Shown here piece after piece: positions 1 to 64,000 of a stretch of DNA of 64,000 bases. The number at the start of each line of letters is the position of its first letter. Position 1 is the stretch's first letter. The position numbers and the translations under genes were made by a program. The notes beneath the pieces are model-generated. The model ran no database searches. It had not been told where the DNA came from and saw only the letters and a program-made list of their open reading frames with translations. Source of the stretch: a bacterium. GTDB taxonomy: Bacteria > JADJOY01. Location of the stretch: assembly GCA_046331705.1 (NCBI GenBank), contig JAXLQJ010000030.1, positions 1-64,000 on the forward strand. Reading direction: 5' to 3'.

Positions 1-1155
1 CGCCATCGACAGCTCGCGCCGACCGCCGAGATCGAGCGAACGCGTTCGATCGCCGAGCCGGTCACCGAGAAAGACGCCGCCGGCGCCGCGGTGACCCGGG
101 TGGTCGAGCGCGACGTCGTCGAGCGGTCCGCGCTGGTGCTGAGCTCGAGCGAGCTACACGTCGCGCTTCACGTCGATCACCGCCGCAAGGGGCTGCTCTG
201 GTACGACACCTACGCGATCGACTTCAGCGGCCACTACACGGTGGCGAACCCCGATGACGAGGAGCGCCCGATCGACGTCACCTTCACGTTTCCCTCCGCC
301 ACGGCGATCTACGACGGATTTACGTTCCGCGTCGACGGACAAGAGCCGCCGCCGGTCAGCGATCTGACCCGCGGCATCACCGTCCGAAGCCGTGTCGCAC
401 CGCACGCGGAGGCGCGCGTGGAGATCGCCTACCGTTCGCGCGGCATCGGCACCTGGACCTACGCCCTGTCGCGCGGCGGCGTCGCCCAAGCCCGGAACTT
501 CGCGCTGGCGCTCGACACCGACTTCGCGGAGATCGACTTCCCGTCGGGCTCGCTGTCACCCACCGCCAAGGCTCGTAACGGCGCGGGCTGGAAGCTGCGT
601 TGGGACTTCACCAGCGTCGTCACCGGCCAGGTCGTCGGCTTGGTGCCGCCCAGCAAGCTCAACCCGGGGCCGCTCGCGGCGCGCATCACGTACTTCGCTC
701 CCGTGTCGCTGCTCTTCTTCCTCACGGTGATGGTGATGCTGGGCATGATCCAAGGGCAGAACCTCCATCCCATGAACTACTTCTTCTTGTGCGCGGCGTT
801 CTTCGCGTTCCACCTGCTGCTCGCCTACCTGGCCGATCTCGTCGAGCTGGACGTGGCGTTCGGGATCTCCGCCGCCACGAGCATCTTCCTGGTGCTGAGC
901 TATCTGCGACTGGTGGCCGGCATGCGTCGGTTCCTGATCCACGCCGGCCTCGCCCAGCTCGTCTACCTGGTGCTCTTCAGCTACGCGTTCTTCTTCGACG
1001 GCCTCACCGGTCTCACCATCACCGTGGGCGCGGTCGTGACGCTCTTCGTGCTGATGCAGCTCACTGCGCGAATCGACTGGGCCGAGATGTTCGCGTCCGC
1101 GAACCCGCCCATGCCACTCGCACGCACATCCAAGCCGGTCGGCTCGGCGTCGTGA
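1..1155 (+). CDS. Inner membrane CreD-family protein (5'-truncated by window)
   Basis: Frame is open from base 1. C-terminal multi-TM region contains LHPMNYFFLCAAFFAFHLLLAYL, resembling the CreD HPxQY..L motif. Confidence 0.7.
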   Translation, partial: RHRQLAPTAEIERTRSIAEPVTEKDAAGAAVTRVVERDVVERSALVLSSSELHVALHVDHRRKGLLWYDTYAIDFSGHYTVANPDDEERPIDVTFTFPSATAIYDGFTFRVDGQEPPPVSDLTRGITVRSRVAPHAEARVEIAYRSRGIGTWTYALSRGGVAQARNFALALDTDFAEIDFPSGSLSPTAKARNGAGWKLRWDFTSVVTGQVVGLVPPSKLNPGPLAARITYFAPVSLLFFLTVMVMLGMIQGQNLHPMNYFFLCAAFFAFHLLLAYLADLVELDVAFGISAATSIFLVLSYLRLVAGMRRFLIHAGLAQLVYLVLFSYAFFFDGLTGLTITVGAVVTLFVLMQLTARIDWAEMFASANPPMPLARTSKPVGSAS

Positions 1156-1204
1156 CGCAGGAACAACCGCTCGGTCAGGCCGCTGAAGTTGGCCGTGCCC
1201 CCCC

Positions 1205-1230
1205 GGGCGGGCTCTCTCGCCCGCCCCTAC
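1205..1230 (-). repeat. GTAG-type REP-like palindrome
   Basis: Minus strand reads GTAGGGGCGGGC-GAGAGA-GCCCGCCC: a GTAG tetranucleotide plus a GC hairpin, between convergent genes. Single copy seen. Confidence 0.4.
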
Positions 1231-1311
1231 GAGCTCGCCGTCAGGTCGATTCAAGTCGTGACTGGTCCGCTGGTGCAACGCGATTGCGGCCCCCCCCACG
1301 CGCAGCTCTCT

Positions 1312-1548
1312 TCACGTACGCAGGGTTGCGAGCGCAGCCTCGAGCGCTCTCGCGTGCCCTGCGGCGACGTGGATCAGAAACTGCGCACAACGACCCAGCA
1401 CACCGCCGTACTGCGCGAAGTATCGAACGCCACGCCGTCCCAGCTCCTGATCGAGAACGTAAATCGCGTGCCCCGCAGTGCGCCCGAATGCGCCCTCGTA
1501 GTAGCGGTGGACGATCGGCTGATCCAGCTCGTCGACGTTGTCGGCCAT
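1312..1548 (-). CDS. Small hypothetical protein (78 aa)
   Basis: MADNVDELDQPIVHRYYEG...; protein-like composition, co-oriented with neighbours. Confidence 0.4.
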   Translation of the reverse strand: MADNVDELDQPIVHRYYEGAFGRTAGHAIYVLDQELGRRGVRYFAQYGGVLGRCAQFLIHVAAGHARALEAALATLRT

Positions 1549-1666
1549 GTGCTGGGTTCGATTGCGCCACGCGCCGACGGCGCGGCGCTTGCGTGCACCG
1601 CCATCGCGCCACGGCCGGCGGCGGCCACCCTTCCCGCATGCGCCCGAATGCGCCGCCATCCAACGA

Positions 1667-2158
1667 CTACCCACCCGTACGACGGCGACGCGACCCACCA
1701 TGGAGGTCATCGGCATCCCCGTCGAACCGGCTGTTCCAGCGCTCGAAGGCGGCGCGGCCGAGCGCGCCAGGCAAGATCAACCGCTGACTGACTCCGGCGA
1801 CGCGGAGCTCGGTTCGTGATGAGACGATGCCCTGGATTCTCTCGCAGGTCGAGATATCCAGCCACGGTATCGAGAGCGCTGGATGGAATAGCGAGAACGG
1901 TGGGAGCAGCGCGATATGAAGGCTGGCATCACCCACGGTCGCGAACGCGAGCCCACGGCCGAGCCACGGAGCCATGCCGTACGTGACGGGCCATCGCCCC
2001 CAACCCGCTGCAACGCAGCACAGGACAAAACGCTCACCGGTGATCACGCGATCGGCAGTGAATCGCGCTGCAAGCGCACGCCAGCCGCTGCTGAGCGCGA
2101 CCAACCACCAGAGCCCGGTGCAAGCCGCTAGAATCGACGCAGTCGCCATGCACGCCAC
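1667..2158 (-). CDS. Hypothetical membrane-anchored protein
   Basis: N-terminal TM followed by SGWRALAARF and LFHPALSIPW segments; non-shadow composition. Confidence 0.55.
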   Translation of the reverse strand: MACMATASILAACTGLWWLVALSSGWRALAARFTADRVITGERFVLCCVAAGWGRWPVTYGMAPWLGRGLAFATVGDASLHIALLPPFSLFHPALSIPWLDISTCERIQGIVSSRTELRVAGVSQRLILPGALGRAAFERWNSRFDGDADDLHGGSRRRRTGG

Positions 2159-2212
2159 CTACGCGACGGAGACGAATCGGTCAGCGCGGGCGCGCCGCGC
2201 GGGCGCGCGGCG

Positions 2213-2935
2213 TCACTCGATGGGTTGGCAGTCGTAGCCGACGATGCGCACGGTGCCTTCGGACGCGGAGCCGGGGGCTTCGAGATCGAAGGTGGCACGC
2301 ACGCCCGGCGCGAGCGACGCGGGAGTGGCGGTGACGTGCGGCGTGCCCTTGGGCACGGAGGTCGCGTCCGGCTTCACGATCGCCACGACGACGTCGCGCG
2401 CGAGCCCGGGGCCGGTGTTCTCGACCTCGCCTCGGGTGCGGGTGCCGCTCTGCGTCGGCGTCCCCACGAACTTGAGCTCGCAGTAGCCATTGCCCGTGAC
2501 ACCGAACTCGGGACGAGGGGCGTCGCAGCCCTCCATCTCGCGGGTCAGCATCTCCTTGCCGCCACCGTGCGATCCGACTCCGGTCCACGTGGCCGACACC
2601 GCGAAGCTCGCCTCGCCGCCCGGGTCGATGTCCGCGGGCTCCGTCGTCACGACCTGATCGTCGACCACGAAATCGTCGCCGGCGCCGCGGATCTGGAAGC
2701 GCACCTTCGCGCCCTTCGCGACGGCATCGCCGCTGTTGCGAATGCGGCCCTTGAACGTGACCTTCTTCGCCTGGTTGTCCTGCGAGCGCTGCGGCTGGCC
2801 GACATCCTCGAGCTTGCACTTGGTGGACGGCGGGGCGTCGGCCGCCGGCGCGTCCGCCGCAGTGCACGGCGTGACCCCGAGCGGGACGAGCATGACGGCG
2901 GCGAGACCGAGGTTCCTGAGCGCCTGTGTTCGCAT
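2213..2935 (-). CDS. Secreted protein with two tandem Ig-like (FxLYD-like) beta domains
   Basis: Signal peptide MRTQALRNLGLAAVMLVPLG; repeated pattern G(R/E)(I/V)xNxG..A..P..(I/L)xPG..AxF; RBS GAGAGGAG. Confidence 0.65.
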   Translation of the reverse strand: MRTQALRNLGLAAVMLVPLGVTPCTAADAPAADAPPSTKCKLEDVGQPQRSQDNQAKKVTFKGRIRNSGDAVAKGAKVRFQIRGAGDDFVVDDQVVTTEPADIDPGGEASFAVSATWTGVGSHGGGKEMLTREMEGCDAPRPEFGVTGNGYCELKFVGTPTQSGTRTRGEVENTGPGLARDVVVAIVKPDATSVPKGTPHVTATPASLAPGVRATFDLEAPGSASEGTVRIVGYDCQPIE

Positions 2936-2948
2936 GGGACTCCTCTCG

Positions 2949-3338
2949 TCACTCGGGCTTCGGTGGCACGGAGCCGAGGATCGGTTCCGCGGCATTGAGT
3001 GCCTGCACCGCCACGGGAATGCCGGCATAGCACGCCGTCTGCATCAGCACCTCCACGAGCTCCTCGCGGCTCAGGCCCACGCGCAACGCGCCGGCGAGGT
3101 GCGCGCGCAGCTCGTCGGTCTTCCCGAGCGCGGCGAGCTGCGCGACGGTGACCAGGCTGCGGCTGCGCAGATCCAATCCGGGACGCGCCCAGATCTCGCC
3201 GAAGCAGCTCTTCGTGACCCAGTCGAAGAGCTCGGGTGCGACCTTCATGCCTGGCGGCCCGGCGCCGAGCGCCCGCTCCCCCCAGAGCGCCGACTTGATG
3301 GCGTCGCCGCGCGCACGCCGCTCGTCCGAATCGCTCAT
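2949..3338 (-). CDS. Carboxymuconolactone decarboxylase (CMD/AhpD-like) family protein
   Basis: FGEIWARPGLDLRSRSLVT...ELRAHLAGALRVG...YAGIP motifs. Confidence 0.9.
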   Translation of the reverse strand: MSDSDERRARGDAIKSALWGERALGAGPPGMKVAPELFDWVTKSCFGEIWARPGLDLRSRSLVTVAQLAALGKTDELRAHLAGALRVGLSREELVEVLMQTACYAGIPVAVQALNAAEPILGSVPPKPE

Positions 3339-3369
3339 GGAGCCCTCCTCCGCACACGTCCGCGCCGGC

Positions 3370-4971
<1,602 letters not shown>

Positions 4972-5011
4972 GATCTCGTCCGTGCCGGGAGATGGTTCAG
5001 CCCGCGCGATC

Positions 5012-5191
5012 CTACCTACCCCACCCGCCGCGCACCAGCCGCGCCGCCCACCGATCGCCGCGGCGCTCCGTCGCGAGCACGCCCAAGACGGCGCTCGCGA
5101 CGGACCCTGCGATCCTGTACGCGACGCCAAGTCGATCCATCGCCTCCACGACGGGATCCAACGCCTCGTCGAGATCGTTCGACTTCGTCAT
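5012..5191 (-). pseudogene. Truncated nucleotidyltransferase-like gene (N-terminal 59 aa)
   Basis: LGVAYRIAGSVASAVLG is a GS-type NTase N-terminus, but the ORF breaks before the DxD motif. ATGA-coupled to the upstream small gene. Confidence 0.5.
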
Positions 5192-5424
5192 CCGGCTTCG
5201 GCGAGGCGGCGGCGCACGCCCTCGGCCAACGCCTCGCCGTGGTGCAACGCAACCCACCGGATCATCCCGTCGGACTCCGACGCCCCGGGCATCTGCTCAC
5301 GCAACGCACGGCGCGACTGCCCCACGACACTGGCCGTGAGCGATCTCACCAGCTCGAACCGCAGCAGCTCGATCTGGATGCGCTCGGCGTCGGGCGACGT
5401 ATCCGCGGAACGAGACGTACTCAC
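5188..5424 (-). CDS. Small hypothetical protein of the type found upstream of NTase genes
   Basis: DTSPDAERIQIELLR...RWVALHHGEALAE; stop overlaps the next start (ATGA). Confidence 0.5.
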   Translation of the reverse strand: MSTSRSADTSPDAERIQIELLRFELVRSLTASVVGQSRRALREQMPGASESDGMIRWVALHHGEALAEGVRRRLAEAG

Positions 5425-5529
5425 GGCGGCACCATGCTTTCGTCGGATCCGCTGCTCCGCCGCCGGAGTCCTTCGCTCGTTGGCACGGCTGCCCATCCCG
5501 TCGGCTCGGCGCGCAACGATTCCCGAGAC

Positions 5530-6462
5530 TCACGTCGCTTCGAACAGGAACCGGCCGAGCTCGGCCAAGAGCAGCGCGGGGTTGTCGATCATGGGCACGT
5601 GGCCGGAGTCGGGGATCTCGACCGCTCGACCGCGCGCGAGCACCGCGCCAACCATGCGCTCGACGGTCGCGGCGGAAAGCAGCGGCGAACGCGCGCCACG
5701 CACCACCAGCGTGGGACAGCGGATCGCGCCGAGGTCGCGCCACAGCGCCGCTTCCCCCTGCGCTGCCCAGGCGCCTCGGTCGAAGGACGGCCGCTCCTCG
5801 CGTTGCGCCGACTCGGCGCCGGTCCGCGGACGCCAGAAGCGCTCGTCGAGCGTGAGCTCGAAGCGTCCGTCTTCGCGCGGGCGAAGCCAGCATGCGGCGA
5901 GCCGCTCGAGAAGATCGGCGCGCGCGCCGGGATGAAACCGCTTCAAAACCGCGACGTACTCGCTCACCGAGCCGAACGAGCCGTCCCCGCGACTCATGCT
6001 CTCGGCGCCGCGGGCACGACCTTCGCCGCCCGCGTCACGGCCAGCGCGACCGCCGGTCGGGTGCAGCTCGGCTCCAGCGTCGACGAGCACCAGCCGCGCC
6101 ACCTGCTCGGGAAAGCGCGCCGCGTAACCGATGCAGGCGTGCCCTGCCGTCGAGTGCCCGACGAGCGCCACCGTCGCGGCACCCAGCTCCGCGACGATCT
6201 TCGCCAGGTCCTTGCCGATCGACGCGTGGTGATAACGAAACCCGGGATCGCGCGCCGAAGCGCCGTGGCCGCGCAGGTCGAACGCGAGCGCCCGGAACGA
6301 GCCCACGAACGCGGGCGCGATCTCGTCCCAGACGTGGTGATCGTGACCGAAGCCGTGCAGAAAGATCAGCGGCGTGCCCGCGCCGCCATAGTCCCAGCCA
6401 GCGAGCGCCAGCTCGTCGGCACCCGTGACGCGAAGCGCGCGCGTCGCCTCGTCGCTGCTCAT
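5530..6462 (-). CDS. Alpha/beta fold hydrolase
   Basis: FLHGFG, DLRGHG, GHSTAG nucleophile elbow, SGHVP. Confidence 0.9.
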   Translation of the reverse strand: MSSDEATRALRVTGADELALAGWDYGGAGTPLIFLHGFGHDHHVWDEIAPAFVGSFRALAFDLRGHGASARDPGFRYHHASIGKDLAKIVAELGAATVALVGHSTAGHACIGYAARFPEQVARLVLVDAGAELHPTGGRAGRDAGGEGRARGAESMSRGDGSFGSVSEYVAVLKRFHPGARADLLERLAACWLRPREDGRFELTLDERFWRPRTGAESAQREERPSFDRGAWAAQGEAALWRDLGAIRCPTLVVRGARSPLLSAATVERMVGAVLARGRAVEIPDSGHVPMIDNPALLLAELGRFLFEAT

Positions 6463-6508
6463 GCGCGGTGATCCCCTCGGCTCGCCACGGCGCGGGAAGC
6501 TCGATCGT

Positions 6509-6527
6509 ATTTGACGAAGTGTCAAAT
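6509..6527. promoter_or_regulatory. Palindromic operator ATTTGAC-N5-GTCAAAT
   Basis: Perfect 7-bp arms in the divergent intergenic region; same core as 42577-42599. Confidence 0.65.
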
Positions 6528-6578
6528 TTCGGGTTGAAGTCTGCGTGCGCGGCACTCGCGACACGACCGGAGGTGGGA

Positions 6579-8723
6579 GTGGGCTATCGCATCGGCATCG
6601 ACGTCGGCGGCACGTTCACGGATTTCGCGCTGGTCCGCCCGGATGGCTCGATCGACGTCACCAAGAGCCTGACCACACCACAGAACCAGGCACTCGGCGT
6701 CATCCAGGGCTTGCACGACCTCGCTTCGCGCGAAGGACGCTCGCTCACGCAGCTCCTCGGCGCGACCGACGTGGTGGTCCACGCCACCACCACCGCCGAC
6801 AACACGCTCATCGAGCACAGCGGCGCCTCGACGGGGCTCATCACCACCGAAGGCCATCGCGACGAGATCGAGTTCCGGCGCGGCTGGCGCGAGAACATCT
6901 GGGACCCGACCTACCCCGCGCCGCCGGTGATCGCGAAGCGCCGCTTCCGCTCCGGCGTACCGGGGCGGCTCGATCACCACGGCCACGAGCTCGTTCCCCT
7001 CGACGAAGACGCCGTGCGCCGCGCGGCGCAGCGCTTCCACGCCCACGGCATCCAATCGGTGGCGGTGGCGCTGCTCTTCAGCTTCGTCGATCCGCGCCAC
7101 GAGAAGCGCGTCGGCGAGATCCTGCGCGAAGAGGCCCCGCACGCGCGCGTCTACCTCTCGCACGAGGTCATGCCGGCGGCGCCTGAGTTCGAGCGCACCT
7201 CCACCACGCTCGTCACCGCGTTCGTCGGGCCGCGGGTCGTGAGCTACCTCGAGCGGCTGCAGCACGAGCTGACCGAGGGCGGCTACCGCAACGCGTTGCT
7301 CATCATGCAATCGAACGGTGGCATCACCACCGTCGAGGCCGTGAAGCAACGCCCGATCGTGACGCTGGCGTCGGGACCGGCCGGCGGTGTGACCGCGACG
7401 GTGGAGGTCGCCAAGCGCGCCGGCATCCGCGACTTCATCGGCGTCGACATGGGCGGCACCTCCTACGACGTCTGCCTGGTGCGAAACGGCGAGCCAGAGA
7501 TCAAGAGCTTCTGGAACTGGCTCTACCGGCACTGCATCGCGCTGCCGGTGGTGGACGTGCTCTCGATCGGCGCGGGCGGCGGCTCGATCGCGACGGTGAA
7601 CGCCGGCGGGCTCACCGTCGGCCCCGAGTCGGCAGGCTCGGACCCCGGCCCGATCTGCTACGGACGCGGCGGCACCCGCGTGACGGTGACGGACGCGAAC
7701 CTGGTGCTCGGCTACCTCAACCCGAAGGCGCTCTGCGGCGGCGCTCTCGAGATCCACTGGGACGGCGTCGAGGACGCGTTGCGCGAGCAGGTCGCGGCGC
7801 CGCTCGGCTTGAGCGTGATCGAGGCCGCGGCGGGGATCCACCGCCTCACCAACGCCAACATGAACAACGCCATCCGTCGCGTGTCCTCGGAGAAAGGCCA
7901 CGATCCGCGGAAGTTCGATCTGGTGGCGTTCGGCGGCGGCGGTCCCACCCACGCCACCGCGCAAGCGCTGGAGATGGGGATCGACCGCATCGTGGTGCCC
8001 CGGCTTTCGCCGGTGCTCTCCGCCTACGGCACGCTCACCGCCGACTTCGTGGTGAATCAGGTACACGCGCACATCGCCGAGGTCACGCTCCTGGACATCG
8101 ACCAGGTGAACGTGGAGCTGGCCGAGCTGCGGCGCCGCGCCGAGGCGGAGCTCAAGCAGGTGGGTGTGACCGGTCGCGACGTGGAGCACCACGTGGCGTT
8201 CGGCTGCCGCTATCCCGGCCAGACGTTCACCCTGAGCGTTCCCGCCGAAGTCTCCGAAGGCACCATCACTCGCGAGACGGTCGCCGGCATCGCGCAGCGC
8301 TTCCACGAGCTGCACGAGCAGCTGCACACCTTCGCGACCCCCAGCGAGCCGGTGGTGGTCGCGGAGCTCACGGTGCGCACCGTGGGAGTGGCGCCCAAGC
8401 CCGAGCTGCCCCGGATCGCCAAGGCCCGGGGAACGGCGAAATCGGCGCTGCTCAGCAAGCGTCGCGCGTATTTCGGCGGCGCGATGGTGCCGACCCCGGT
8501 CTACGACGGCGCCCGCCTCGGTGCCGGCCACGTCGTCGTGGGACCGGCGATCATCGAAGAGACGTTCTCGACCATCGTGGTCCATCCCGAGCAGCAATCC
8601 ACCGTGGACCGCTACGGCAACCACGTCGTCACCCGCCGACGCGCGAGCCGCGCCCGCAAACCGACCCGCAAGCCCGCCGCGAAGTCGAGCGCCGCTCGAC
8701 GTTCCGCACGGCGAGCGAGGTGA
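6579..8723 (+). CDS. Hydantoinase/oxoprolinase subunit A (HyuA/acetone-carboxylase beta family)
   Basis: IGIDVGGTFTD, SGPAGG, DMGGTS, SIGAGGGS, GPESAGSDPGP, TVTDAN; GGAGG RBS before GTG. Confidence 0.93.
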   Translation: MGYRIGIDVGGTFTDFALVRPDGSIDVTKSLTTPQNQALGVIQGLHDLASREGRSLTQLLGATDVVVHATTTADNTLIEHSGASTGLITTEGHRDEIEFRRGWRENIWDPTYPAPPVIAKRRFRSGVPGRLDHHGHELVPLDEDAVRRAAQRFHAHGIQSVAVALLFSFVDPRHEKRVGEILREEAPHARVYLSHEVMPAAPEFERTSTTLVTAFVGPRVVSYLERLQHELTEGGYRNALLIMQSNGGITTVEAVKQRPIVTLASGPAGGVTATVEVAKRAGIRDFIGVDMGGTSYDVCLVRNGEPEIKSFWNWLYRHCIALPVVDVLSIGAGGGSIATVNAGGLTVGPESAGSDPGPICYGRGGTRVTVTDANLVLGYLNPKALCGGALEIHWDGVEDALREQVAAPLGLSVIEAAAGIHRLTNANMNNAIRRVSSEKGHDPRKFDLVAFGGGGPTHATAQALEMGIDRIVVPRLSPVLSAYGTLTADFVVNQVHAHIAEVTLLDIDQVNVELAELRRRAEAELKQVGVTGRDVEHHVAFGCRYPGQTFTLSVPAEVSEGTITRETVAGIAQRFHELHEQLHTFATPSEPVVVAELTVRTVGVAPKPELPRIAKARGTAKSALLSKRRAYFGGAMVPTPVYDGARLGAGHVVVGPAIIEETFSTIVVHPEQQSTVDRYGNHVVTRRRASRARKPTRKPAAKSSAARRSARRAR

Positions 8724-10990
8724 GCATGCCCACCGCCATCCGTACCACGCGCACTCGCGGCGCCACGCGTCCGGCCGAGAAGCGCACCGCGCGCAGGCCG
8801 AGCGCCGGGAAGTCCAGCGGACGAAAAGCGCCCTCGCCGCCGCGCGCGCCCCACATCGACCCCATCACCGCCGAGGTGATCCGCGGCGCGATGGAGACGG
8901 TCGCCTTCGAGATGGCGATGCACGTGAGCCTTGCCGCCGTCACGCCCATCTTGAACCAGTCCAATGAGCGGAACGCGAGCATCCTCGACAGCCGCGGGCG
9001 GCTCGCGGCGCTCTCGGTGGGGATTCCGCAGTTCATGCTCGCGTCTCGCGGGCCGGTGCGCTTCGCCCTCGAGTTCTTCGGCGCCGACGGCTTCCACGAC
9101 GGCGACGTGTTCGCCGCCAACGATCCGTACCACGGCGGCGGCCACCTGCCCGACTGGAACGTGTTCGCGCCGGTGGTGGTGGACGGCGAGCTGGTGCTCA
9201 TCGCCTCCATCCAATGCCACCACGGTGACACCGGCGGTGACACTCCCGGCGGTTACTCGGTGAACGCCGTCGACGTCTGGGCGGAAGGCCTGCGCGTCCC
9301 GGCCATCAAGCTCGTGGAGCGCGGCAAGGAGCGAAAGGACGTTCTCTACTTGCTGCGCACCAACAACCGCCTGCCCACCCACACCGCCGACTTGAAGGCC
9401 CAGATGGGTGCCGCCACCCTCGGCGCGCGGCGCTTGAAGGAGCTGGTCGAGAGCTACGGCGCCGACACCGTCCGCGCCGCCATCGACTACTCGATCGATC
9501 TCACCCGGCGCCAGGTGCGAAAGGCCATCGCGAGCTGGCCCGACGGCGTCTACGAGGGCCGCGCGTCGGTGGAGCAAGACACCCGCGGCAACCGCGACAT
9601 CCAGATCCACTGCAAGGCCACCGTTGCCGGCGACCAGCTCACCCTCGACTACAGCGCCTCCGACCGCCGCACGAGCCTCACCACCAACGGCACCTTCGGC
9701 AACACCCAGGGCATGGTGCTCTCGCAGTTCTGCACCATGGTGGACCCGTCCATCCCGAAGAACGAGGGGCTCTTCGAGGCGTTCGAGCTGATCGTGCCCA
9801 AGGGCACGTGCATCAATCCCGAAGAGACGCGGCCGGTCTCGGCGGGAACACACCACCCGGGCGTGGAGGTCTCCGAAGCGCTCTGCCTGGCGCTCTCGCA
9901 GGCCGTGCCCGATCGCGCCCAGCCGCAGACGTACAAGATCGCGATCCCCACGGTGATCTTCGGCAATCACCCGCAGACGGGGACCTTCTTCGTGGATCAG
10001 TCGGTGGACACCACGTCCACGTGCGCCTGCGCGTCCTCGGCTGGCGACGGCTGGGGCGCCACGCCCACCGCATTCGGCAACCTCATCCTCTCCACGGCGG
10101 AGATCAACGAGAGCCTGCTGCCGCACCGCCAGATCGCCCGCGACCTCATCACCGACAGCGGCGGCGCGGGGCGCTGGCGCGGCCAGCCCGGCGCCCGCTA
10201 CGTGAAGGAGGTCACCGCCGATTGCCAGGTTTACACCTGGGTGCTCGGCCCCAAGACGCGCGTCCCGGGAGTGGCCGGCGGCAAGCCCGGCTCGGTGAAC
10301 CGCGTGTTCCTGCGTCACGGCGGTCCGCACGCCTACGAGGTCAAGCACACCGCGTTTTACGTCGGCCACAAGGCCGGCGAGCAGATCATCGTGGACTTCG
10401 CGTCAGGCTCGGGCTGGGGCGATCCACTCACGCGGCCGCCCGAGCTGGTGCTCGAGGACGTGCTCGACGAGTACGTGTCCATCGAAGGGGCCGCGCGCGA
10501 CTACGGCGTGGTGATCGAAGGCAATCTCGCCGCCCTGGACCTGCGCGTGAACGCCGCCGCCACCGAAGCGCTGCGCGCCGAGCAACGCCGCCAGCGTGAG
10601 GAAGAGGCGGCCCGCGGCCCGGTAGACGACGCCCCCACGCGGATCGCGAACGTGCAGGAGTGGTTCGACCGGCGACTGCCCTGGAAACTCCGCGAGAACC
10701 CCGATGTGACCGGCGGCTTCAACGGCACCTTCGCCTTCAACGTGTCCGGCGAAGGCGGCGGTCAGTGGTCCGTGACCCTCTCCGGCGCCGAAGCCACCGT
10801 CACCACCGGCCTCTCACCCGACGCCGCGTTCACCCTCTCGTGCAGTGCCGAGAACTTCGTGGGCATGACCAACGGCGAAGTCGACGGCATGCAACTCTTC
10901 ATGAACGGCCAACTCGGCTTCGAAGGCGACATGAACGTTTCGATGGGCCTCAAGGCCTCCTCGAGCCCTTCGTCACCGGCCTCAACCGTC
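8720..10990 (+). CDS. Hydantoinase B/oxoprolinase subunit with C-terminal SCP2 sterol-carrier domain (3' end uncertain, frameshift near 10955)
   Basis: NDPYHGGGHLPD, HHGDTGG, DSGGAGRWRG, GWGDPL..V..D; then FAFNVSGEGGGQWSV...FMNGQLGFEGDM, typical of SCP2. Confidence 0.85.
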
Positions 10991-11088
10991 GTCCGGGGCC
11001 CGGCTCCAGCCGGGGCGCCATCGTCCGATTGCAGCGTAGTCGAGCTAACCCGCATCCAATCCAGTCCGCACCCTCCCGCCGACCCCTC

Positions 11089-11535
11089 ATGGCCCGCTTC
11101 GAGCACCACCTTCATCGCCGCGCCGATCGAGGACGTCTTCCGCTTCCGCCTCGATCTCACCACCCTGCCCCGCTACAACCCCGACGTCACCGACGTCCGC
11201 CTCATCTCCGGCGAACCCCTCACCCCCGGCGCCACCTACACCTTCCGCCTCCGCGTCGCCCCCGGCTGGGTAACGACCGCACGCCTGCAAGTCACCGACG
11301 TCGCCCCACCCACCCGCCTCGCCTTCGCGATCGAGTCCCTCATGCCCGCCCGCGAAGAATGCAGCTTCGCCGCCGCCACCATGACGACATCCCCGGCACC
11401 GAGATGCGCTTCGCGACCGAAGTCACCACCAGGGCGGCCCGTTCAAACCCCTCGTCGACCGCCTCTTCGTCCTGCCCAACCTGAAGAAGCAAACGCTACG
11501 CGAGCTAACCCTGATGAAACGCTGTCTGCAGAGCC
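11089..11535 (+). pseudogene. SRPBCC/polyketide-cyclase family protein, frameshifted
   Basis: MARFEH then a frame change to TTFIAAPIEDVFRFRLDLTTLPRYNPDV...GATY...PPTRLAF; C-terminal helix LRELTLMKRCL lies in another frame. Confidence 0.65.
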
Positions 11536-11629
11536 CGCGCTACCCGGATCCGCACCGCCCGCGCTTGCACCGCTTTTCAGTACGCACTCGAGACGATCGT
11601 CTAGGCCGCCGCGTGTCTTCTGCGCGGCA

Positions 11630-11731
11630 CCGCGGTGACGATGTCAGCGTTGCTCGTGCTGTGCCGGGGTGGCCATACCGAAGCACAGCACCATCGGTAT
11701 CGAATTCACCGTTACGGTCTACTTGTTGGAT
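11630..11731 (-). repeat. Degenerate attC-like site (distal)
   Basis: R''-like ATCCAAC on the minus strand 20 bp after the cassette ORF stop; internal hairpin GTGCTGTGC/GCACAGCAC; no clear R'. Confidence 0.3.
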
Positions 11732-11750
11732 GGTCCTTCGCACCGATTGG

Positions 11751-12125
11751 TCAACCTTGCAGCGTCATGGCGAGCGAATCCGGAGAATCAAACACCCCAC
11801 CAAACAAGAGCAATGCGATCCACGGCCCGGTCACAATCGCGACGGTGAGGGCGCCTGTACAAGAACCGACGCTCGGGTTCGTGGCAGTTCCCCAAAGGAC
11901 GACGTTGACGACTGACGCGATGGGCGGGAAAGCAATGGCACGTGGTGCAGGCCGAGACATCCGCGCAGAATCCACGCTACCTTCGGGCCACGCGAAGAGG
12001 ATTGCTGTCCCGCCAAGCGCGCCGATCCCACGCAGAAGTCCGTCCGTGTCGAGGATGCCGGCAAAGAGAAACCAGATGGCTGCAGCAGATCCGAGGCAGC
12101 AAGCCGCAATCAGATACGGTCTCAT
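11751..12125 (-). CDS. Putative cassette-borne membrane protein
   Basis: Lower GC, several hydrophobic segments; ATG about 20 bp after the R'-like GCTGGAC of the attC at 12148. Confidence 0.55.
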   Translation of the reverse strand: MRPYLIAACCLGSAAAIWFLFAGILDTDGLLRGIGALGGTAILFAWPEGSVDSARMSRPAPRAIAFPPIASVVNVVLWGTATNPSVGSCTGALTVAIVTGPWIALLLFGGVFDSPDSLAMTLQG

Positions 12126-12147
12126 CGCAGCGCGCTCAATCTGAACC

Positions 12148-12249
12148 GTCCAGCCCCAGGCTCGACGCCGGCGCAGACTACCCCGAGACCCAGACGAACG
12201 CGAGAAACTGTCAAATGTTGTGGATGAAGGCGTCGGTCAGGCCTTGGGC
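12148..12249 (-). repeat. Degenerate attC site E
   Basis: Arms GTCCAGC-CCCAG-GCTCGACGCC and GGCGTCG..AGGCC-TTGGGC; internal GACTACC and CCAGACGAACGC shared with the other attC sites. Confidence 0.45.
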
Positions 12250-12269
12250 TGGTCCTCTCGTTCCTACTC

Positions 12270-14489
12270 GAAGTCCTCGCCCTGGCCGTCTGGGGCTGGT
12301 CGGATCAGTTGATCGCCTCCACCGAGGAGGTGCGGATGAAGAGCCGATCTGATCGACAGCGTGGTCGCCGGTCAAACACGAGGTAGATGGGCGGTACCCG
12401 ATCTCGCTGCGGCGGGCCGTGGTCGCCTACGTGCACGAGCAACGCAGCGTCGGACGCGCCTCGCCGGTGGCTCTGGAGCTGGGGGTGACGGGCCGACGCT
12501 CCTCACTGGGTGCGGACCGCATCGCCGTCGATCCGGCCGGTCACGATCGCGACCGCGTCGGCGTCGTGAGGTCGCTCGCGCTGCAGTCGAAACGACCCGT
12601 GCCCTGGCCAGTGGCCACCGCGTCGAGGGCTCGACGTGGACAGCCGTCGCGGTCGATCGTGTGCTCGCGTGATCAGGTCAGTCGTCGCTCCATGTACTTG
12701 CCTGCACGGCGCCGGTCGACATGCGCAAGGGCTTCGAGGGCTCTCCGCCCTCGTGCGCCAGGTGCTGCATCGCGATCCAGCAGGTGGCCTCTCCTCTTCA
12801 CGAATCGCGCGGAAGCGCTGCCAAGGTGCTGCTCTGGGACCAGGACGACTGCCTCTGCGCGGCGACTCGAAGAAGACGAATTCGCCGACCTCGCGCGCGC
12901 AGGAACAGGCGAGCCTGGTGCTCACCGCCACCGAATTGCAGCTCTCTCGAAGGCGGCGACCTGATCGGACAGCGCTCGCTTTCACCTGATTTTGGTGAAA
13001 GGATCTTGTGATCGGTGCGTCGTTGGGAGAAAACGCGCCGCCATGCGCCTCTCGAGCACATCCACGACGAGCACGTGCCGTTCGCGGTGTTGCAGCAGCG
13101 CCGGATCGAGGATCCTGCGGGGCGGCTGCGCGATCCAGCGCCGGATCGCCGAGGCAGCTTGAGGACGCACAGCTCGTCTTCCTGAGCGAGATCGTGTCGG
13201 CTTGAGCAACGGTCGCGCATCGAGCAGCGCGCGTTCGGCGATTCCGAGCGTCGGCGGTATCGCGGCCCTACGGATGAACCCACCGATCCAGCTCGCGGCG
13301 GCCGCGGCAGCAGTCGCTTCCGATCGAGGGCGGGTGCGTGCTGCCGAGGGCGAGCGCGGCTGTCCGTCGTGCGGCGTGAAGATCGACGAGTGGGCCGGGC
13401 AGTACGAGGACGGCGACGAGATCACCGTCGAGATGCCGCGTTCGCTCGTGCGCCACCGTCGCCGAAGTACGCTGCGGGTGCAACGGCGCCGTGGTCGGCG
13501 CCCGTCCCGCAAGCTCATCCCGGCGGCCGGTACTCGATCGGCTGGCGTCGATGTGGCGATTACACCTCGACCACCTGCCGCTCGAGCGTCAGGTGCGGGT
13601 GATGGCGCGCAGGGCCTCACGATCGCGAGCCAGACGCTCTGGGATCGAATGGCACCGCCGAGCACCTGGCGCCGACTTCGGCGCGCTGATTGGGCGGATT
13701 CGCGTGCCGGGATGCATGCGGACGAAACCTGGTGGCGGTTGATGGGCACCAAGTCGTCGCCGAAGCGTTGGTGGGCGTGGTCGGGACCGGGACGCCGTTG
13801 CGTATCGCATCCTGGCAGGCCGCTCGACGAAGCCGCGAGGTGGTGCTCGGCGACTACCACGAGATCCGCTGATGGTGGCCGGGTACGGGCGTACGAAGCG
13901 CTCGACGCGCAAGTCCGGGATGAAGCTCGCGCATTGCTGGGCCACGTGCGGCACGGAAGTACCTGGAGATCCGACGGTATCGATCGAGGTCGAGCCGGTG
14001 CTGGGCTCGTCGGCGAGCTACGCCGTGGAGCCTGCTCGCGGCGTCACCGGATCAAATCCGCATGGCCGTCACCCGAACGCTCGCGGCCGCTGGTGGCGAT
14101 CCGCGACTGGAACGCTCATGCAGCGGAGACCCCGGCAGCGCGCTGCGCAAGGCGATCCAGTACATGCTGGGGATGGTCGGGTCTGACGCTCTTCGACGAT
14201 CCGCGCGTGCCACTCGATAACGCACCATCGAGCGCGATGCGTGGCCCGGTGGGCAGGAAGAATCTCTTCCCGAGATCGCGTTCGAAGCGCGGCACCGAGG
14301 TCGCGGCGCTCTTCTACAGCCTCCTGGAGACGGCGAAGCCTGCGGCGTCGATCCGAAGCACTACCTCACCGAAGCCGCCCACCGCGCCATCGACGAGCCC
14401 GGTGCGCTGCCCTCCCCCACAGCCGCTGATCGAGTGCGGTCCCGCGGAACCGCGCCGCGAGATCACGCCCGGGCCAGGGCGAGACTTAC
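12270..14489 (+). mobile_element. IS66-family element (tnpA-tnpB-tnpC, all frameshifted)
   Basis: Terminal IRs GAAGTCCTCGCCCTGGCC / GGCCAGGGCGAGACTTAC; TnpB-like VDMRKGFEG, LFTNR, KVLLWD; TnpC-like CPSCG, HADET, AHCWAH, PLDN, GRKN, FYSLLETAK; approximate flank duplication GTTCCT(A/T)C. Confidence 0.88.
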
Positions 14490-15163
14490 GTTCCTTCCTC
14501 ACCCGTCCTCGAACCACCCAGCTCGCACCTGAGCGACCAGGTGCGGCGCGTTCACCGGAGCCAGCGCTGCTGCGGCATCTCCAGCAGCGAAGGCCATGAG
14601 CAGCCCCTTCGCGCGAGACCCAGCACCCTTCGTGACGAACGCATCCCGGACGGCGTCTGCTGCAGCGCTTCTCGCACGCACTCGGTCACATTGCCTGTCG
14701 GCGTTTCCGTCCTCGCGGTGCGCACCGACAAGATGCTCAAGACGCTGAAGCTCGCTCGTCTCGACTTGAGCACGAGGCCGAGCTGCGCCGGCTCATCGGT
14801 GTGGATCTCTTGATCGTGGACGATTTTGGCCTCGACGCCATGGACGCGCTCGAGCCGCGACGCGCACGAGATCATCACCGAGCACCTGCCGAGCTCGATG
14901 ATCGGCGACCTCGAACGCGGCCGGACGATGGCTCGCCCGCGCCGACCAGGTCGGCCCGAGCGCCATCGACCGCCTGCAGCACCAGCGACCTGATCATCCA
15001 GGCGAGTGTGCCGAGACCTCGGCCGAGACCGCCAGCGCCCGCGTGAAGGCTGGACAAGGAACACGAGGGTCGTCAGCTCGTCCGGCATCGGCCCGGAAAT
15101 CTTCGTCGAGCAGGGTCGCTCTCCTGGCCGACCTCGCCCGACGGTTGAGCCTGGCGATCGACA
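14490..15163 (+). mobile_element. istB: IS21-family remnant (istB ATPase fragment and probable right end)
   Basis: LGHIACR, SVLAVRTDKMLKTLKLARLD, DLLIVDDFGLDAMD (Walker B), AIDRL; end ...CTGGCGATCGACA; istA not seen. Confidence 0.7.
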
Positions 15164-15216
15164 GCCATCAATCCTCCAGCCCGTGTTGTTCGAAGGAGGA
15201 AGCTCCACCCCGGTCC

Positions 15217-15295
15217 GCCCAACCCAGCTCACCAGCGGCCACGAACTACCACGCGTTCAGGCCTGTGTTCCTTGCGCCGACTGGTCGCGCCGAGT
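15217..15295 (-). repeat. attC site D (its R'' end displaced to 16558-16561 by IS3)
   Basis: Plus strand GCCCAAC-CCA-GCTCACCAG-CGGCCACGAACTACCACG...CTGGTCGC-GCCGA-GT|CGAC. Confidence 0.7.
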
Positions 15296-16553
15296 TGAAC
15301 GCCCGGGTTCCGGAACTCAATCGAAGAGGATGGGGTCATGGGACGCAAGAGCAAGTATCCGAACGAGGTGCGTGAGCGAGCGGTGCGGCTGGTCTACGGC
15401 CAGCAGGGTCAGCACGAGTCGGTGGGCGGCGATCTCGGCGATCGCCGGCAAGATCGGGTGCACGCCCGAGACGCTGCGGCTGTGGGTGCGCCAGGCCGAG
15501 CGTGACACGGGCAAGCGGGCCGGCCTGACGACCAGCGAGCGGGATCGCCTGAAGGACCTGGAGCGTGAGGTCCGCGAGTTGAAGCGGGCCAACGAGATCC
15601 TTGCAAGGCGTCCGCGTTTCGCTGACGGCGAGAACCGACCGCCGACCTCGCTGATGGTGACCTTCATCGATCAGCACCGGACCGAGTACGGGGTCGAGCC
15701 GATCTGCGACGTGCTGCCGATCGCCCCGTCGACGTACTACGCGCATCGGGCGTGCCCGGGATCGGCCAAGCGTCCGGCGCGCGCGAAGCGCGGCGAGGCG
15801 CTGCGCCCAGAGATCCAGCGGGTGTGGAACGAGAACCAGGCCGTCTACGGCGTGAGGAAGGTCTGGCAGCAGCTGGCCCGCGAGAAGGTCGGCGGCGCGT
15901 TGCACCGTCGATCGCCTGATGCGCGGCCTGGGGCTGCGAGGTGCCGTCTGCGGCCGCGCCTTCCAGGTCACGACGACGGCTGACGGGCCCGCGCGGCCAC
16001 CCGACCTGGTCGCTCGGCGCTTCACCGCGACACGGCCCAACCAGCTCTGGGTCGCGGACATCACGTCGCCGACCGGCTGGGTTTCGTGTACGTCGCGTTC
16101 GTGATCGACGTGTTCTCGGCGCATCGGTGGCGAGTGTCGAGTCCGCTGAAGACCGATCGCCCTCGATCGCTCGAGCAGGCGCTGCGCCGCCCCGGTGCCG
16201 ACGGCGTCGTGGTCCACAGCGACAGGGCCGGCAATACACAGCGATTCGCTATACCGAACCCTCGCCGCCGTCGGCGCGGTGCAGTCCGTCGGCAGTGTCG
16301 GCGACCTACGACAACGCCCTCGCCGAGACGATCAACGGGCTCTACAAGGCCGAGGTGATCCGCAGGGGCCGGGCAACATCGATATGGTCGAGTACGCAAC
16401 GCTGGTCTGGGTGGACTGGTCAACAACCGCCTCTCGAGCCGATCGGGTACGTCCCGCCGGCCGAGTACGAAGCGGCGTACTATCGAGGTCAAGAGAGCCA
16501 GGCCGCTGGCCTGACTCAAGTAATCCGGTCTCCGGATTTCCCGGGGCAGTTCA
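15296..16553 (+). mobile_element. IS3-family (IS51/IS6110-like group) element, frameshifted orfA/orfB
   Basis: Ends TGAAC..CCCGGG / CCCGGGGCAGTTCA; 4-bp GAGT duplication at 15292-15295 and 16554-16557; Orf[29 protein letters not shown]; OrfB YGVEPIC, WVADIT, HSD, YDNALAETINGLYKAE. Confidence 0.92.
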
Positions 16554-16561
16554 GAGTCGAC

Positions 16562-16850
16562 GATACGTCTGTTTTTTGATCTGTGCACGGCGCCGGCCCA
16601 AGCAATGAGTACATCGCGAAGAACCAAACGGCGTTGGTGACCCACGCCGCGGCGCCAGACGGGCGGCTATGCAGCAGGCCAGCTATAGCGTCACCAGGAA
16701 AGCAACAACAAATGCAGGCAGTCCCAAGAAGAGCATCAGGAAGGATCCCGCATGGGCGAAGCCCGCGAAGACATCAACTATGACGCGGCTAACACCAACA
16801 AGTGCAGGCGAATACGCAGAACACGGCCAAGCGCCACCATTCGAGGCCCG
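16562..16850 (-). pseudogene. Putative cassette membrane protein (frameshifted)
   Basis: Hydrophobic pieces FAHAGSFLMLFLGLPAFVVAFLV and AAWVTNAVWFFAMYSLLG between attC C and attC D. Confidence 0.4.
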
Positions 16851-16898
16851 GCGGGTGATCGGGCTCTCGTTTCGTTCAGTCACGATCTGCCTTGTTTC

Positions 16899-16986
16899 GT
16901 CGAACGCCGCGCTCACCGCAGCTACGGTAGACCGCGGTCAGACGAGCGCAACCTCGCGTGCCGACAGGTGCAGCGCGATGTTGAGC
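16899..16986 (-). repeat. attC site C
   Basis: Minus strand: R'' GCTCAAC, 5-bp spacer ATCGC, L'' GCTGCACC (extra base), L' GGTGAGC, 5-bp spacer GCGGC, R' GTTCGAC. Confidence 0.82.
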
Positions 16987-17253
16987 TTCCGCGTGCCAAG
17001 GGCGCTCAAGCGTCCTCGAACACGACAACGAACTCCAACATCTCATTCTGGGCGTCTTGCAGGCAAGCTAGAGGAGGCATCGCGAGGAAGGCGATTGAGC
17101 ACGTTCAGCCCCTTCAAACCAGGCGTAGCGGAGATCGTCGCCTTCGATAGCGGACGCACTCCAGCGCGTCCCAGTTTCCTCCGTAGGCCAGGAAATCGAG
17201 GGCGCCGGCAAGAAGCTCATGCAGCGAGGCCGAGAACGTAGCATGCGCGACAT
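16987..17253 (-). pseudogene. Putative small cassette gene (frameshifted)
   Basis: Pieces EGDDLRYAWFEG and LACLQDAQNEMLEFVVVFED between attC B and attC C. Confidence 0.35.
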
Positions 17254-17303
17254 TGATCACGATCACTTCGGGGCGCTGAGTCAATCCTGCCTGCTAACCC
17301 AGA

Positions 17304-18827
17304 TGGAATGAGAAGGCTGACCTCCCGATCACGAGATGTCGTGAACGATCTCAAGGTTGGATCAACGGGCTCGAAGCCCAAACAGGGTCAGCCATGAGCG
17401 ATCGTGCCACGAAGTCCTTCGATCGAAGCGCAGGCCGCCCCGCTTCCGCCCCTCACCGCCGGCCTCGACGTCGGCGACCGCCACTCGACGATGTGCTTCA
17501 TCGACGCCGCCGGCGAAACGGTCGAGCGTACGCGGGTGCGCACCACCTCCGAGGCGTCCGGGGCATTCGGCCACCGCGCACCGCTGCGCATCGCCCTCGA
17601 GGTGGGTACCCACTCTCGATGGATCCGTCGGCTGCTCGTCGAGCTCGGTCACGAGGTGTTCGTCGCGAATCGTCGGGTCCGAGCGATCCGAAGGACACGA
17701 AGACCACGTCGGATGCCGAGATGCTGCGCGACTTCGCGCGGGTCGACCCAGCTTTGTCCCGTCGAATCGCCGCGAGGATGGCCGGGCGCTCGCGGTGCGC
17801 AGTCGCGACGGTGTCCGCGCGCGCACTCTGCTCATCAACCACGTCCGCGGTGCCATCAAGCCGGTGTCGGAAGCACTGTTCGTCCGAGAGCCGCACGCCA
17901 GGCGCCGGAGCAGATTCCCGCGGAGCTGCAGGCGGTGCTTCAGCCCGTCATCGAGCAGATCGGCCACCTGACCCGCACCGTCCGAGAGTTCGAGCAGATC
18001 GAGGCTCGAGCAATTCCCCGACGCACAACGGCTGCGGGATTCAAGCGTTGGTCCCGTGACCGCGCTCACCTTCGTTTTGACCGTCGACGACCCGGCGCGG
18101 TTCCAGAACGCGCATGATCGGACCCTATCTCGGACTTTACCCCCGGCGAAAACAAAGCGCCCGGGACGATCCGCAGCTCGGCATCACGAGCGGGCGAGAC
18201 CTGCGCAAGCTCGTCGTCACCTGCGCGCAGCACACGCTAGGCCCATTCGGCAAAGATAGCGCCTTGCGCCGCTGGGGACTCCAGCGAGCAGGCCCGGCGA
18301 TCGGATCGCCAAGAAGAAAGCGGTCGTTGGCGTCGCCCGGCGACTGACCGTCGTGATGCTGCACCTGTGGGTGGTGGCGAAACCACCGGCCGTTTCCGAC
18401 GCCCGCGCCACCCGCGCGACCGCCTTCCCCGGAAAAGACCGTCGAGAAGGAGAAGAGGCGGCATAGCCGGCGACTCAGAGAAACGAACACCAGATGGAAC
18501 CGATGGAGCAACGGAAGGCCGCGGCGCGGGTCGCGGATCTCGGCGACCAGCACCGCCACCTCGTCCGGGTGACCGAGCTGCGAGGCTCCGGCAGACCCAG
18601 ATGGCGGCACCAGGGCGAGTCGGACTCCAGCCTGCACCGAGGAACCACCGGCTCACCCGAGTGCGAATGGAAGCGTGGCGTCGGTGGTTCGCCCGCCTTC
18701 GATCGTCGGCCCGCGACGGTCGGCCTTCCCGACTGCTCTTCGAGAAACCGTTCATCTACCCGCGAATACGCCGAACGGGCACCGCCGCCTCAACAAGGAG
18801 TGAACTTGAGGAGAGCCTTCATGGAGA
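17304..18827 (+). mobile_element. IS110-family (IS1111-like architecture) element with frameshifted transposase and 3' non-coding region
   Basis: GLDVGDRHS, ALEVGTHSRWI, DAEML, RTLLINHVRG, GPVTAL, YLGLYPRRKQS, KKKAVVGVARRL; sub-terminal IRs ATGAGAAGGCT (17308) / AGCCTTCAT (18814); AGA shared at both junctions. Confidence 0.85.
18560..18780 (+). ncRNA. Candidate bridge/seek RNA of the IS110 element
   Basis: Non-coding region after the transposase with stems CGGGTGA/TCACCCG (18566/18653) and GAACCACCG/CGGTGGTTC (18642/18682); contains ACCCAGATGG, identical to the left junction. Confidence 0.5.
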
Positions 18828-18898
18828 ACCAGCAGCGGCCACGGACTACCGCGGCGTCGCGCATCCCGGTTGCCGAGTGCTGCAGCGGCCAGTTGGAC
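18828..18898 (-). repeat. attC site B (its R' end at 17292-17303, separated by IS110)
   Basis: Minus strand R'' GTCCAAC-TGGCC-GCTGCAGC; core GCGGCCACGGACTACCGCG; R'-like GTTAGC beyond the IS. Confidence 0.72.
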
Positions 18899-18912
18899 GG
18901 TGTTCACTGCGA

Positions 18913-19395
18913 TCACGCAGGCGGACGCGTGTGGTACCAAACAAAGTCGCATCCGCTCATTGCTTCCCAGGGAATCGACTCAGCGGCGGCTGCATGCAAC
19001 TTCCCACACGTCAATCTCCCCATGCGCATTCGGGATGCGGTCGCCTGGCGACGGTGGTCGTGCCGTCGATCTTCTCGTATGCACGGAGGCGCTTGGCATT
19101 CCCAAACTTCGAGCTGTACGTAACCCGAGGTGCCTTCGCAACAAAGAACACAGCCTTACTCGTCTGCGATAGACCAGGCAGCAACTCGCGAGGACGTCCT
19201 CACTGCAGTGCCAGGTCGTGCCCGAGCAGAACGGTCCAACCGTGCGCTGAGCCGATGCCGATCTCTTGCTTTGCCAGTGATCCAGCATGCGGGAAGGCTG
19301 CGGAAATCGAGGATCGGCCAGCTCAGCGCCGCGAGAACATCGCCAGGATCTGCTTCGGCGCTGTATTCCAACTAGGAATCCTGTCGAAATCCCAT
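18913..19395 (-). pseudogene. Putative cassette gene, about 160 aa soluble hypothetical (frameshifted)
   Basis: GGGGAG RBS then ATG; pieces IGIGSAHGWTVLLGHDL, GTSGYVQLEVWE, RLRAYEKIDG; stop 14 bp before R'' of attC B. Confidence 0.45.
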
Positions 19396-19429
19396 CTTGA
19401 AGAATCTCCCCGCTTGGGCGACCGGCGTC

Positions 19430-19514
19430 CGTCAACCCTGCTCACCTGCGGCCACGGACTACCACGGGATCCAGACGAGCGCCACCACGCGTCAGGTGCA
19501 GCGATCAGTTCGGT
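19430..19514 (-). repeat. attC site A
   Basis: Minus strand: ACCGAAC-TGATC-GCTGCACCTG ... CAGGTGAGC-AGG-GTTGACG; core GCGGCCACGGACTACCACG. Confidence 0.8.
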
Positions 19515-19976
19515 TGTCAGCCTCGGCAGAGAATCGCCATCCACAAGAACGGGAGAGTTGCGGCGGTGAGAGCTGCCGTGGTCATGGCAACTGCCGCGGC
19601 ACCGTAGTTGAGTATCCATGTTGGTGCCGGGACGGCGTAACGCGATGACGAGCTGAAGGCCCGAGGACGGAATCGCCCATCGGGGTCGATCGCCATCGCG
19701 ATCGAGTGAACGCCCCGACGGTCGAGTCAAACCCCGCGAACCACCGCGCTCGCGTAGCCAGGTACATCAGGGAACCGAGACCGCGAGTGCGGCGAGGAGG
19801 CGGATCTGGGCATCGGACCGCGAGGATCGCTCGCAGATCTTGCCACCACGAAGATGGCTACGGCCTTCGGTCCAAGGACGACTGGAGCTGAGAGGAGGCG
19901 CAGTAAAAGACAATCGTTCCGGCTCCGATCGCCTGGTATCCAGTCAGCCATCATTCAGGAGGAACCCACAGCTCAT
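19515..19976 (-). pseudogene. First cassette gene, membrane protein (frameshifted)
   Basis: GAGGTG RBS and ATG just after GTTCGGT; hydrophobic pieces ending NYGAAAVAMTTAALTAATLPFLWMAIL at attC A. Confidence 0.45.
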
Positions 19977-19986
19977 CACCTCATCA

Positions 19987-20010
19987 ACCGAACACTCCTA
20001 TTCGACGGAA
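19987..20010 (-). other. attI-like recombination site heading the array
   Basis: Minus strand TTCCGTCGAATAGGAGT-GTTCGGT; GTTCGGT is the exact complement of R'' ACCGAAC of attC A; lacks the family attC core. Confidence 0.5.
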
Positions 20011-20270
20011 CTAGATAGCTCCGGGCTATGCCGCGTGCGTGCCATGTATTCCGGCCGTTGCCGCGTCGAACCCGCTGAAATCCTTCGGTGACGCAACGAT
20101 ACGCCGGGGCCGGGGGAGTACAACCCCGCTATCTGGGCGAGGATAGCGCTGGGGCGGGCTCGAGCTGCGCGGCGGCGCGGACGGGGCGGCGCCCTCCATC
20201 GGGTACGCCGGAATCCCCGCACCTGCTTCGGGGCCCGTCGCGGCCGCCCTTCCCGCCCACGATCGGCGCC

Positions 20271-20305
20271 AAGAAGAAGGGCGCGAGGGGATTACCCTCG
20301 CGCCC
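20271..20305 (-). terminator. Intrinsic terminator of the sulfotransferase gene
   Basis: 11-bp stem GGGCGCGAGGG/CCCTCGCGCCC followed on the minus strand by TTCTTCTT. Confidence 0.7.
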
Positions 20306-20337
20306 CGGTCTGGCCGAAGCTTGGTCGGTTGGTCAGG

Positions 20338-22113
20338 TCACGGCGGATAGAGCGTGGGCACGCGCTGGGCGCGGTAGCTGATGTAGGCCGAGGACGGGTT
20401 CTGGATGGTGACTTCGAAGACTTTCTCGAAGGTGGTGCGGTTGACCTCGGCCAGTCGGACGTAGTTCACGTTGCCGGTCTGCAAGAGGCCGCCGTCGCAC
20501 TGGAGGGCGGTGCCGCCGGGCTCGAGCTCGACGCCGCCGGAGAAGTAGGCATAAAGGGGCGGGACGTAGTCCGGGTCCACCCACTCCCACACTTGCTGCA
20601 CTTCGAGGTTCGGCTCGTCGATGGCGAACTCTGCCAAGCGGGTGTACTCGGTGGGCCGGTAGTCGCCGTTGTCGTAGAGCAGGATGTTTCCATTCGCCAA
20701 GAGCCGCGGCGAGTGCGAGTACGCCTGCAGCATGCCGGGGCCGGTGAGGGTCAGGAACGGCCAGGCGTCGTCGCCGGAAGAGCTGGCGTCGTCCGAGCCG
20801 AGGACCCAGACCATCGAGCTGTCGGAGCGGCGGATCTTGAAGACCATGTCCTGGCTGCGGCACGAGACGATGAGCGAGTCGTCGCCGGCCGAGTACTGAA
20901 GGCCGTTGCAGTGCGACCAGTCCTTGGTGGGAATGTTGCCGAAGAGGGTGTTGAAGAGCGGCGTGTTGAAGAGCTCCATCTGGGGGATTCGGTGGGGATC
21001 CAGGATGTCGAGCATCTTGATCTGGCTCACCAGCGCGCCCGCGGGGGTGAACTCGGTGATGATGTCGCCCACCACGTTGCACACGCCGCCGGCGCAGCCG
21101 GTCGGTCCCGCCGGATAGCCGCCGATCGAGCGCATCTCGATCGAGAACGTGAGGTAGTTCCCGCCCGGCAGGGTGATGACGTCGTGATGGAGGAGGTTCA
21201 CGCCGATGGACGCGGGCAGGTACGTGTTGAGGATGTTTCCCCACACGTCGATCTCGTAAATCATCGTCCCGCCGTACTCCATGATGAGGATGTGGCCGTT
21301 GGCGAGGCGCTGCACCTCGAGCATGTACTTGCCGTCGCGGTAGTACCAGACCACGCGGCCCTGGGCGTCCAGCGCGTAGAGCCCGTCGTTGTTGGGCGTG
21401 ATGTTCAAGAGGCCGTTGTTGAGCGAGAAGAGTGTCACGCCCGGCTCCATCTCGGCCGGCTGCGACACGTTCACCACCAGCGGGAAGACGTGCGGGATCT
21501 GGGGTGGCACGTAGCTGAGCCCGCCCTTCGAGACCGTCGTGCCGGAGGTGGCGAACGCGGTGAACGCGTAGTTGCCGCCGGTGAACATGCCGAGGACGCC
21601 CACCTTGTGGGTGGTGCCCGGGTTGGTGCTGAGGATGCCGCCCGAGGGCACCATGTAGGTCCCGTCGGGGCCGGCCACCTGCACTGACGGCGCCGCGGCG
21701 ATGGTGGTGTCGAACTGGATGTAGGCGCTGAGCTTGTTGTTGGCGTTCTGCACCACGCGGGCGTTGCAGATCTGCAGCGAGCCGTTGTTCACCAGGTTGT
21801 GGTTCACGGCCGCCGACACGTCGGTGTTGAGCGCCACTTGGACGCCGTAGGTCCCGGTGGGCTTGTTACAAGGCAGATCCGCCACGATCTGCGTGTTCGA
21901 CCAGCTCCGAACCAGCAGCTCCGCCCCGCCGTAGAGCACCTTCGACGTGGTGGCCTGGGTGTTGCCGAAGCCGTTGCCGGCGATGGTGATGGTCCCGCCG
22001 GGAGACCCTGGATTCGGCGTCACGGACGAAACCGTGTGGCAGCCCGCCAGCGCGGCGAGGGCGAATGCCAGAAGCAGCGGCAGTCGCGCGGGGTTCGTTC
22101 GGCTTCGATTCAT
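20338..22113 (-). CDS. Aryl-sulfate sulfotransferase (ASST family) lipoprotein with N-terminal IPT/TIG domain
   Basis: Lipobox LAGC; SVTPNPGSPGGTITIAGNGFG (IPT); HHD, DWSHCNGLQY, SCRSQD, SHSP, LYDNG motifs; AGAGGAG RBS. Confidence 0.85.
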   Translation of the reverse strand: MNRSRTNPARLPLLLAFALAALAGCHTVSSVTPNPGSPGGTITIAGNGFGNTQATTSKVLYGGAELLVRSWSNTQIVADLPCNKPTGTYGVQVALNTDVSAAVNHNLVNNGSLQICNARVVQNANNKLSAYIQFDTTIAAAPSVQVAGPDGTYMVPSGGILSTNPGTTHKVGVLGMFTGGNYAFTAFATSGTTVSKGGLSYVPPQIPHVFPLVVNVSQPAEMEPGVTLFSLNNGLLNITPNNDGLYALDAQGRVVWYYRDGKYMLEVQRLANGHILIMEYGGTMIYEIDVWGNILNTYLPASIGVNLLHHDVITLPGGNYLTFSIEMRSIGGYPAGPTGCAGGVCNVVGDIITEFTPAGALVSQIKMLDILDPHRIPQMELFNTPLFNTLFGNIPTKDWSHCNGLQYSAGDDSLIVSCRSQDMVFKIRRSDSSMVWVLGSDDASSSGDDAWPFLTLTGPGMLQAYSHSPRLLANGNILLYDNGDYRPTEYTRLAEFAIDEPNLEVQQVWEWVDPDYVPPLYAYFSGGVELEPGGTALQCDGGLLQTGNVNYVRLAEVNRTTFEKVFEVTIQNPSSAYISYRAQRVPTLYPP

Positions 22114-22389
22114 GGCGTCTCCTCTGTCGCGATCGTCACGGCTTCGTCGAGTGTACCAGTGCAGGCCCATCCGCACATGTCCTACGGATCGGAGGCGCCG
22201 CCGGTTCATCGGCCGCACCCGACCTCGCCGCCTCGGTGCAGCTTCCGCGCCATCCTGCCGAGCAGGCTCGCGCCGCGGAAGCGCGGCGAATTCACGGCCG
22301 GCGCGCCCCTGGCCCGTGGTCGTCGCGCAACTTGTGTTGCCGCGGCGCAACTTTCGTCGCGCTCGCGTCGCCCAAGGCGGCGCGGAGCA

Positions 22390-22417
22390 TTGCGTTGGCT
22401 CACTCGCTCGCTATGAT
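22390..22417 (+). promoter_or_regulatory. Putative sigma70 promoter of the ALDH operon
   Basis: TTGCGT-N16-TATGAT, about 50 bp upstream of the ATG. Confidence 0.45.
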
Positions 22418-22467
22418 TCGGGCCGTCTCGCGTCTCCCCTCATCACCACGAGAAACGGACACCGACG

Positions 22468-23943
22468 ATGCGTACCGAGCCGCTCCGGATGTTCGTCGAT
22501 GGCGCCTGGATCTCCTCCGGCGAGCGCGCCAGCTACTCGATACCCAATCCCGCCACCGAGGCTACGGTGGCCCAAGCCCCCGAGGGCACCCGCGGCGACG
22601 TCGGCCGCGCCATCGCCGCCGCGCGCCGGGCGTTCGATCACGGCCCCTGGCCGCGCACCAAGCCAGCCGAGCGCGCCGCGGTCCTGACCAAGATCGCGGA
22701 CGGCATCCAGGCCCGGAAGGAAGAGTTCCGCGAGCTTCTGGTGGCCGCCCACGCCGCCGAGGCGATGACCCACGTGCTGCAGCTCGAGACTCCGATCTAC
22801 GCGCTCTACAACCACGCGGAGCTGCTCACGAGCTTCCCGTGGGAGGAAGAAGTCCCAACGCTCGTGGTGCCCACCAAGCGCGGCATGATGGAGACCCACG
22901 CCGCGGTGGTGCGCCAGCCCGCTGGTGTGTGCGCGCTGATTCCCACCTGGAACTTCCCGCTCTTCACCACCATCAACAAGATCGCGCCGGCGCTCGCCGC
23001 CGGCTGCACGATGGTGGTGAAGCCCTCGCCGTGGGGACCGCTCGTCGATCTGCTGCTCGCCGAGGTCATCGCCGAGTGCGACCTGCCGCCGGGGGTCTTC
23101 AACGTGGTCAGCGGCCAGTCGCCCGAGCTGGGCGCCGATCTCGTGGAGAGCCCGGCGGTGGACAAGGTGAGCTTCACGGGCTCGGTGACGACGGGAAAGA
23201 AGATCATGCGCGCCGCCGCCGAGACCTTGAAGCGGGTACACCTCGAGCTGGGTGGCAAGTCGGCGCTGGTGATTCTGGACGACGCGGACGTCGAGTCCGC
23301 CGCACCGAGTGCCGCGTCGCCGGCGTTCTTCCATGCCGGCCAAGGGTGCGCGCTCATGACGCGCGTGCTGGTGCCCAAGAAGATGCACGACGCGCTGGTC
23401 GCGGCCACGGTGAGCTTCATCGAGAAGAAGGTGAAGCTCGGCGATCCCGCCGATCCTTCCGTCAACCTCGGCCCGGTGATCCGCGAGGAGCGCCGCCAGG
23501 CCATCGAGGGGCTCATCGCCAGCGGGCGCGCACAAGGCGCCACGTTGGCAACGGGCGGCGGCCGGCCCGCGAGCCAGGCGCGCGGCTACTTCGTGGAGCC
23601 CACGGTCTTCGCCAACGTGCGGAACCACATGACCATCGCCCGCGAGGAGATCTTCGGGCCGGTGGTCTCGATCCTGCCCTACGACGGCGACGACGAAGCG
23701 GTGCGCATCGCCAATGCCTCGGAGATGGGGCTCTACGGCGGCATCGTGACCAAGGACGTGGAGCGAGCGAAGTCGGTTGCGCGCCGCATCCGCACCGGCG
23801 GTGTGGGCATCAACAACGCCACCAATCTGCTGCACGCGCCGTTCGGCGGCTTCAAGCAATCGGGCATCGGCCGCGAAGGTGGTGTGTTCGGCGTCCACGA
23901 GTTCACCGAGCTTCAGACCATCGCCTGGAACGTCCTGAGCTGA
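22468..23943 (+). CDS. Aldehyde dehydrogenase
   Basis: PTWNFP, FTGS, LELGGKS, GQGC, EEIFGPV, PFGGFKQSGIGRE. Confidence 0.95.
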   Translation: MRTEPLRMFVDGAWISSGERASYSIPNPATEATVAQAPEGTRGDVGRAIAAARRAFDHGPWPRTKPAERAAVLTKIADGIQARKEEFRELLVAAHAAEAMTHVLQLETPIYALYNHAELLTSFPWEEEVPTLVVPTKRGMMETHAAVVRQPAGVCALIPTWNFPLFTTINKIAPALAAGCTMVVKPSPWGPLVDLLLAEVIAECDLPPGVFNVVSGQSPELGADLVESPAVDKVSFTGSVTTGKKIMRAAAETLKRVHLELGGKSALVILDDADVESAAPSAASPAFFHAGQGCALMTRVLVPKKMHDALVAATVSFIEKKVKLGDPADPSVNLGPVIREERRQAIEGLIASGRAQGATLATGGGRPASQARGYFVEPTVFANVRNHMTIAREEIFGPVVSILPYDGDDEAVRIANASEMGLYGGIVTKDVERAKSVARRIRTGGVGINNATNLLHAPFGGFKQSGIGREGGVFGVHEFTELQTIAWNVLS

Positions 23944-24010
23944 GCTGCGAACGGAGGGCCGCGCTTCCGCGCGGCCGGGGCTGCACCGTCACGTCGGAGG
24001 GGAGATCCGC

Positions 24011-24760
24011 ATGCGATTCGCGAACAAGGTGGCGGTGGTGACGGGCTCGGGGCGCGGGATCGGCGAGGCCTACGCGAAGGCGCTGGCGCGCGAAGGCGCG
24101 GCGGTGGTGGTGGCCGAGCTGGGGCGCGAGAACGGCGAGCGCGTGGCGCGGGAGATCGTCGCCGCCGGCGGCACCGCGCTCTACGTCCCCACCGACGTCT
24201 CGTCCGAGGAGTCCACGCTCGCCATGGCCGAGATCGCCAAGGTGGAGCTCGGCGGCGTCGACTATCTCGTGAACAACGCGGCGATCTACGGCGACATGGA
24301 GATCAAACCGCTCATGAAGGTGTCGATGGACTACTGGCACAAGTTCATGGCGGTGAATCTCGAGGGCGCGCTGCTCGCGACGCGCGCGGTCTACAAGCTC
24401 ATGGCCGAGCGCGGCGGCGGCGCGATCGTGAACCAATCGTCCGGTGCCGCGTACATGGGCGGCGGCTATTACGGCATCGCCAAGCTCGGCTTGCACGCGA
24501 TGACCCACAGCATGGCCCGCGAGCTGGCGCGCAAGAACATCCGGGTGAACGTGATCGCACCCGGACCGGTGGACACCGAGGCCACCAAGAAGCAGGTGCC
24601 CGAGGAATACGTCCAGTTCATGCTCATGACCATGCCCATCCAGCGCCTCGGCACGCCGGACGACATCGTGGGTGCCTGCCTGTTCCTGCTCTCGGACGAA
24701 GCGAAGTGGATCACGGGGCAAATCCTGTGCGTCGACGGCGGCCAGACGATGCGCCCCTGA
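24011..24760 (+). CDS. Short-chain dehydrogenase/reductase
   Basis: TGSGRGIG, NNAA, YGIAK, IRVNVIAPG. Confidence 0.93.
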   Translation: MRFANKVAVVTGSGRGIGEAYAKALAREGAAVVVAELGRENGERVAREIVAAGGTALYVPTDVSSEESTLAMAEIAKVELGGVDYLVNNAAIYGDMEIKPLMKVSMDYWHKFMAVNLEGALLATRAVYKLMAERGGGAIVNQSSGAAYMGGGYYGIAKLGLHAMTHSMARELARKNIRVNVIAPGPVDTEATKKQVPEEYVQFMLMTMPIQRLGTPDDIVGACLFLLSDEAKWITGQILCVDGGQTMRP

Positions 24761-24779
24761 CGCGTCTCGAGCGCGCGCC

Positions 24780-25583
24780 ATGACCTTCGAGACCATCCGA
24801 CTCGAGCAGCGCGGCGCCACGGCGCTGCTCACGCTCCATCGCCCCGAGCGGCTCAACGCGATCAACGGCGTGATGAGCCGCGAGCTCAAGGTGGCGTGGG
24901 ACGAGATCAAGCGCGATCCCGCGGTCGCGGTCGTGATCGTGACCGGTGCAGGCGAGAAGGCCCTCTCCACGGGTTTCGACGTGGCGGACGTCGCGTCCGG
25001 GACGGCGAACTTCGGCGTCGAGGGCGAGCAGGGAAAGCTCTCGTCGGTGAAGCTCACGGCGCTCCAGAATCGGTGCTGGAAGCCGGTGATCACCGCGGTG
25101 AACGGGATGTGCTGCGCGGGTGGGCTTCATTTCGTGGCCGACAGCGATCTGGTGATCGCCGCCGACCACGCCACGTTCTTCGATCCGCACGTGGGCGTGG
25201 GCCTCGTCGCCGGCCTCGAGCCGATCGGACTCGCGCGACGCATGGCGCTCGAGCCGGTGATGCGCATGGCGTTGCTCGGCGCGCGAGAGCGCATGAGCGC
25301 CGCGCGGGCGTTCGAGCTCGGCCTGGTGGGCGAGGTCGTGCCGCGGGCCGAGCTTCGGGAGCGCGCCTTCGCCCTCGCCGATCTCGTGGCCGAGAACTCG
25401 CCGGCGGCGATCGCCACCACCAAGCAGGCGCTCTGGGAGAGTCTGGACGTGGGGCTCGGCGAGGCGCTCGCGATCGGGCAGCGCGCGATCGCGTCGCACC
25501 GCGGTCATCCCGACGGACGCGAAGGCGCCCTCGCCTTCCGCGAGAAGCGCAAGCCCCGCTGGCAAGGCCTGATCCTCGAATGA
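24780..25583 (+). CDS. Enoyl-CoA hydratase/isomerase family
   Basis: LHRPERLNAI, KPVITAVNGMCCAGG, AFREKRKP. Confidence 0.9.
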   Translation: MTFETIRLEQRGATALLTLHRPERLNAINGVMSRELKVAWDEIKRDPAVAVVIVTGAGEKALSTGFDVADVASGTANFGVEGEQGKLSSVKLTALQNRCWKPVITAVNGMCCAGGLHFVADSDLVIAADHATFFDPHVGVGLVAGLEPIGLARRMALEPVMRMALLGARERMSAARAFELGLVGEVVPRAELRERAFALADLVAENSPAAIATTKQALWESLDVGLGEALAIGQRAIASHRGHPDGREGALAFREKRKPRWQGLILE

Positions 25584-25605
25584 ACGCCCGCACGCCGAGG
25601 CCGCG

Positions 25606-26454
25606 ATGACCTACACCACGCTTCGCATCGAGCGCGACGAGGGCTCACCCCACGTCGCGGTGCTCACGCTCGATCGTCCCGATCGCATGAATGCCTTCGA
25701 TTCCGTGATGCGCGCCGAGCTGCCGCGCGCCTGGGACGAGCTTCGCGACGACGCTTCCGTGTGGGCGGTGATCGTGACGGGGGCTGGCGACCGCGCGTTC
25801 TGCACCGGCATGGACTTGCGTGAGCCGCCTCCGCCAGCAGCTCCTGCTTCGGCCCCCCGGTCCAGCGCGCCGAGCCCAGCGCCGGTCCGTCTCACCGCAC
25901 TGGATTGCGACGTCGGCAAGCCGGTGATCGCGGCGGTGAACGGCGTGTGCGCAGGCGGCGGGCTGGTGTTCGTGGCGGACGCCGACATCGTGATCGCTAG
26001 CGAGAGCGCCGTCTTCACCGACGCGCGCACGTCCGCCGGTCAGGTCTCGATCGCCGGCACGCTGCGCTTGGCGCGAAAGATCCCCCTGGAAGCGGTGTTC
26101 CGGCTGGTAATGCTCGGCAAGGCGGAGCGCGTGAGCGCGGCGCGGGCGCGCGAGCTCGGCTTGGTGAGCGAGGTGGTCCCGGCGGCCGAGCTGCTGCCAC
26201 GAGCGAAGGCGCTCGCCGCCGCGATCTGCGAGAGCTCGCCGAGCGCGGTCTTCTGGAGCCGCCACGCGATCTGGGAGAGCCTCGACACGGGCCTCGGCGC
26301 CGCGCTCGAGATGGGCTGGGACGTGGTACACGGGTTTCCCCGCGCCTATCCCGACGCCAAGGAGGGCGCCCGCGCCTACGTCGAGAAGCGCAAGCCCGCG
26401 TGGGAATACCAGCCCCCGCCGCGCAAGGGCGAGCGGGCACCCAAGCCGAGATGA
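25606..26454 (+). CDS. Enoyl-CoA hydratase/isomerase family
   Basis: LDRPDRMNAF, AFCTGMDL, KPVIAAVNGVCAGGG. Confidence 0.9.
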   Translation: MTYTTLRIERDEGSPHVAVLTLDRPDRMNAFDSVMRAELPRAWDELRDDASVWAVIVTGAGDRAFCTGMDLREPPPPAAPASAPRSSAPSPAPVRLTALDCDVGKPVIAAVNGVCAGGGLVFVADADIVIASESAVFTDARTSAGQVSIAGTLRLARKIPLEAVFRLVMLGKAERVSAARARELGLVSEVVPAAELLPRAKALAAAICESSPSAVFWSRHAIWESLDTGLGAALEMGWDVVHGFPRAYPDAKEGARAYVEKRKPAWEYQPPPRKGERAPKPR

Positions 26455-27593
26455 AGCGCCGCGCGGCCATCGTCGGGATCGGCCAGACGGCCTTCGCCAA
26501 GGACATCGGCCGACCCGAGCGCACCATCGCGCTGGAAGCGATCGCGGCGGCCCTCGCCGACGCGGGCTTGACGCCGCGGGACGTCGACGGGCTGGTGCGT
26601 TTCGATCTGGAATCCACCACCGAGGTGGAGATCGCGCGGAACCTCGGCATCGAGAACCTGCGCTTCTTCGCGTCGATCGCGTACGGCGGCGGCGCCGGTT
26701 GCGCCACGGTGGCGCTCGCGGCCATGGCCATCGCCACCGGACAAGCGTCGGTGGTGGTGTGCTGGCGGGCGCGAAACCGCGGCAGCGGCGGGCGGCCGTG
26801 GGCGGGCACGGGCGCAGGCGTTCCCGGCGACAAGCAGTTCACGGCGCCGTACGGCTTGGTGCGGCCCGTCGATCAGATCGCGCTGCTGGCGCGCCGTCAC
26901 ATGCACGAGCACGGCACCACCAGCGCGCAGCTCGGCGCGGTGGCGGTCGCGTGTCGCAAGCACGCCGCACGCAATCCCGCGGCGCTGATGCGCACGCCGA
27001 TGACGCTCGCCGACCACCAGGCCTCGCGCTGGGTCGCCGAGCCACTGCGGAAGCTCGACTGCTGCCTCGAAACCGACGGCGCCCTCGCGGTGGTGGTGAC
27101 GTCGGTGGAGCGAGCGCGCGATCTCCGCCAGCGTCCCGCGGTGGTGCTCGCCGCGGCGCAAGCGAGCGGCGAGCGCCACTTCGTGATGACCGACTATTAC
27201 GGCCCGCGGTTCCTGGAGACGCCGTCGGTGTTCGCGGCGCGCGATCTCTTCGCGCGGGCGGGCGTTTCCGCGGCGGACATCGACGTGGCCCAGCTCTACG
27301 ATGCGTTCACGCCGCTGGTGCTCTGGAGCCTGGAAGAGTACGGCTTCTGCGACGCCGGCGAGAGCGGACCGATGGCGGCCAGCGGTGCCCTCGAATGGCC
27401 GGACGGCAGCCTACCCACGAACACCAGCGGCGGCGGTCTCTCGGAGGCCTACGTACACGGCTTCAATCTCATCCTCGAAGGAGTGCGCCAGATTCGCGGC
27501 ACCTCCACGAGCCAGGTCGAGGGCGCGGAGCTCAGCCTGGTCACGAGCGGCGCGGGCGTTCCCACCAGCGCCCTCATCCTGAGCCCCACATGA
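26451..27593 (+). CDS. Lipid-transfer protein, Ltp2-like thiolase-fold aldolase
   Basis: YGGGAGCATV, DCCLETDG, LYDAFTP, NTSGGGLSEAYVHGFN, EGVRQIRGTS. Confidence 0.85.
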   Translation: MKRRAAIVGIGQTAFAKDIGRPERTIALEAIAAALADAGLTPRDVDGLVRFDLESTTEVEIARNLGIENLRFFASIAYGGGAGCATVALAAMAIATGQASVVVCWRARNRGSGGRPWAGTGAGVPGDKQFTAPYGLVRPVDQIALLARRHMHEHGTTSAQLGAVAVACRKHAARNPAALMRTPMTLADHQASRWVAEPLRKLDCCLETDGALAVVVTSVERARDLRQRPAVVLAAAQASGERHFVMTDYYGPRFLETPSVFAARDLFARAGVSAADIDVAQLYDAFTPLVLWSLEEYGFCDAGESGPMAASGALEWPDGSLPTNTSGGGLSEAYVHGFNLILEGVRQIRGTSTSQVEGAELSLVTSGAGVPTSALILSPT

Positions 27594-27723
27594 GCCCATC
27601 CACTGCGATCACGCGCGCCAGTCGATGGCGGGGCGTCGGTCCCTCAGCGGCCCGTCGTCGCCCCCGCCGCGCGCGGGACCGCGCGGCCTCCAACCGCGCA
27701 GCTCGGCGCGGGTGCCACCGATC

Positions 27724-28155
27724 ATGAGCACCCCGCAGCGCCCGCTGCCTCAGCCGGACGACGCGAGCGCGCCCTATTGGGAGGCGGCGCGGCGCAACGA
27801 GCTTCGCGTGCAGCGCTGTGCCGCCTGCGGCGAGCTGCGCTTTCCGCCCCAGCCGATGTGCGACGGCTGCAACTCGTTCGAGGTCGAGTGGGTGGCGCTG
27901 TCGGGGCGCGGCACCCTCTTCAGCTTCACGATCGTCCATCCGCCGGTGCTGCCCGCATTTCAGCAGCGGGCACCGTTCGCGATCGTGCTCGTCGAGCTGG
28001 CGGAAGATGCGAGGCTCAGGATCGTGGGCAACCTGCTCGACTGCCCGCTCGAGCGGATCCGAATCGGCCTCCCCGTCACCGTGACGTTCGAGGACGTGAC
28101 CGAATCGGTCACGCTCCCCCAATGGCGCCCAGCCGAGACGAGCGAGCGCGGATGA
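27724..28155 (+). CDS. DUF35 Zn-ribbon/OB-fold protein (ChsH2 C-terminal-like)
   Basis: PYWEA..QRCAACG..FPPQPMCDGC, SGRGTLFSFTIVH, IGLPV. Confidence 0.9.
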   Translation: MSTPQRPLPQPDDASAPYWEAARRNELRVQRCAACGELRFPPQPMCDGCNSFEVEWVALSGRGTLFSFTIVHPPVLPAFQQRAPFAIVLVELAEDARLRIVGNLLDCPLERIRIGLPVTVTFEDVTESVTLPQWRPAETSERG

Positions 28156-28397
28156 GCCCATCGGCGCTCCACGCGAGCCGCGCTCGAACATCTCCATCTG
28201 GCCACCGTGGACTCGGCATTCGACCGCTACTCGATCCGTCTGATTCGTGATTGAGCGCCGCACGACTCGCTTTGGGCGCCGGCTTCGCCGGTCCCTGAAG
28301 ATCGTGCGGGGCGGCAGCCCGGTGGAGCGAATGAGATCGCGTCACCGCCCCGCGCCGTTCGGTCTCCGACGAGTCGCTCGCAGCGGCCGACGAGGAT

Positions 28398-31202
28398 TCA
28401 GTCTTCCTCGTCGTCGCTCGCGCCCTGCTTCAACCAGTATTCGACGGAGCTGCACGAGCGAGAGCACAGGTAGTCGACGACCTCGGGGAGGCCGGTGTCG
28501 ATCGCCGGGAAGCTCGCCGACGTGAACCACAGCTCGGCGCCTTCGGCGCGGGGATCCCCCCACATCTCGTGGACCTGGTCCGCGCGCGTGGATGACCAGA
28601 TGCCGTCCTCGTTGCGCTCCACGCGGGACTGCCCGAGTCGCGCACCCAGGCGCTGCGCGGCGTCGAGCTTGGCCGGGCCGTACCCGGGAGCCGCAGCGTC
28701 GCGGTAGAGCGTCACGATCTCCTCGTCGAGCGGACCTCGCTCGCGCGCCCGAGCGATCGCCTCCTCGACGCGCGCCCGTGCCTTGGCGTGGCGCTCGGCC
28801 CGCCGTGCCTCCGCCGCCTGCTTGCCCGCTTCGGGATCGGAGGGTGCGGTCACCATCTCCCACCACACCTTCCATGGCGCGAGCCGCCGCACCGGCTCGT
28901 GCGGCGGCTCGGAAGCGCGCAAGGTGCGATAGGTGGCCCAGGCGCGCTGCTCCGCCTCGGCCTCGGCGGGCGTGAGCGCGGGGCTGGGAACCCAGAGCGG
29001 GCGCAGGTTCATGCCGACCAGCTCCGCGAGGCGCTCGTCGACGTCTGCGGCGAGCGCTCGCGCAACGTCCGCATCCGTGGCGTGGCAGACGAGCGCCACC
29101 TCGACGTCCTCCTGCGTCTCCCGCGAAGCCACCCAGCCCCCCGGCGGCGCCAGCGAGATCCGCTCGCTGCGCCGTGGCACGGTGTCACCGAGATCCGTCT
29201 CATCCGTCTCGGTGTCCTCGGAACGCTTCGCCGGCTCGCGTCCCCCCGCCACGAACACCAAGCGGTCCCAAGCCACCACACGCTCCACGGGTTGGCTCGC
29301 CGATGGATCGCCGCGCAATGCCGCCGCACGCGCGGGCTCGTCCGCCCAGCGCCGCGCTTCCTCCGCGCTCGACGGCGCCAAGATCCACGTCGCGGGCGAT
29401 GGCGCGGATGCGGCAGGACCGCGCCGCTCGGGCCCCTTCCCGTCACGACACTCCACCTTCGTGCCGTCGGTCCGCGGCCCCGCCATGAACGGGCTCGGCG
29501 CCGGCCGGTTCCCGCCCGGCAGCTCTGGCGCGAGCACGCCGAGCCAGAGGATCGCCGCGGTGATGGGCACCGCAAAGAGCGAGGCGGCGTAGACCGCGAG
29601 CCCCACGAGCGTGCCCAGGCAGCCGGGTGGACGGGGCCGACGAAGCTGGGTCACGAGGCGCACCAAGGCGTGGCGTCGCGCCGGCGCGAGCTTGCCGTAG
29701 CCGAGCGTGTGCAGCGCCTGGAACGTGAGCCGAAGCCGGCTCGTCTCGTCGGCGAGGGCCTCGACGGGTGCATCACGCAGCAGCGCCGCGATGCGCGACG
29801 CCCGGATCTGCTGCAACGAGCCGAGCGCCAGCGCGCCGGCGAAGACCGCCAACGCCGGCTCGTGGCCCGCCCACGCGGCCACGGCGAGGAGCCCCGCGCC
29901 GCTCACCGTGAAGAGCAAGTCGGCGACTGGATGCCGCGAGAAGAGCAGCAGGTGGACGATGCGCCCTCCGTCGAGGGGCATGATCGGCAACAAGTTGAGC
30001 AGGTTGATGAAGAACAGCATGTCGATGGCCGTCGTCAGCTCGGGCCGATCGAGCACAGCGAACGAGCCGAGGCGCAGCAACACGGCGAGCACGAGCCCCG
30101 GCAGCGGTCCGGCGAGCAACACCACGAACTCCTGGAACGCCGTCGCGTCCTCCTTCCTGCCGATCGTCGCTGCACCGAGGAAGGGGATGAAGAACACCGA
30201 CGTGTCGCGGTAGCCGAAGGCGCGCATCGCCAGGTAGTGGCCGCCCTCGTGAAACGCGATCACCCCGACCAGCGCGAGCAACGACGCCACCGGTACCGAG
30301 CCCTTGAGCGAGAGCGCGAACGCAAGCCCGCTCGCGACGAGGATCCAGCCCCAGCGCTTGCGCTTCTTTTCGCCCTCGAGCGTGGCGCGGGTGCGCAGGT
30401 ACGCCTCGACCTGCTCCTCGATCGGCACCGCGACCGGCGCGCGTGCCGCGCCGCCCGCCGAGGCCGCGGCCCGCTTGCGCGCGGCCCGCAGTCGTCGGAC
30501 GTCCAGAACCGAGCCAGGCACCGCGCGCAACACGCGAGCGAGCCCGCGCACCGAATAGCGCCAGCTCGAGTCGTCGATCGGTCGCAGCACCCGCGCGCTG
30601 ACCATTGCGTGGAGAAACGCGAGATCCTGAGCCTGTTCGTGAGCCAGGCAGCCGTCGCCGTCGAGCGCCAGCGGCTCGCTGCCGGCGGTCCTGCAGGCGG
30701 CTCGATGCGCCTCCCAGATCCCGGCGGTCGTGGGCGCCCGTGGATCGACGAGGTCGACGCCCGGATAGTCGACGATCTGTCCGGAGCGGCTCAGGTTCGC
30801 GGTGATGATCGAGGGACGATCCGCGAAATACGCGTGGAACGAGAACACGAATGGGTCCGTGCCATCCGCGGTGTCCGAGGTGCCGACGAACGCCCACGCC
30901 CGCTCGCCTGGATGGCGAAGCAAGGCCTTGACCCGCGTCTTCCCCTGCGCGCGGAGCGACGGCCGCACCACCACGAAGCGCGCGCCCTCGAAACCGAGCG
31001 CCGCGAGCTCGTCGAGCGCCGGCGCGAGATGCGCCGGCAGATGAGGCGGGACATCGTCGTCCGTGGCCCACCGATGATCGGGGATCTGGAACACGAAACG
31101 CGAGAACACCACGACGATGACCACCGCCAGCAGCACCAGCACCACGCCCACCACGGGCACGATCGTCGCAAGCGCCGCTCCCGCCACCGAGACCCACTCC
31201 AT
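28398..31202 (-). CDS. Large site-2 protease (M50) family protein
   Basis: HEGGH zinc motif, FFIPFLGA, LAGPLPG, NLLPIMPLDGGR; extra N- and C-terminal soluble regions. Confidence 0.85.
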   Translation of the reverse strand: MEWVSVAGAALATIVPVVGVVLVLLAVVIVVVFSRFVFQIPDHRWATDDDVPPHLPAHLAPALDELAALGFEGARFVVVRPSLRAQGKTRVKALLRHPGERAWAFVGTSDTADGTDPFVFSFHAYFADRPSIITANLSRSGQIVDYPGVDLVDPRAPTTAGIWEAHRAACRTAGSEPLALDGDGCLAHEQAQDLAFLHAMVSARVLRPIDDSSWRYSVRGLARVLRAVPGSVLDVRRLRAARKRAAASAGGAARAPVAVPIEEQVEAYLRTRATLEGEKKRKRWGWILVASGLAFALSLKGSVPVASLLALVGVIAFHEGGHYLAMRAFGYRDTSVFFIPFLGAATIGRKEDATAFQEFVVLLAGPLPGLVLAVLLRLGSFAVLDRPELTTAIDMLFFINLLNLLPIMPLDGGRIVHLLLFSRHPVADLLFTVSGAGLLAVAAWAGHEPALAVFAGALALGSLQQIRASRIAALLRDAPVEALADETSRLRLTFQALHTLGYGKLAPARRHALVRLVTQLRRPRPPGCLGTLVGLAVYAASLFAVPITAAILWLGVLAPELPGGNRPAPSPFMAGPRTDGTKVECRDGKGPERRGPAASAPSPATWILAPSSAEEARRWADEPARAAALRGDPSASQPVERVVAWDRLVFVAGGREPAKRSEDTETDETDLGDTVPRRSERISLAPPGGWVASRETQEDVEVALVCHATDADVARALAADVDERLAELVGMNLRPLWVPSPALTPAEAEAEQRAWATYRTLRASEPPHEPVRRLAPWKVWWEMVTAPSDPEAGKQAAEARRAERHAKARARVEEAIARARERGPLDEEIVTLYRDAAAPGYGPAKLDAAQRLGARLGQSRVERNEDGIWSSTRADQVHEMWGDPRAEGAELWFTSASFPAIDTGLPEVVDYLCSRSCSSVEYWLKQGASDDEED

Positions 31203-31381
31203 GTCGCCCCCTCACCTCGAGAATCCATAAAAACCCGAATCGTGCGCCAACTGCGCGCCGCGATTCTAACCCGGTCGCGCGCGCGCCGTCGCCGCGGAGC
31301 GTGCTGCGAGCGCGCCGCGCGGGCGCGGCGCGAGGCGGCGGTCGCAGCGCGCGGCGCCACGCGCACCGGGCTCCTCGAGCG

Positions 31382-31410
31382 TTGACTTTGCGCGGCGCGG
31401 GGACTAGCTC
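31382..31410 (+). promoter_or_regulatory. Putative sigma70 promoter of the pot operon
   Basis: TTGACT-N17-TAGCTC, ending 8 nt before the ATG. Confidence 0.45.
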
Positions 31411-31418
31411 CCCCCGCC

Positions 31419-32489
31419 ATGTCCGATCGGTCCGGGACCGCTCCCGCCGCCAGCGCCGACGAACCTCCAGGCTTGGTGGTGCGCGGAGCGCGCAAGCGCT
31501 TCGGCGAGGTGGTGGCGCTCGACGACGTAAGCCTGATCGTCGAAGCCGGCGAGTTCGCGACCCTCCTCGGGCCCTCCGGCTGCGGCAAGACCACGCTGCT
31601 TCGCATCCTCGCCGGCCTCGAGCTCGCCGACGCGGGCCAGGTGAGCCTGGGCGGCCGCATCATCGACGGCCTGCCGGCCCACGAGCGACCCGTCAACACG
31701 GTCTTCCAGAGCTACGCGCTCTTCCCTCACCTGGACGTCTTCGACAACGTCGCTTTCGGGCTGCGCTCGCGGCACCGGCCGAAGGACGAGATCGAGCGCG
31801 ACGTGGCCGAGGTGCTGGCCCTGGTGCGCCTCGATGGCCTCGACCGGCGGCGCATCGAGCAGCTCTCGGGCGGACAGAAGCAACGCGTCGCCCTCGCCCG
31901 AGCGCTCGTCAACGAACCGGAGCTTCTGCTTCTCGACGAGCCGATGTCGGCGCTCGACGCCAAGCTGCGCTCCGAGGTCCAGCTCGAGCTGAGGCGCGTG
32001 CAGCGCGAGCACGGCACGACCTTCCTGCTCGTGACTCACGATCAGGACGAGGCCATGACGGTATCGGACCGGATCTTCGTGATGCACGGCGGCCGCATCG
32101 AGCAAAGCGGCGCCCCGAGCGAGATCTACGAACGTCCGCGCACCCGCTTCGTCGCCGAGTTCCTGGGCGCCGCGAACTTGATCGCGGTCGAGCGCAGCGG
32201 CACGACCGAGGTCTCAGGCCCCTTCGGACGGCTGGTCCTCGACGCGCCGCCACCGTGGGAGAGCGGCACGCTGGCGATCCGCCCCGAGCGGATCCGCATC
32301 GAGGCCGCCTCGCCCGTCAACAGGCTCCGCGTCACCGTGACCGATTCGGTCTTCCGCGGCGATCACGTCGATCTCACCGTGGCGCCGGGCCCGTTGCGGG
32401 TGCGCGTCGCGCCCGCGGCGCCGATCGAGACCGGCACCACCCTCGAGCTCTCGCTCCCCCCCGAGCACCTGGTGCCGCTTCATGGCTGA
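31419..32489 (+). CDS. potA: Spermidine/putrescine ABC transporter ATPase
   Basis: GPSGCGKT, RPVNTVFQSYALFPH, LSGGQKQR, LLDEP. Confidence 0.88.
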   Translation: MSDRSGTAPAASADEPPGLVVRGARKRFGEVVALDDVSLIVEAGEFATLLGPSGCGKTTLLRILAGLELADAGQVSLGGRIIDGLPAHERPVNTVFQSYALFPHLDVFDNVAFGLRSRHRPKDEIERDVAEVLALVRLDGLDRRRIEQLSGGQKQRVALARALVNEPELLLLDEPMSALDAKLRSEVQLELRRVQREHGTTFLLVTHDQDEAMTVSDRIFVMHGGRIEQSGAPSEIYERPRTRFVAEFLGAANLIAVERSGTTEVSGPFGRLVLDAPPPWESGTLAIRPERIRIEAASPVNRLRVTVTDSVFRGDHVDLTVAPGPLRVRVAPAAPIETGTTLELSLPPEHLVPLHG

Positions 32490-33393
32490 GCGCGGCCAGC
32501 TGGTGTGGTTGGGACGCATCACCACCCGCCGCCGGCTGCTCGCCAGCTCGGCGGCGCTCGGCTCACCCGCGATCGGCTGGATGGTGCTGCTCTTGATCGT
32601 GCCGTCGGTGGTGATCGCGGTGCTGGCGTTCGCGAGCCGCGCCCCCGACGGCCAGGTGGTGTGGACGCTCGGACTACAGAACTTCGTCCGCCTCGCTGGC
32701 TACGGGCTGCTGGGCTGGACACCCGACTACCTGTGGATCGGCGTGCGCAGCGTGTGGGTGGCGACGGTGACGACCGCGCTGTGCGTCGCGCTCTCCTACC
32801 CGCTCGCGTTCTTCATCGCCGCGCAACCGCCGGCGCGCCAGCGACTCTGCCTCGCCGGAGTGGTGATCCCGATGTGCGTGAACCTGGTGGTGCGCACCTA
32901 CGCCTGGGAGCTGCTGCTCTCGCCGCAGCTTCCGCTGGCGCGGCTCGCGGCGGCGCTCGGGCTGATCGACGAGGGCGCGGGGCTCTACCCGAGTGGGCTC
33001 GCGGTGCAGCTCGGCATGGTGTCGACCTCGCTGCCGTTCGCGGTGCTGCCGCTGGTGGTGAACATCCAGCGCCTCGATCGCGCGCTGATCGAGGCGGCGC
33101 GCGACCTCTACGCCGGTCCCGTGCGCGTGTTCCGGCAAGCGGTGCTGCCGCAGACGTGGCCCGGTCTCGGCGCCGCGGTGGTGCTCACCTTCGTGCCGGC
33201 CATGGGCATGTTCGTGATCTCGGACCGTCTCGGTGGCTCGAACTTCATGCTGGTGGGGAACCTGATCCAGCAGCAATTCGGCTCGAGCCGCGACTATCCG
33301 TTCGGAGCGGCGGTGAGCCTGACGCTGATCGTGCTGACGCTCGTGGGCCTGGTGCTCTACCGGCGGTCCGGGCGTGGGATCGAGCTCGCATGA
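32482..33393 (+). CDS. potB: Spermidine/putrescine ABC permease
   Basis: SYPLAF, NLVVRTYAW, LPFAVLP, EAARDL, GNLIQQQFG..RDYPFGAA. Confidence 0.85.
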   Translation: MAERGQLVWLGRITTRRRLLASSAALGSPAIGWMVLLLIVPSVVIAVLAFASRAPDGQVVWTLGLQNFVRLAGYGLLGWTPDYLWIGVRSVWVATVTTALCVALSYPLAFFIAAQPPARQRLCLAGVVIPMCVNLVVRTYAWELLLSPQLPLARLAAALGLIDEGAGLYPSGLAVQLGMVSTSLPFAVLPLVVNIQRLDRALIEAARDLYAGPVRVFRQAVLPQTWPGLGAAVVLTFVPAMGMFVISDRLGGSNFMLVGNLIQQQFGSSRDYPFGAAVSLTLIVLTLVGLVLYRRSGRGIELA

Positions 33394-34193
33394 GGGCCGC
33401 CGCGCAGATGCGCTTGATCCGCGGCACCGGGCACGCGCTCACGGCGCTCGCGTACGCGGTGCTGTGGCTGCCGTTGGTGGCGGTCGCGGTCTACTCCTTC
33501 AACAGCGCCCGAATCGGACTCGACTGGGAAGGCTTCTCGCTGCGCTGGTACGCGAGCCTGCTGCGAAACGAGGGCATCCGACACGCCGCGCTCGACACCT
33601 TCCTGCTGGCGGGCGCCTCCACCGCCATCGCCACGGCGCTCGGCACCGCGCTGGCGATGGCGCTGGTGCGCTACCCGCAGCCGCGCTGGCTCAGACCGGT
33701 GCTGGACGTGGTGGTCGATCTGCCGATCGTCACACCCGACATCGTGTTCGCCGCGGCGCTGGTGATCGCGTTCGGCTTCGCGCGCGCGCTCTCGGACCTC
33801 TTCCAGCCCGGGCTGCTCACGATGATCCTCGGGCACGTCACCTTCCAGATCTCGTTCGTGGCGCTGGTCGTGCGAAGCCGCCTGGTGGTGCTCGGTCCGA
33901 CCTTGAGCGAGGCGGCCCACGACCTCAACGCGACGCCGCGCCAGGCGTTCCGACGCGTGACGTTGCCGCTCATCACGCCCGCCATCGCCGCCGGCGCGGT
34001 GCTCGCGTTCACGCTCTCGCTCGACGATTTCGTCATCAGCTTCTTCACGGCGGGGCCCAAATCGGACACCTTGCCGATCTACATCTACTCGTCGATGCGC
34101 CGTGGCCTGAGCCCGGAGATCCACGCGCTCTCGACGCTGATCGTCGCGGTGACCGCGCTCTTGGTGCTCGGCTTCGACAGGGGGAAACGATGA
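33390..34193 (+). CDS. potC: Spermidine/putrescine ABC permease
   Basis: YSFN, GFSLRWY, EAAHDL, FTLSLDDFVISFF, TLPIYIYS. Confidence 0.88.
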   Translation: MRAAAQMRLIRGTGHALTALAYAVLWLPLVAVAVYSFNSARIGLDWEGFSLRWYASLLRNEGIRHAALDTFLLAGASTAIATALGTALAMALVRYPQPRWLRPVLDVVVDLPIVTPDIVFAAALVIAFGFARALSDLFQPGLLTMILGHVTFQISFVALVVRSRLVVLGPTLSEAAHDLNATPRQAFRRVTLPLITPAIAAGAVLAFTLSLDDFVISFFTAGPKSDTLPIYIYSSMRRGLSPEIHALSTLIVAVTALLVLGFDRGKR

Positions 34194-35299
34194 GGAACGC
34201 AGCCATTCGCCGTGGGCGCGTCGCGCCCCGGGCCACCGTCTGCACGCTGCTCGCCGTCGCGGCGCTCGCCGTCGCGTTCGTGTCGAGCGCTCGCGCGGGC
34301 GAGCCGAAGCCCACCGGCGAGCTCAACTTCTACAACTTCGCCGAATACATGGACCCGCAGATCCTGGCGGACTTCCGGGCCAAGACAGGCATCCAGGTCA
34401 ACGAGTCGTATTACGAGTCCACCGAGGACATGATCGCCAAGCTGCAGCACGGCGGCGGCGCGTCGCAATACGACCTGGTGGTGGTGACCGACCGCGCGGT
34501 GCCGCAGATGGCGCGGCTCGGGCTGCTCGCGAAGCTCGATCACGCACAGATCCCGAACCTCGCGAACCTCGACGAACGCTTCCAGAAGCTCGACGTCGAC
34601 CCCGGCAACCAGTACTCGGTGGCGTACCAATGGGGCACCGTCGGGATCCTCTACAACAAGGCGAAGCTCCCCGGCTTCGAGCCCTCGTGGAGCGCGATCT
34701 TCGACCCCGCCAAGCAGAAGGGACGCTTCCTGCTCCTCGACGAGATGCGCGACATGATGGGCGTCGCGCTGCGCTACAAGGGCTTCGACGTCAACACGGT
34801 GAAGCCCGAGGAGCTGAAGGCCGCGAGTGACGCCATCATCGCCGCCAAGCGAAGCCCGAAGGCGCTCGGCTTCGAGGGCGGCGTGGGGGCGAAGAACAAG
34901 ATCGCCGGCGGCAGCGCCGACCTCGGCATCGTGTGGAACGGCGATGCGTTCCGCGCCATCGAGGAGGACAAGAAGAAGCGCCTCGACTACGTGATCCCGC
35001 GCGAGGGGTCGATGATCTGGACCGACACCATCGCCGTCACCGGCAAGGCGCCGAACGCGCGCGCGGCCCACGCGTTCATCGACTTCCTGCTCGATCCGCA
35101 CGTGGGCGCTCGGCTCTCCAACTTCAACAAGTTCGCGACTCCGAACAAGGCGTCGCTCGCGTTCATCGACCCGGCGGACGCGAAGAATCCGATCCTCTAT
35201 CCCTCGCCCGAGGCGCTCGCGACGCTGCAATCGCTGCGCGACGTGGGCGAGGCGGATCGCCTCTACGACGAGGCGTGGACGGCCGTGAAGTCGCGATGA
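34190..35299 (+). CDS. potD: Spermidine/putrescine-binding periplasmic protein
   Basis: Signal peptide; YNFAEY, YQWGTVGILYN, WNGD, IPREGSMIWTD. Confidence 0.88.
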   Translation: MRNAAIRRGRVAPRATVCTLLAVAALAVAFVSSARAGEPKPTGELNFYNFAEYMDPQILADFRAKTGIQVNESYYESTEDMIAKLQHGGGASQYDLVVVTDRAVPQMARLGLLAKLDHAQIPNLANLDERFQKLDVDPGNQYSVAYQWGTVGILYNKAKLPGFEPSWSAIFDPAKQKGRFLLLDEMRDMMGVALRYKGFDVNTVKPEELKAASDAIIAAKRSPKALGFEGGVGAKNKIAGGSADLGIVWNGDAFRAIEEDKKKRLDYVIPREGSMIWTDTIAVTGKAPNARAAHAFIDFLLDPHVGARLSNFNKFATPNKASLAFIDPADAKNPILYPSPEALATLQSLRDVGEADRLYDEAWTAVKSR

Positions 35300-36177
35300 C
35301 GGGAGCCGCCGGCAGCGGGGCGTCGAAGCCCCACGTCCACCACCGCCGCTACCGGGTCTCGCCGCACGTCGAGCTCGCCGCCGACACCTGGGGGCGCGCC
35401 GACGCGCCTCCGGTGGTGCTCTTGCACGGCGGTGGCCAGACCCGCCACGCGTGGAGCGGCACCGGGCGCGCGATCGCCGCGGACGGCTACTTCGTCGCGA
35501 GCGTGGATCTGCGCGGCCACGGCGAGAGCTCGTGGCCAGAGGACGGCGACTACTCGCTGGACGCCTTCGTGGACGACGTGGTGGCCCTCGCCCGTCAGTT
35601 CTCCGCGCCGCCCGTGCTGGTGGGCGCGTCGCTCGGCGGGCTCTCGTCGCTCTTCGCCGCCGCCACCGTCGAACCACCGCTCGCGCGGGCGCTGGTGCTG
35701 GTGGACATCGCGACCCGCAGCGAGGCGAGCGGCGTCGAGAAGATCGTCGCGTTCATGCGCGCCGCTCCCGACGGCTTCGCCAGCCTGGAGGAAGCGGCGG
35801 ATCTCATCGCCACGTACCTTCCCCACCGTCCCCGCCGCAAGGACATCGAAGGGCTGCGCAAGAACCTGCGCCACGGCGCCGACGGACGCTGGCGCTGGCA
35901 TTGGGACCCGCGCTTCATCGACGGCATGCGTCGCCCGCGGGTCATCGACAAGGTGGAGATGCTCGACGACGCCGCGCGCAAGCTGCGGCTGCCGACGCTG
36001 CTGGTGCGCGGCCGGATGAGCGAGATCGTGAGCGAGGAGGGCGCGCGTCATTTCCTGGACCTCGCGCCGCACGCCCAGTACGTCGACATCGCCGGTGCGG
36101 GTCACATGGTCGCCGGCGACCGCAACGACGCCTTCACCGAAGCGGTCCGCGACTTCCTCACCGCGCTCGGCCGCTGA
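35296..36177 (+). CDS. Alpha/beta fold hydrolase
   Basis: LHGGGQTRHAW, DLRGHGES, GASLGG, AGHMVAGDRND. Confidence 0.9.
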   Translation: MTGAAGSGASKPHVHHRRYRVSPHVELAADTWGRADAPPVVLLHGGGQTRHAWSGTGRAIAADGYFVASVDLRGHGESSWPEDGDYSLDAFVDDVVALARQFSAPPVLVGASLGGLSSLFAAATVEPPLARALVLVDIATRSEASGVEKIVAFMRAAPDGFASLEEAADLIATYLPHRPRRKDIEGLRKNLRHGADGRWRWHWDPRFIDGMRRPRVIDKVEMLDDAARKLRLPTLLVRGRMSEIVSEEGARHFLDLAPHAQYVDIAGAGHMVAGDRNDAFTEAVRDFLTALGR

Positions 36178-36205
36178 CGCGCCCGTCCGCCCGCTCGTCG
36201 CCGCG

Positions 36206-36667
36206 CTACGCGAGCGTGGCGAGATCGGCGAGCAGCAGCTCGCGCTCGGCGGGATCGGCGATCTGGTTCGCCAGGGCGCGCGCCTTGGCCAGGTGCGCGC
36301 TCGCTTCCGCTTGGCGCCCGGCGGCCATCTCGGCGCGGGCCAGCGCTTCGTGGGCGTAGCCCAGGTAGAAGGCATCGAGGCCCTGGCTGAGATCGAGGCA
36401 GATCTGCCCGTAGCGCTTGGCCTCGCCGACGAGCCCGAGCAGCACGTGGATGCGCGACGCCTGCCAGTAGCCGATCGAGAGGTTCTTGGGAGCGCAGTCC
36501 GGGCGCTGCGTCCAGTGGAAGATCGACGCTTGATTGAGGGCGATCATCTGCCGGTCCTCGGCGGGCGACCGGTCCTGCTTCTCGATGAGATTCCACGCCT
36601 TGTTGAAGCAGTCCGCCGCGAAGAAGCGGTGGGCGGCGAGGACGTCGAAGGTGGGCTTGGCTGGCAC
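36206..36667 (-). CDS. Conserved hypothetical helical protein
   Basis: HRFFAADCFNKAWNLIEK...ASIFHW...YAHEALARA; co-oriented with the DUF1697 gene. Confidence 0.7.
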   Translation of the reverse strand: MPAKPTFDVLAAHRFFAADCFNKAWNLIEKQDRSPAEDRQMIALNQASIFHWTQRPDCAPKNLSIGYWQASRIHVLLGLVGEAKRYGQICLDLSQGLDAFYLGYAHEALARAEMAAGRQAEASAHLAKARALANQIADPAERELLLADLATLA

Positions 36668-36682
36668 GCGGTCTCCTTTCGC

Positions 36683-37240
36683 TCAGCGATCGAGCGGACG
36701 ACATGGGTATCTCGCGGCGAGCCGCACGAGCGTGCTCATGCCGCGCAAGGTGGCGCGGCAGTCGAGCGTTCGCTCCAGCACCGCGTTCGAGAACGTCGAT
36801 TCGCTCTGTTTCTTCCTGCAGAGCCAGTAGACCTCGCGACCGTGGACGTGGAAAGCGTCGATGTCGGACGCGAGGGCAGCGAGGCGATCCCGCCCGGCGG
36901 CGCTCGGTGCATCGGCCAGGAGGGCCACGTTGAGCGCCGCGGAGCTCGCGACCGCCGCCGCCGGAAACGCCGGGTGAGCGAGGACCGCCGCCAGCTCGGT
37001 GTCGGTGCGCAGGAACGCGGGCACCGCATAGCCCAACGCTGCCGTCAGGTGCCCTTCGATCCGGCGCTCGAGCTGCCCTGCCCGCCCGCTCGCCTCGAAC
37101 ACCACGTTGCCACTGGCGAGAAAGGTCTCGGCGCCGTCCAGGCCGAGCTCGCCGAACAGGCCGCGCAGCCGTTCCGCCGACACGAATCGTCCGCCCACGT
37201 TGATCGCCCGCAGGAACGCGAAATAGCGCCGCCTCTCCAT
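36683..37240 (-). CDS. DUF1697 domain protein
   Basis: YFAFLRAINVGG, TFLASGNVVF. Confidence 0.88.
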   Translation of the reverse strand: MERRRYFAFLRAINVGGRFVSAERLRGLFGELGLDGAETFLASGNVVFEASGRAGQLERRIEGHLTAALGYAVPAFLRTDTELAAVLAHPAFPAAAVASSAALNVALLADAPSAAGRDRLAALASDIDAFHVHGREVYWLCRKKQSESTFSNAVLERTLDCRATLRGMSTLVRLAARYPCRPLDR

Positions 37241-37451
37241 TCGTCGCTCCGGGAAGACGCTCGCGCCAACCGCGGCGATCCAATCACACACAACTTGCGT
37301 TGGCAGCGTGCCGGCTCGACCGGATCCCCCGTTCTACGGACGTTCGAAAACGGCCGCGGACTCGAATAGGCGCCGGTGCACGAGCGCCGAAGTTGCGATT
37401 CACTCGCGCAGCGCCGGCGCCGTCACTCGCCGGATCGGCCCGGAGGTCGAG

Positions 37452-37979
37452 ATGAAACGCTTCACGCTCACGCCGTTTCGGCACGCGAACGCGGCACTCG
37501 TTCTCGGGCTGCTGCTGACCGTCGGCGGGCTCGCCGACGCGGCGACGCCACCCGACGCCGCCGCGCCGCCGGCGCCTTCCTTCACGCTGCCCGCGCGCGA
37601 CGGGTCGGTGTCGCTCGATGCGCTGCGCGGTCGGGTCGTCTACGTCGACTTCTGGGCCTCGTGGTGCGGACCGTGTCAGCTCTCGTTCCCGTGGATGCGC
37701 GAGCTGCACGACCGCTATGCGAAGCAGGGTCTGGTGATCGTCGCGATCGACCTCGACAAGGATCGCAAGGCCGCGGATGCGTTCCTCAGCCGCCACACGA
37801 GCCCGTTCCTCGTCGCCTACGACCCGGCCGGCAAGTCCGCGGAGGCCTTCGACGTGGGCGCGATGCCCTCGAGCTACTTGATCGGCCCGCAAGGCACCGT
37901 CCTGCACACCATGTCCGGCTTCGACGAGGACAAGGCGAGGCAGACCGAGGCGCTCATCCAGAAGGCGCTCGTGCCATGA
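37452..37979 (+). CDS. TlpA-family thiol:disulfide oxidoreductase
   Basis: Signal peptide; DFWASWCGPC; AMPSSYLI; GGAGG RBS. Confidence 0.92.
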   Translation: MKRFTLTPFRHANAALVLGLLLTVGGLADAATPPDAAAPPAPSFTLPARDGSVSLDALRGRVVYVDFWASWCGPCQLSFPWMRELHDRYAKQGLVIVAIDLDKDRKAADAFLSRHTSPFLVAYDPAGKSAEAFDVGAMPSSYLIGPQGTVLHTMSGFDEDKARQTEALIQKALVP

Positions 37980-38239
37980 CGGCCTCGACCGCGCACGCAT
38001 CGTCCCGCGCGCGTCGGACGCGCCTCGCGCTGGCGGCGCTCGTCGTAGCACTCGCTTCCACCGCTGCCGCGTGTGACGCGATGAAGGTGCACCCCTGGGA
38101 CCGCGACCTGCTGGCGCAGCCCCAGATGCAATTCATCGTGCACCCGATGGTCCACGCCATCGACGAGCACATCTACTTCAGCAAGGAAGGATCCACCGGC
38201 GGCTCGGACGTGGGCGGTGGAGGTTGCGGATGCAACTGA
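37976..38239 (+). CDS. DUF4266 domain protein
   Basis: VHPWDRDLLA..HIYFSKEG..GGGGCGCN C-terminus. Confidence 0.88.
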   Translation: MTASTAHASSRARRTRLALAALVVALASTAAACDAMKVHPWDRDLLAQPQMQFIVHPMVHAIDEHIYFSKEGSTGGSDVGGGGCGCN

Positions 38240-39642
38240 GCGCCGCTTGGCCATCCGGGTCCACCCGCTCCGCCGAACGGGCGAACGGCTCTCCCCGCGA
38301 CCGCGAGCGCACGGCGGCGGGAAGCGCGAAGCCCACCGCCGCGATCGGTCCACGCCGATCGCCGGGCGCTCCCTCGGGCAGCAGCACTGCCGCAGCGAGG
38401 TCGATCCGCGGCAAGCTCGGCGCCGCGGCTTGCGCGCTGCTCGCGTCGGCGGCGCCGCGCGGCGCTCCCGCCGCCGAGCCGGCGGCGACCAACCAGGTGG
38501 ATCTGACGAGCCTGATCTACGGTGAGGCGCAACGCGTCACGGTGGTCGAGCCCAACGCACGATTCACGCGTCTTTACCCCGATGGGGAGTCGCTCTACGG
38601 CGAGGTCGGCCTCGACGTCATCACCGGTGCATCGCCGAGCGGTGCGGTGCCCACGGGCAAGGTGCAGACCATCACGACCGCCTCGGGCCGCGTCGTCACC
38701 CGGGCCGCGAGCGAGATCCCGACCAGCCCGTTCTCGGACACGCGGGTCGCGGTGGACGGCGGCTGGGTGAAGCCGTTCTGGCTGCTGACGCCCACCCTGA
38801 CCGTCCACTTCTCGCGCGAGAAGGACTACCAATCGCTGGGCGCCACTGGGAAGCTCTCGTTCGATCTTCCCGATCGCTTGACCACGCTGACGGGGGGCGG
38901 CGGCTACAACCAGGACGAGGTCTTCCCGAGCGGTGGGATCACGCTCGGCCTCGCCGATCCGACCCTGCCCGAGACGAGCCTCGGGAAGAGCCGCTCGAAG
39001 CGCGTCGTCAACGGCATCGCGGGCGTATCGCGCGTGCTCACGCGCCGCTGGCTGGTGGGTGTGACGGGCTCGTACACCTCCGAGCAGGGCTATCTCACCG
39101 AGCCCTACAAGGTCCTGAGCCTGGTCGATCCCCTCACGGGTCTGCCCACGGCGGAGCGCACCGAGAGCCGTCCCACCTCACGCTCGCGCTTCAGCGTGCT
39201 GGGCAGCTCCGTCTATCACTTCGACGAGGACGTGCTTCACCTCTCGTATCGCTACTACGGCGACGATTGGAGCATTCGCTCCCACACCGTCGACCTCGCG
39301 TACCGCGCGGAGCTGGGTGGATCGGTCTATCTGGAGCCCCATCTGCGCTATTACACCCAGAGCGCCGCGAGCTTCTTCCGGTTCGGCTTGGTGGACGGCG
39401 AGCCGCTGCCGGAGTTCGCCACCAGCGATTACCGCGTGGGGCCGCTCGACTCGGTCACGGTCGGAGCCACGCTCGGATTCCGCGTGCCGCACCTCGCCGG
39501 CGAGTGGAGCGCCCGCGCCGAGTATCTCGGCCAGTTCCCGGACGGGCATCCAGCGGATGCCATCGGCATCGAGCGCACCTACGACCTCTACCCGGTCATG
39601 AACATCGGCTCGCTGGTGCTCACCTACGAGATCAAGTTCTGA
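38230..39642 (+). CDS. DUF3570 outer-membrane protein with flavinylation motif
   Basis: DVITGASPSG, SREKDYQS, GYLTEPY, YRYYGDDWSIRSHT, RYYTQSAA, C-terminal F. Confidence 0.85.
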   Translation: MQLSAAWPSGSTRSAERANGSPRDRERTAAGSAKPTAAIGPRRSPGAPSGSSTAAARSIRGKLGAAACALLASAAPRGAPAAEPAATNQVDLTSLIYGEAQRVTVVEPNARFTRLYPDGESLYGEVGLDVITGASPSGAVPTGKVQTITTASGRVVTRAASEIPTSPFSDTRVAVDGGWVKPFWLLTPTLTVHFSREKDYQSLGATGKLSFDLPDRLTTLTGGGGYNQDEVFPSGGITLGLADPTLPETSLGKSRSKRVVNGIAGVSRVLTRRWLVGVTGSYTSEQGYLTEPYKVLSLVDPLTGLPTAERTESRPTSRSRFSVLGSSVYHFDEDVLHLSYRYYGDDWSIRSHTVDLAYRAELGGSVYLEPHLRYYTQSAASFFRFGLVDGEPLPEFATSDYRVGPLDSVTVGATLGFRVPHLAGEWSARAEYLGQFPDGHPADAIGIERTYDLYPVMNIGSLVLTYEIKF

Positions 39643-39685
39643 CGCGCGTCGGCGCCGCCACGGCGCCGGGCGCGGCGCACGCCGC

Positions 39686-40564
39686 ATGGAGCTGGTTCGG
39701 GTCGACGACTACTTCGTCGGGCGCTTCTCCGCCATGGCGAGCCCGTGCGAGGTGCTGGTCGACTCGGAGAACGCACGTCACGCACGCACGGCGCTGCGGA
39801 TCGCGGCGAGCGAAGCGCGCCGGGTCGAGCGCAAGTTCAGCCGATACCGCAGCGATGGCGTGGTCCACCGCATCAACCACGCGGGCGGCAAGCCGGTACG
39901 CGTCGACGCGGAAACCGCGCAACTGCTCGACTACGCCGCGAGCTGCCACGAGCTCTCGGAGGGACGCTTCGACATCACCTCGGGAGCGCTGCGCCGCGTG
40001 TGGACGTTCGACGGCGGCGAGCGCGTCCCGAGCGCGCAGGCCATCCAGGAGGTGCTCCGCCACGTCGGCTGGCACCGCGTCGGCTGGCACAACCCCGTCC
40101 TCACGATGCCGGCGGGAATGGAGATCGACCTGGGCGGGATTGGCAAGGAGTACGCCGTGGATCGCGCGGCCGCGCGGATCGCCGCCGAGATCGACGACGC
40201 ATTCCTGGTGAATTTCGGCGGCGATCTCTTCGCCAGCGCGCCGCGGCGCGGTGACGAGCCGTGGCGAATCGGCGTGGACGATCCGAAACGTCCCGGGGAA
40301 GGCGTGCTCTATCGCATCGCGCTCGCGCGCGGTGGACTCGCCACCAGCGGGGACGCGCGCCGCTACGTGCTCGTGAACGGACGCCGGCTCGGGCACATCC
40401 TCGATCCCACCACCGGCTGGCCCGTCGAGGGGGCGCCGCGCTCGGTGAGCGTCGTCGCGGATACCTGTGTCGAGGCCGGAACCCTCGCCACGCTCGCGTA
40501 TCTGCGCGGTCCCGGCGCCCGCGCGTTCCTGGAAGCGCAGGGCGTGGTGTTCCAGCTCGTCTGA
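39686..40564 (+). CDS. apbE: FAD:protein FMN transferase
   Basis: FSRY, FDITSG, IDLGGIGKEYAVD, NFGGD, ATSG, HILDPTTGWP. Confidence 0.92.
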   Translation: MELVRVDDYFVGRFSAMASPCEVLVDSENARHARTALRIAASEARRVERKFSRYRSDGVVHRINHAGGKPVRVDAETAQLLDYAASCHELSEGRFDITSGALRRVWTFDGGERVPSAQAIQEVLRHVGWHRVGWHNPVLTMPAGMEIDLGGIGKEYAVDRAAARIAAEIDDAFLVNFGGDLFASAPRRGDEPWRIGVDDPKRPGEGVLYRIALARGGLATSGDARRYVLVNGRRLGHILDPTTGWPVEGAPRSVSVVADTCVEAGTLATLAYLRGPGARAFLEAQGVVFQLV

Positions 40565-40707
40565 GCGTGACGCCGGCCTCCCCGTGCGGGCGCGCGCGGC
40601 GCGGCCGATCGCCCGTGGATCACCCAAGGCACCAGGCGGTGCGCGCGCTAGGATTCACCTCCGCCCGCCACGGGCCGCGTCACGGCGCGGCCGTCGAGGA
40701 GAGGCTC

Positions 40708-42513
40708 ATGAGCGCAGCGAATCCCCGGTCGTTGGTCGAGCTCCAGGAAGAGGCCTGCCGCACCCATGCGGAGCGGCCGCTGTTCGGAACCAAGGTCGGC
40801 ACCGAGTATCAGTGGACCAGCTACCGGAAGTTCGCCGAGCGAGTCGACGCCTTCCGCGCGGCGCTGGCGGCGCTGGGCGTGGGGCGCGACAGCAAGGTCG
40901 CCGTGATCTCCGACAACCGCGTCGAGTGGGCGATCGGCGCGTACGCCACCTACGGGCTCGGCGCTCAGTACGTGCCGATGTACGAGGCGCAGGATCCCAA
41001 GGACTGGGCGTACATCGTGCGCGACTCGGGAGCGTGCGTGCTGCTGCTCGGCGATCCACGGCTGCGTGAGCTGACCGCTCACCTGCCCGCGGAGATCCCG
41101 ACGTTGCGTCACCGGATCTGCTTCGGCGCACCGCCGGATTGCGAGGACTCGTTCCACAAGCACCTCGACATCGGCGCGCGCCATCCGGTGCCGACGGCGT
41201 CGCTCTCGCCCGCACACACCGCGGGCCTGATCTACACGTCCGGCACCACCGGCGAGCCCAAAGGGGTGATGCTGAGCCACGGCGGCATCCTCTCCAACGT
41301 GCTCGCGGTGCGTGAGCTCTTCCCGATCTCGCCCTCCGACCAGAGCCTCAGCTTCCTGCCCTGGGCGCACGCCTTCGGCCAAGTGGCCGAGCTGCACACG
41401 CTCATCGCCTTCGGCGCCTCGATGGCGCTGGCGCCCGACGTGAAGACGCTGATGGACGAGTTCGCGGTGGTGCGGCCCACGGTATTCGTGTCGGTGCCGC
41501 GAATCTTCATCCGCATCCACGACGGCTTGCAGGCGCGCGTGTCCCAGGAAAACGCGCTCAAGCAATGGATCTTCCGCGAGGGCATGGCGCTCGCCCGAGC
41601 GCGCCGGCGGATGCTCGAGGATCGGAGCCCGAGCCAGCTTCTCGAGGTGCTCTACCGGATCTTCGATCGCATCGTGTGCCGCACGGTGCGCGCCAAGCTC
41701 GGCGGACGACTGCGCTTCGCGATCTCGGGCGGCGCGGCGCTGGCGGACGAGATCGCCGCGTTCATCAGCGATCTGGGGATCACCGTGTATCAGGGCTACG
41801 GGCTCACCGAGACGTCGCCGGTGGCCGCGGCCAATCGTCCCGGCGCCTCCCGGCTCGGCACCAGCGGTCAGGCGCTCCCGGGAGTCTCGATTCGCATCCT
41901 CGACGAGAGCGGTCGCGCCCTCCCACCGGAGGTCGAGGGCGAGGTCGTGGTGAGCGGTCCCAACCTGATGCAGGGCTACTACCAGCGACCGACCGAGACC
42001 GCCGAGGTCATCTTCGATCTCGACGGCGAGCGCACCTTGCGAACCGGCGACTCGGGCGTGCTCGACCGCGAGGGCTACCTGCGGATCACCGGGCGGCTCA
42101 AGGAGCAGTACAAGCTCGAGAACGGCAAGTTCGTGGCGCCGGCGCCGCTCGAGGAGCAGCTCGCCCTCAGCCCGTTCGTCGACCAGGTCGTGCTCTACGG
42201 AGCCAACAAGCCGTACAACGTGGCGCTCGTGGTGCCGAGCTTCGAGACGCTCGCGCGGTGGGCCGCCGCCGAGGGCATCGCTGCCGCCACTGCGGAATCC
42301 TTGCTCGCGGAGCCGCGCGTCCACGCCAAGATCGGCGAAGAGCTCACCAAGTACGCGGGCAGCGCCAAGGCCTACGAGCGGCCGAAGCGCTGGCTCTTGC
42401 TGCGCGACGCCATGACCACCGAGAACGGCCAGCTCACCCCGACGCTCAAGCCCAAGCGGCGCGTGATCTTCGCCCACTACGAGCGCGAGATCGCCGCCGT
42501 CTACGCGGGCTGA
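40708..42513 (+). CDS. Long-chain fatty acid-CoA ligase
   Basis: YTSGTTGEPKGVMLSH, GYGLTETSP, TGD, ENGKFVAP, LTPTLK. Confidence 0.92.
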   Translation: MSAANPRSLVELQEEACRTHAERPLFGTKVGTEYQWTSYRKFAERVDAFRAALAALGVGRDSKVAVISDNRVEWAIGAYATYGLGAQYVPMYEAQDPKDWAYIVRDSGACVLLLGDPRLRELTAHLPAEIPTLRHRICFGAPPDCEDSFHKHLDIGARHPVPTASLSPAHTAGLIYTSGTTGEPKGVMLSHGGILSNVLAVRELFPISPSDQSLSFLPWAHAFGQVAELHTLIAFGASMALAPDVKTLMDEFAVVRPTVFVSVPRIFIRIHDGLQARVSQENALKQWIFREGMALARARRRMLEDRSPSQLLEVLYRIFDRIVCRTVRAKLGGRLRFAISGGAALADEIAAFISDLGITVYQGYGLTETSPVAAANRPGASRLGTSGQALPGVSIRILDESGRALPPEVEGEVVVSGPNLMQGYYQRPTETAEVIFDLDGERTLRTGDSGVLDREGYLRITGRLKEQYKLENGKFVAPAPLEEQLALSPFVDQVVLYGANKPYNVALVVPSFETLARWAAAEGIAAATAESLLAEPRVHAKIGEELTKYAGSAKAYERPKRWLLLRDAMTTENGQLTPTLKPKRRVIFAHYEREIAAVYAG

Positions 42514-42550
42514 GTCGGGACGCGCTCTCGCGCGCGTCGATCCGACGAAT

Positions 42551-42599
42551 TTGCTCTTTTTCACGAGCTAGCGTAAGTTTTTGACGAATCGTCAAAAAC
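42551..42599 (+). promoter_or_regulatory. Sigma70-like promoter overlapped by a perfect 23-bp palindromic operator
   Basis: TTGCTC-N17-TAAGTT; GTTTTTGACGA-A-TCGTCAAAAAC at 42577-42599. Confidence 0.7.
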
Positions 42600-42672
42600 G
42601 AGCTGGCCCGACCGGCGTTCGCCAACCCGCCGCGAACGCACGTCGCGCGAGCAACCAGCCACGAGGGAGCCC

Positions 42673-43803
42673 ATGCGGAACTACCGATTGATCGACGCGG
42701 ACTGCCACACCCTCGAGCCGAAGCACATCTGGACCACGTACCTGCCCAAGAAATTCCACGAGCGCGCTCCCAAGCTCGTGAAGGACGCCGAGGGCGGAGA
42801 CGCCTGGCAGTTCCGCCCCGACACCCCGCCGATGACCATCGGCCTGGTGACCACACCGGGACGCAGCTACGACGAGATCAAGTGGACGGGCTACACGTAC
42901 GAGACGATCCGGGCCTCGTGCTTCGACGGCAAGGCGCGGCTCGCCGACATGGACATCGACGGCGTCGACGCCGAGTTCATGTACCCGAGCCAGCGCACCA
43001 TGTGGAGCTTCATGGCGGACCCCGACCCCGAGTACCACCTGGCCGGCGTCCACGCCTACAACGACTGGGTGCACGACGAGTTCTGCGCCGCCGACCGCGA
43101 GCGTCTCTTCGCCCTCGCCCAGATGCCGAACATCGGCGTCGACGCCGCCATCGCCGAGATGAAGCGCGGCAAGGAAAAGGGAATGTGCGGCGTGATCATC
43201 TCCGCATGGCCGGGCGGCGGGGACGATCTGTGCGCCGCCGACGACAAGTTCTTCGCGGCCGCGCAAGAGATGGGCATGCCGATCGCGATCCACGTGAACA
43301 TCCGCCGCAAGCGCGCGCCGGTCACCGGGCTCGACGGTCCGGCGGCGATCGCCCGCATGGCGCTGGCCGGCATGATGCAGTTCCCGCCCTCGATGTGCGA
43401 CCTCATCATGAGCGGCGTCTTCGATCGCTTCCCCAAGCTCACGGTCCTCGGCGTCGAGGTGGACGTGGGCTGGATCCCGGTGGCCCTCGAGCAGCTCGAC
43501 AACTTCTACTGGCGCAACCGCGCCCACACCGGCGTCACCATCAAGCGCTTGCCCAGCGACTACTTCCACGAGCACTTCATCTGCACCTTCCTCAAGGATC
43601 GCCACGGCATCGCCAACCGCTACGAGATCGGCGTGCGCAACATGGCGTGGTCCACCGACTTCCCGCACCACGGCAACGACTGGCCCTACAGCCGCAAGGT
43701 CGCCGGCGAGATGTTCCAGGGCGTGCCCAAGGACGAGATCGACATGATCTGCGCCGGCAACATGATCCGCGCGTTCAATCTTCCCCACGATCCCAAGGCG
43801 TGA
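42673..43803 (+). CDS. Amidohydrolase_2 family protein
   Basis: IDADCH, DMDIDGVDA, YNDW, GVFDRFP, WSTDFPH. Confidence 0.9.
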   Translation: MRNYRLIDADCHTLEPKHIWTTYLPKKFHERAPKLVKDAEGGDAWQFRPDTPPMTIGLVTTPGRSYDEIKWTGYTYETIRASCFDGKARLADMDIDGVDAEFMYPSQRTMWSFMADPDPEYHLAGVHAYNDWVHDEFCAADRERLFALAQMPNIGVDAAIAEMKRGKEKGMCGVIISAWPGGGDDLCAADDKFFAAAQEMGMPIAIHVNIRRKRAPVTGLDGPAAIARMALAGMMQFPPSMCDLIMSGVFDRFPKLTVLGVEVDVGWIPVALEQLDNFYWRNRAHTGVTIKRLPSDYFHEHFICTFLKDRHGIANRYEIGVRNMAWSTDFPHHGNDWPYSRKVAGEMFQGVPKDEIDMICAGNMIRAFNLPHDPKA

Positions 43804-43816
43804 GCCGGGCGCCGCG

Positions 43817-45001
43817 ATGAGCGCGATCCCGTTCGACACCTCCGACGTCGACCGCTGGGTGGGAGTTCCGCTCGGCGGTCGCACGCTCCGCGATCCGATC
43901 CACGTCAACGACGTGCGGCGCTGGTCGCAGGGCATGCAGAACCCCAACCCGCTCTACTTCGACGAGGACTTCGCCGCCGAGAGCCGCTTCGGGCAGCTCG
44001 TGGCGCCGCAATCGTTCGCGGTGTGCACCGACGACAGCCACGGCGCCGCGCCCGCGATCCAGGGCTCGATCCCCGGCTCGCACATGCTCTTCGGCGGCGA
44101 CGAGTGGTGGTTCTTCGGGCCGCGCATCGTGCCCGGCGATCGCATCACCCGCGACCGCATGCTCTTCGACTACAAGGTGCGCGAGACGCGCTTCGCCGGG
44201 CCGACGATGTTCGCGCGCGGCGACACCACCTACATCAACCAGCGCGGCGAGGTCGTCGCCAAGCAGCGCTCGACCTCCATCCGCTACCTCGCCGACGAGG
44301 CGCAGCGCCGTCGCGCCAGCGCGGACGCTGCATCCGCTGCCGCGGCGCCCGAGTGGAGCGACGCGGAGCTGGCGGCGATCGAGAAGCGCAAGCTCGACTA
44401 CTACCGCACCTTCATCGACCTCGGCCATCTGCGGCGCGTGGACGTCGTCGTGGGCGAACGGCTTCCGCAGCGCGTGGTCGGGCCCCACTCCATCGCGAGC
44501 TTCACCAGCGAGTGGCGCGCGTTCCTGCAAAATCTCTGGGGGGCCTTCCGCATCGATCCAGGGCCCACCTCGCTGCGCCAGGCGGGCTGGCTCACCGAGA
44601 TGGACCGGGACGTGGACAAGGCGAAGATCGACCCCACGCAGACCGACGGGCTCTACTACGGCCCCTCGCGCGGTCACGTGAACGACCGCTACGCGCAGCG
44701 CATCGGCATGCCGCGCGCGTACGGCTATGGTGCCTCGATGGGCTCGTGGATCCTCGACTACCTCGCCAACTGGGTGGGCGAATGGGGCGAGATCACGCAC
44801 GCGAAGCTCGCCTACAAGGCGCCAGCGCTCTCCGGCGACCTCACGATCCTCGACGCCACCGTCACCGCGCTCGGCATCGATCCGCCCACGGGTCAACCGC
44901 TCGCCACGCTGGAGGTGCGCATGAAGAACCAGCGTGACGAGTCGATGGCCGAGGGCACCGCCGAGGTGAGGCTGCCGACGGAGCGGCTTCCGTCGCGCTG
45001 A
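43817..45001 (+). CDS. Double hotdog (MaoC/FAS1-like dehydratase) protein
   Basis: NPNPLYFDEDFA..FGQLVAP, GGDEWWF, GHV..YAQRIGMPRAYGYG. Confidence 0.8.
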   Translation: MSAIPFDTSDVDRWVGVPLGGRTLRDPIHVNDVRRWSQGMQNPNPLYFDEDFAAESRFGQLVAPQSFAVCTDDSHGAAPAIQGSIPGSHMLFGGDEWWFFGPRIVPGDRITRDRMLFDYKVRETRFAGPTMFARGDTTYINQRGEVVAKQRSTSIRYLADEAQRRRASADAASAAAAPEWSDAELAAIEKRKLDYYRTFIDLGHLRRVDVVVGERLPQRVVGPHSIASFTSEWRAFLQNLWGAFRIDPGPTSLRQAGWLTEMDRDVDKAKIDPTQTDGLYYGPSRGHVNDRYAQRIGMPRAYGYGASMGSWILDYLANWVGEWGEITHAKLAYKAPALSGDLTILDATVTALGIDPPTGQPLATLEVRMKNQRDESMAEGTAEVRLPTERLPSR

Positions 45002-45012
45002 TCGGTCGCGCC

Positions 45013-46695
45013 GTGGCTGACTCGCCCGGTCTGGCGCTGCAACCCGACCCGCGCCGCTACGCCCTGCCTGCGTTTCTCGACGACGTGGCGCAGCGCCACG
45101 CGGGACGCGTCGCGCTGCGCTTCGAGGATCGGACCATCGCCTTCGACGAGCTGCGCGCCCGAGCGCGAGCGCTCGCCCGCGGGCTGCTCGCCGCGGGGGT
45201 CGTGAAGGGAACGCGGGTCGGATTGCTCGCGGCCAACCGCCCCGAGTGGGTGGTCGCCGCCTTCGCCACGGCGCTCGCGGGTGGCGTGCTGGTCCCGATC
45301 TCCACCTTCGCCACCGCGGCGGAGCGCGAGCACTTGATGCGCCACGGCGACGTCGCGGTGCTGCTTCTCGAGCCGGCGTTGCTCAAGCATCGCTACCTGG
45401 ACGATCTCCTCGGCGCCCACCCGGAGATCGCCAGCGGCGCGCCCGGCGCGATCCGCTGCCCGGCGCTTCCCTTCCTGCGCCGGGTGGTGGCGCTCGGCGT
45501 GGATGCGCCCGTGGGTGGCGTCGAGCGCTGGGACGACGTGGTCGCGTCCGGCGCGGGCGTCCCCGAGACGCTCCTCGACGCCGCGGCGCGCGAGGTCGCG
45601 CCCGGCGACGAGGCCATGATCGTCTACACCTCCGGTTCGACCGCCGAGCCGAAGGGCGTCGTACATGCCCACCGCGCGGCCGTGATCCAGAGCTGGCGCT
45701 TCGCCGAGATCCTCGACCTCGCTCCCCACGACGTGGTGTGGACCGCGTACCCGCTCTTCTGGACCGCCGGGTTCGCCATGTCGCTGGGTGCCTCGCTCGC
45801 CGCGGGCTCGACGCTGCTCCTCGAGGAGACCTTCGACGCGCCGCTGGCGCTCGCGCGAATCGAAGAGACGCGCGCCACCGTCGTGCACGCCTGGCCACAC
45901 CAGGAGAAAGCGCTCGCCGAGCACCCCAGCGCCCGCCATCGCGACCTGCGCTCGTTGCGCCAGGTGAACTTCGGTTCGCCGCTCGCGCCGCTCGCGGGCA
46001 TCCGCGAGGATCGCTGGGGCCGCGCGGCGACCTACGGCCTCACCGAGACCTTCACGCTGGTCGCGGCGATCCCGGCGACCGCTCCCGTGGACGAACGTCG
46101 CGGCAATCACGGCCGGGTTCTCCCCGGCACCGAGGTCCGCATCGTGGATCCCACGAGCGGCTCGCCGCTGGCCGCCGGCGAAACCGGCGAGATCTGGGTG
46201 CGCGGCGCGACCTTGATGCTCGGCTATCACAAGCAGCCGCGCGAGGCCGCGTTCGACGCGGACGGCTTCTTCCACACCGGCGATGGCGGCTCGCTCGACG
46301 CCGACGGCAAGCTGCACTGGAACGGCCGGCTCACCGGCCTCATCAAGACCGGCGGCGCCAACGTCTCGCCCGTGGAGATCGAGAACCAGCTGCGCTCGTT
46401 CCCGGGATTGCGCGGCGCGCTGGCCGTGGGCGTCGCGCACCGAAGCCTGGGCGAGATCGTGGTCTTGTGCGCGCTCGTCGAGCCGGGTGTCACGCCGCCC
46501 ACCGAAGACGAGATTCGCGGCTTCCTTCGCGCGCGCCTGGCGTCGTACAAAGTGCCGCGACGTGTGCTCTTCTTCGACGTCGACGAGGTGGCGATGACCG
46601 GGACCCAGAAGATCCAAGCGGCGCCGCTGCGCGAAGCGGCGCTGGCGCGGCTGCGGGCCGAGCGAGCCGTGATCGACGGCGAGGCCTACGCGTGA
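45013..46695 (+). CDS. Acyl-CoA synthetase (class I adenylate-forming)
   Basis: YTSGSTAEPKG, YGLTET, FFHTGD, IKTGGANVSP. Confidence 0.9.
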   Translation: MADSPGLALQPDPRRYALPAFLDDVAQRHAGRVALRFEDRTIAFDELRARARALARGLLAAGVVKGTRVGLLAANRPEWVVAAFATALAGGVLVPISTFATAAEREHLMRHGDVAVLLLEPALLKHRYLDDLLGAHPEIASGAPGAIRCPALPFLRRVVALGVDAPVGGVERWDDVVASGAGVPETLLDAAAREVAPGDEAMIVYTSGSTAEPKGVVHAHRAAVIQSWRFAEILDLAPHDVVWTAYPLFWTAGFAMSLGASLAAGSTLLLEETFDAPLALARIEETRATVVHAWPHQEKALAEHPSARHRDLRSLRQVNFGSPLAPLAGIREDRWGRAATYGLTETFTLVAAIPATAPVDERRGNHGRVLPGTEVRIVDPTSGSPLAAGETGEIWVRGATLMLGYHKQPREAAFDADGFFHTGDGGSLDADGKLHWNGRLTGLIKTGGANVSPVEIENQLRSFPGLRGALAVGVAHRSLGEIVVLCALVEPGVTPPTEDEIRGFLRARLASYKVPRRVLFFDVDEVAMTGTQKIQAAPLREAALARLRAERAVIDGEAYA

Positions 46696-46765
46696 GCGGC
46701 GCCTCGGCAGCGCTGGGCACGGCCCGCGGGCTGAACGGTTCCGTTCGACCGCCCAGGACGACTCG

Positions 46766-49234
46766 ATGCTGAGCGGCCTTCGCGTCCTCGACCTCACCGA
46801 CGAGCGCGGCCACCTCGCCGGCAAGATCCTCGGCGACCTGGGCGCCGACGTCATCAAGATCGAGCCGCCCGGCGGCGATCCGCTGCGGATGCGCGGGCCG
46901 TTCGTGGGTGGCGAGGTCCACCCGGAGGCGAGCGTGCCGTGGCTGGCGGCCAACACCAGCAAGCGCGGCATCGTCCTCGACCTCACGTCCGCCGCCGAGC
47001 GCGACGACTTCCTGGATCTCGTCCGTGCCAGTGACGTGCTCGTGGATTCCTTCCCGCCCGGGACGCTCGAGCGCCTGGGCCTCGGCTTCGCGACGCTCGC
47101 TGCGCGAAACCCCACGCTGATCCAGTGTGCGATCACGCCCTTCGGCTCGAGCGGGCCGCGCGCGACCTGGCGCGCGCACGATCTGGTGATCGTCGGCGCA
47201 GGCGGCAACGCCGGGCTCACCGGCGATCCCGATCGCGCGCCGCTCGTCTGCAGCGCGCCGACCTCGTACCTGCACGCGGCCCCGGAAGCCGTGATCGGGA
47301 TCCTGTTCGCGCTCGCCGCTCGCAGCCGCACCGGACGCGGCGAGCTCGTGGACGTCTCCATGCAGGAATGCCAGCTCGCCACCTTGATCTCGGCGCCCGG
47401 CCAGTTCGCCCTGAGCGGAAAGCTGCGGCAGCGCGCGGGCGCCAGGATCGGCCGCACCCGCGAGATCTGGCGGACCCGGGACGGCTGGATCTCGTTCGGC
47501 CTACGCGGCGGGCCGGCGCGCGCCGCGGGGATCACCGCGCTGGTCGAGCTCATGGCCGAGCACGGGGCGGCGCCCGAGTGGCTGCGTCGCTACGACTGGC
47601 GTTCGTTCGACGCGAACCGGGTCGAGGAGACCGAGCTCGCGTGCCTCGACTCGGTGTTCGCGGCGTTCTTCGCGTCGCGCGCCACGCGCGAGCTCTACGC
47701 GGAAGCGGTGAAGCGCCGCTTGATGCTGGCGCCCTGCCAGGACGCCGCCGCGACGCTCGCCGATCCCCAGCTGCGCGCACGCGGGCTCTTCGTGCCCGTT
47801 TCCACCGGTCCCTTCGGCAAAGGACGAATGGAGGTGCCGGGCACTTTCGCGCAGACGCCCGATCACGCCATCGGCGTGCGCTGTCGGGCGCCGGGGATCG
47901 GCGAGCACGCGTCGTCGGTGTGGGCCGACGTGCGTGCGACGCTCGCATCCCTGCCCGCCGCGCGCGCCGTGCCGGCGGCGGCAGCCACCGCCGCTGCAGC
48001 GAGCGCGGAGCCGAGCGCGCCCGCGCTCTTCGCGGACCTCCGGATCCTGGAGCTTGGCGCGGGCGCCGCCGGACCCGTGGCGTCGCGCTACTTCGCGGAG
48101 CACGGGGCGACGGTGATCCGGATCGAATCGGCGCTGCGCCCCGACTTCATCCGACTGCTCCACGTGAGCGGCGGCGCCACCACCGATCCCGCCGTGCTCG
48201 ATCGCTCGCCGATGTTCGCGCTCCTCAACGCCAGCAAGCAGAGCCTCGCGCTCAACCTCGCCAAGCAGGAGGCGCGCGCGATCGTCGAGCGCCTGGCGAA
48301 GACGGTGGACGTCGTGACCGAGAACTTCACCCCTGGCGTCATGGACAAGTGGGGGCTCGGCGCGCGCGCGCTGTCGCGGATCAACCCGCGGCTGATCGTG
48401 GTGTCGAGCTCGCTGTTCGGGCAAACCGGTCCTCACCGCAACTATCCCGGCTTCGGCGGGCAAGGCGCGGCGCTCGCCGGCTTCAACGCGCTCACCGGCT
48501 GGCCCGATCGTGAGCCGATCGGCCCGTACGCGACGATCACCGATTCGCTCGCACCCCGCTTCATCGCCGCGGCCATCGCCGCGGCGCTCGCCGAGCGCGA
48601 GCGCACCGGTTTCGGCCGGGTGCTCGACGTCTCGCAGGTCGAGGTCGGCGTGTACGCGCTCTCCGAAGCCATCGCCACCGCCAGCGCCACCGGCACCTCA
48701 CCGACGCGGCTGGGAAACCGCAGTCGTGACTTCGCGCCGCACGGCATCTATCCGTGCGCCGGAGACGATCGCTGGATCGCGCTCGCGGTCCGCGACGCGG
48801 CGGGATGGCAGGCGCTCACGACGCTGCTCGGCGATCCAGGGTGGTACCGAAACGAGCGCTTCACGGACATGGCGGCGCGTCTCGCCAACGTCGAGGTCCT
48901 CGATCGCCACCTCGCCGAATGGACCCGCACCCAGGATGCCGCCGAGCTCGCCGCGCGGCTCCAGGGCGCGGGGCTCGAGGCCGCGGTCGTGGCGAGCTGC
49001 TCCGATCTCCTCGCGGATCCGGCGCTCGCGCATCGCCAGCATTTCCAGCGCGTGCGGCACACGGCGCTCGGCGAGCTCGCCGTGGAACGCACGGGCTTTC
49101 GTCTCGCCGGCTCGAAGGCCGGCTTCACGCGCGGTGGGCCTCTCGTCGGCGAGCACAGCCGTGCGATCCTCGCCGCGCTGGGCCTCGCCGACACGGACAT
49201 CGAGCGCCTCACGCGCGAACAGGTGATCGCATGA
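46766..49234 (+). CDS. Two-domain family III CoA transferase (CaiB/BaiF-like)
   Basis: Two repeats: LRVLDL..GADVIKIEPP and LRILEL..GATVIRIE; NFTPG; the second domain has ITDSL. Confidence 0.9.
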   Translation: MLSGLRVLDLTDERGHLAGKILGDLGADVIKIEPPGGDPLRMRGPFVGGEVHPEASVPWLAANTSKRGIVLDLTSAAERDDFLDLVRASDVLVDSFPPGTLERLGLGFATLAARNPTLIQCAITPFGSSGPRATWRAHDLVIVGAGGNAGLTGDPDRAPLVCSAPTSYLHAAPEAVIGILFALAARSRTGRGELVDVSMQECQLATLISAPGQFALSGKLRQRAGARIGRTREIWRTRDGWISFGLRGGPARAAGITALVELMAEHGAAPEWLRRYDWRSFDANRVEETELACLDSVFAAFFASRATRELYAEAVKRRLMLAPCQDAAATLADPQLRARGLFVPVSTGPFGKGRMEVPGTFAQTPDHAIGVRCRAPGIGEHASSVWADVRATLASLPAARAVPAAAATAAAASAEPSAPALFADLRILELGAGAAGPVASRYFAEHGATVIRIESALRPDFIRLLHVSGGATTDPAVLDRSPMFALLNASKQSLALNLAKQEARAIVERLAKTVDVVTENFTPGVMDKWGLGARALSRINPRLIVVSSSLFGQTGPHRNYPGFGGQGAALAGFNALTGWPDREPIGPYATITDSLAPRFIAAAIAAALAERERTGFGRVLDVSQVEVGVYALSEAIATASATGTSPTRLGNRSRDFAPHGIYPCAGDDRWIALAVRDAAGWQALTTLLGDPGWYRNERFTDMAARLANVEVLDRHLAEWTRTQDAAELAARLQGAGLEAAVVASCSDLLADPALAHRQHFQRVRHTALGELAVERTGFRLAGSKAGFTRGGPLVGEHSRAILAALGLADTDIERLTREQVIA

Positions 49235-50700
49235 TCGGGATCTCGGCTTACGGCGCGTACGTGCCGATCACGCGCCTCGCGCTCTCGCTGGCCGCCGGCC
49301 GCGCCGCCAAGGACGGCGAGCCCGAGCGCGCCGTCGCCGCCCACGACGAGGACACGCTCACGATGGCGGTCGCGGCGGCGACGGATTGCCTCGGCGCGCG
49401 CGACCGCGAGGGGATCGACGCGCTCTACCTCGCCACCACCACGTCGCCGTATCGCGAGAAGTCGGGCGCCGCCCTGGTCGCCAAGGCGCTCGACCTGCGG
49501 CGCGACGTGGCGACCGCGGAGCTCGGCGGATGCTTGCGCGCGGGCCTGAGCGCGCTCGCCGCGGCTCGCGACGCGGTGGCGAGCGGCGCGGCGCGACACG
49601 CGCTGGTGATCGCGTCCGACAGCCGACTCGCCGCGCCCCGCTCCGCGCTCGAGCGGGACATGGGTGACGGCGCGGCGGCGTTCGTGGTGAGCGCCACGGA
49701 CGTGCTCGCGACGATCGACGGCCGGCACGCGGTGAGCGACGAGATCGTCGACGTGTGGCGCGCCGAGCACGACGAGTTCGTGCGCTCGTGGGAGGACCGC
49801 TTCGTCACCCAACACGGCTATCACCGCAACGTCGTCGACGCGCTGCGGGGGTTGCTCGCCACGAGCGGCGTGGGCGCCAGCGACCTGGCGCGACTGGCGC
49901 TGGCGGGCCCGGATGGCCGCAGCGCTGCCGCCGCCGCGAAGGCCGTGGGGATCGCCGCCGAGCGCGTCGTGCCCTTGCTCTTCGGCAAGCTCGGCCACAC
50001 CGGCGCCGCGTTCGCGCCCATGCTGCTGGTGCACGCGCTCGAGTCACCGAGCGTGGCGGCGGGCGAGCGCATCGCCTGCGTCGCTCACGGCAGCGGCGCC
50101 GAAGCGATGCTGCTCACCGTGACGCCGGCGCGCGCGCGGCCCGAGCCGCGGCCGCGCCGCGGTCTCACCGGTCACCTGGGACGACGCCGCGCGCTCGCGA
50201 GCTACCAGACCTATCTGACGGCGCGGCAGCTCTCGCCCACCGAGCACGACGCTCGCGGCGGCGGCGGCGTCCCGGCCACGGTCGCCTATCGCGAGCGCGA
50301 CGCCGAGATCGCCCTCCGCGGCTTGCGCTGCACGAGCTGCGGCACGCTGCATTTTCCGCGGCAGCGCGTGTGCCATCGGTGCCACGCGCGCGATCGCTTC
50401 GAGCCCGTGCGGCTCTCCGACCGCCCCGGCCGCGTGCTCTCGTACACGTTCGACTGGTTCTTCCCCAGCGCGGAGCCGCCGACGATCGCGGGCGTGATCG
50501 AGATCGACGGCGCGCGGCTCTACGTCCAGATGACCGACGCGGCGCCCGACGAGCTGCGCTGTGATCTGCCGGTGGAGATGGTGTTCCGCCGCATACACGA
50601 GGCCGGCGGCCGCCCCAACTACTTCTGGAAGAGCACGCCGATCCGCGAGGGGATGGGCCGCGAATCCATGGAGGGCAAGGCCGCGGGAGGTGACCCGTGA
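49231..50700 (+). CDS. HMG-CoA-synthase-like domain fused to DUF35 Zn-ribbon/OB-fold
   Basis: GISAYGAYVP, DEDTLTMAV, GDGAAAF, GHTGAA; C-terminal CTSCG..FPRQRVCHRC. Confidence 0.85.
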   Translation: MIGISAYGAYVPITRLALSLAAGRAAKDGEPERAVAAHDEDTLTMAVAAATDCLGARDREGIDALYLATTTSPYREKSGAALVAKALDLRRDVATAELGGCLRAGLSALAAARDAVASGAARHALVIASDSRLAAPRSALERDMGDGAAAFVVSATDVLATIDGRHAVSDEIVDVWRAEHDEFVRSWEDRFVTQHGYHRNVVDALRGLLATSGVGASDLARLALAGPDGRSAAAAAKAVGIAAERVVPLLFGKLGHTGAAFAPMLLVHALESPSVAAGERIACVAHGSGAEAMLLTVTPARARPEPRPRRGLTGHLGRRRALASYQTYLTARQLSPTEHDARGGGGVPATVAYRERDAEIALRGLRCTSCGTLHFPRQRVCHRCHARDRFEPVRLSDRPGRVLSYTFDWFFPSAEPPTIAGVIEIDGARLYVQMTDAAPDELRCDLPVEMVFRRIHEAGGRPNYFWKSTPIREGMGRESMEGKAAGGDP

Positions 50701-51851
50701 AGGACGCCATCCGCGACAAGGTGGCGGTGGTCGGCGTGGGGTGCTCGGCCTTCGGCGAGCGCTGGGATGCCTCGCCCGAGGACCTGATCGTCGAGGCGGC
50801 GTTCGAGGCGTACGCGGACGCCGGCGTCGACGAGCCCCAGCGCGTCATCGAGGCCGTGTTCTGCGGCGCGGTCTATCCATCGCGCGGCACCGCCGAGGTG
50901 GCCGAGTCGCTCAAGCTCTTCGGCCGTCCGGTTTCGCTGGTGCAGAACTACTGCGCCACGGGAACCGATGCCTTCCGCTTCGGCGTCTTCGCCATCGCGG
51001 CCGGCGTGTACGACACGGTGCTGGTGGTCGGCTTCGACAAGCCCAAGGACCGGGGCGTGTCGGGGCCCAGCGTGAATCTCACGGGCGTGCGCGGGTTGCC
51101 GGCCACGCCGGCGGCGTGGTTCTCGCTCTGCGCCGCGCGTTACTTCGAGACCTACGGTGCTTCCCGCGAGGACCTGGCGCGGATCGCGGTCAAGAATCAC
51201 AAGAACGGCACCCTCGCGCCGAAGTCGATGCTCAAGCGCGAGATCACCGTGGAGGAAGCGCTCGGCGCGCGCATGATCGCGTGGCCGTTCGGCCTCTACG
51301 ATTGCGCCGCCCAGTCCGACGGCGCCGCCGCGGCGATCCTGACGCGTCGCGATCTCGCGCGCTCCTTCCGCGCCGATCCCGTCCTGGTGAAGGCCGTCAC
51401 GATCGCCTTGGCGGCCAATCCGCAGGGCGATCCGGACTTCGATTTCCTGCGCTGGAAGCCCACGGAGCACGCGGCCCGCGACGCCTACGCGCAGGCAGGC
51501 ATCCGCGACCCGCGCCGCGAGATCCAGCTCGCCCAGCTCCACGATTGCTTCACCCTCACCGAGCTGCTCTCGTACGAGGATCTGGGCTTCTGCGAGAAGG
51601 GCTCGGCGAAGGAACACATCCAGTCCGGCACCTTCGCCCTCGGCGGCGAGCTCCCGGTCAACACCGACGGCGGCCTCAAGACCTTCGGCCACCCCACCGG
51701 CGCGACGGGCGTGCGCATGATCTACGAGAACACGCTGCAGCTTCAGGGACGCGCCGGTCCCCGCCAGGTCAAGAACGCCTCCGTCGCGTTGAGCCACAAT
51801 CTGGGCGGCGCTCCCCAGACCTGCGGAATCGCCATCCTCGGCATCGAGTGA
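50697..51851 (+). CDS. Thiolase (SCP-x/archaeal-type acetyl-CoA acetyltransferase)
   Basis: NYCATG, KNHKNG, DCAAQSDGAAA, HDCFT, NTDGGL..GHPTGATG. Confidence 0.9.
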   Translation: MKDAIRDKVAVVGVGCSAFGERWDASPEDLIVEAAFEAYADAGVDEPQRVIEAVFCGAVYPSRGTAEVAESLKLFGRPVSLVQNYCATGTDAFRFGVFAIAAGVYDTVLVVGFDKPKDRGVSGPSVNLTGVRGLPATPAAWFSLCAARYFETYGASREDLARIAVKNHKNGTLAPKSMLKREITVEEALGARMIAWPFGLYDCAAQSDGAAAAILTRRDLARSFRADPVLVKAVTIALAANPQGDPDFDFLRWKPTEHAARDAYAQAGIRDPRREIQLAQLHDCFTLTELLSYEDLGFCEKGSAKEHIQSGTFALGGELPVNTDGGLKTFGHPTGATGVRMIYENTLQLQGRAGPRQVKNASVALSHNLGGAPQTCGIAILGIE

Positions 51852-51905
51852 CGACGCCGGTCCGCGATCCCATGCCACGGGTGCGCCCACTCGAGGAGAT
51901 GTCCC

Positions 51906-52394
51906 ATGTCCGACACCGTTCGTGAAGTGCGCTTCGACGATCTCGACGGCCTGCGCTCGCTGATCTCGGAGGAGTTCGGCCCGTTCGGGAACTCCCTCGA
52001 CGTGACCCAGTCGATGATCGACCAATTCGCCGAGATCACCCTCGACCGGCAATGGATCCACGTGGACGTCGAGCGCGCCAAGCGCGAGAGTCCCTTCGGC
52101 GGCACCATCGCCCACGGCTTCCTGGTGCTGAGCTTGTTGCCGGCGCTGCGGCCGCAGAGCGCATGGAAGGTCGTGGGCTACGCGAGCGCCGTGAACTACG
52201 GCGCCAACTCGCTGCGCTTCGCGTCGCCGGTGCCAGCGGGCTCGAAAGTCCATGCCCGCGGCCGCCTGATGGCCGTCGACGGCAAGGACAAGGGGACGCT
52301 GCTCACGACCGAGACGGCGATCCACGTGGTCGGCAACGATCGCCCCGCGATGGTCTACCAGGGGCTCACCCTCTATCGCCCCGGGCGCGCCTGA
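51906..52394 (+). CDS. MaoC family dehydratase
   Basis: FAEITLDRQWIHVDVERA..PFGGTIAHGFL, NYG..LRF.SPV. Confidence 0.92.
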   Translation: MSDTVREVRFDDLDGLRSLISEEFGPFGNSLDVTQSMIDQFAEITLDRQWIHVDVERAKRESPFGGTIAHGFLVLSLLPALRPQSAWKVVGYASAVNYGANSLRFASPVPAGSKVHARGRLMAVDGKDKGTLLTTETAIHVVGNDRPAMVYQGLTLYRPGRA

Positions 52395-52479
52395 GCACGG
52401 TGGGCGAGCTCGCGTCCCGCGCGGCCGCGATGGCCCGGCTCACGCCGCGGCCTCGGGTATCGCTGCGCTGGATCGTCCC

Positions 52480-54084
52480 ATGATCGATCCGCCCCCGCCG
52501 GGCCGCGCTCGGGCGCGTAGCGGCTCGCCGGGCGGCGTGCCCATGGGCCTCGCGCTGGCGGCGTTCGCGCTGGTGGCCGCGCTCTACTTCCACTGGGGAA
52601 CGAGCGACCGGCTGCTGAGCTTCGGCGGCGACAACGCGACCTATCTGCTCATCGCCCGCGATCTCTCCCCGTTCGGCGCGAGCTCCCCCGGTGCCGCAGG
52701 CTACGCCCGCCAGCACTACTATCCCCCGCTCTATCCGGCCTTCCTGGCGATCACCGGCGCGGCGCACGGGCTGGTCGCGGCGCACGTCGCCACGATCGCG
52801 TCGTTGCTGGCGGGAATCGCGGTGCTCTTCGCGTGGTGCCGCACCCTGGGGCTCACGCGCATGGTCAGCGTCGGGCTCGCGCTCGCATTCGCCGCGGTTC
52901 GCGGCACGTACTTCACCGCCCTCGAGATCGAGAGCGAGCCGCTCTACCTGCTGCTCAGCCTGGCGGCGCTCGCAGCCACCCAGCGCGCGCAGCGCTCGAC
53001 GAGCGGGATCGCGTCCGGCGTCGCGGCGCTGGCGGTGGGCGCGACCACGCTCACGCGCAGCGCTGGCCTGGCACTGCTCGCCGCTCACCTCGTGTGGCTC
53101 GGCCTCCATCGACCGAAGCGGTTTCTCGTCCTCGGCCTGATCGCGCTGGTGCCTGCGATCGTTTGGATGCGCCACGGCGGCAACTCCGACTACACCCGCA
53201 TCCTGGTGGAACGCTATCGCGACGGCGGGGCGGCGGGGATCGTGGACGGGCTTCGTCTTCAGATCTCGTCGCTCGCCCAGGATTGGCTCGGGCTCTTCGC
53301 CCTCGAGCCGGCGACGGTCGTGGTGGTCGTCGTGACCGGCCTCACGGCGCTCGGCCTCGCGGGGGCCGTGATGCGGCTCCGGCGTGGCGAGCTCGACGCG
53401 CTCTACCTCGGCGCCTACCTCGCGCTCATCGTGATCTGGCCCTTCCCCGGCGAGATGGCGCGCTTCCTGGTGGTGGTGCTGCCGATCGCGCTGGTGCACG
53501 CGGCGTGGGCTTTGGAGGCGCTGCTCGCGAAGCTGCCCGACCGCCGCGCCGCGCGCTGGATCGCGCTGGCGTCGGCGATGGCCTTCGCCTCGGTGCTGGT
53601 GCCCCAGATCGCGTTGACGGCCACGCGCTTCCACGCCGGCGCGCGGCCCGAGCTCGCGGGCCTGCGCCGCTCGGCGATGTGGTTCGATCCCGATCGGGTC
53701 GCCGCCGAGAAGATGCTGCGCTTCGCGGCGCGGCTCGAGGATGCGTTGAGACGCGTCCACGACCACGTCCCGGCGGACGCCTGCGTGTTCTCGGTGAAGC
53801 CGTCCTTGGTGGGGCTCTTCGCCGATCGACGCAGCGTCTACACGCCGCCCGCGTCGCTCGACGACGCCGCTTTCCACCGCGAGATCGAGAACGCCGGTTG
53901 CCGCGACTTCTTCCTCATCGCGGCCGATACCCAGAGCGCTGGCCCGCTCTATCCTCGCGAGCGCTTCGATCCGCCGCTCGCCGAGATCGACGTGACGCGG
54001 GTGGGCGACGAGCCGGCGTCCCGCCTGGTCGCGATCCTCGCGCGCCTGCCGGACGCGACGCCGCCGTCGAGCAGCTCGCCGTAG
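52480..54084 (+). CDS. Multi-pass membrane protein, GT-C glycosyltransferase-like
   Basis: GGDNATY, YPPLYPAFLA, ESEPLY, TRSAG, RFLVVVLP pattern; many TM segments. Confidence 0.6.
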   Translation: MIDPPPPGRARARSGSPGGVPMGLALAAFALVAALYFHWGTSDRLLSFGGDNATYLLIARDLSPFGASSPGAAGYARQHYYPPLYPAFLAITGAAHGLVAAHVATIASLLAGIAVLFAWCRTLGLTRMVSVGLALAFAAVRGTYFTALEIESEPLYLLLSLAALAATQRAQRSTSGIASGVAALAVGATTLTRSAGLALLAAHLVWLGLHRPKRFLVLGLIALVPAIVWMRHGGNSDYTRILVERYRDGGAAGIVDGLRLQISSLAQDWLGLFALEPATVVVVVVTGLTALGLAGAVMRLRRGELDALYLGAYLALIVIWPFPGEMARFLVVVLPIALVHAAWALEALLAKLPDRRAARWIALASAMAFASVLVPQIALTATRFHAGARPELAGLRRSAMWFDPDRVAAEKMLRFAARLEDALRRVHDHVPADACVFSVKPSLVGLFADRRSVYTPPASLDDAAFHREIENAGCRDFFLIAADTQSAGPLYPRERFDPPLAEIDVTRVGDEPASRLVAILARLPDATPPSSSSP

Positions 54085-55127
54085 AGACGCAGCAATCCGT
54101 CGGCCTCGGCGACCGGCGAGAAGCGCGCGGTTGCCTCGGCGCGCGCGACGGCGGCTCGCGAGATCGCCGACGCCCGGTCCACGAGGCAGCCCACCACGCC
54201 GTCGGCGAGCGCCGTCACGTCGCCGGCCGGCGCGAGCCAGCCGCTGGTCTCGTGCCGGACGATCTCGGGCACGCCGCCGCCAGCGCTCGCGACCACCGGA
54301 CAGCCGTGCGCCATCGCCTCCAGGATCGCGAGCCCGAACGACTCGGCGTGCGCGGTGTGCAAGAGCACGTCGAAGCCGTCGAGCAACGCCGCGACGTCCG
54401 CGCGATAGCCGAAGAGCCGCAGCCGACCCGCCACACCCCGCTCCCGCGCGCGCCGCAACAGCGCCACACGCGCCCCCGCATCCGTCTCCTCGCCAGCGAT
54501 GACGAGCTCGGCGGCGATGCCGCGACGGCGTAACTGCTCGAGCACGCCCAGCGCATCGTCGAGATGCTTCCCGTGCGAGAGCCGGCTCAGCATGCCGATC
54601 GTGGACGTCGCGCGCGCGGCGCGGTGTACGTCCCATCCATCCTCCAGCGCTGGCGCCGGATAGCCATAGGGGACGACGTGGATCGCTTCCGGCGCGAGGC
54701 CGTAGGCGGCGACGAGCGAGCCGCGGACGAACTGCGAAGCCGCGACGAAGCGCGCGTGCGAGCTCACCCAGCGATGGTACGGATCGCGCCGGCGCCGGGC
54801 GGACGCCGCGAGATGCCGCGTGACGACCACCGGTCGCTGGCCGCGACCGCGCGCGAGCAGCGCCCAGACCAGGTCCCTCGGCTCGTGGACGTGGACGAGC
54901 TCGACGTCGTCGAGCGCCGACGGCGCGATCGGGCCGAGCGCCAGCTCGCGGCACTCGAGACCCGAGCGGGCGGCCTTCACCGCCACCCAGGAGCGAGGAA
55001 GCGTCACCACCACCACGCGTGCGCCGCGGGCCTCCAAGGCTCGGGCCGCGCGCAGCGCCTGGATCTCCGCGCCGCCCAGGCTCCCCGTCCGCAGCAGGAA
55101 CGCGACCCGTCGCGACGGCGCGCTCAC
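53949..55127 (-). CDS. Glycosyltransferase family 4 (LPS core-type)
   Basis: GGAE, ESFGLAILEAMAHGCPVVAS..GGVPEIV; GTGA overlap with the upstream kinase gene. Confidence 0.88.
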   Translation of the reverse strand: MSAPSRRVAFLLRTGSLGGAEIQALRAARALEARGARVVVVTLPRSWVAVKAARSGLECRELALGPIAPSALDDVELVHVHEPRDLVWALLARGRGQRPVVVTRHLAASARRRRDPYHRWVSSHARFVAASQFVRGSLVAAYGLAPEAIHVVPYGYPAPALEDGWDVHRAARATSTIGMLSRLSHGKHLDDALGVLEQLRRRGIAAELVIAGEETDAGARVALLRRARERGVAGRLRLFGYRADVAALLDGFDVLLHTAHAESFGLAILEAMAHGCPVVASAGGGVPEIVRHETSGWLAPAGDVTALADGVVGCLVDRASAISRAAVARAEATARFSPVAEADGLLRLYGELLDGGVASGRRARIATRRDAGSSPTRVTSISASGGSKRSRG

Positions 55128-55960
55128 GACGCGGGGGACGGGTTCGTGGGGCGAAGCCCGGTGAGCGGATCGAGACCGCGCGCGCGCCGGCGTGCGCGGC
55201 GCGCCACGATCGCCGCGTCGAGCTCGCGAACCAGCGCGCGCGCCCACTCGTCGGAACGGCCGAGCGCGCGGGCGTAGGCGTGGACGAAGCGGACGCGATC
55301 GGTACGGAACGGACGATCCGTTTGATCCACGCCGAGCTGCACCAGGTTGCGGATGCGCTCCCGGTGCGACTCCGAGCGGCGGGTGCGCTCGTTGTCGAGG
55401 AAGACGATCCGCCGCGCGTCACGCGTGCAGAGCACGTTGCTGGGGCGCAGATCGCCGTGGACCAAGCCGCCGCCGTGCAGACGCGCGATCGCTCCGCCGA
55501 CGTTGGCGACGATGACTCGTCGCTCGCGCGCACCGAGATCGCCGGTCGCCGCCCAGCGATCGAGCGCCGGCAGCTCCACGGCCTCGGTCACCAAGAGCGA
55601 GCGCGACGGTCCCCAGAAGCCGCGCTCCTCGGCGAGCGCCAGCACGCGCGGCGCCTCGAGGCCGAGCGCCGCGAGGGCCTCGCCGCCGCGCAACGCCCGC
55701 GCCGCGCGGCTCCCGCGCAGGAGCGACTTGAGCGGGTCCCAGGCGGTGCGAGCTCGGAACTCCTTCCAGAAGAACGCGGGCGCCGCCCCCGGGCGCGAGC
55801 GCCACACGCGGGCGCCGCGGCTCGCGTGCACGTCCACCCAGTCGGGGTGGCACCCCCACTCGCCCGCCGCGTCACGAAGCGTCGCGTCCGCGTCGGGGAA
55901 CGCGGTGGGGTCGAATCGCAGCCACAGCCCAGGACGTCGAACGACCGAGGTGAGCGGCAT
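55124..55960 (-). CDS. Lipopolysaccharide kinase (Kdo/WaaP/InaA family)
   Basis: LLVTE, HGDLRPSNVL, FLDNER. Confidence 0.8.
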   Translation of the reverse strand: MPLTSVVRRPGLWLRFDPTAFPDADATLRDAAGEWGCHPDWVDVHASRGARVWRSRPGAAPAFFWKEFRARTAWDPLKSLLRGSRAARALRGGEALAALGLEAPRVLALAEERGFWGPSRSLLVTEAVELPALDRWAATGDLGARERRVIVANVGGAIARLHGGGLVHGDLRPSNVLCTRDARRIVFLDNERTRRSESHRERIRNLVQLGVDQTDRPFRTDRVRFVHAYARALGRSDEWARALVRELDAAIVARRARRRARGLDPLTGLRPTNPSPAS

Positions 55961-55993
55961 GCGGCGGCGATCGCTGGCGTCGACGCGCCCGTG

Positions 55994-56725
55994 TCAGGGA
56001 GGCGTGGGGTTCGAGGGGACCTGGCGCAGCTGCGGCGGCAACCCCTGCTCCCAGAGCTTCGCGTAGAGAATCAGCTCGCGGGCGGCGGCGAGGGTGGCGA
56101 GCACGAACCCCGGTATCCCGTCGCGCAGACCGCCTCGCGCGACCAGCTCGCGCAGCAACACCGCGGGAGGACGCACCAGGAAATCCACGGCGTGGGCGCG
56201 GTGGCCTTGGCTGCTCGACGTCAGCGCCAGCTCGCTGGTCTCGCGGTCGATCCTGGCCAGCCCATCCTCGAGGCTGTGGAAGGGGCGCCAGCGCAGCGCG
56301 CTCTCGAGCAGCGGCGCATCCGTCACGCGTGCGCCCAGCCCGAGGCGCGCGACGCTCGGCGCGGGGTGCTCGCGTCGCACCAGCCGCGCCTCGATCTGCG
56401 GACGGTAGGCACCGCCCACGATGTCGCGGCCGAGGAACCGGACCACGACTCGGACGCGATGCGCCGACACCGCCGGGACGGCCGGTTCCGGGCGCTCCTG
56501 GATCTCGCGCGCCAGCTCCGGCGTGAGCTCCTCGTCGCCGCACAACGCGAGGATCCAGGGGGCGTCCGCGCCGGCGACGAGGCGACACCACTCGCCCTCG
56601 CTCGGCACGTGCGAGTCGCTGTCCAGGTGGCCGGCCCAACCGAGCCGGCCCTCGCGCGCGGCGGCCCGAATCCGCTCCGCCGCACCGGGCTCGCACGGCC
56701 CCACGATCGCGACCGCTGCCTTCAC
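55994..56725 (-). CDS. Glycosyltransferase family 2-like (KdtX/WaaE-like), divergent
   Basis: WILALCGDEELTPELAREI, GLRDGIPGFVLA..YAKLWE. Confidence 0.65.
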   Translation of the reverse strand: MKAAVAIVGPCEPGAAERIRAAAREGRLGWAGHLDSDSHVPSEGEWCRLVAGADAPWILALCGDEELTPELAREIQERPEPAVPAVSAHRVRVVVRFLGRDIVGGAYRPQIEARLVRREHPAPSVARLGLGARVTDAPLLESALRWRPFHSLEDGLARIDRETSELALTSSSQGHRAHAVDFLVRPPAVLLRELVARGGLRDGIPGFVLATLAAARELILYAKLWEQGLPPQLRQVPSNPTPP

Positions 56726-56758
56726 TGGCGTGGGCTCCGGAGGTCGCGCCGCGGCGGC

Positions 56759-56938
56759 TCAGCCGGCTTCGGCGAGCGGCTTCGCCTCGTCGATCATCAT
56801 GATCGGGATGTCGTCCTTGATCTCGTAGACGAGGCGGCACGCCGCGCACACGAGCCCGTCCTCGGCGGCGTTGAGCTTCACCTCTCCCTTGCACTTCGGG
56901 CAGGCGAGGATGTCGAGCAGATCCTGCGGTATGGCCAT
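56759..56938 (-). CDS. Trm112 family protein (59 aa, not in ORF track)
   Basis: MAIPQDLLDILACPKCKG..LVCAACRLVYEIKDDIPIMMIDEA; GGAGGG RBS. Confidence 0.9.
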   Translation of the reverse strand: MAIPQDLLDILACPKCKGEVKLNAAEDGLVCAACRLVYEIKDDIPIMMIDEAKPLAEAG

Positions 56939-57024
56939 CGGTTCCCTCCACGCGGTCGGCAGAGCCTAGCGCGCCGCTCGCGCCATGGCTCGCCGGAATC
57001 GGCGAAACGGCCGTGTGCGCTCGA

Positions 57025-57924
57025 TCACGACTCGAGCCGGACGCGCAGCCGGCGTGCGCGCTCGAGCTCGCGCTCGAGCTCGTCGACGCGGCCGGCGGCG
57101 ACGAGCGACTCGAGGTGCGCGAGGCGTTCGCGGTAGCCACGGATGGCGCTCGCGACCTCGACGCGATTCATCGACAGGATGTCGCGCCAGAGCGCGGGAT
57201 CGCTCGCAGCGACGCGCGTGAAATCCCGCAGCCCGCCGGCGCTGAAGCGCACCAGCTCCTCGCCACGCGACTCGCGCGCCTCGACCTCACCGGCGAGCGC
57301 ATAGGCAACCACGTGGGGCAGATGGCTGACGAGCGCGAGCACGTGATCGTGCCGCGCCGCATCCATCGTGACGACGCGCATGCCCACGGCCTCCCAGAGC
57401 CCGCGAACCGCGGCGAGCGCCGTGGCCTCGGTGCGCGACGTGGGCGTGAGGATGCAACAACGCCCCTCGAAGAGCTCCGGAAACGCCGCCGCCATGCCGG
57501 AGCGCTCGGTGCCGGCGATGGGATGACCCGCCACGAAGCGTCCGCGCTGGGCGAGCAGCGGCTCGAGCTCGGCGATCAACGGCGCCTTGACGCTGCCGAC
57601 GTCGGTGACGATCGCATTCGCCGCGAGCGCCGGTGCCAGCGTGGCGACCACCGACGCCATGCTCGCGACCGGAACCCCGAGCACCACGAGGTCGGCGTCG
57701 CGCACGGCCTGGGCGACGTCCGCCGTCGCGACGTCGATCGCACCGCGCGCCAACCCCTCCTCGAGGTTGGGACGCCCGCGCCCCACGCCCGTCACGCGCC
57801 CGAACACGCCCTTGCGCCGAGCCGCCAGCGCCAGCGAGCCGCCGATCAGGCCGAGCCCGACGATCGCCACCCGCTCGAAGCGCGGCGCCGCGACGCCCAC
57901 GCTCCCAGCCGCCCCCGAGGTCAT
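57025..57924 (-). CDS. tyrA: Prephenate/arogenate dehydrogenase
   Basis: IVGLGLIGGS, TDVGSVK, HPIAGTE, HD..LALVSHLPH, DFTRVAAS. Confidence 0.92.
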   Translation of the reverse strand: MTSGAAGSVGVAAPRFERVAIVGLGLIGGSLALAARRKGVFGRVTGVGRGRPNLEEGLARGAIDVATADVAQAVRDADLVVLGVPVASMASVVATLAPALAANAIVTDVGSVKAPLIAELEPLLAQRGRFVAGHPIAGTERSGMAAAFPELFEGRCCILTPTSRTEATALAAVRGLWEAVGMRVVTMDAARHDHVLALVSHLPHVVAYALAGEVEARESRGEELVRFSAGGLRDFTRVAASDPALWRDILSMNRVEVASAIRGYRERLAHLESLVAAGRVDELERELERARRLRVRLES

Positions 57925-59108
57925 CCGACGACGGCGTTCGGGAAGACCCGCGGAATCGCCTGCAGGAAGCCGAACAAGTAGTTTCCGGCGCCGATCGAGC
58001 CGGTCCCTTCGGCGGAGGGCTCGACCGTGGTCCCCTCGTGCCATTCGTTCCACGACGTGATCCAGATGACGCCGCGCTGCTCGCCGGAGACCGGCCGCGA
58101 GAAGCTGCGCGCCATGTCGAGCATCGCGGAGAAGTCGTCGAACGAAGAGCTCGGCAGCGGCGGGTTGCAGCAGCGCACGGCGGTGTCGTTGTACTGCGGG
58201 ATCACGTTGGGCATGAAGTCCGTGAACTCGGCGCGCCCCTTGACCGGAATGGTCGAGGTGCCGTGATCCCAGCCGCGATAGGTCGCGCGCGCCACCTCGA
58301 CCCAACCGCGCAGGTCCTGGATGTTCTGGGTCTCGATCGTCTGCGTGTTGTAGAGGTTGTACGCGGTCACGGCGTCGAAGAGCCGAATGCGCTCGGGATG
58401 GAAGTTCCCGTCGTAGACCTCGTCGCCGACGATGTAGACGTCGATGCCCTTCTCCTTGAGCGCGGTGCGCACCAGGTCGAGCTCGCCCTCGAGATCTCCG
58501 CCGATCACGCGCGACAGGTAGATCATCACCACGGGCCGCCCGCCGAGGCGGAAATACCGTGGGTGGTTCATGTAGGTGTCCGCGATGTACTGCATGTCGC
58601 GCTGGAACGCGAGCCGCGGCACCGGCTTCGAGAGATCGAGCGAGAGATTCGCCAGCGAGAATCGAATCGCGATGTCGTAGTGGATGCAGAACTGGATCTG
58701 GTCGAGGTTCGGGGCCGAGAGCAGCCCGGCGCGCATCGCCCGATCCGAGTCGCCGCCGAACCAGTTCACCGCGAACACGCCCACGCCTGCGTTGCGGGCA
58801 TCGGTGATGTGGTTGCCGGCGACCAGCGGATCATCGCTTCGGTACTCGCCGTAGCGCGACTGGCCGGTGATTCCCTTCTTCCACTCCTCCGGCGTCCACC
58901 AGGTGTAGTAGTACGCGCCGAGCGTGAACGCCTCGGCGGGCGCGGGAAGCTCGTCGACCGGCGGCGGGTTCTCGCTGCCGCCCCCGGGCGTCGGCGTGGG
59001 GACGCCGTCGAAGACGCCCGTCCCGCTCGATCCGCACCCTGCTCCCACGCCAACCACCAGGCATGCCGCAGCACACCAAGCCACGACGCACCGGCGTACG
59101 ATCTCCAT
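57921..59108 (-). CDS. GH99/GH71-like glycoside hydrolase lipoprotein
   Basis: Lipobox GAGC; GAYYYTWW, GEYRSDD, ITSWNEWHEGTTVEP. Confidence 0.8.
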   Translation of the reverse strand: MEIVRRCVVAWCAAACLVVGVGAGCGSSGTGVFDGVPTPTPGGGSENPPPVDELPAPAEAFTLGAYYYTWWTPEEWKKGITGQSRYGEYRSDDPLVAGNHITDARNAGVGVFAVNWFGGDSDRAMRAGLLSAPNLDQIQFCIHYDIAIRFSLANLSLDLSKPVPRLAFQRDMQYIADTYMNHPRYFRLGGRPVVMIYLSRVIGGDLEGELDLVRTALKEKGIDVYIVGDEVYDGNFHPERIRLFDAVTAYNLYNTQTIETQNIQDLRGWVEVARATYRGWDHGTSTIPVKGRAEFTDFMPNVIPQYNDTAVRCCNPPLPSSSFDDFSAMLDMARSFSRPVSGEQRGVIWITSWNEWHEGTTVEPSAEGTGSIGAGNYLFGFLQAIPRVFPNAVVG

Positions 59109-59194
59109 CCCGTCTTTCTCCTCGAATCTCGGTGTCGGCGGCACGGGGCATACCCTCGCGGCTCGAGCCTGTCCCACGCGTCGGCCACCGCTTT

Positions 59195-60301
59195 TTACAG
59201 GCTCGACGCAGTGGCGTCCAGCACCCGCCCGAGCTCGCGCAAGAAGCGCACGTTCTGCGGTTCGGTCCCGATGGTCACGCGAATTGCCCGCGGCAACCCG
59301 TACACACCGACGGGGCGAACGAAGACCCCCACCCGCTCCAGCGCCGACGCGACCGCGGCGCCATCCCTGCCGAGGTCCACGAGCAGGAAGTTCCCCTGGC
59401 TCGGTGCCACGGAAAGGCCCAGCGCCGTCAGGCCGGCGCGGAGCTGCCGATCGCCGCGCTCGTTCATGTCGCGGGTGCGGGCCACGTGGTCGTCGTCCTC
59501 GAGCGCCGCGAGCGCCGCCACCTGCGCGAGCGCGTTGACGTTGAACGGCTGACGAACCCGGTCCAGCAAGCTGGCGATCTTAAGGTTGCGCGTGGCCGCG
59601 TAGCCGACCCGGAGACCGGCGAGCCCGTACATCTTGGAAAAGGTGCGCAACGTGATGCAGGCGTGGGCCGGACGAGCGAGGGTCAGGCTCGACACCAGCT
59701 CGGGGTCGCGCGCGAACTCGATGTAGGCCTCGTCGACGGCGAGCACGACGCCCTCCGGCAGTCGCGCCAGCAGGCGCTCGAGGTCGGCCCGGCCCACGTG
59801 GGCGCCGGTCGGGTTGTTCGGGTTCGCCAGGAACACGACGCGGACCCCGGGGACGATGGCGTCGGCGATGGCATCCACGTCGATCTCGCCACGACGACCC
59901 TCGACCTCCCGCGGCACGCCCCCCGCGGCCTGCGCGACCAGCCGGAACACGACGAAGCTTCGCGCCGGGAAGAGCACGATCTCGCCCGGTCGCAGGAACG
60001 TTCGGACGACGAGCTCGATGATCTCGTTCGACCCGTTGCCGAGCACCAGCCCCTCGGCGGCCACACCGAGCCGCGCGGCGAGCGCGCGCTTGAGATCGCG
60101 ACCGGAGCCATCGGGATAGCGGTGCAGCTCGCCGGCAGCGCGGCGCACGGCCTCGACCGCGCGCGCCGAGGGCCCGAGCTGGTTCTCGTTCGAGGCCAAC
60201 GGAGTGGCCTCGGTGAAGCCGTAGAGCGCTTGCGCGTCGCGCTCGCTCCGCCCCGGAACGTAGGGCGCGAGCGTCGCGATGTGACGTTCGGCGAGCGACA
60301 T
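59195..60301 (-). CDS. hisC: Histidinol-phosphate aminotransferase
   Basis: LASNEN, YPD, GNGSNE, NPNNPTG, DEAY, RTFSKMYGLAGLRVGY. Confidence 0.93.
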   Translation of the reverse strand: MSLAERHIATLAPYVPGRSERDAQALYGFTEATPLASNENQLGPSARAVEAVRRAAGELHRYPDGSGRDLKRALAARLGVAAEGLVLGNGSNEIIELVVRTFLRPGEIVLFPARSFVVFRLVAQAAGGVPREVEGRRGEIDVDAIADAIVPGVRVVFLANPNNPTGAHVGRADLERLLARLPEGVVLAVDEAYIEFARDPELVSSLTLARPAHACITLRTFSKMYGLAGLRVGYAATRNLKIASLLDRVRQPFNVNALAQVAALAALEDDDHVARTRDMNERGDRQLRAGLTALGLSVAPSQGNFLLVDLGRDGAAVASALERVGVFVRPVGVYGLPRAIRVTIGTEPQNVRFLRELGRVLDATASSL

Positions 60302-60345
60302 GGGTGTCCCGGCCGGCGCGGACGGATGGGCGCCGGGTTCGCGGC

Positions 60346-60678
60346 TCAGGACGCCGCGCCGTCGCTGCGCCGGGCGGCGCGGATCAATCGCTCTTCCAGG
60401 TCGAGCGAGGCGTCGATGATCGCGCGAAAGACCCCGCGGATCGACTCGGGCGGGAACGGGCTCTGGTTGCGCGCCGCCAGCCGCTCCAGGATCTGCTCCT
60501 CGCGGCCCGGGTCGCGCAGCGCGCGCTGGGCGAGCGCCTTGAGCCCGACGACCGTCACGATGTGGCGGGCCCGCTTGCTGAGGAGCTCGAGGATCTCTTG
60601 ATCGACGTCGTCGATGTCGCGACGCACGCGTTCCAGCTCGACGTCGATCACCGGGCGGCTTTCCGAGCGTTCGGTCAT
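60346..60678 (-). CDS. Monofunctional chorismate mutase (AroQ type)
   Basis: RRDIDDVDQEILELLSKRA..K..DPGRE..IFRAII. Confidence 0.85.
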   Translation of the reverse strand: MTERSESRPVIDVELERVRRDIDDVDQEILELLSKRARHIVTVVGLKALAQRALRDPGREEQILERLAARNQSPFPPESIRGVFRAIIDASLDLEERLIRAARRSDGAAS

Positions 60679-60763
60679 GGGGGCGCGGAGGCTACCCGCG
60701 CACCTGGGACGTGGCAATGGTGCGCGCACGCGGCACGGCGCGGGCGCACGCTCGCCGGGACGG

Positions 60764-62077
60764 TCAGGCGAGCCCGGCAGTCGCGCCCGGGCGAGCGTCT
60801 TCCAGCCGCTCGCCGGCGACCAGCAACATGCGCCCGAGCAGCACCGCGCGAGCCTTCACGGCGAAGCCGGCGGTCGCCACTCGCGCCTCGCCGTCGGCCA
60901 TCTGGAGGGTGCCGTAGACGAGCTTCCCCGCCGGCTTGAGGACGCGCGCGATCTCGGCCCACAGGCTCGCGCCGCGCTCGAGCTCGGGATCGGGCTGAAA
61001 CACCGCGACGGCGTCGAAGGTCGAATCCGCGAACGGCAGACGAAGCGGCTCGCCCTGCACCAGACGCCGGCCGAGCGGCTGCCGATAGCGCAGCTTCGGC
61101 AGCGACACGTCGAGACCGACCGCCTGGGGCAAGCCCTCGAGCAGACGCGTCGAGCCCGCGGTGAGATCGAGGATTCGGGCCGAGCCCTCGAGGTGCTGCA
61201 TCGCCCAGCGGTACTTCCCGCGGTGCCACGCGCGCCGTATCGGATTGGGGCTGAAGAAGCCGCGATCCTCGAAGTCGGCCGCTTCGCGACTGGCGCGCAA
61301 TCGAGCCATGCGACCCAGGGTGCGCCAATAGCTGAGCGCGAACTTGAGCAAGCGCGCGTTCGACTCGCCGTAGCGACGCGGCCGGTAGTGAAACGGCACC
61401 TCCGCGATCCGAAAGCCGCGATTGTGCAACCGCACGAGGATCTCGATCAGCACGTCGAAATCGCCCGACGTGATGCCGAGCTCGGCGAGCGCCTGGCGCC
61501 GATAGAGCCGGTAACCCGACGACAGATCGAGATACGGCAGATCGAGCGCGACACGGAAGACGCCGTTCAAGATCCGGCTCAGCATCGACCGCAGCCGCTC
61601 GGTCTCGGAGAATCCGTGCCGCACGTAGCGCGACGCGATCAGGACGTCGGCGTCGAGGCGGCGACGATAGAGGTCGCGAATCACGAATGGGCTGTGCGAG
61701 AGGTCGGCGTCCATGGTCACGACGAAGTCGCCGCGCACCTCGCGGAACGCTTCGGCGAGCGCCGCGCCGTAGCCGCTGCCGCGCTGCTGATAGACCCGAG
61801 CTCCCAGGCTCGCGGCGAGCTCCGCCGTGCCGTCGCGCGAGCCGGCGTCGACGACCAGCACCTCGTACGCGATGCGCGACTCGCGCGCCAGCGCCGCGAG
61901 TCCATCGAACAAGGCGCTCAAGTTGCCGGCCTCGTTGCGGGTCGGCAGCACGATCGTGAGATCGACCGCTCGCTCCTCGACAGCGGGGCTCAAGGGTGAG
62001 TGCCTCGCCGCCACCACGGGCGTGGGTCGGGCGCGAGCGACGAGCTCACGAGCTTGCCGTCGCGCACGCTCACGCAT
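60764..62077 (-). CDS. GT2 (polyprenol-phosphate mannosyltransferase-like) fused to a methyltransferase-like domain
   Basis: LPTRNE, VVDAGSRDGT, GYGAAL, TMDADLSH, ASRY, SSGYRLY; C-terminal ILDL..LPFADSTFD..RVLKPAG. Start uncertain. Confidence 0.8.
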   Translation of the reverse strand: MRERARRQARELVARARPTPVVAARHSPLSPAVEERAVDLTIVLPTRNEAGNLSALFDGLAALARESRIAYEVLVVDAGSRDGTAELAASLGARVYQQRGSGYGAALAEAFREVRGDFVVTMDADLSHSPFVIRDLYRRRLDADVLIASRYVRHGFSETERLRSMLSRILNGVFRVALDLPYLDLSSGYRLYRRQALAELGITSGDFDVLIEILVRLHNRGFRIAEVPFHYRPRRYGESNARLLKFALSYWRTLGRMARLRASREAADFEDRGFFSPNPIRRAWHRGKYRWAMQHLEGSARILDLTAGSTRLLEGLPQAVGLDVSLPKLRYRQPLGRRLVQGEPLRLPFADSTFDAVAVFQPDPELERGASLWAEIARVLKPAGKLVYGTLQMADGEARVATAGFAVKARAVLLGRMLLVAGERLEDARPGATAGLA

Positions 62078-62123
62078 GCTGCCGGCGCGCGCCGCTTGGG
62101 CGACGCCACCGCGCCACTCGAGC

Positions 62124-63080
62124 TCAGCGAGATTGAAAGACCCCGATCGAGCGGAATTTCTGGTAGCGCGCCTCGACCAGATCCGGGATCGCCAGGCCAC
62201 GGACCTGGTCGAGCGCCTGGGACAGGGTCTCGCCGACCAGACGCGCCGCCTCGTCGGGATCGCGGTGGGCGCCGCCCCGCGGCTCCTCGACGATGGCGTC
62301 GATCACGCCGAGCGACAGCAGATCCGGGGCCGTCATCTTGAGCGCCGCGGCAGCGGTCTCGGCGCGCTGGCCGTCGTTCCACAGGATGCCGGCGCAGCCC
62401 TCGGGGCTAATGACGCTGTAGACCGCGTGGCGGAGCATGAACACCCGGTCGCCGACCCCCAACGCCAGGGCGCCGCCGCTGCCACCCTCGCCGATCACCG
62501 TGACGAGGATCGGAACCCCGAGATCGATCATCGTCTGGATGCTCACGGCGATCGCCTCGGCTTGCCCGCGCTCCTCCGCGCCGATGCCGGGATAGGCGCC
62601 GGGCGTATCGACGAAGGTCATCACGGGAAGGTGGAATCGCTCGGCCAGCGCGAACAGACGCTGCGCCTTGCGGTACCCCTCGGGGTGCGGCATCCCGAAG
62701 TTCCGCCGCACCTTCTCCCCCGTGCGACGCCCCTTCTGGTGTCCCACGACCACCACTGGCGTGCCCTGGAAGCGCGCCAGCCCGCTCAGGATCGCGGGAT
62801 CGTCGCCGTAGCCGCGATCTCCGTGAAGCTCGATCCAGTCGTCGAAGAGGCGCTCGATGAAGTCGAGCGCCTGCGGGCGCGCCGGATGCCGGGCGAGCTG
62901 CGTCACCTGCCAGGGGGTGAGCCCCTGGAAGATCTCCGCGCGCCGCTTGTCGAGCTTGCGCTCGAGCCGCTCGAGCTCGTCTCCGAGGCTGGCATTGCCG
63001 CCCGCCGCGAAGCGCTTGAGCTCCGAGATGCGCTTTTCGAGATCGTCGAGCTCGCGCTCGAATTCCAACACGTGGTCCAC
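62124..63080 (-). CDS. accA: Acetyl-CoA carboxylase carboxyltransferase alpha
   Basis: ARHPARP, ELHGDR, NFGMPHPEGYRKA, DTPGAYPG, GEGGSGGAL. Confidence 0.96.
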   Translation of the reverse strand: MDHVLEFERELDDLEKRISELKRFAAGGNASLGDELERLERKLDKRRAEIFQGLTPWQVTQLARHPARPQALDFIERLFDDWIELHGDRGYGDDPAILSGLARFQGTPVVVVGHQKGRRTGEKVRRNFGMPHPEGYRKAQRLFALAERFHLPVMTFVDTPGAYPGIGAEERGQAEAIAVSIQTMIDLGVPILVTVIGEGGSGGALALGVGDRVFMLRHAVYSVISPEGCAGILWNDGQRAETAAAALKMTAPDLLSLGVIDAIVEEPRGGAHRDPDEAARLVGETLSQALDQVRGLAIPDLVEARYQKFRSIGVFQSR

Positions 63081-63176
63081 GCTCGCCTCGCGCGTCGGGG
63101 CCGGCCCACTCGCCGCGCAGATTCGAGAATATCACGACGCCGCCCGACGATCGGGACACCGCCGCGCCGCGCGCGC

Positions 63177-64000
<824 letters not shown>

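Follow-up and report, generated by a model that had tools for sequence, protein, structure and literature searches.

Integrase-less cassette arrays (CALINs) are defined in Cury et al. (2016; PMC4889954) by two or more attC sites grouped on the same strand, away from any intI gene or intI pseudogene. The average size reported there is about five sites, the cassettes are without assigned function, and about half of the reported cases are ones where the replicon encodes IntI. In the Treponema-type chromosomal integrons described in PMC3607928, intI points towards the cassettes. Insertion sequences of the IS1111 family target one end of attC sites (PMC11187229); for the group that includes ISPst6 and ISKpn4 that source gives a DEDD transposase with Transposase_20, a long non-coding region downstream of tnp, and a fixed position and orientation at one attC end. 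Cassettes off the integron platform, in cells that carry IntI, are described as attG-type or isolated cassettes (bioRxiv 10.1101/2022.09.11.507474).

We analysed a window of 64,000 nucleotides on a 90-kb contig (C30) of an uncultured bacterium. The region of interest is an island of about 8.7 kb at 11529-20250 on the minus strand, consisting of a cassette array and three insertion sequences (IS). It is very probably a CALIN of about six promoterless minus-strand cassettes, each ending in an attC site of roughly 90 nt. Five sites (A to E) lie within 12140-19517, clustered under the 4-kb rule of IntegronFinder: from A to D, no two neighbouring detected parts are as much as 2 kb apart, and the nearest parts of D and E are separated by 0.5 kb. 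With at least two clustered sites on one strand and no integrase near, the array falls under the definition in PMC4889954. It also resembles the CALINs described there in its number of sites, in cassettes without assigned function and in a genome that carries complete integrons as well. It differs from that set in that IS from three families split three of its five sites, and in that it comes from an uncultured high-GC lineage whose sites were called with a lineage-specific model rather than with IntegronFinder. Like the attG-type and isolated cassettes of the bioRxiv report it sits off the platform in an IntI-bearing cell, but it is a multi-cassette array.

The host carries three complete integrons on other contigs. 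A search of the genome for integrases with TIGR02249 (cut-off 265 bits) gave 13 matches, three of them above the cut-off, on C59 (450.8 bits), C44 (448.7 bits) and C23 (362.7 bits), and none on the window contig. No intI or intI remnant was found on the whole 90-kb contig, where tblastn with the three IntI proteins gave a best E of 0.29; the statement of the first-pass annotation that 64 kb contain no intI thus holds over the longer distance too. No intI adjoins the window array, as it would in a complete integron. In the three complete integrons of the genome, as well as in G003 (a genome of the same genus) and L046 (a locus of another metagenome-assembled genome), intI lies upstream of the attC sites and is co-oriented with them, as in the Treponema-type integrons of PMC3607928. 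The window array has the same attC type as these integrons, but neither an integrase nor a recognisable attI.

Assignment of the window sites to attC rests on a model built from the genome's own intI-linked sites. This covariance model (R1) was made from 15 sites, all outside the window, 10 of which lie just downstream of the three integron integrases. On the window it matched sites A, C, D and B at 52.4, 49.0, 44.4 and 36.9 bits (E 1.8e-11 to 2.4e-7); these four matches share the minus strand and are confined to 15213-19517. The next window match scored 20.8 bits, and the fifth-best among the 218 matches listed had E 0.0048. Across the 8.2-Mb genome R1 found 21 sites at E ≤ 3.1e-5, 17 of them outside the window: 10 follow an intI on its strand at a distance of up to 5.5 kb, four are in the window and seven are at other integrase-less places. 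A profile HMM from seven non-window sites likewise gave 21 places at E ≤ 2.7e-4, four of them in the window. None of the window sites scores as high as any of the 17 sites found elsewhere in the genome, 15 of which are training data. The family is roughly 95 nt long and follows all three TIGR02249-level integrases on the same strand. It also follows the intI of G003 and the two closest IntI homologues in other metagenome-assembled genomes (L046, four matches; L047, one match). In the C23 array two minus-strand ORFs, of 145 and 122 aa, each occupy the interval from one site to the next, so that the site type is both linked to intI and bounds single-gene units there; the same is true in G003 and L046. 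The array shares its lineage-specific attC type with the three complete integrons. Scans with general tools did not recover it: a Rfam 15 scan at gathering thresholds had an ALIL element as its only match in the window and no match in five reference loci, and a strict generic geometry scan recovered none of the window sites.

The repeats that the first-pass annotation had reported lie where it placed them, on the minus strand, and make up five attC-type sites plus remnants rather than six clean sites. Site A (reported at 19430) is uninterrupted at 19427-19517 (R1 52.4 bits, E 1.8e-11; nhmmer E 2.3e-16), and 50 nt of it are identical to C23:88654-88703, a site near intI. Site C (reported at 16899) is likewise uninterrupted, at 16895-16989 (49.0 bits, E 1.5e-10; nhmmer E 7.6e-11). 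The paired positions 18828/17292 belong, as had been proposed, to a single site B split by a 1.5-kb IS at 17302-18828. Its 5' part, R'' to L', lies at 18829-18901 (36.9 bits; nhmmer E 5.3e-8, model positions 7-85) and its 3' remainder at 17291-17301, with the R' GTT at 17296-17298 as placed by a junction alignment of three IS copies. Similarly, 15217/16558 mark one site D, split by an IS3 element at 15296-16553 that made a 4-bp duplication, ACTC. The 5' stub with the R'' region (16554-16572) has GAC in place of AAC and ends in the target duplication at 16554-16557; the 3' part (15213-15295) ends in the R' sequence GTTGGGC and contains 34 nt at 91% identity to site A. The R1 match to this part (44.4 bits) covers 15213-15303, its first 8 nt being the IS3 end. 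When 16554-16572 is joined to 15213-15295 in an alignment, the family layout is restored. The element at 12148 exists but represents only the 3' half of a fifth site, E (12140-12201; R1 12.2 bits for 12178-12202 against model positions 39-63, read against the family consensus), which is split by an IS66 element. The 5' half, with L'' and the start of the loop, had been missed; it lies at 14634-14676 (nhmmer E 0.02, model positions 19-58; R1 17.7 bits) and forms direct repeat D7 with site B. A further attC at about 11630 was rejected: the stretch 11555-11660 is part of a DUF2199-type cassette sequence that recurs in the intI-adjacent array of C23.

The R''/L''/L'/R' layout that had been read from the repeats was borne out by the family alignment and by pairing counts. 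Its ends are AAC and GTT (5' consensus CGAAC, 3' consensus GGGTTCG), its spacers are 5 nt long, and the AAC arm of its L box bears two extra bases at a distance of 6 bp. The order in the L box is 3 bp, an extra G (15/15), 6 bp, an extra base (A in 10/15) and 4 bp; the central spacer has five unpaired columns per side (alignment A1). The pair 10-95 is CG in all 15 sites; pair 8-97 is formed in 14 of them and pair 9-96 in 12. L-box pairs switch between CG and AU, GC and CG, and UA and AU. Overall 81.2% of pair cells are paired, against 26.8-43.3% with the partners slid by one to three columns. Only 1 of 500 shuffles reached this paired share and 4 of 500 the covariation score, although the number of pairs with a compensatory change was not beyond shuffles (123/500). 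The published attC rule (PMC5027507) places the extrahelical bases on the AAC arm of the top strand, with 6-bp spacing and a usual bottom-strand T. The family agrees with this rule as given there in the arm, in the spacing and in the second extra base, which is T on the bottom strand where the top strand has A; the first is C on the bottom strand and not the usual G. The bottom strands of reference sites fold with two bulges on the 3' arm. By itself, folding energy does not single out window sites A and C: their bottom strands gave z scores of +0.92 and -0.47 against shuffles, and two intI-linked reference sites -1.27 and -2.94. Of the window sites, A, B and C show both triplets, and in D and E the AAC or the GTT is not clean (for E, the R' triplet); the L-box layout is kept in A, B, C and E, with a 2-nt gap there in D. 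The 3'-side spacer of site A is only 2-3 nt long, possibly through a sequence error.

All three IS lie on the plus strand. The element in site B (17302-18828) is of the IS1111 type (IS110 superfamily), sits in the L'-R' spacer and has its transposase opposite to the cassettes. Related copies occur at C2:268178-269838 (92% identity) and C54:41757-43455 (88%), and all three copies lie between L' and the R' GTT of attC-type sites in one orientation. The C2 copy matches DEDD_Tnp_IS110 (1.6e-21) and Transposase_20 (2.7e-20) and has about 417 nt of non-coding DNA downstream of tnp against about 155 nt upstream; in the window copy the frame is broken and the DEDD match (E 5.8e-5) is below the cut-off. 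In its transposase domains, its long downstream non-coding region and its fixed position and orientation in three of three copies, the family shares the features that PMC11187229 gives for the ISPst6 and ISKpn4 group; it differs from those elements as a new sequence variant that targets the attC type of this lineage. Both IS1111 junctions are covered by independent metagenome contigs. The IS3-family element inside site D (15296-16553) has a 94% identical copy at C14:67642-68945 with ORFs for HTH_Tnp_1 and rve, and carries the ALIL frameshift pseudoknot of Rfam at 15613-15728 (70.4 bits). The IS66-family element of 2.4 kb (12202-14633) lies in the loop of site E between copies of a 9-letter duplication (14634-14642 and 12193-12201); an 88% identical copy at C64:1826-4200 encodes TnpB_IS66 and DDE_Tnp_IS66. 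Contigs of three public metagenome runs (X1, X4 and X12) join 12192 directly to 14634, skipping 2441 letters with 9 shared, and are site E without IS66.

The island sits, as the first-pass annotation had placed it, between an SRPBCC gene and a sulfotransferase terminator, and its GC content is indeed lower (0.59-0.68 against about 0.68-0.72 in the flanks). The neighbours are two convergent chromosomal genes, a hydantoinase-B/SCP2/SRPBCC fusion gene and an arylsulfotransferase gene, whose stop codons are only 12 bp apart in the syntenic region of G005, a genome of the same family; G005 carries the empty site. At the same spot G003 has another insert, of 2.8 kb. The left edge of the island is fixed to within a few bases, the right edge to the interval 20147-20264. 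The junction lacks about 20 bp of native DNA, and the island ends are not clean integrase junctions. Between the arylsulfotransferase gene and the array, the only terminator-like site in 19400-20400 is a minus-strand hairpin at 20278-20306, with a 12-pair stem and a T-rich tail, in native DNA outside the island; a search of the same interval for a promoter-like site found none. Expression of the array is doubtful, given a terminator upstream and no recognisable promoter there. Upstream of the first cassette lies a 146-nt head (20001-20146, minus strand), 72% identical in blastn to C68:18626-18774; a pattern search found it at these two places only. The similarity stops within a few bases past a GTT (alignment A2). 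The C68 copy stands between a core gene on its upstream side and, downstream, a cassette-like unit with an attC 3' half at its end.

The cassette ORFs gave no significant family match above the cut-off. Between B and C, 17117-17293 (minus strand) encodes the N-terminal part of a barstar-like protein, followed by a frame break (Pfam Barstar, E 1.8e-4; 21.8 bits against a cut-off of 23.4; residues 10-45 on profile positions 3-39 of 96). The last cassette ORF (11751-12125, minus strand) encodes a small hydrophobic protein of 124 aa with no Pfam match and one relative, P0002 (123 aa, 78%), against which an out-of-frame block stands between two identical blocks. At the distal end the DUF2199-type fragment (11555-11660, minus strand) shares 48 nt at 94% with C23:85856-85903, which lies inside the intI-linked array where the C23 ORF carries DUF2199. 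A second piece in common with C23 sits upstream, with about 180 nt missing between both pieces. The claim that each site separates a short minus-strand ORF could be only half judged because of the many small deletions in the island sequence.

These deletions bear on whether the array is instead a decaying fossil, with IS and cassette genes turned into pseudogenes and attC sites no longer competent for recombination, a reading we consider unlikely. The frame break in the barstar-like gene and the out-of-frame block in the 124-aa ORF would fit it, as would the small deletions of the window attC sites against the family model. Compared with their own-genome paralogues, the window IS copies differ by 22, 33 and 68 deletion events, against 0, 0 and 5 insertions (together 123 against 5), and single-base deletions are not enriched beside identical bases (16/39). 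However, independent X7 contigs that contain the same IS1111-attC junctions and the neighbouring cassette differ from the window by only one or two changed letters but 11 and 32 extra letters per 350-400 nt, and a third independent contig by 3 changed and 12 extra. Natural decay is not known to yield many deletions with almost no substitutions, which counts against a fossil. Moreover, the flanking genes show 0-2 gaps in the same metagenome runs and keep ORFs of 972 and 670 codons. The deletions seen against paralogues and independent contigs are probably consensus errors, so the apparent pseudogenes and "degenerate" sites are not to be trusted.

That the repeats have nothing to do with integrons, being instead common intergenic palindromes such as REP-like elements or terminators, is highly improbable. 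This reading would suit their place in non-coding gaps, their GC-rich, imperfectly palindromic sequence and folding energies unexceptional for their composition, but there are only 21 significant copies in 8.2 Mb and 10 of these are directly downstream of the three integrases. Two extra bases give them a strand-specific asymmetry, they lie a cassette length apart, each unit of the C23 array holding a single ORF, and an IS1111-type element targets them. Equally improbable is that the array belongs to a complete integron with its integrase out of view, whether through loss at a contig break or through mis-joining of the island to this contig. The genome is a draft of 118 contigs, the window begins at a contig end, and cassette and IS repeats invite assembly errors. 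Yet intI in this lineage sits upstream of its sites, and here that side holds the arylsulfotransferase gene and then 70 kb without similarity to IntI (best E 0.29), while 11.5 kb of syntenic core genes lie downstream. The left junction (11024-11695) is bridged by an independent metagenome contig of run X4, and X12 contigs cease to fit at 20247 and 20264, at the right edge.

The link of the site family to intI, the attC layout and the missing integrase thus support the earlier reading of a CALIN-like array, which is of an ordinary, known kind; several CALINs occur in the genus. Neither of the two outcomes that the first-pass annotation named as speaking against its reading was seen. How the array arrived can only be inferred, and the truncated distal cassette together with the missing native DNA shows that it was not a clean single insertion. 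Three of its sites have been hit by IS, an IS1111-type element of the kind that homes to attC ends and the IS3 and IS66 elements. The bottom strand of each site, the plus strand of the window, is predicted to form an attC hairpin. With IntI supplied in trans, cassettes could then be cut out by recombination between attC sites and returned at an attI, and the array would serve as a passive cassette reservoir. That the hundreds of small deletions confined to these 8.7 kb are real seems quite unlikely to us; if they are, they would point to a novel, strongly deletion-biased mutational process acting on one mobile island and sparing the flanking genes.

The island at 11529-20250 of the window is an array of attC-bounded units that has no integrase and belongs to the integron type of its host, whose genome carries three IntI genes. 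A repeat finder, combined with a reading of the minus strand, located related palindromic elements at about 19.43-19.52, 18.83-18.90, 16.90-16.99 and 15.21-15.26 kb. When sites A and C were compared with the genome by short-word BLAST, the best relatives adjoined integrase genes on other contigs. We trained a profile model (attC-HMM) on seven sites from contigs C23, C59 and C100, with the window excluded. Searched with nhmmer, the whole genome gave 21 places at E≤2.7e-4, four of them on the minus strand of the window (19515-19437, 16990-16896, 18901-18830 and 15302-15219), and 14669-14630 matched as a half-site with E 0.02. A covariance model (R1) was built from 15 complete aligned non-window sites with attC-style structure annotation. 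Run on the window with filters off, R1 gave four matches, each of them on the minus strand within 15213-19517, with scores of 52.4, 49.0, 44.4 and 36.9 bits and E values from 1.8e-11 to 2.4e-7, while the fifth of the 218 matches listed scored 20.8 bits (E 0.0048).

Genome-wide, R1 found 21 sites at E≤3.1e-5, of which 15 are the training sites, four are those of the window and two (C54:43372 and C2:264879) are additional; R1 scored 150 of about 16,000 first-look candidates, and nhmmer covered the whole genome. In ten of these 21 cases an intI gene is present on the same strand, with the site 0.7-5.5 kb downstream of it. The first-pass annotation had named ordinary intergenic REPs as the alternative. 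With only 21 sites in the genome and 10 of these following an intI on the same strand, the family is rare and integrase-linked, and not a genome-wide REP. Four genomes of the same genus held 4, 11, 14 and 3 sites (R1, E≤1e-4), and two distant genomes 0 and 1. A strict generic geometry scan (AAC, 4-6 nt spacer, 3 bp, bulge, 6 bp, 4-6 nt spacer, GTT) recovered none of the flagged sites; it hit one place in the window (32319-32395), against 0-9 in shuffles, and was uninformative, partly because of small gaps in the window sites. Comparison of the island with the genome by tblastx returned 23869 rows, compositional noise only.

In the alignment of the 15 non-window sites, the 26 proposed pairs were formed in 81.2% of cells, as compared with 26.8-43.3% when the 3' partners were slid by 1-3 columns. 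The paired share was reached by one of 500 shuffles and the covariation score by four; the nine double-change pairs were equalled in 123 of 500 and hence are not unusual. Three L-box pairs swap CG/AU, GC/CG and UA/AU. On the ORF strand the 5' arm reads AAC and a 5-nt spacer, then 3 bp and an extra G, then 6 bp and a second extra base, then 4 bp and a variable loop, and the 3' arm is its complement minus both extra bases, followed by a 5-nt spacer and GTT. The first extra base is G in all 15 sites, and the second is A in 10, C in three, T in one and a gap in one. The published attC rules (PMC5027507) assign the extrahelical bases to the top strand's AAC arm, with a 6-bp stem separating the first from the last, a conserved bottom-strand T as the far extrahelical base and a spacer of 5-6 nt. 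The family conforms to these rules save for the first extrahelical base, which is a bottom-strand C here and usually a G. Since the AAC arm of the ORF strand is the one with the extra bases, the minus strand of the window is the attC top strand, as had been proposed. Bottom-strand folding had been suggested as a check. Two intI-linked reference strands gave the expected two-bulge hairpin in DNA folds (z −1.27 and −2.94); the bottom strands of window sites A and C did not exceed shuffles in stability (z +0.92 and −0.47).

Integrases were sought with NCBIfam TIGR02249 at a cut-off of 265 bits. Three full-length intI genes were found, at C59:21710-22654 (plus strand, 450.8 bits), C44:3476-4420 (minus, 448.7 bits) and C23:90368-91282 (minus, 362.7 bits), and the remaining ten matches were weaker tyrosine recombinases. 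None of the matches lies on C30, the contig of the window, and when the three IntI proteins were compared with the full length of C30 by tblastn the best E was 0.29, in agreement with the earlier statement that the 64 kb hold no intI. The search of the rest of the genome that it had recommended yielded these three genes and 17 non-window attC sites. In G003, a genome of the same genus, four attC sites at C36:13384-16245 come directly after a full intI (438 bits) and share its strand, and the clusters on its C21 and C27 have no integrase match. Among 80 loci around IntI homologues of other MAGs, the attC-HMM matched in only three; the two closest homologues (76% and 74% identity) have matches downstream on the same strand. 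These results indicate that this attC type travels with this IntI clade and that integrase-less clusters are usual in the genus.

Transcription of the integrase toward the cassettes was seen at C23:84847-91282, C59:21710-27081 and C44:2600-4420, at C36:13384-18551 of G003, and at a further locus in another genome (L046). This order, common to all complete integrons seen in this lineage, is that of the Treponema type as described in PMC3607928, and is not divergent. Further integrase-less attC clusters occur in the same genome at C54:37804-43465, C100:6901-7682 and C2:264879-269838, two of them with an IS1111-type element. On C10 (46482-46941 and 49825-50898), an IntI-like fragment covers model positions 166-306 only, below the cut-off; about 4 kb downstream of it, and on its strand, are an attC site and the DUF2199-type cassette sequence. 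This locus may be a degraded integron. The integrases of C44 and C59 and their first attC sites are nearly identical, and the pair may represent duplication of an integron or the binning of two strain variants into one genome.

The draft genome comprises 8.17 Mb in 118 contigs with a G+C of about 68-70%, and C30 has 90,352 bp. Two convergent genes flank the island: a long plus-strand ORF (8720-11638) with Hydantoinase_B, SCP2 and Polyketide_cyc2 (SRPBCC) domains, and a minus-strand arylsulfotransferase gene (20338-22350), 3' of which is a terminator-like hairpin (20306-20278, minus strand). The array therefore sits where the first-pass annotation had put it, between an SRPBCC gene and a sulfotransferase terminator. 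Its claim of lower GC also held, as G+C between the flank genes goes down to 0.59-0.68, and the high third-position G+C typical of window genes was seen in no frame of the island. A search of 19400-20400 for sigma-70-like promoters gave none. With the terminator ahead of it, the array is probably silent.

In G005, from another genus of the same family, the orthologues of the flank genes keep their synteny on both sides, with 12 bp between the two stop codons, an empty site. G003 carries a different 2.8-kb insert at the equivalent intergenic spot (locus L044, C3 ~13062-15866), with an IS3 fragment inside and no attC-HMM match. This spot looks like an insertion hot spot. On the left, homology to both genomes stops at ~11527; at 11527-11638 the hydantoinase-B/SCP2/SRPBCC fusion gene is without its native last codons and stop, and ~37 extra codons read through into island DNA. 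On the right, native intergenic sequence is back from ~20252. Contigs of one public metagenome run (X12) cease to fit at 20247 and 20264, and one contig of another (X4) spans the left junction. A 146-nt head element at 20001-20146, with two CTATC...GATAG-like hairpins, recurs at C68:18626-18774 and precedes integrase-less cassettes at both loci. The core gene upstream differs (arylsulfotransferase in the window, a Na/Ca exchanger on C68), and the similarity breaks off within a few bases past a GTT. Its first 55 nt are also present in a further genome (G002:C2:38223-38277). The head could serve as a landing site akin to attI, or be a repeat of terminator-like character.

Insertion sequences were recognised via paralogues from a whole-island BLAST against the genome. 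Site B is split by an IS1111-type element (17302-18828) with paralogues at C2:268178-269838 (92%) and C54:41757-43455 (88%). The protein encoded by the C2 copy combines DEDD_Tnp_IS110 and Transposase_20, and the longer non-coding region is downstream of it, matching the IS1111 arrangement in PMC11187229. All three copies have one orientation and are inserted into an attC-type site at one position, after L' and before the R' GTT; homing of such elements to attC sites is already known (PMC11187229). The IS3 element in site D (15296-16553) has an ALIL pseudoknot (70.4 bits) and a C14 paralogue with HTH_Tnp_1 and rve. It is bordered on both sides by ACTC, and site D is whole again once it is taken out. 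The IS66 element (12202-14633), whose C64 paralogue has TnpB_IS66 and DDE_Tnp_IS66, lies in the loop of site E with a 9-letter duplication on each side. The element reported near 12148 is real, although only the 3' half of site E (12140-12201) had been seen and the 5' half (14634-14676) missed. Contigs of three public runs lack the IS66 insertion at the equivalent site E. Both IS3 and IS66 are inside attC sites though attC DNA is only ~6% of the island, and their paralogues on C14 and C64 are not adjacent to attC-HMM matches. An IS21 IstA/IstB reading of the 2.4-kb element and of an 'LLIVDDFG' stretch at ~14780-14900 (plus strand) was dropped, as Pfam assigned the paralogue to IS66 and had no match for the stretch. 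The latter, Walker-B-like, is in an open frame at 14762-14900 (plus strand), against the cassette direction and with no Pfam match.

An attC site placed at ~11630 did not stand. Instead, 11555-11660 matches a ~575-nt sequence common to the C23 array, C10, C54, C2 and C68, in two pieces with ~180 nt between them missing; on C23 a DUF2199 ORF overlaps it. The island thus ends distally in a truncated cassette that also occurs in an intI-linked array. Judged by sequence, a minimal attC remnant is possible over the stop codon of the last ORF (~11745-11775). A group II intron was rejected for the repeated element beside attC sites, since no Rfam family was found in five loci and the DUF2199 ORF is present. 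Apart from the ~11630 site and the half-seen site E, the coordinates of the first-pass annotation were largely right, and its interpretation was correct. No island cassette ORF had a family match above cut-off. The segment 17293-17117 (minus strand) matches the N-terminal 37 positions of Barstar (E 1.8e-4; 21.8 bits, below the 23.4 cut-off), with the remainder of this barstar-like gene in another frame. The 124-aa ORF at 11751-12125 has a sole relative among 5.8 billion proteins (P0002, 78%), and the comparison shows an out-of-frame block flanked by two identical blocks.

Relative to their paralogues, the IS3 copy has 22 deletion events, no insertions and 46 substitutions, the IS1111-type copy 33, 0 and 82, and the IS66 copy 68, 5 and 225. 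Deletions in the island are 1-20 nt long and scattered, without a link to homopolymers. Contigs from activated-sludge runs of four studies align to the island. Two from run X7 that cross both IS1111-attC junctions (records 29 and 30) have 1 and 2 changed letters and 11 and 32 extra, and one covering a cassette and site C (record 28) has 3 changed and 12 extra. Flank pieces in public contigs show 0-2 gaps only. The share of the island's sampled words present in any one public run was at most 0.18, and so below half in every run. Given one insertion event, almost no substitutions and dozens of missing letters, the missing letters are very probably deletion-type consensus errors of this assembly, confined to the island, which is the best explanation of these comparisons. 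The low site scores, broken IS genes and frameshifted cassettes are therefore not to be taken as decay.

As to origin, simple loss of an integrase is disfavoured because no intI remnant is present. Insertion of cassettes by IntI at secondary sites has been described (bioRxiv 10.1101/2022.09.11.507474), and a clean event of this kind is disfavoured here because the distal cassette is truncated and ~20 bp of native DNA are lost. Rearrangement or transfer of part of an array seems the likeliest route, at about even chances. Following the discussion in PMC4889954, IntI acting in trans could excise island cassettes and shift them to an attI.

A cassette array missed by gene calling was thus recognisable to a reader of the sequence alone. 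Pseudogene annotation of island genes needs a prior check of reads. For integron biology this is a routine case, CALINs (clusters of attC sites lacking an integron integrase) being common. Of modest interest are the three IS families inside attC sites of a single small array, the hot spot with another insert in a sister genome, and the 146-nt head at two integrase-less loci. The island adds one more integrase-less array for an uncultured high-GC lineage that is poorly sampled and whose integrons have the integrase directed toward the cassettes.

Follow-up and report, generated by a model that had tools for sequence, protein, structure and literature searches.

An IS1111-type element with a predicted guide RNA inserted at the R′ end of an integron attC site

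RNA-guided IS110/IS1111 recombinases are under development as programmable genome-insertion tools, and members that target attC are able to lock integron cassette arrays in place. IS1111 elements that target attC under RNA guidance have been published before: according to parts of PMC11187229, ISKpn4 and ISPst6 target attC with a seekRNA, and the same is predicted for ISPa25. In these elements the RNA derives from non-coding sequence that follows the transposase gene and, as in IS1111 RNAs generally, the match to the top strand lies 5′ of the match to the bottom strand, the two overlapping in the target at the insertion point (same sections of PMC11187229). Passages of PMC3001079 describe the IS1111-attC group (ISKpn4, ISPst6, ISPa21 and ISPa25) as inserting site-specifically near the 5′ end of attC, antisense to the cassettes. 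They describe group IIC-attC introns, too, as RNA-using mobile elements that home to attC in antisense orientation; these introns differ from the element studied here in being retroelements that use another mechanism, at the 5′ end of attC.

Here we describe an element in a 64-kb stretch of bacterial DNA (hereafter the window), where an IS110-family, IS1111-type element occupies positions 17301–18826, inside an attC site. The host genome has 8.2 Mb and 70% G+C. The IS110/IS1111-like identity given in the original prediction was borne out by Pfam, NCBIfam and the paired sub-terminal repeats. The intact transposase (P0001, 379 aa) contains both domains that mark the IS110 family, an N-terminal DEDD/RuvC-like domain (DEDD_Tnp_IS110, PF01548, 1.4e-21, residues 23–165) and a C-terminal Transposase_20 domain (PF02371, 2.3e-20, residues 227–302), and it scores 227.6 bits against NCBIfam NF033542, “IS110 family RNA-guided transposase” (cut-off 140). 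Residues D26, E71, D109 and D112 are invariant among 28 aligned relatives, and the IS621 transposase in the PDB matches P0001 with E=3e-10. The motif GL-P----S(t)G, worded for the IS1111 group in section 6 of PMC11187229, reads GLCPRRKQSG in the C-terminal domain. With its Pro/Lys-rich tail, the protein falls outside the 330–350 aa given for IS1111 transposases, a figure that, in the relevant part of PMC11187229, is a spread of lengths and not a rule; relatives of P0001, at 43–55% identity, measure 343–399 aa. A further IS1111 trait, a longer non-coding region 3′ of the transposase gene, is present in the intact copy (L002), in which 96 nt precede the start codon and 397 nt follow the stop. 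The element is an IS1111-type member of the IS110 family.

Three copies are found in the genome, in the window and on contigs C2 and C54, and only that on C2 (L002 1498–3130) has the open 379-aa frame. A 100% identical copy of 1633 bp lies within another attC site on an independent metagenome contig, and near-identical copies occur in activated-sludge metagenomes. A single-protein scan of genome contigs gave no close relative of the transposase, and in four genomes of the same genus the sole match was 31% identical.

At the left end (17301–17318, plus strand), the AG core (17301–17302) is followed by the extension ATGGA (17303–17307) and by the sub-terminal inverted repeat ATGAGAAGGCT (17308–17318). 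At the right end (18814–18826, plus strand), the predicted partner repeat is likewise present (AGCCTTCAT, 18814–18822) and precedes GGAG. Intact copies have GGA followed by AG there, with the core at the very end; they read CATGGAAG, where the window reads CATGGAG and has lost one A. The right-arm repeat of the window copy is also 2 nt shorter than that of the intact copy. The distance from the 11-bp repeat ATGAGAAGGCT to the IS end is 7 nt on the left and 5 nt on the right, with the AG core counted in both; 7–17 bp is the length given for IS1111 sub-terminal inverted repeats in part of PMC11208160. Paired sub-terminal repeats recur in 55 of 81 related loci, most of which carry AG at each end, and AGATGG(G/A) followed by ATGAGAAGGC forms the left end in most of these 55. 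The three bases AGA, first proposed as shared by both junctions, are found in the window (17301–17303 and 18825–18827), but the bases shared in intact copies and 55 relatives are AG.

Removal of the element restores an attC site (...CTGCTAACCC-AG-AACCAGCAGCGGCC...GTTGGAC), as had been proposed. The larger remainder of this site (18827–18898, plus strand) matches an nhmmer model built from five attC sites of the genome with E=1.5e-13 and, in a six-site alignment, carries R″ (GTCCAAC), L″ and L′ (GGCCGCTGCTG) on the cassette strand. The left fragment, TGCTAACCC (17292–17300, plus strand), reads GGGTTAGCA on the cassette strand and corresponds to the R′ (3′) core site; within it, AACCC (17296–17300, plus strand) is the left target flank, the segment assigned to the second guide (see below). 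On the cassette strand the insertion context is ...GGCCGCTGCTG(AG)CT|GGGTTAGC, with the IS about 72 nt from the 5′ end of the site and about 10 nt from its 3′ end. Two further sites of the same family lie on the plus strand of the window: an uninterrupted one at 15220–15300, which holds an unoccupied near-perfect target (CAACCC-AG-CTCAcC), and one at 19434–19512 whose target position lacks AG. Of the insertions with both flanks available, three in the genome and one on the independent metagenome contig, all four lie in attC sites of this family, so that no insertion into unrelated sequence with the same loop, an outcome that would have spoken against the original prediction, was encountered. 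In another sequencing run, the left flank of the element also ends in AACCC.

Twenty attC sites of this single sequence family were detected in the genome at E<1e-4, together with three integrase genes above the TIGR02249 cut-off. Arrays adjoin intI on contigs C23 (five sites within 5.5 kb) and C59 (four sites within 4.5 kb), with one small ORF between neighbouring sites. AAC...GTT inverse cores delimit the sites, one end being GTTGGGC, GTTGAAC or GTTGGAC; RYYYAAC...GTTRRRY cores are found in most, and the best site folds as the bulged hairpin expected of attC, but at z=−1.38. Genes of cassette type lie between the sites: PIN, HicB, BrnT, DUF4177 and a Barstar-like ORF. The latter (17114–17284, minus strand) starts 8 nt past the R′ fragment and matches Pfam Barstar at E=1.6e-4 and 22 bits, just below the cut-off of 23.4. 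Its orientation indicates that cassettes in the window lie on the minus strand and are antisense to the IS transposase. Recognisable cassette genes of the window are opposite in strand to the transposase, as are, from the ORF list, the neighbouring cassette ORFs of the C2 copy; in the C59 and C23 arrays, recognisable genes are opposite to the attC orientation used for the IS.

The original prediction had also pointed to a structured 3′ non-coding region. In 80 related loci, found in genomes from soil and sludge, this region encodes a conserved two-domain RNA in which variable loop segments covary with the flanking sequence of the respective element; the module is present in 76 of 81 loci. The RNA comprises four helices and 21 pairs, 12 of which show changes on both sides, and 93.2% of cells are paired compared with 84.8% in shuffles. 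None of 500 shuffles reached any of five structure measures, and slid controls paired at 33–45%. In domain 1, a covariation-supported stem pairs GGYGACUGC with GCAGCRCC and closes a loop that holds two guides with a small hairpin between them. The second domain, at 18612–18680 of the window (plus strand), is a GCAC/GTGC stem with an inner hairpin, then the putative donor guide ATGGAAG (18667–18673), a motif that matches the element’s own right end. A different stem had been proposed, CGGGTGA/TCACCCG. Both strands exist, at 18566–18572 and 18653–18659, one base off the place implied, but the stem is not conserved: over 38 sequences 46.6% of its cells pair, a value equalled or exceeded by 226 of 500 shuffles. 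Folding energies of the attC sites and of the RNA were not better than those of shuffles (z from +1.17 to −1.52), two attC sites of the window included. An Rfam scan of the whole window returned the IS3 frameshift pseudoknot alone and no family for the RNA of the element, and no solo RNA modules were found elsewhere in the genome, where a loose pattern gave chance matches only. From the sequence, we infer a bridge/seek RNA of about 150–190 nt that would be made from the 3′ region and bound by the transposase.

The first (5′) guide is complementary to the core plus right flank of the top strand, and the second (3′) guide repeats the top-strand sequence of left flank and core. For the intact copy, the first reads GCUGAGCU, which matches AG+CTCAGC, and the second (C)AACCC+AG; the segments GCTGAGCT and AACCCAG overlap on AG, an order and overlap like those of the ISKpn4/ISPst6 group. 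In two of the four sites the target is AACCC-AG-AGCTCAGC, and there the guide halves abut with no overlap. Alignment with the intact copy and with the family module places the remnant of the predicted target-binding loop of the window copy at 18567–18611 (plus strand). It consists of the 5′ stem strand GGGTGAC--CG with 2 nt missing, the first-guide remnant AGCTGCGA (18576–18583) with a shortened hairpin after it, the second-guide remnant ACCCAG (18595–18600) and the 3′ stem strand ATGGCGGCACC (18601–18611). The right flank of the window copy, AACCAGC, pairs poorly with the first guide of the intact copy.

It was a 10-mer, ACCCAGATGG, that had been taken for the guide. It occurs exactly twice in the window, at 17297–17306 and 18595–18604 (chance expectation 0.02; none of 100 shuffles gave at least two), and covers half of the guide, the second. 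The other half, GCTGAGCT, complementary to AG+CTCAGC and about 30 nt upstream, had been missed. Within the 10-mer only ACCC is target-specific; AG belongs to the core and ATGG to conserved sequence of the RNA and the IS end, so six of its ten bases are non-specific. Moreover, the match in the window was partly created by a 6-nt deletion, the intact copy reading GCAACCCAGATGG. An additional match to the left junction, CCAGATGGAA, lies at 18490–18499.

Covariation between loop and target had been put forward as a test. Over 38 unique modules, guides pair with their own targets far better than with those of other elements: the mean number of contiguous pairs is 4.32 against 0.72 for the left guide and 4.08 against 0.77 for the right guide. 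The own target was best or tied best for 26 modules and did not rank first for 12, and the right-guide score was 0 or 1 in 16 of the 38, partly because the anchor required CT. Exact matches of at least 5 bases were found in 13 of 35 own pairs and 19 of 1190 others for the left guide, and in 14 of 35 and 56 of 1190, respectively, for the right guide. In the donor motif AT[G/A]GAAG, the G/A variant agrees with that of the right end, CAT[G/A]GAAG, in 37 of 38 modules, although related elements are not independent samples and this character may have changed only a few times. A search for a left-end guide (the reverse complement of AGATGG...) gave scattered 6-mers without covariation, none at a conserved place. 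Two perfect 13-mer guide matches, on contigs C10 and C71, lie in ordinary, unoccupied sequence that is not attC. Overall, the reading as a putative RNA-guided recombinase programmed against the attC family of this lineage is supported.

A three-copy IS1111-type element that inserts at the L′/R′ junction of attC with the help of a 3′ guide RNA is very probably the best overall explanation. By analogy with ISEc11, ISKpn4 and IS621, a complex of transposase and RNA would pair the junction of a circular IS (...CATGGA-AG-ATGGA...) with the target, the L′/R′ box junction at the 3′ end of the attC family of the genome, and strand exchange would take place at the AG core. The AUGGAAG motif after the second stem repeats the right end of the element together with the core, as expected of a donor guide. 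The IS stands 2 nt away from the GTT of R′, runs antisense to the cassettes and separates R′ from the remainder of the site. The circular intermediate, the exchange chemistry and any effect on cassette mobility are likewise inferred.

Could the protein or the folded attC alone choose the target, the matches between non-coding region and junctions being due to chance? Such a choice would fit the fact that AG and ATGG, six of the ten matched bases, are the element’s own end and are found in the RNA of nearly every relative irrespective of its target, and attC sites do serve as structured targets for other recombinases. It is nevertheless extremely unlikely in view of the guide–target covariation over the 38 unique modules, the agreement of RNA and right end in 37 of 38, the compensatory changes in the stem flanking the loop, and the experimental precedent of ISKpn4, ISPst6 and ISEc11 in parts of PMC11187229. 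We also consider it very improbable that the repeated target is a REP-like palindrome without link to integrons. The arrays of four to five sites directly beside two of the three intI genes, with single small ORFs between sites, the AAC...GTT inverse cores and the cassette-type genes all run counter to this, even if only 9 of 20 sites are in arrays beside an integrase, no intI gene was found near the attC cluster within the window and folding energies are unremarkable.

The preferred reading, an RNA-guided element at attC, leaves two matters to weigh: the state of the window copy and its descent. The transposase gene of this copy (17394–18466, plus strand; IS110-family, DEDD) is broken over three frames as assembled, its intact form being P0001 on C2, and the guide module is broken as well. 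The window copy differs from the intact one by 57 deletions, 3 insertions and 13 substitutions. Judged by its sequence, the window copy is non-functional as assembled, both transposase and guide loop being broken, and part or all of the damage may be assembly error in a repeat. We lean slightly towards a window copy that is truly intact, probably identical to that on C2, its 60 indels being uncorrected long-read consensus errors in a live element and no relic. The spectrum of changes is unusual for natural decay, an IS3 copy nearby also appears frameshifted, and two other sludge runs contain the intact form alone, in contigs of 1520 and 1620 nt that show 97 and 92 gap letters, respectively, when aligned to the window. 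In one run (X1), the IS contig has a depth of 10.9 against 3 for the right-flank contig, as would be the case if about three like copies had been collapsed into a single contig. On the other hand, the missing deleted form is a weak sign since contigs drop rare variants, the share of the stretch’s words in any run is at most 0.31, and the other long ORFs of the window stay open. Degenerate IS footprints were reportedly described by Tetu and Holmes in 2008 in cassette arrays for IS1111-attC elements, which speaks against assembly error. As to descent, the element might derive from the published, monophyletic IS1111-attC subgroup (ISPa21, ISPst6, ISKpn4, ISPa25) with no independent re-targeting. 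Target class and antisense orientation are the same (PMC3001079, in part), and guides can be swapped with little protein change (section 10 of PMC11187229). We find this descent unlikely. Identity of P0001 to plasmid records is at most 35.5% among the best 5000 listed, the enterobacterial ones reaching 25–30%, against 46% for the most distant pair quoted within the known group in section 9 of PMC11187229. The published group sits near the 5′ end of attC in the passages of PMC3001079, and the window element at the 3′ (R′) end. The part of the Durrant supplement that clusters those ISs has a representative which, judged by eye, resembles IS4321-type proteins and not P0001. The window element probably belongs to a separate lineage. 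It differs also in setting, the known group being found in Pseudomonas and clinical class 1 integrons, and this one in an 8.2-Mb genome of 70% G+C where intI points the same way as the cassettes. Three of the enterobacterial plasmid matches were inspected as candidates for a known attC-targeting IS; they lie beside Tn3-family transposase and resolvase genes and other IS, not integrons.

Compared with the IS621 bridge RNA, the predicted RNA has the same two-part plan, a target loop with left and right guides and a 2-nt core plus a donor part, and the core is duplicated at both IS ends in both systems (CT in IS621, AG here). In contrast to IS621, the RNA lies in the 3′ end and not the 5′ end of the element, the sub-terminal repeats are long (11–15 bp), an extra hairpin separates the two target-loop guides, and a single donor guide, for the right end, was found. 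As in ISEc11 and ISXne4, relatives retain the RNA stems and swap loop segments with the target, here across 38 modules; the target of those elements is, however, a linear 13-bp sequence and not a recombination site. A record annotated as ISEc11 family is about 30% identical to the element’s transposase (tblastn).

A wider reading can be offered tentatively: a bridge-RNA IS lineage common in soil and sludge bacteria (Acidobacteriota, Dehalococcoidia, Gemmatimonadota, Actinomycetota and others) may have been re-programmed onto attC independently of the Pseudomonas IS1111-attC group and at the opposite (R′) end, one RNA using both AACCC-AG-CTCAGC and AACCC-AG-AGCTCAGC by tolerating a 2-nt register shift. 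If so, one guide half would read the conserved L′ box and the other the R′ core, and the 2-nt tolerance between halves would amount to a design rule that is so far undescribed in these recombinases. The known principle is unchanged; the locus is of value as comparative material and as a candidate enzyme–RNA pair. It adds a well-sampled natural series of 38 different guide modules paired with their targets, an RNA whose two-domain architecture is clear, a member that targets attC beyond the clinical and Pseudomonas setting and would cut the site at its other end, and a natural case of what may be one guide used in two registers.

Genome G000, which holds the window as positions 1-64000 of its contig C30 (8.17 Mb, 118 contigs), contains three copies of an IS1111-type element. 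Only the 1633-bp copy on contig C2 (locus L002) has an open transposase frame; the third copy is on C54 (locus L003). The product of the open frame, P0001 (379 aa), contains both IS110-family domains, passes the NCBI model "IS110 family RNA-guided transposase" and has the ISCro4 and IS621 transposases as its closest solved structures. The window copy (17301-18826) places 1526 bp between two attC pieces, with its transposase ORF broken across three frames. Relative to the C2 copy, it carries 13 substitutions, 57 deletions (112 nt) and 3 insertions. In two further sludge runs the intact form is the sole one present and, in one of these, the IS contig reaches about 3.6 times the depth of a contig of the window's right flank. 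Real decay seems a somewhat less likely cause of this damage than assembly errors left uncorrected in a repeat.

As predicted originally for the window copy, the target is attC: all three copies lie between AACCC and attC-family sequence, CAGCAGCGGCC following after 0-3 bases. The junctions read CTAACCC-AG-CTCAGCAGCGG for the C2 copy, TCAACCC-AG-AGCTCAGC for the C54 copy, CTAACCC-AG-AACCAGCAGC for the window copy and AGAACCC-AG-AGCTCAGCAGCGG for a metagenome-contig copy, 100% identical over 1633 bp. A contig of another sludge run aligns from 17296, so its matched part should start with AACCC. In most attC sites of the family, AAC is followed by four bases and then AGCTCAGC; the IS is found only where these four bases make AACCC-AG. 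Uninterrupted sites of the same kind are also present in G000, and a profile from five of them detects 20 attC sites at E<1e-4. Five attC sites on C23 and four on C59 adjoin an integrase gene, and a third integron integrase gene lies on C44. All three genes are full-length (C59:21710-22654, C44:3476-4420, C23:90368-91282) and above the curated TIGR02249 cut-off. Near-identical neighbouring ORFs are common to the C59 and C44 loci, so one could be a duplicate or a strain variant of the other. Within the window, attC sites are clear at three places, namely 15220-15300, the interrupted site and 19434-19512; its 64 kb contain no integrase gene. An IS3-family element (15300-16600) immediately follows the first of these sites, with an ALIL frameshift pseudoknot (Rfam RF01497, 70.4 bits, 15613-15728) and, in its first ORF, an apparent frameshift beyond the programmed one.

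The C23 and C59 cassettes are co-directional with intI, not divergent. The recognisable cassette genes (PIN, HicB and BrnT on C59, DUF4177 on C23 and, in the window, a barstar-like ORF just below the Pfam cut-off) all run opposite to the attC orientation first proposed and, where an integrase is near, are on its strand. Hence attC reads R''-L''...L'-R' on the cassette strand, and the arm with the extra base is, in our reading of the alignment, consistent with this. In this orientation, the IS lies between L' and R' (...GGCCGCTGCTG AG CT / GGGTTAGC), some 10 nt short of the 3' end, and its transposase runs antisense to the cassettes.

Searching genome contigs with a profile of 28 homologues yielded 80 related loci that are 43-55% identical to P0001. 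Most belong to metagenome-assembled genomes from soil, peat, groundwater or sludge (Acidobacteriota, Dehalococcoidia, Gemmatimonadota, Actinomycetota, Eremiobacterota and others). The predicted sub-terminal repeats were recovered by pattern search as the pair ATGAGAAGGC(C/T) in 55 of 81 loci, L002 counted. Most of these 55 have the ends AGATGG(G/A) on the left and CAT(G/A)GAAG on the right, with flanks varying per element. Given these conserved ends, the dinucleotide shared by both junctions is AG; the AGA reported for the window is indeed at both its junctions, but arises because the right end there is missing an A. Loci L056, L094, L077 and L091 have AGATG or AGAGG instead of AGAAG at the right junction, with ATAGAAG still in the RNA; their core at that junction appears to have mutated post-insertion. 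Dehalococcoidia loci L047-L050, L055, L057 and L068-L076 have distinct sub-terminal repeats, CTCGATGGGCC or ATGAGGGCTGGTC, and in the RNA of some, AGCTGGCAGC replaces AGATGGCAGC. One genome of this sub-branch has seven identical copies, which would yield a clean target logo. Just past the transposase stop codon (18490-18499 in the window), the IS left end recurs in sense as CCAGATGGAA; in L002 this copy sits 80 nt before the RNA module, and only three relatives (L032, L095, L040) have shorter sense matches in a similar position.

The module, a stem-loop holding both guides, follows the pattern GGYGACTGCG - variable - small hairpin - CG - variable+AG - AT(G/A/T)GCAGCRCC. Alignment of the 38 unique modules, each extended downstream by 172 nt, gave four helices. 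The first, GGYGACUGC/GCAGCRCC, surrounds the variable loop and is paired in 96.8% of cells; 4/9 of its pairs show changes on both sides. Over all helices, 93.2% of cells are paired, versus 84.8% in shuffles and 33-45% with partners slid, and 0/500 shuffles reached the observed value by any measure. The CGGGTGA/TCACCCG stem of the original prediction does not hold up on this alignment, pairing in 46.6% of cells; it looked best in the window because the true stem lacks two bases there.

The first variable segment, ending with CT, is the reverse complement of AG together with the right flank; the second ends with AG and is identical to the left flank plus AG. The same segment order and overlap are described for IS1111 seekRNAs (PMC11187229). 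The first guide of the intact copy, GCTGAGCT, matches AG+CTCAGC, and its second is (C)AACCC+AG; at the metagenome-contig and C54 sites, the guide halves abut without overlap. Every module was scored against every target by contiguous pairs outward from the core, G-U allowed, after exclusion of 6 duplicate modules and of 37/81 loci that lacked a clean repeat pair, complete flanks or a module. Across the 38 unique modules, own targets outscored others for both the left (mean 4.32 vs 0.72) and the right guide (4.08 vs 0.77), as guide-target covariation predicts. In 26/38 modules no other target outscored the own one; several low scorers were missed by the CT anchor because their first guide ends with C. 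The 10-mer that had suggested a guide, ACCCAGATGG, does have exactly two occurrences in the 64 kb, at 17297-17306 and 18595-18604 (chance expectation 0.02). Its ACCC is target-specific, but AG is the core, and ATGG belongs in nearly all relatives both to the conserved stem and to the IS left end. By analogy, its AT may act like the "handshake" bases described for IS621 (PMC11208158). The observation is real and its interpretation correct in kind, with several details amended. A donor motif, AT(G/A)GAAG, follows the second stem in every element, its G/A variant equal to that of the own right end CAT(G/A)GAAG in 37/38 (the boundary of the exception is doubtful); no matching left-end donor guide was found. 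Two places outside attC, C10:196309 and C71:28131, match the combined guide (AACCCAGCTCAGC) perfectly over 13 nt; both are unoccupied.

The principle is not new, since RNA-guided target choice by IS1111 elements, attC-targeting ones included, was shown experimentally in 2024 (PMC11187229), and bridge RNAs are predicted in 93% of IS1111 elements (PMC11208160). What differs here is the attC end targeted, the host and integron type and, probably, the lineage. Published IS1111-attC elements insert near the attC 5' end (PMC3001079), whereas the present one inserts roughly 10 nt before the 3' end, in another host and integron type; both are antisense to the cassettes. Sequence comparison suggests a lineage probably distinct from known attC-targeting ISs. 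In Durrant's supplementary table, these form a single cluster whose representative, compared by eye, is IS4321-type-like rather than P0001-like. Among the 5000 best-scoring plasmid records, identity to P0001 is at most 35.5%.
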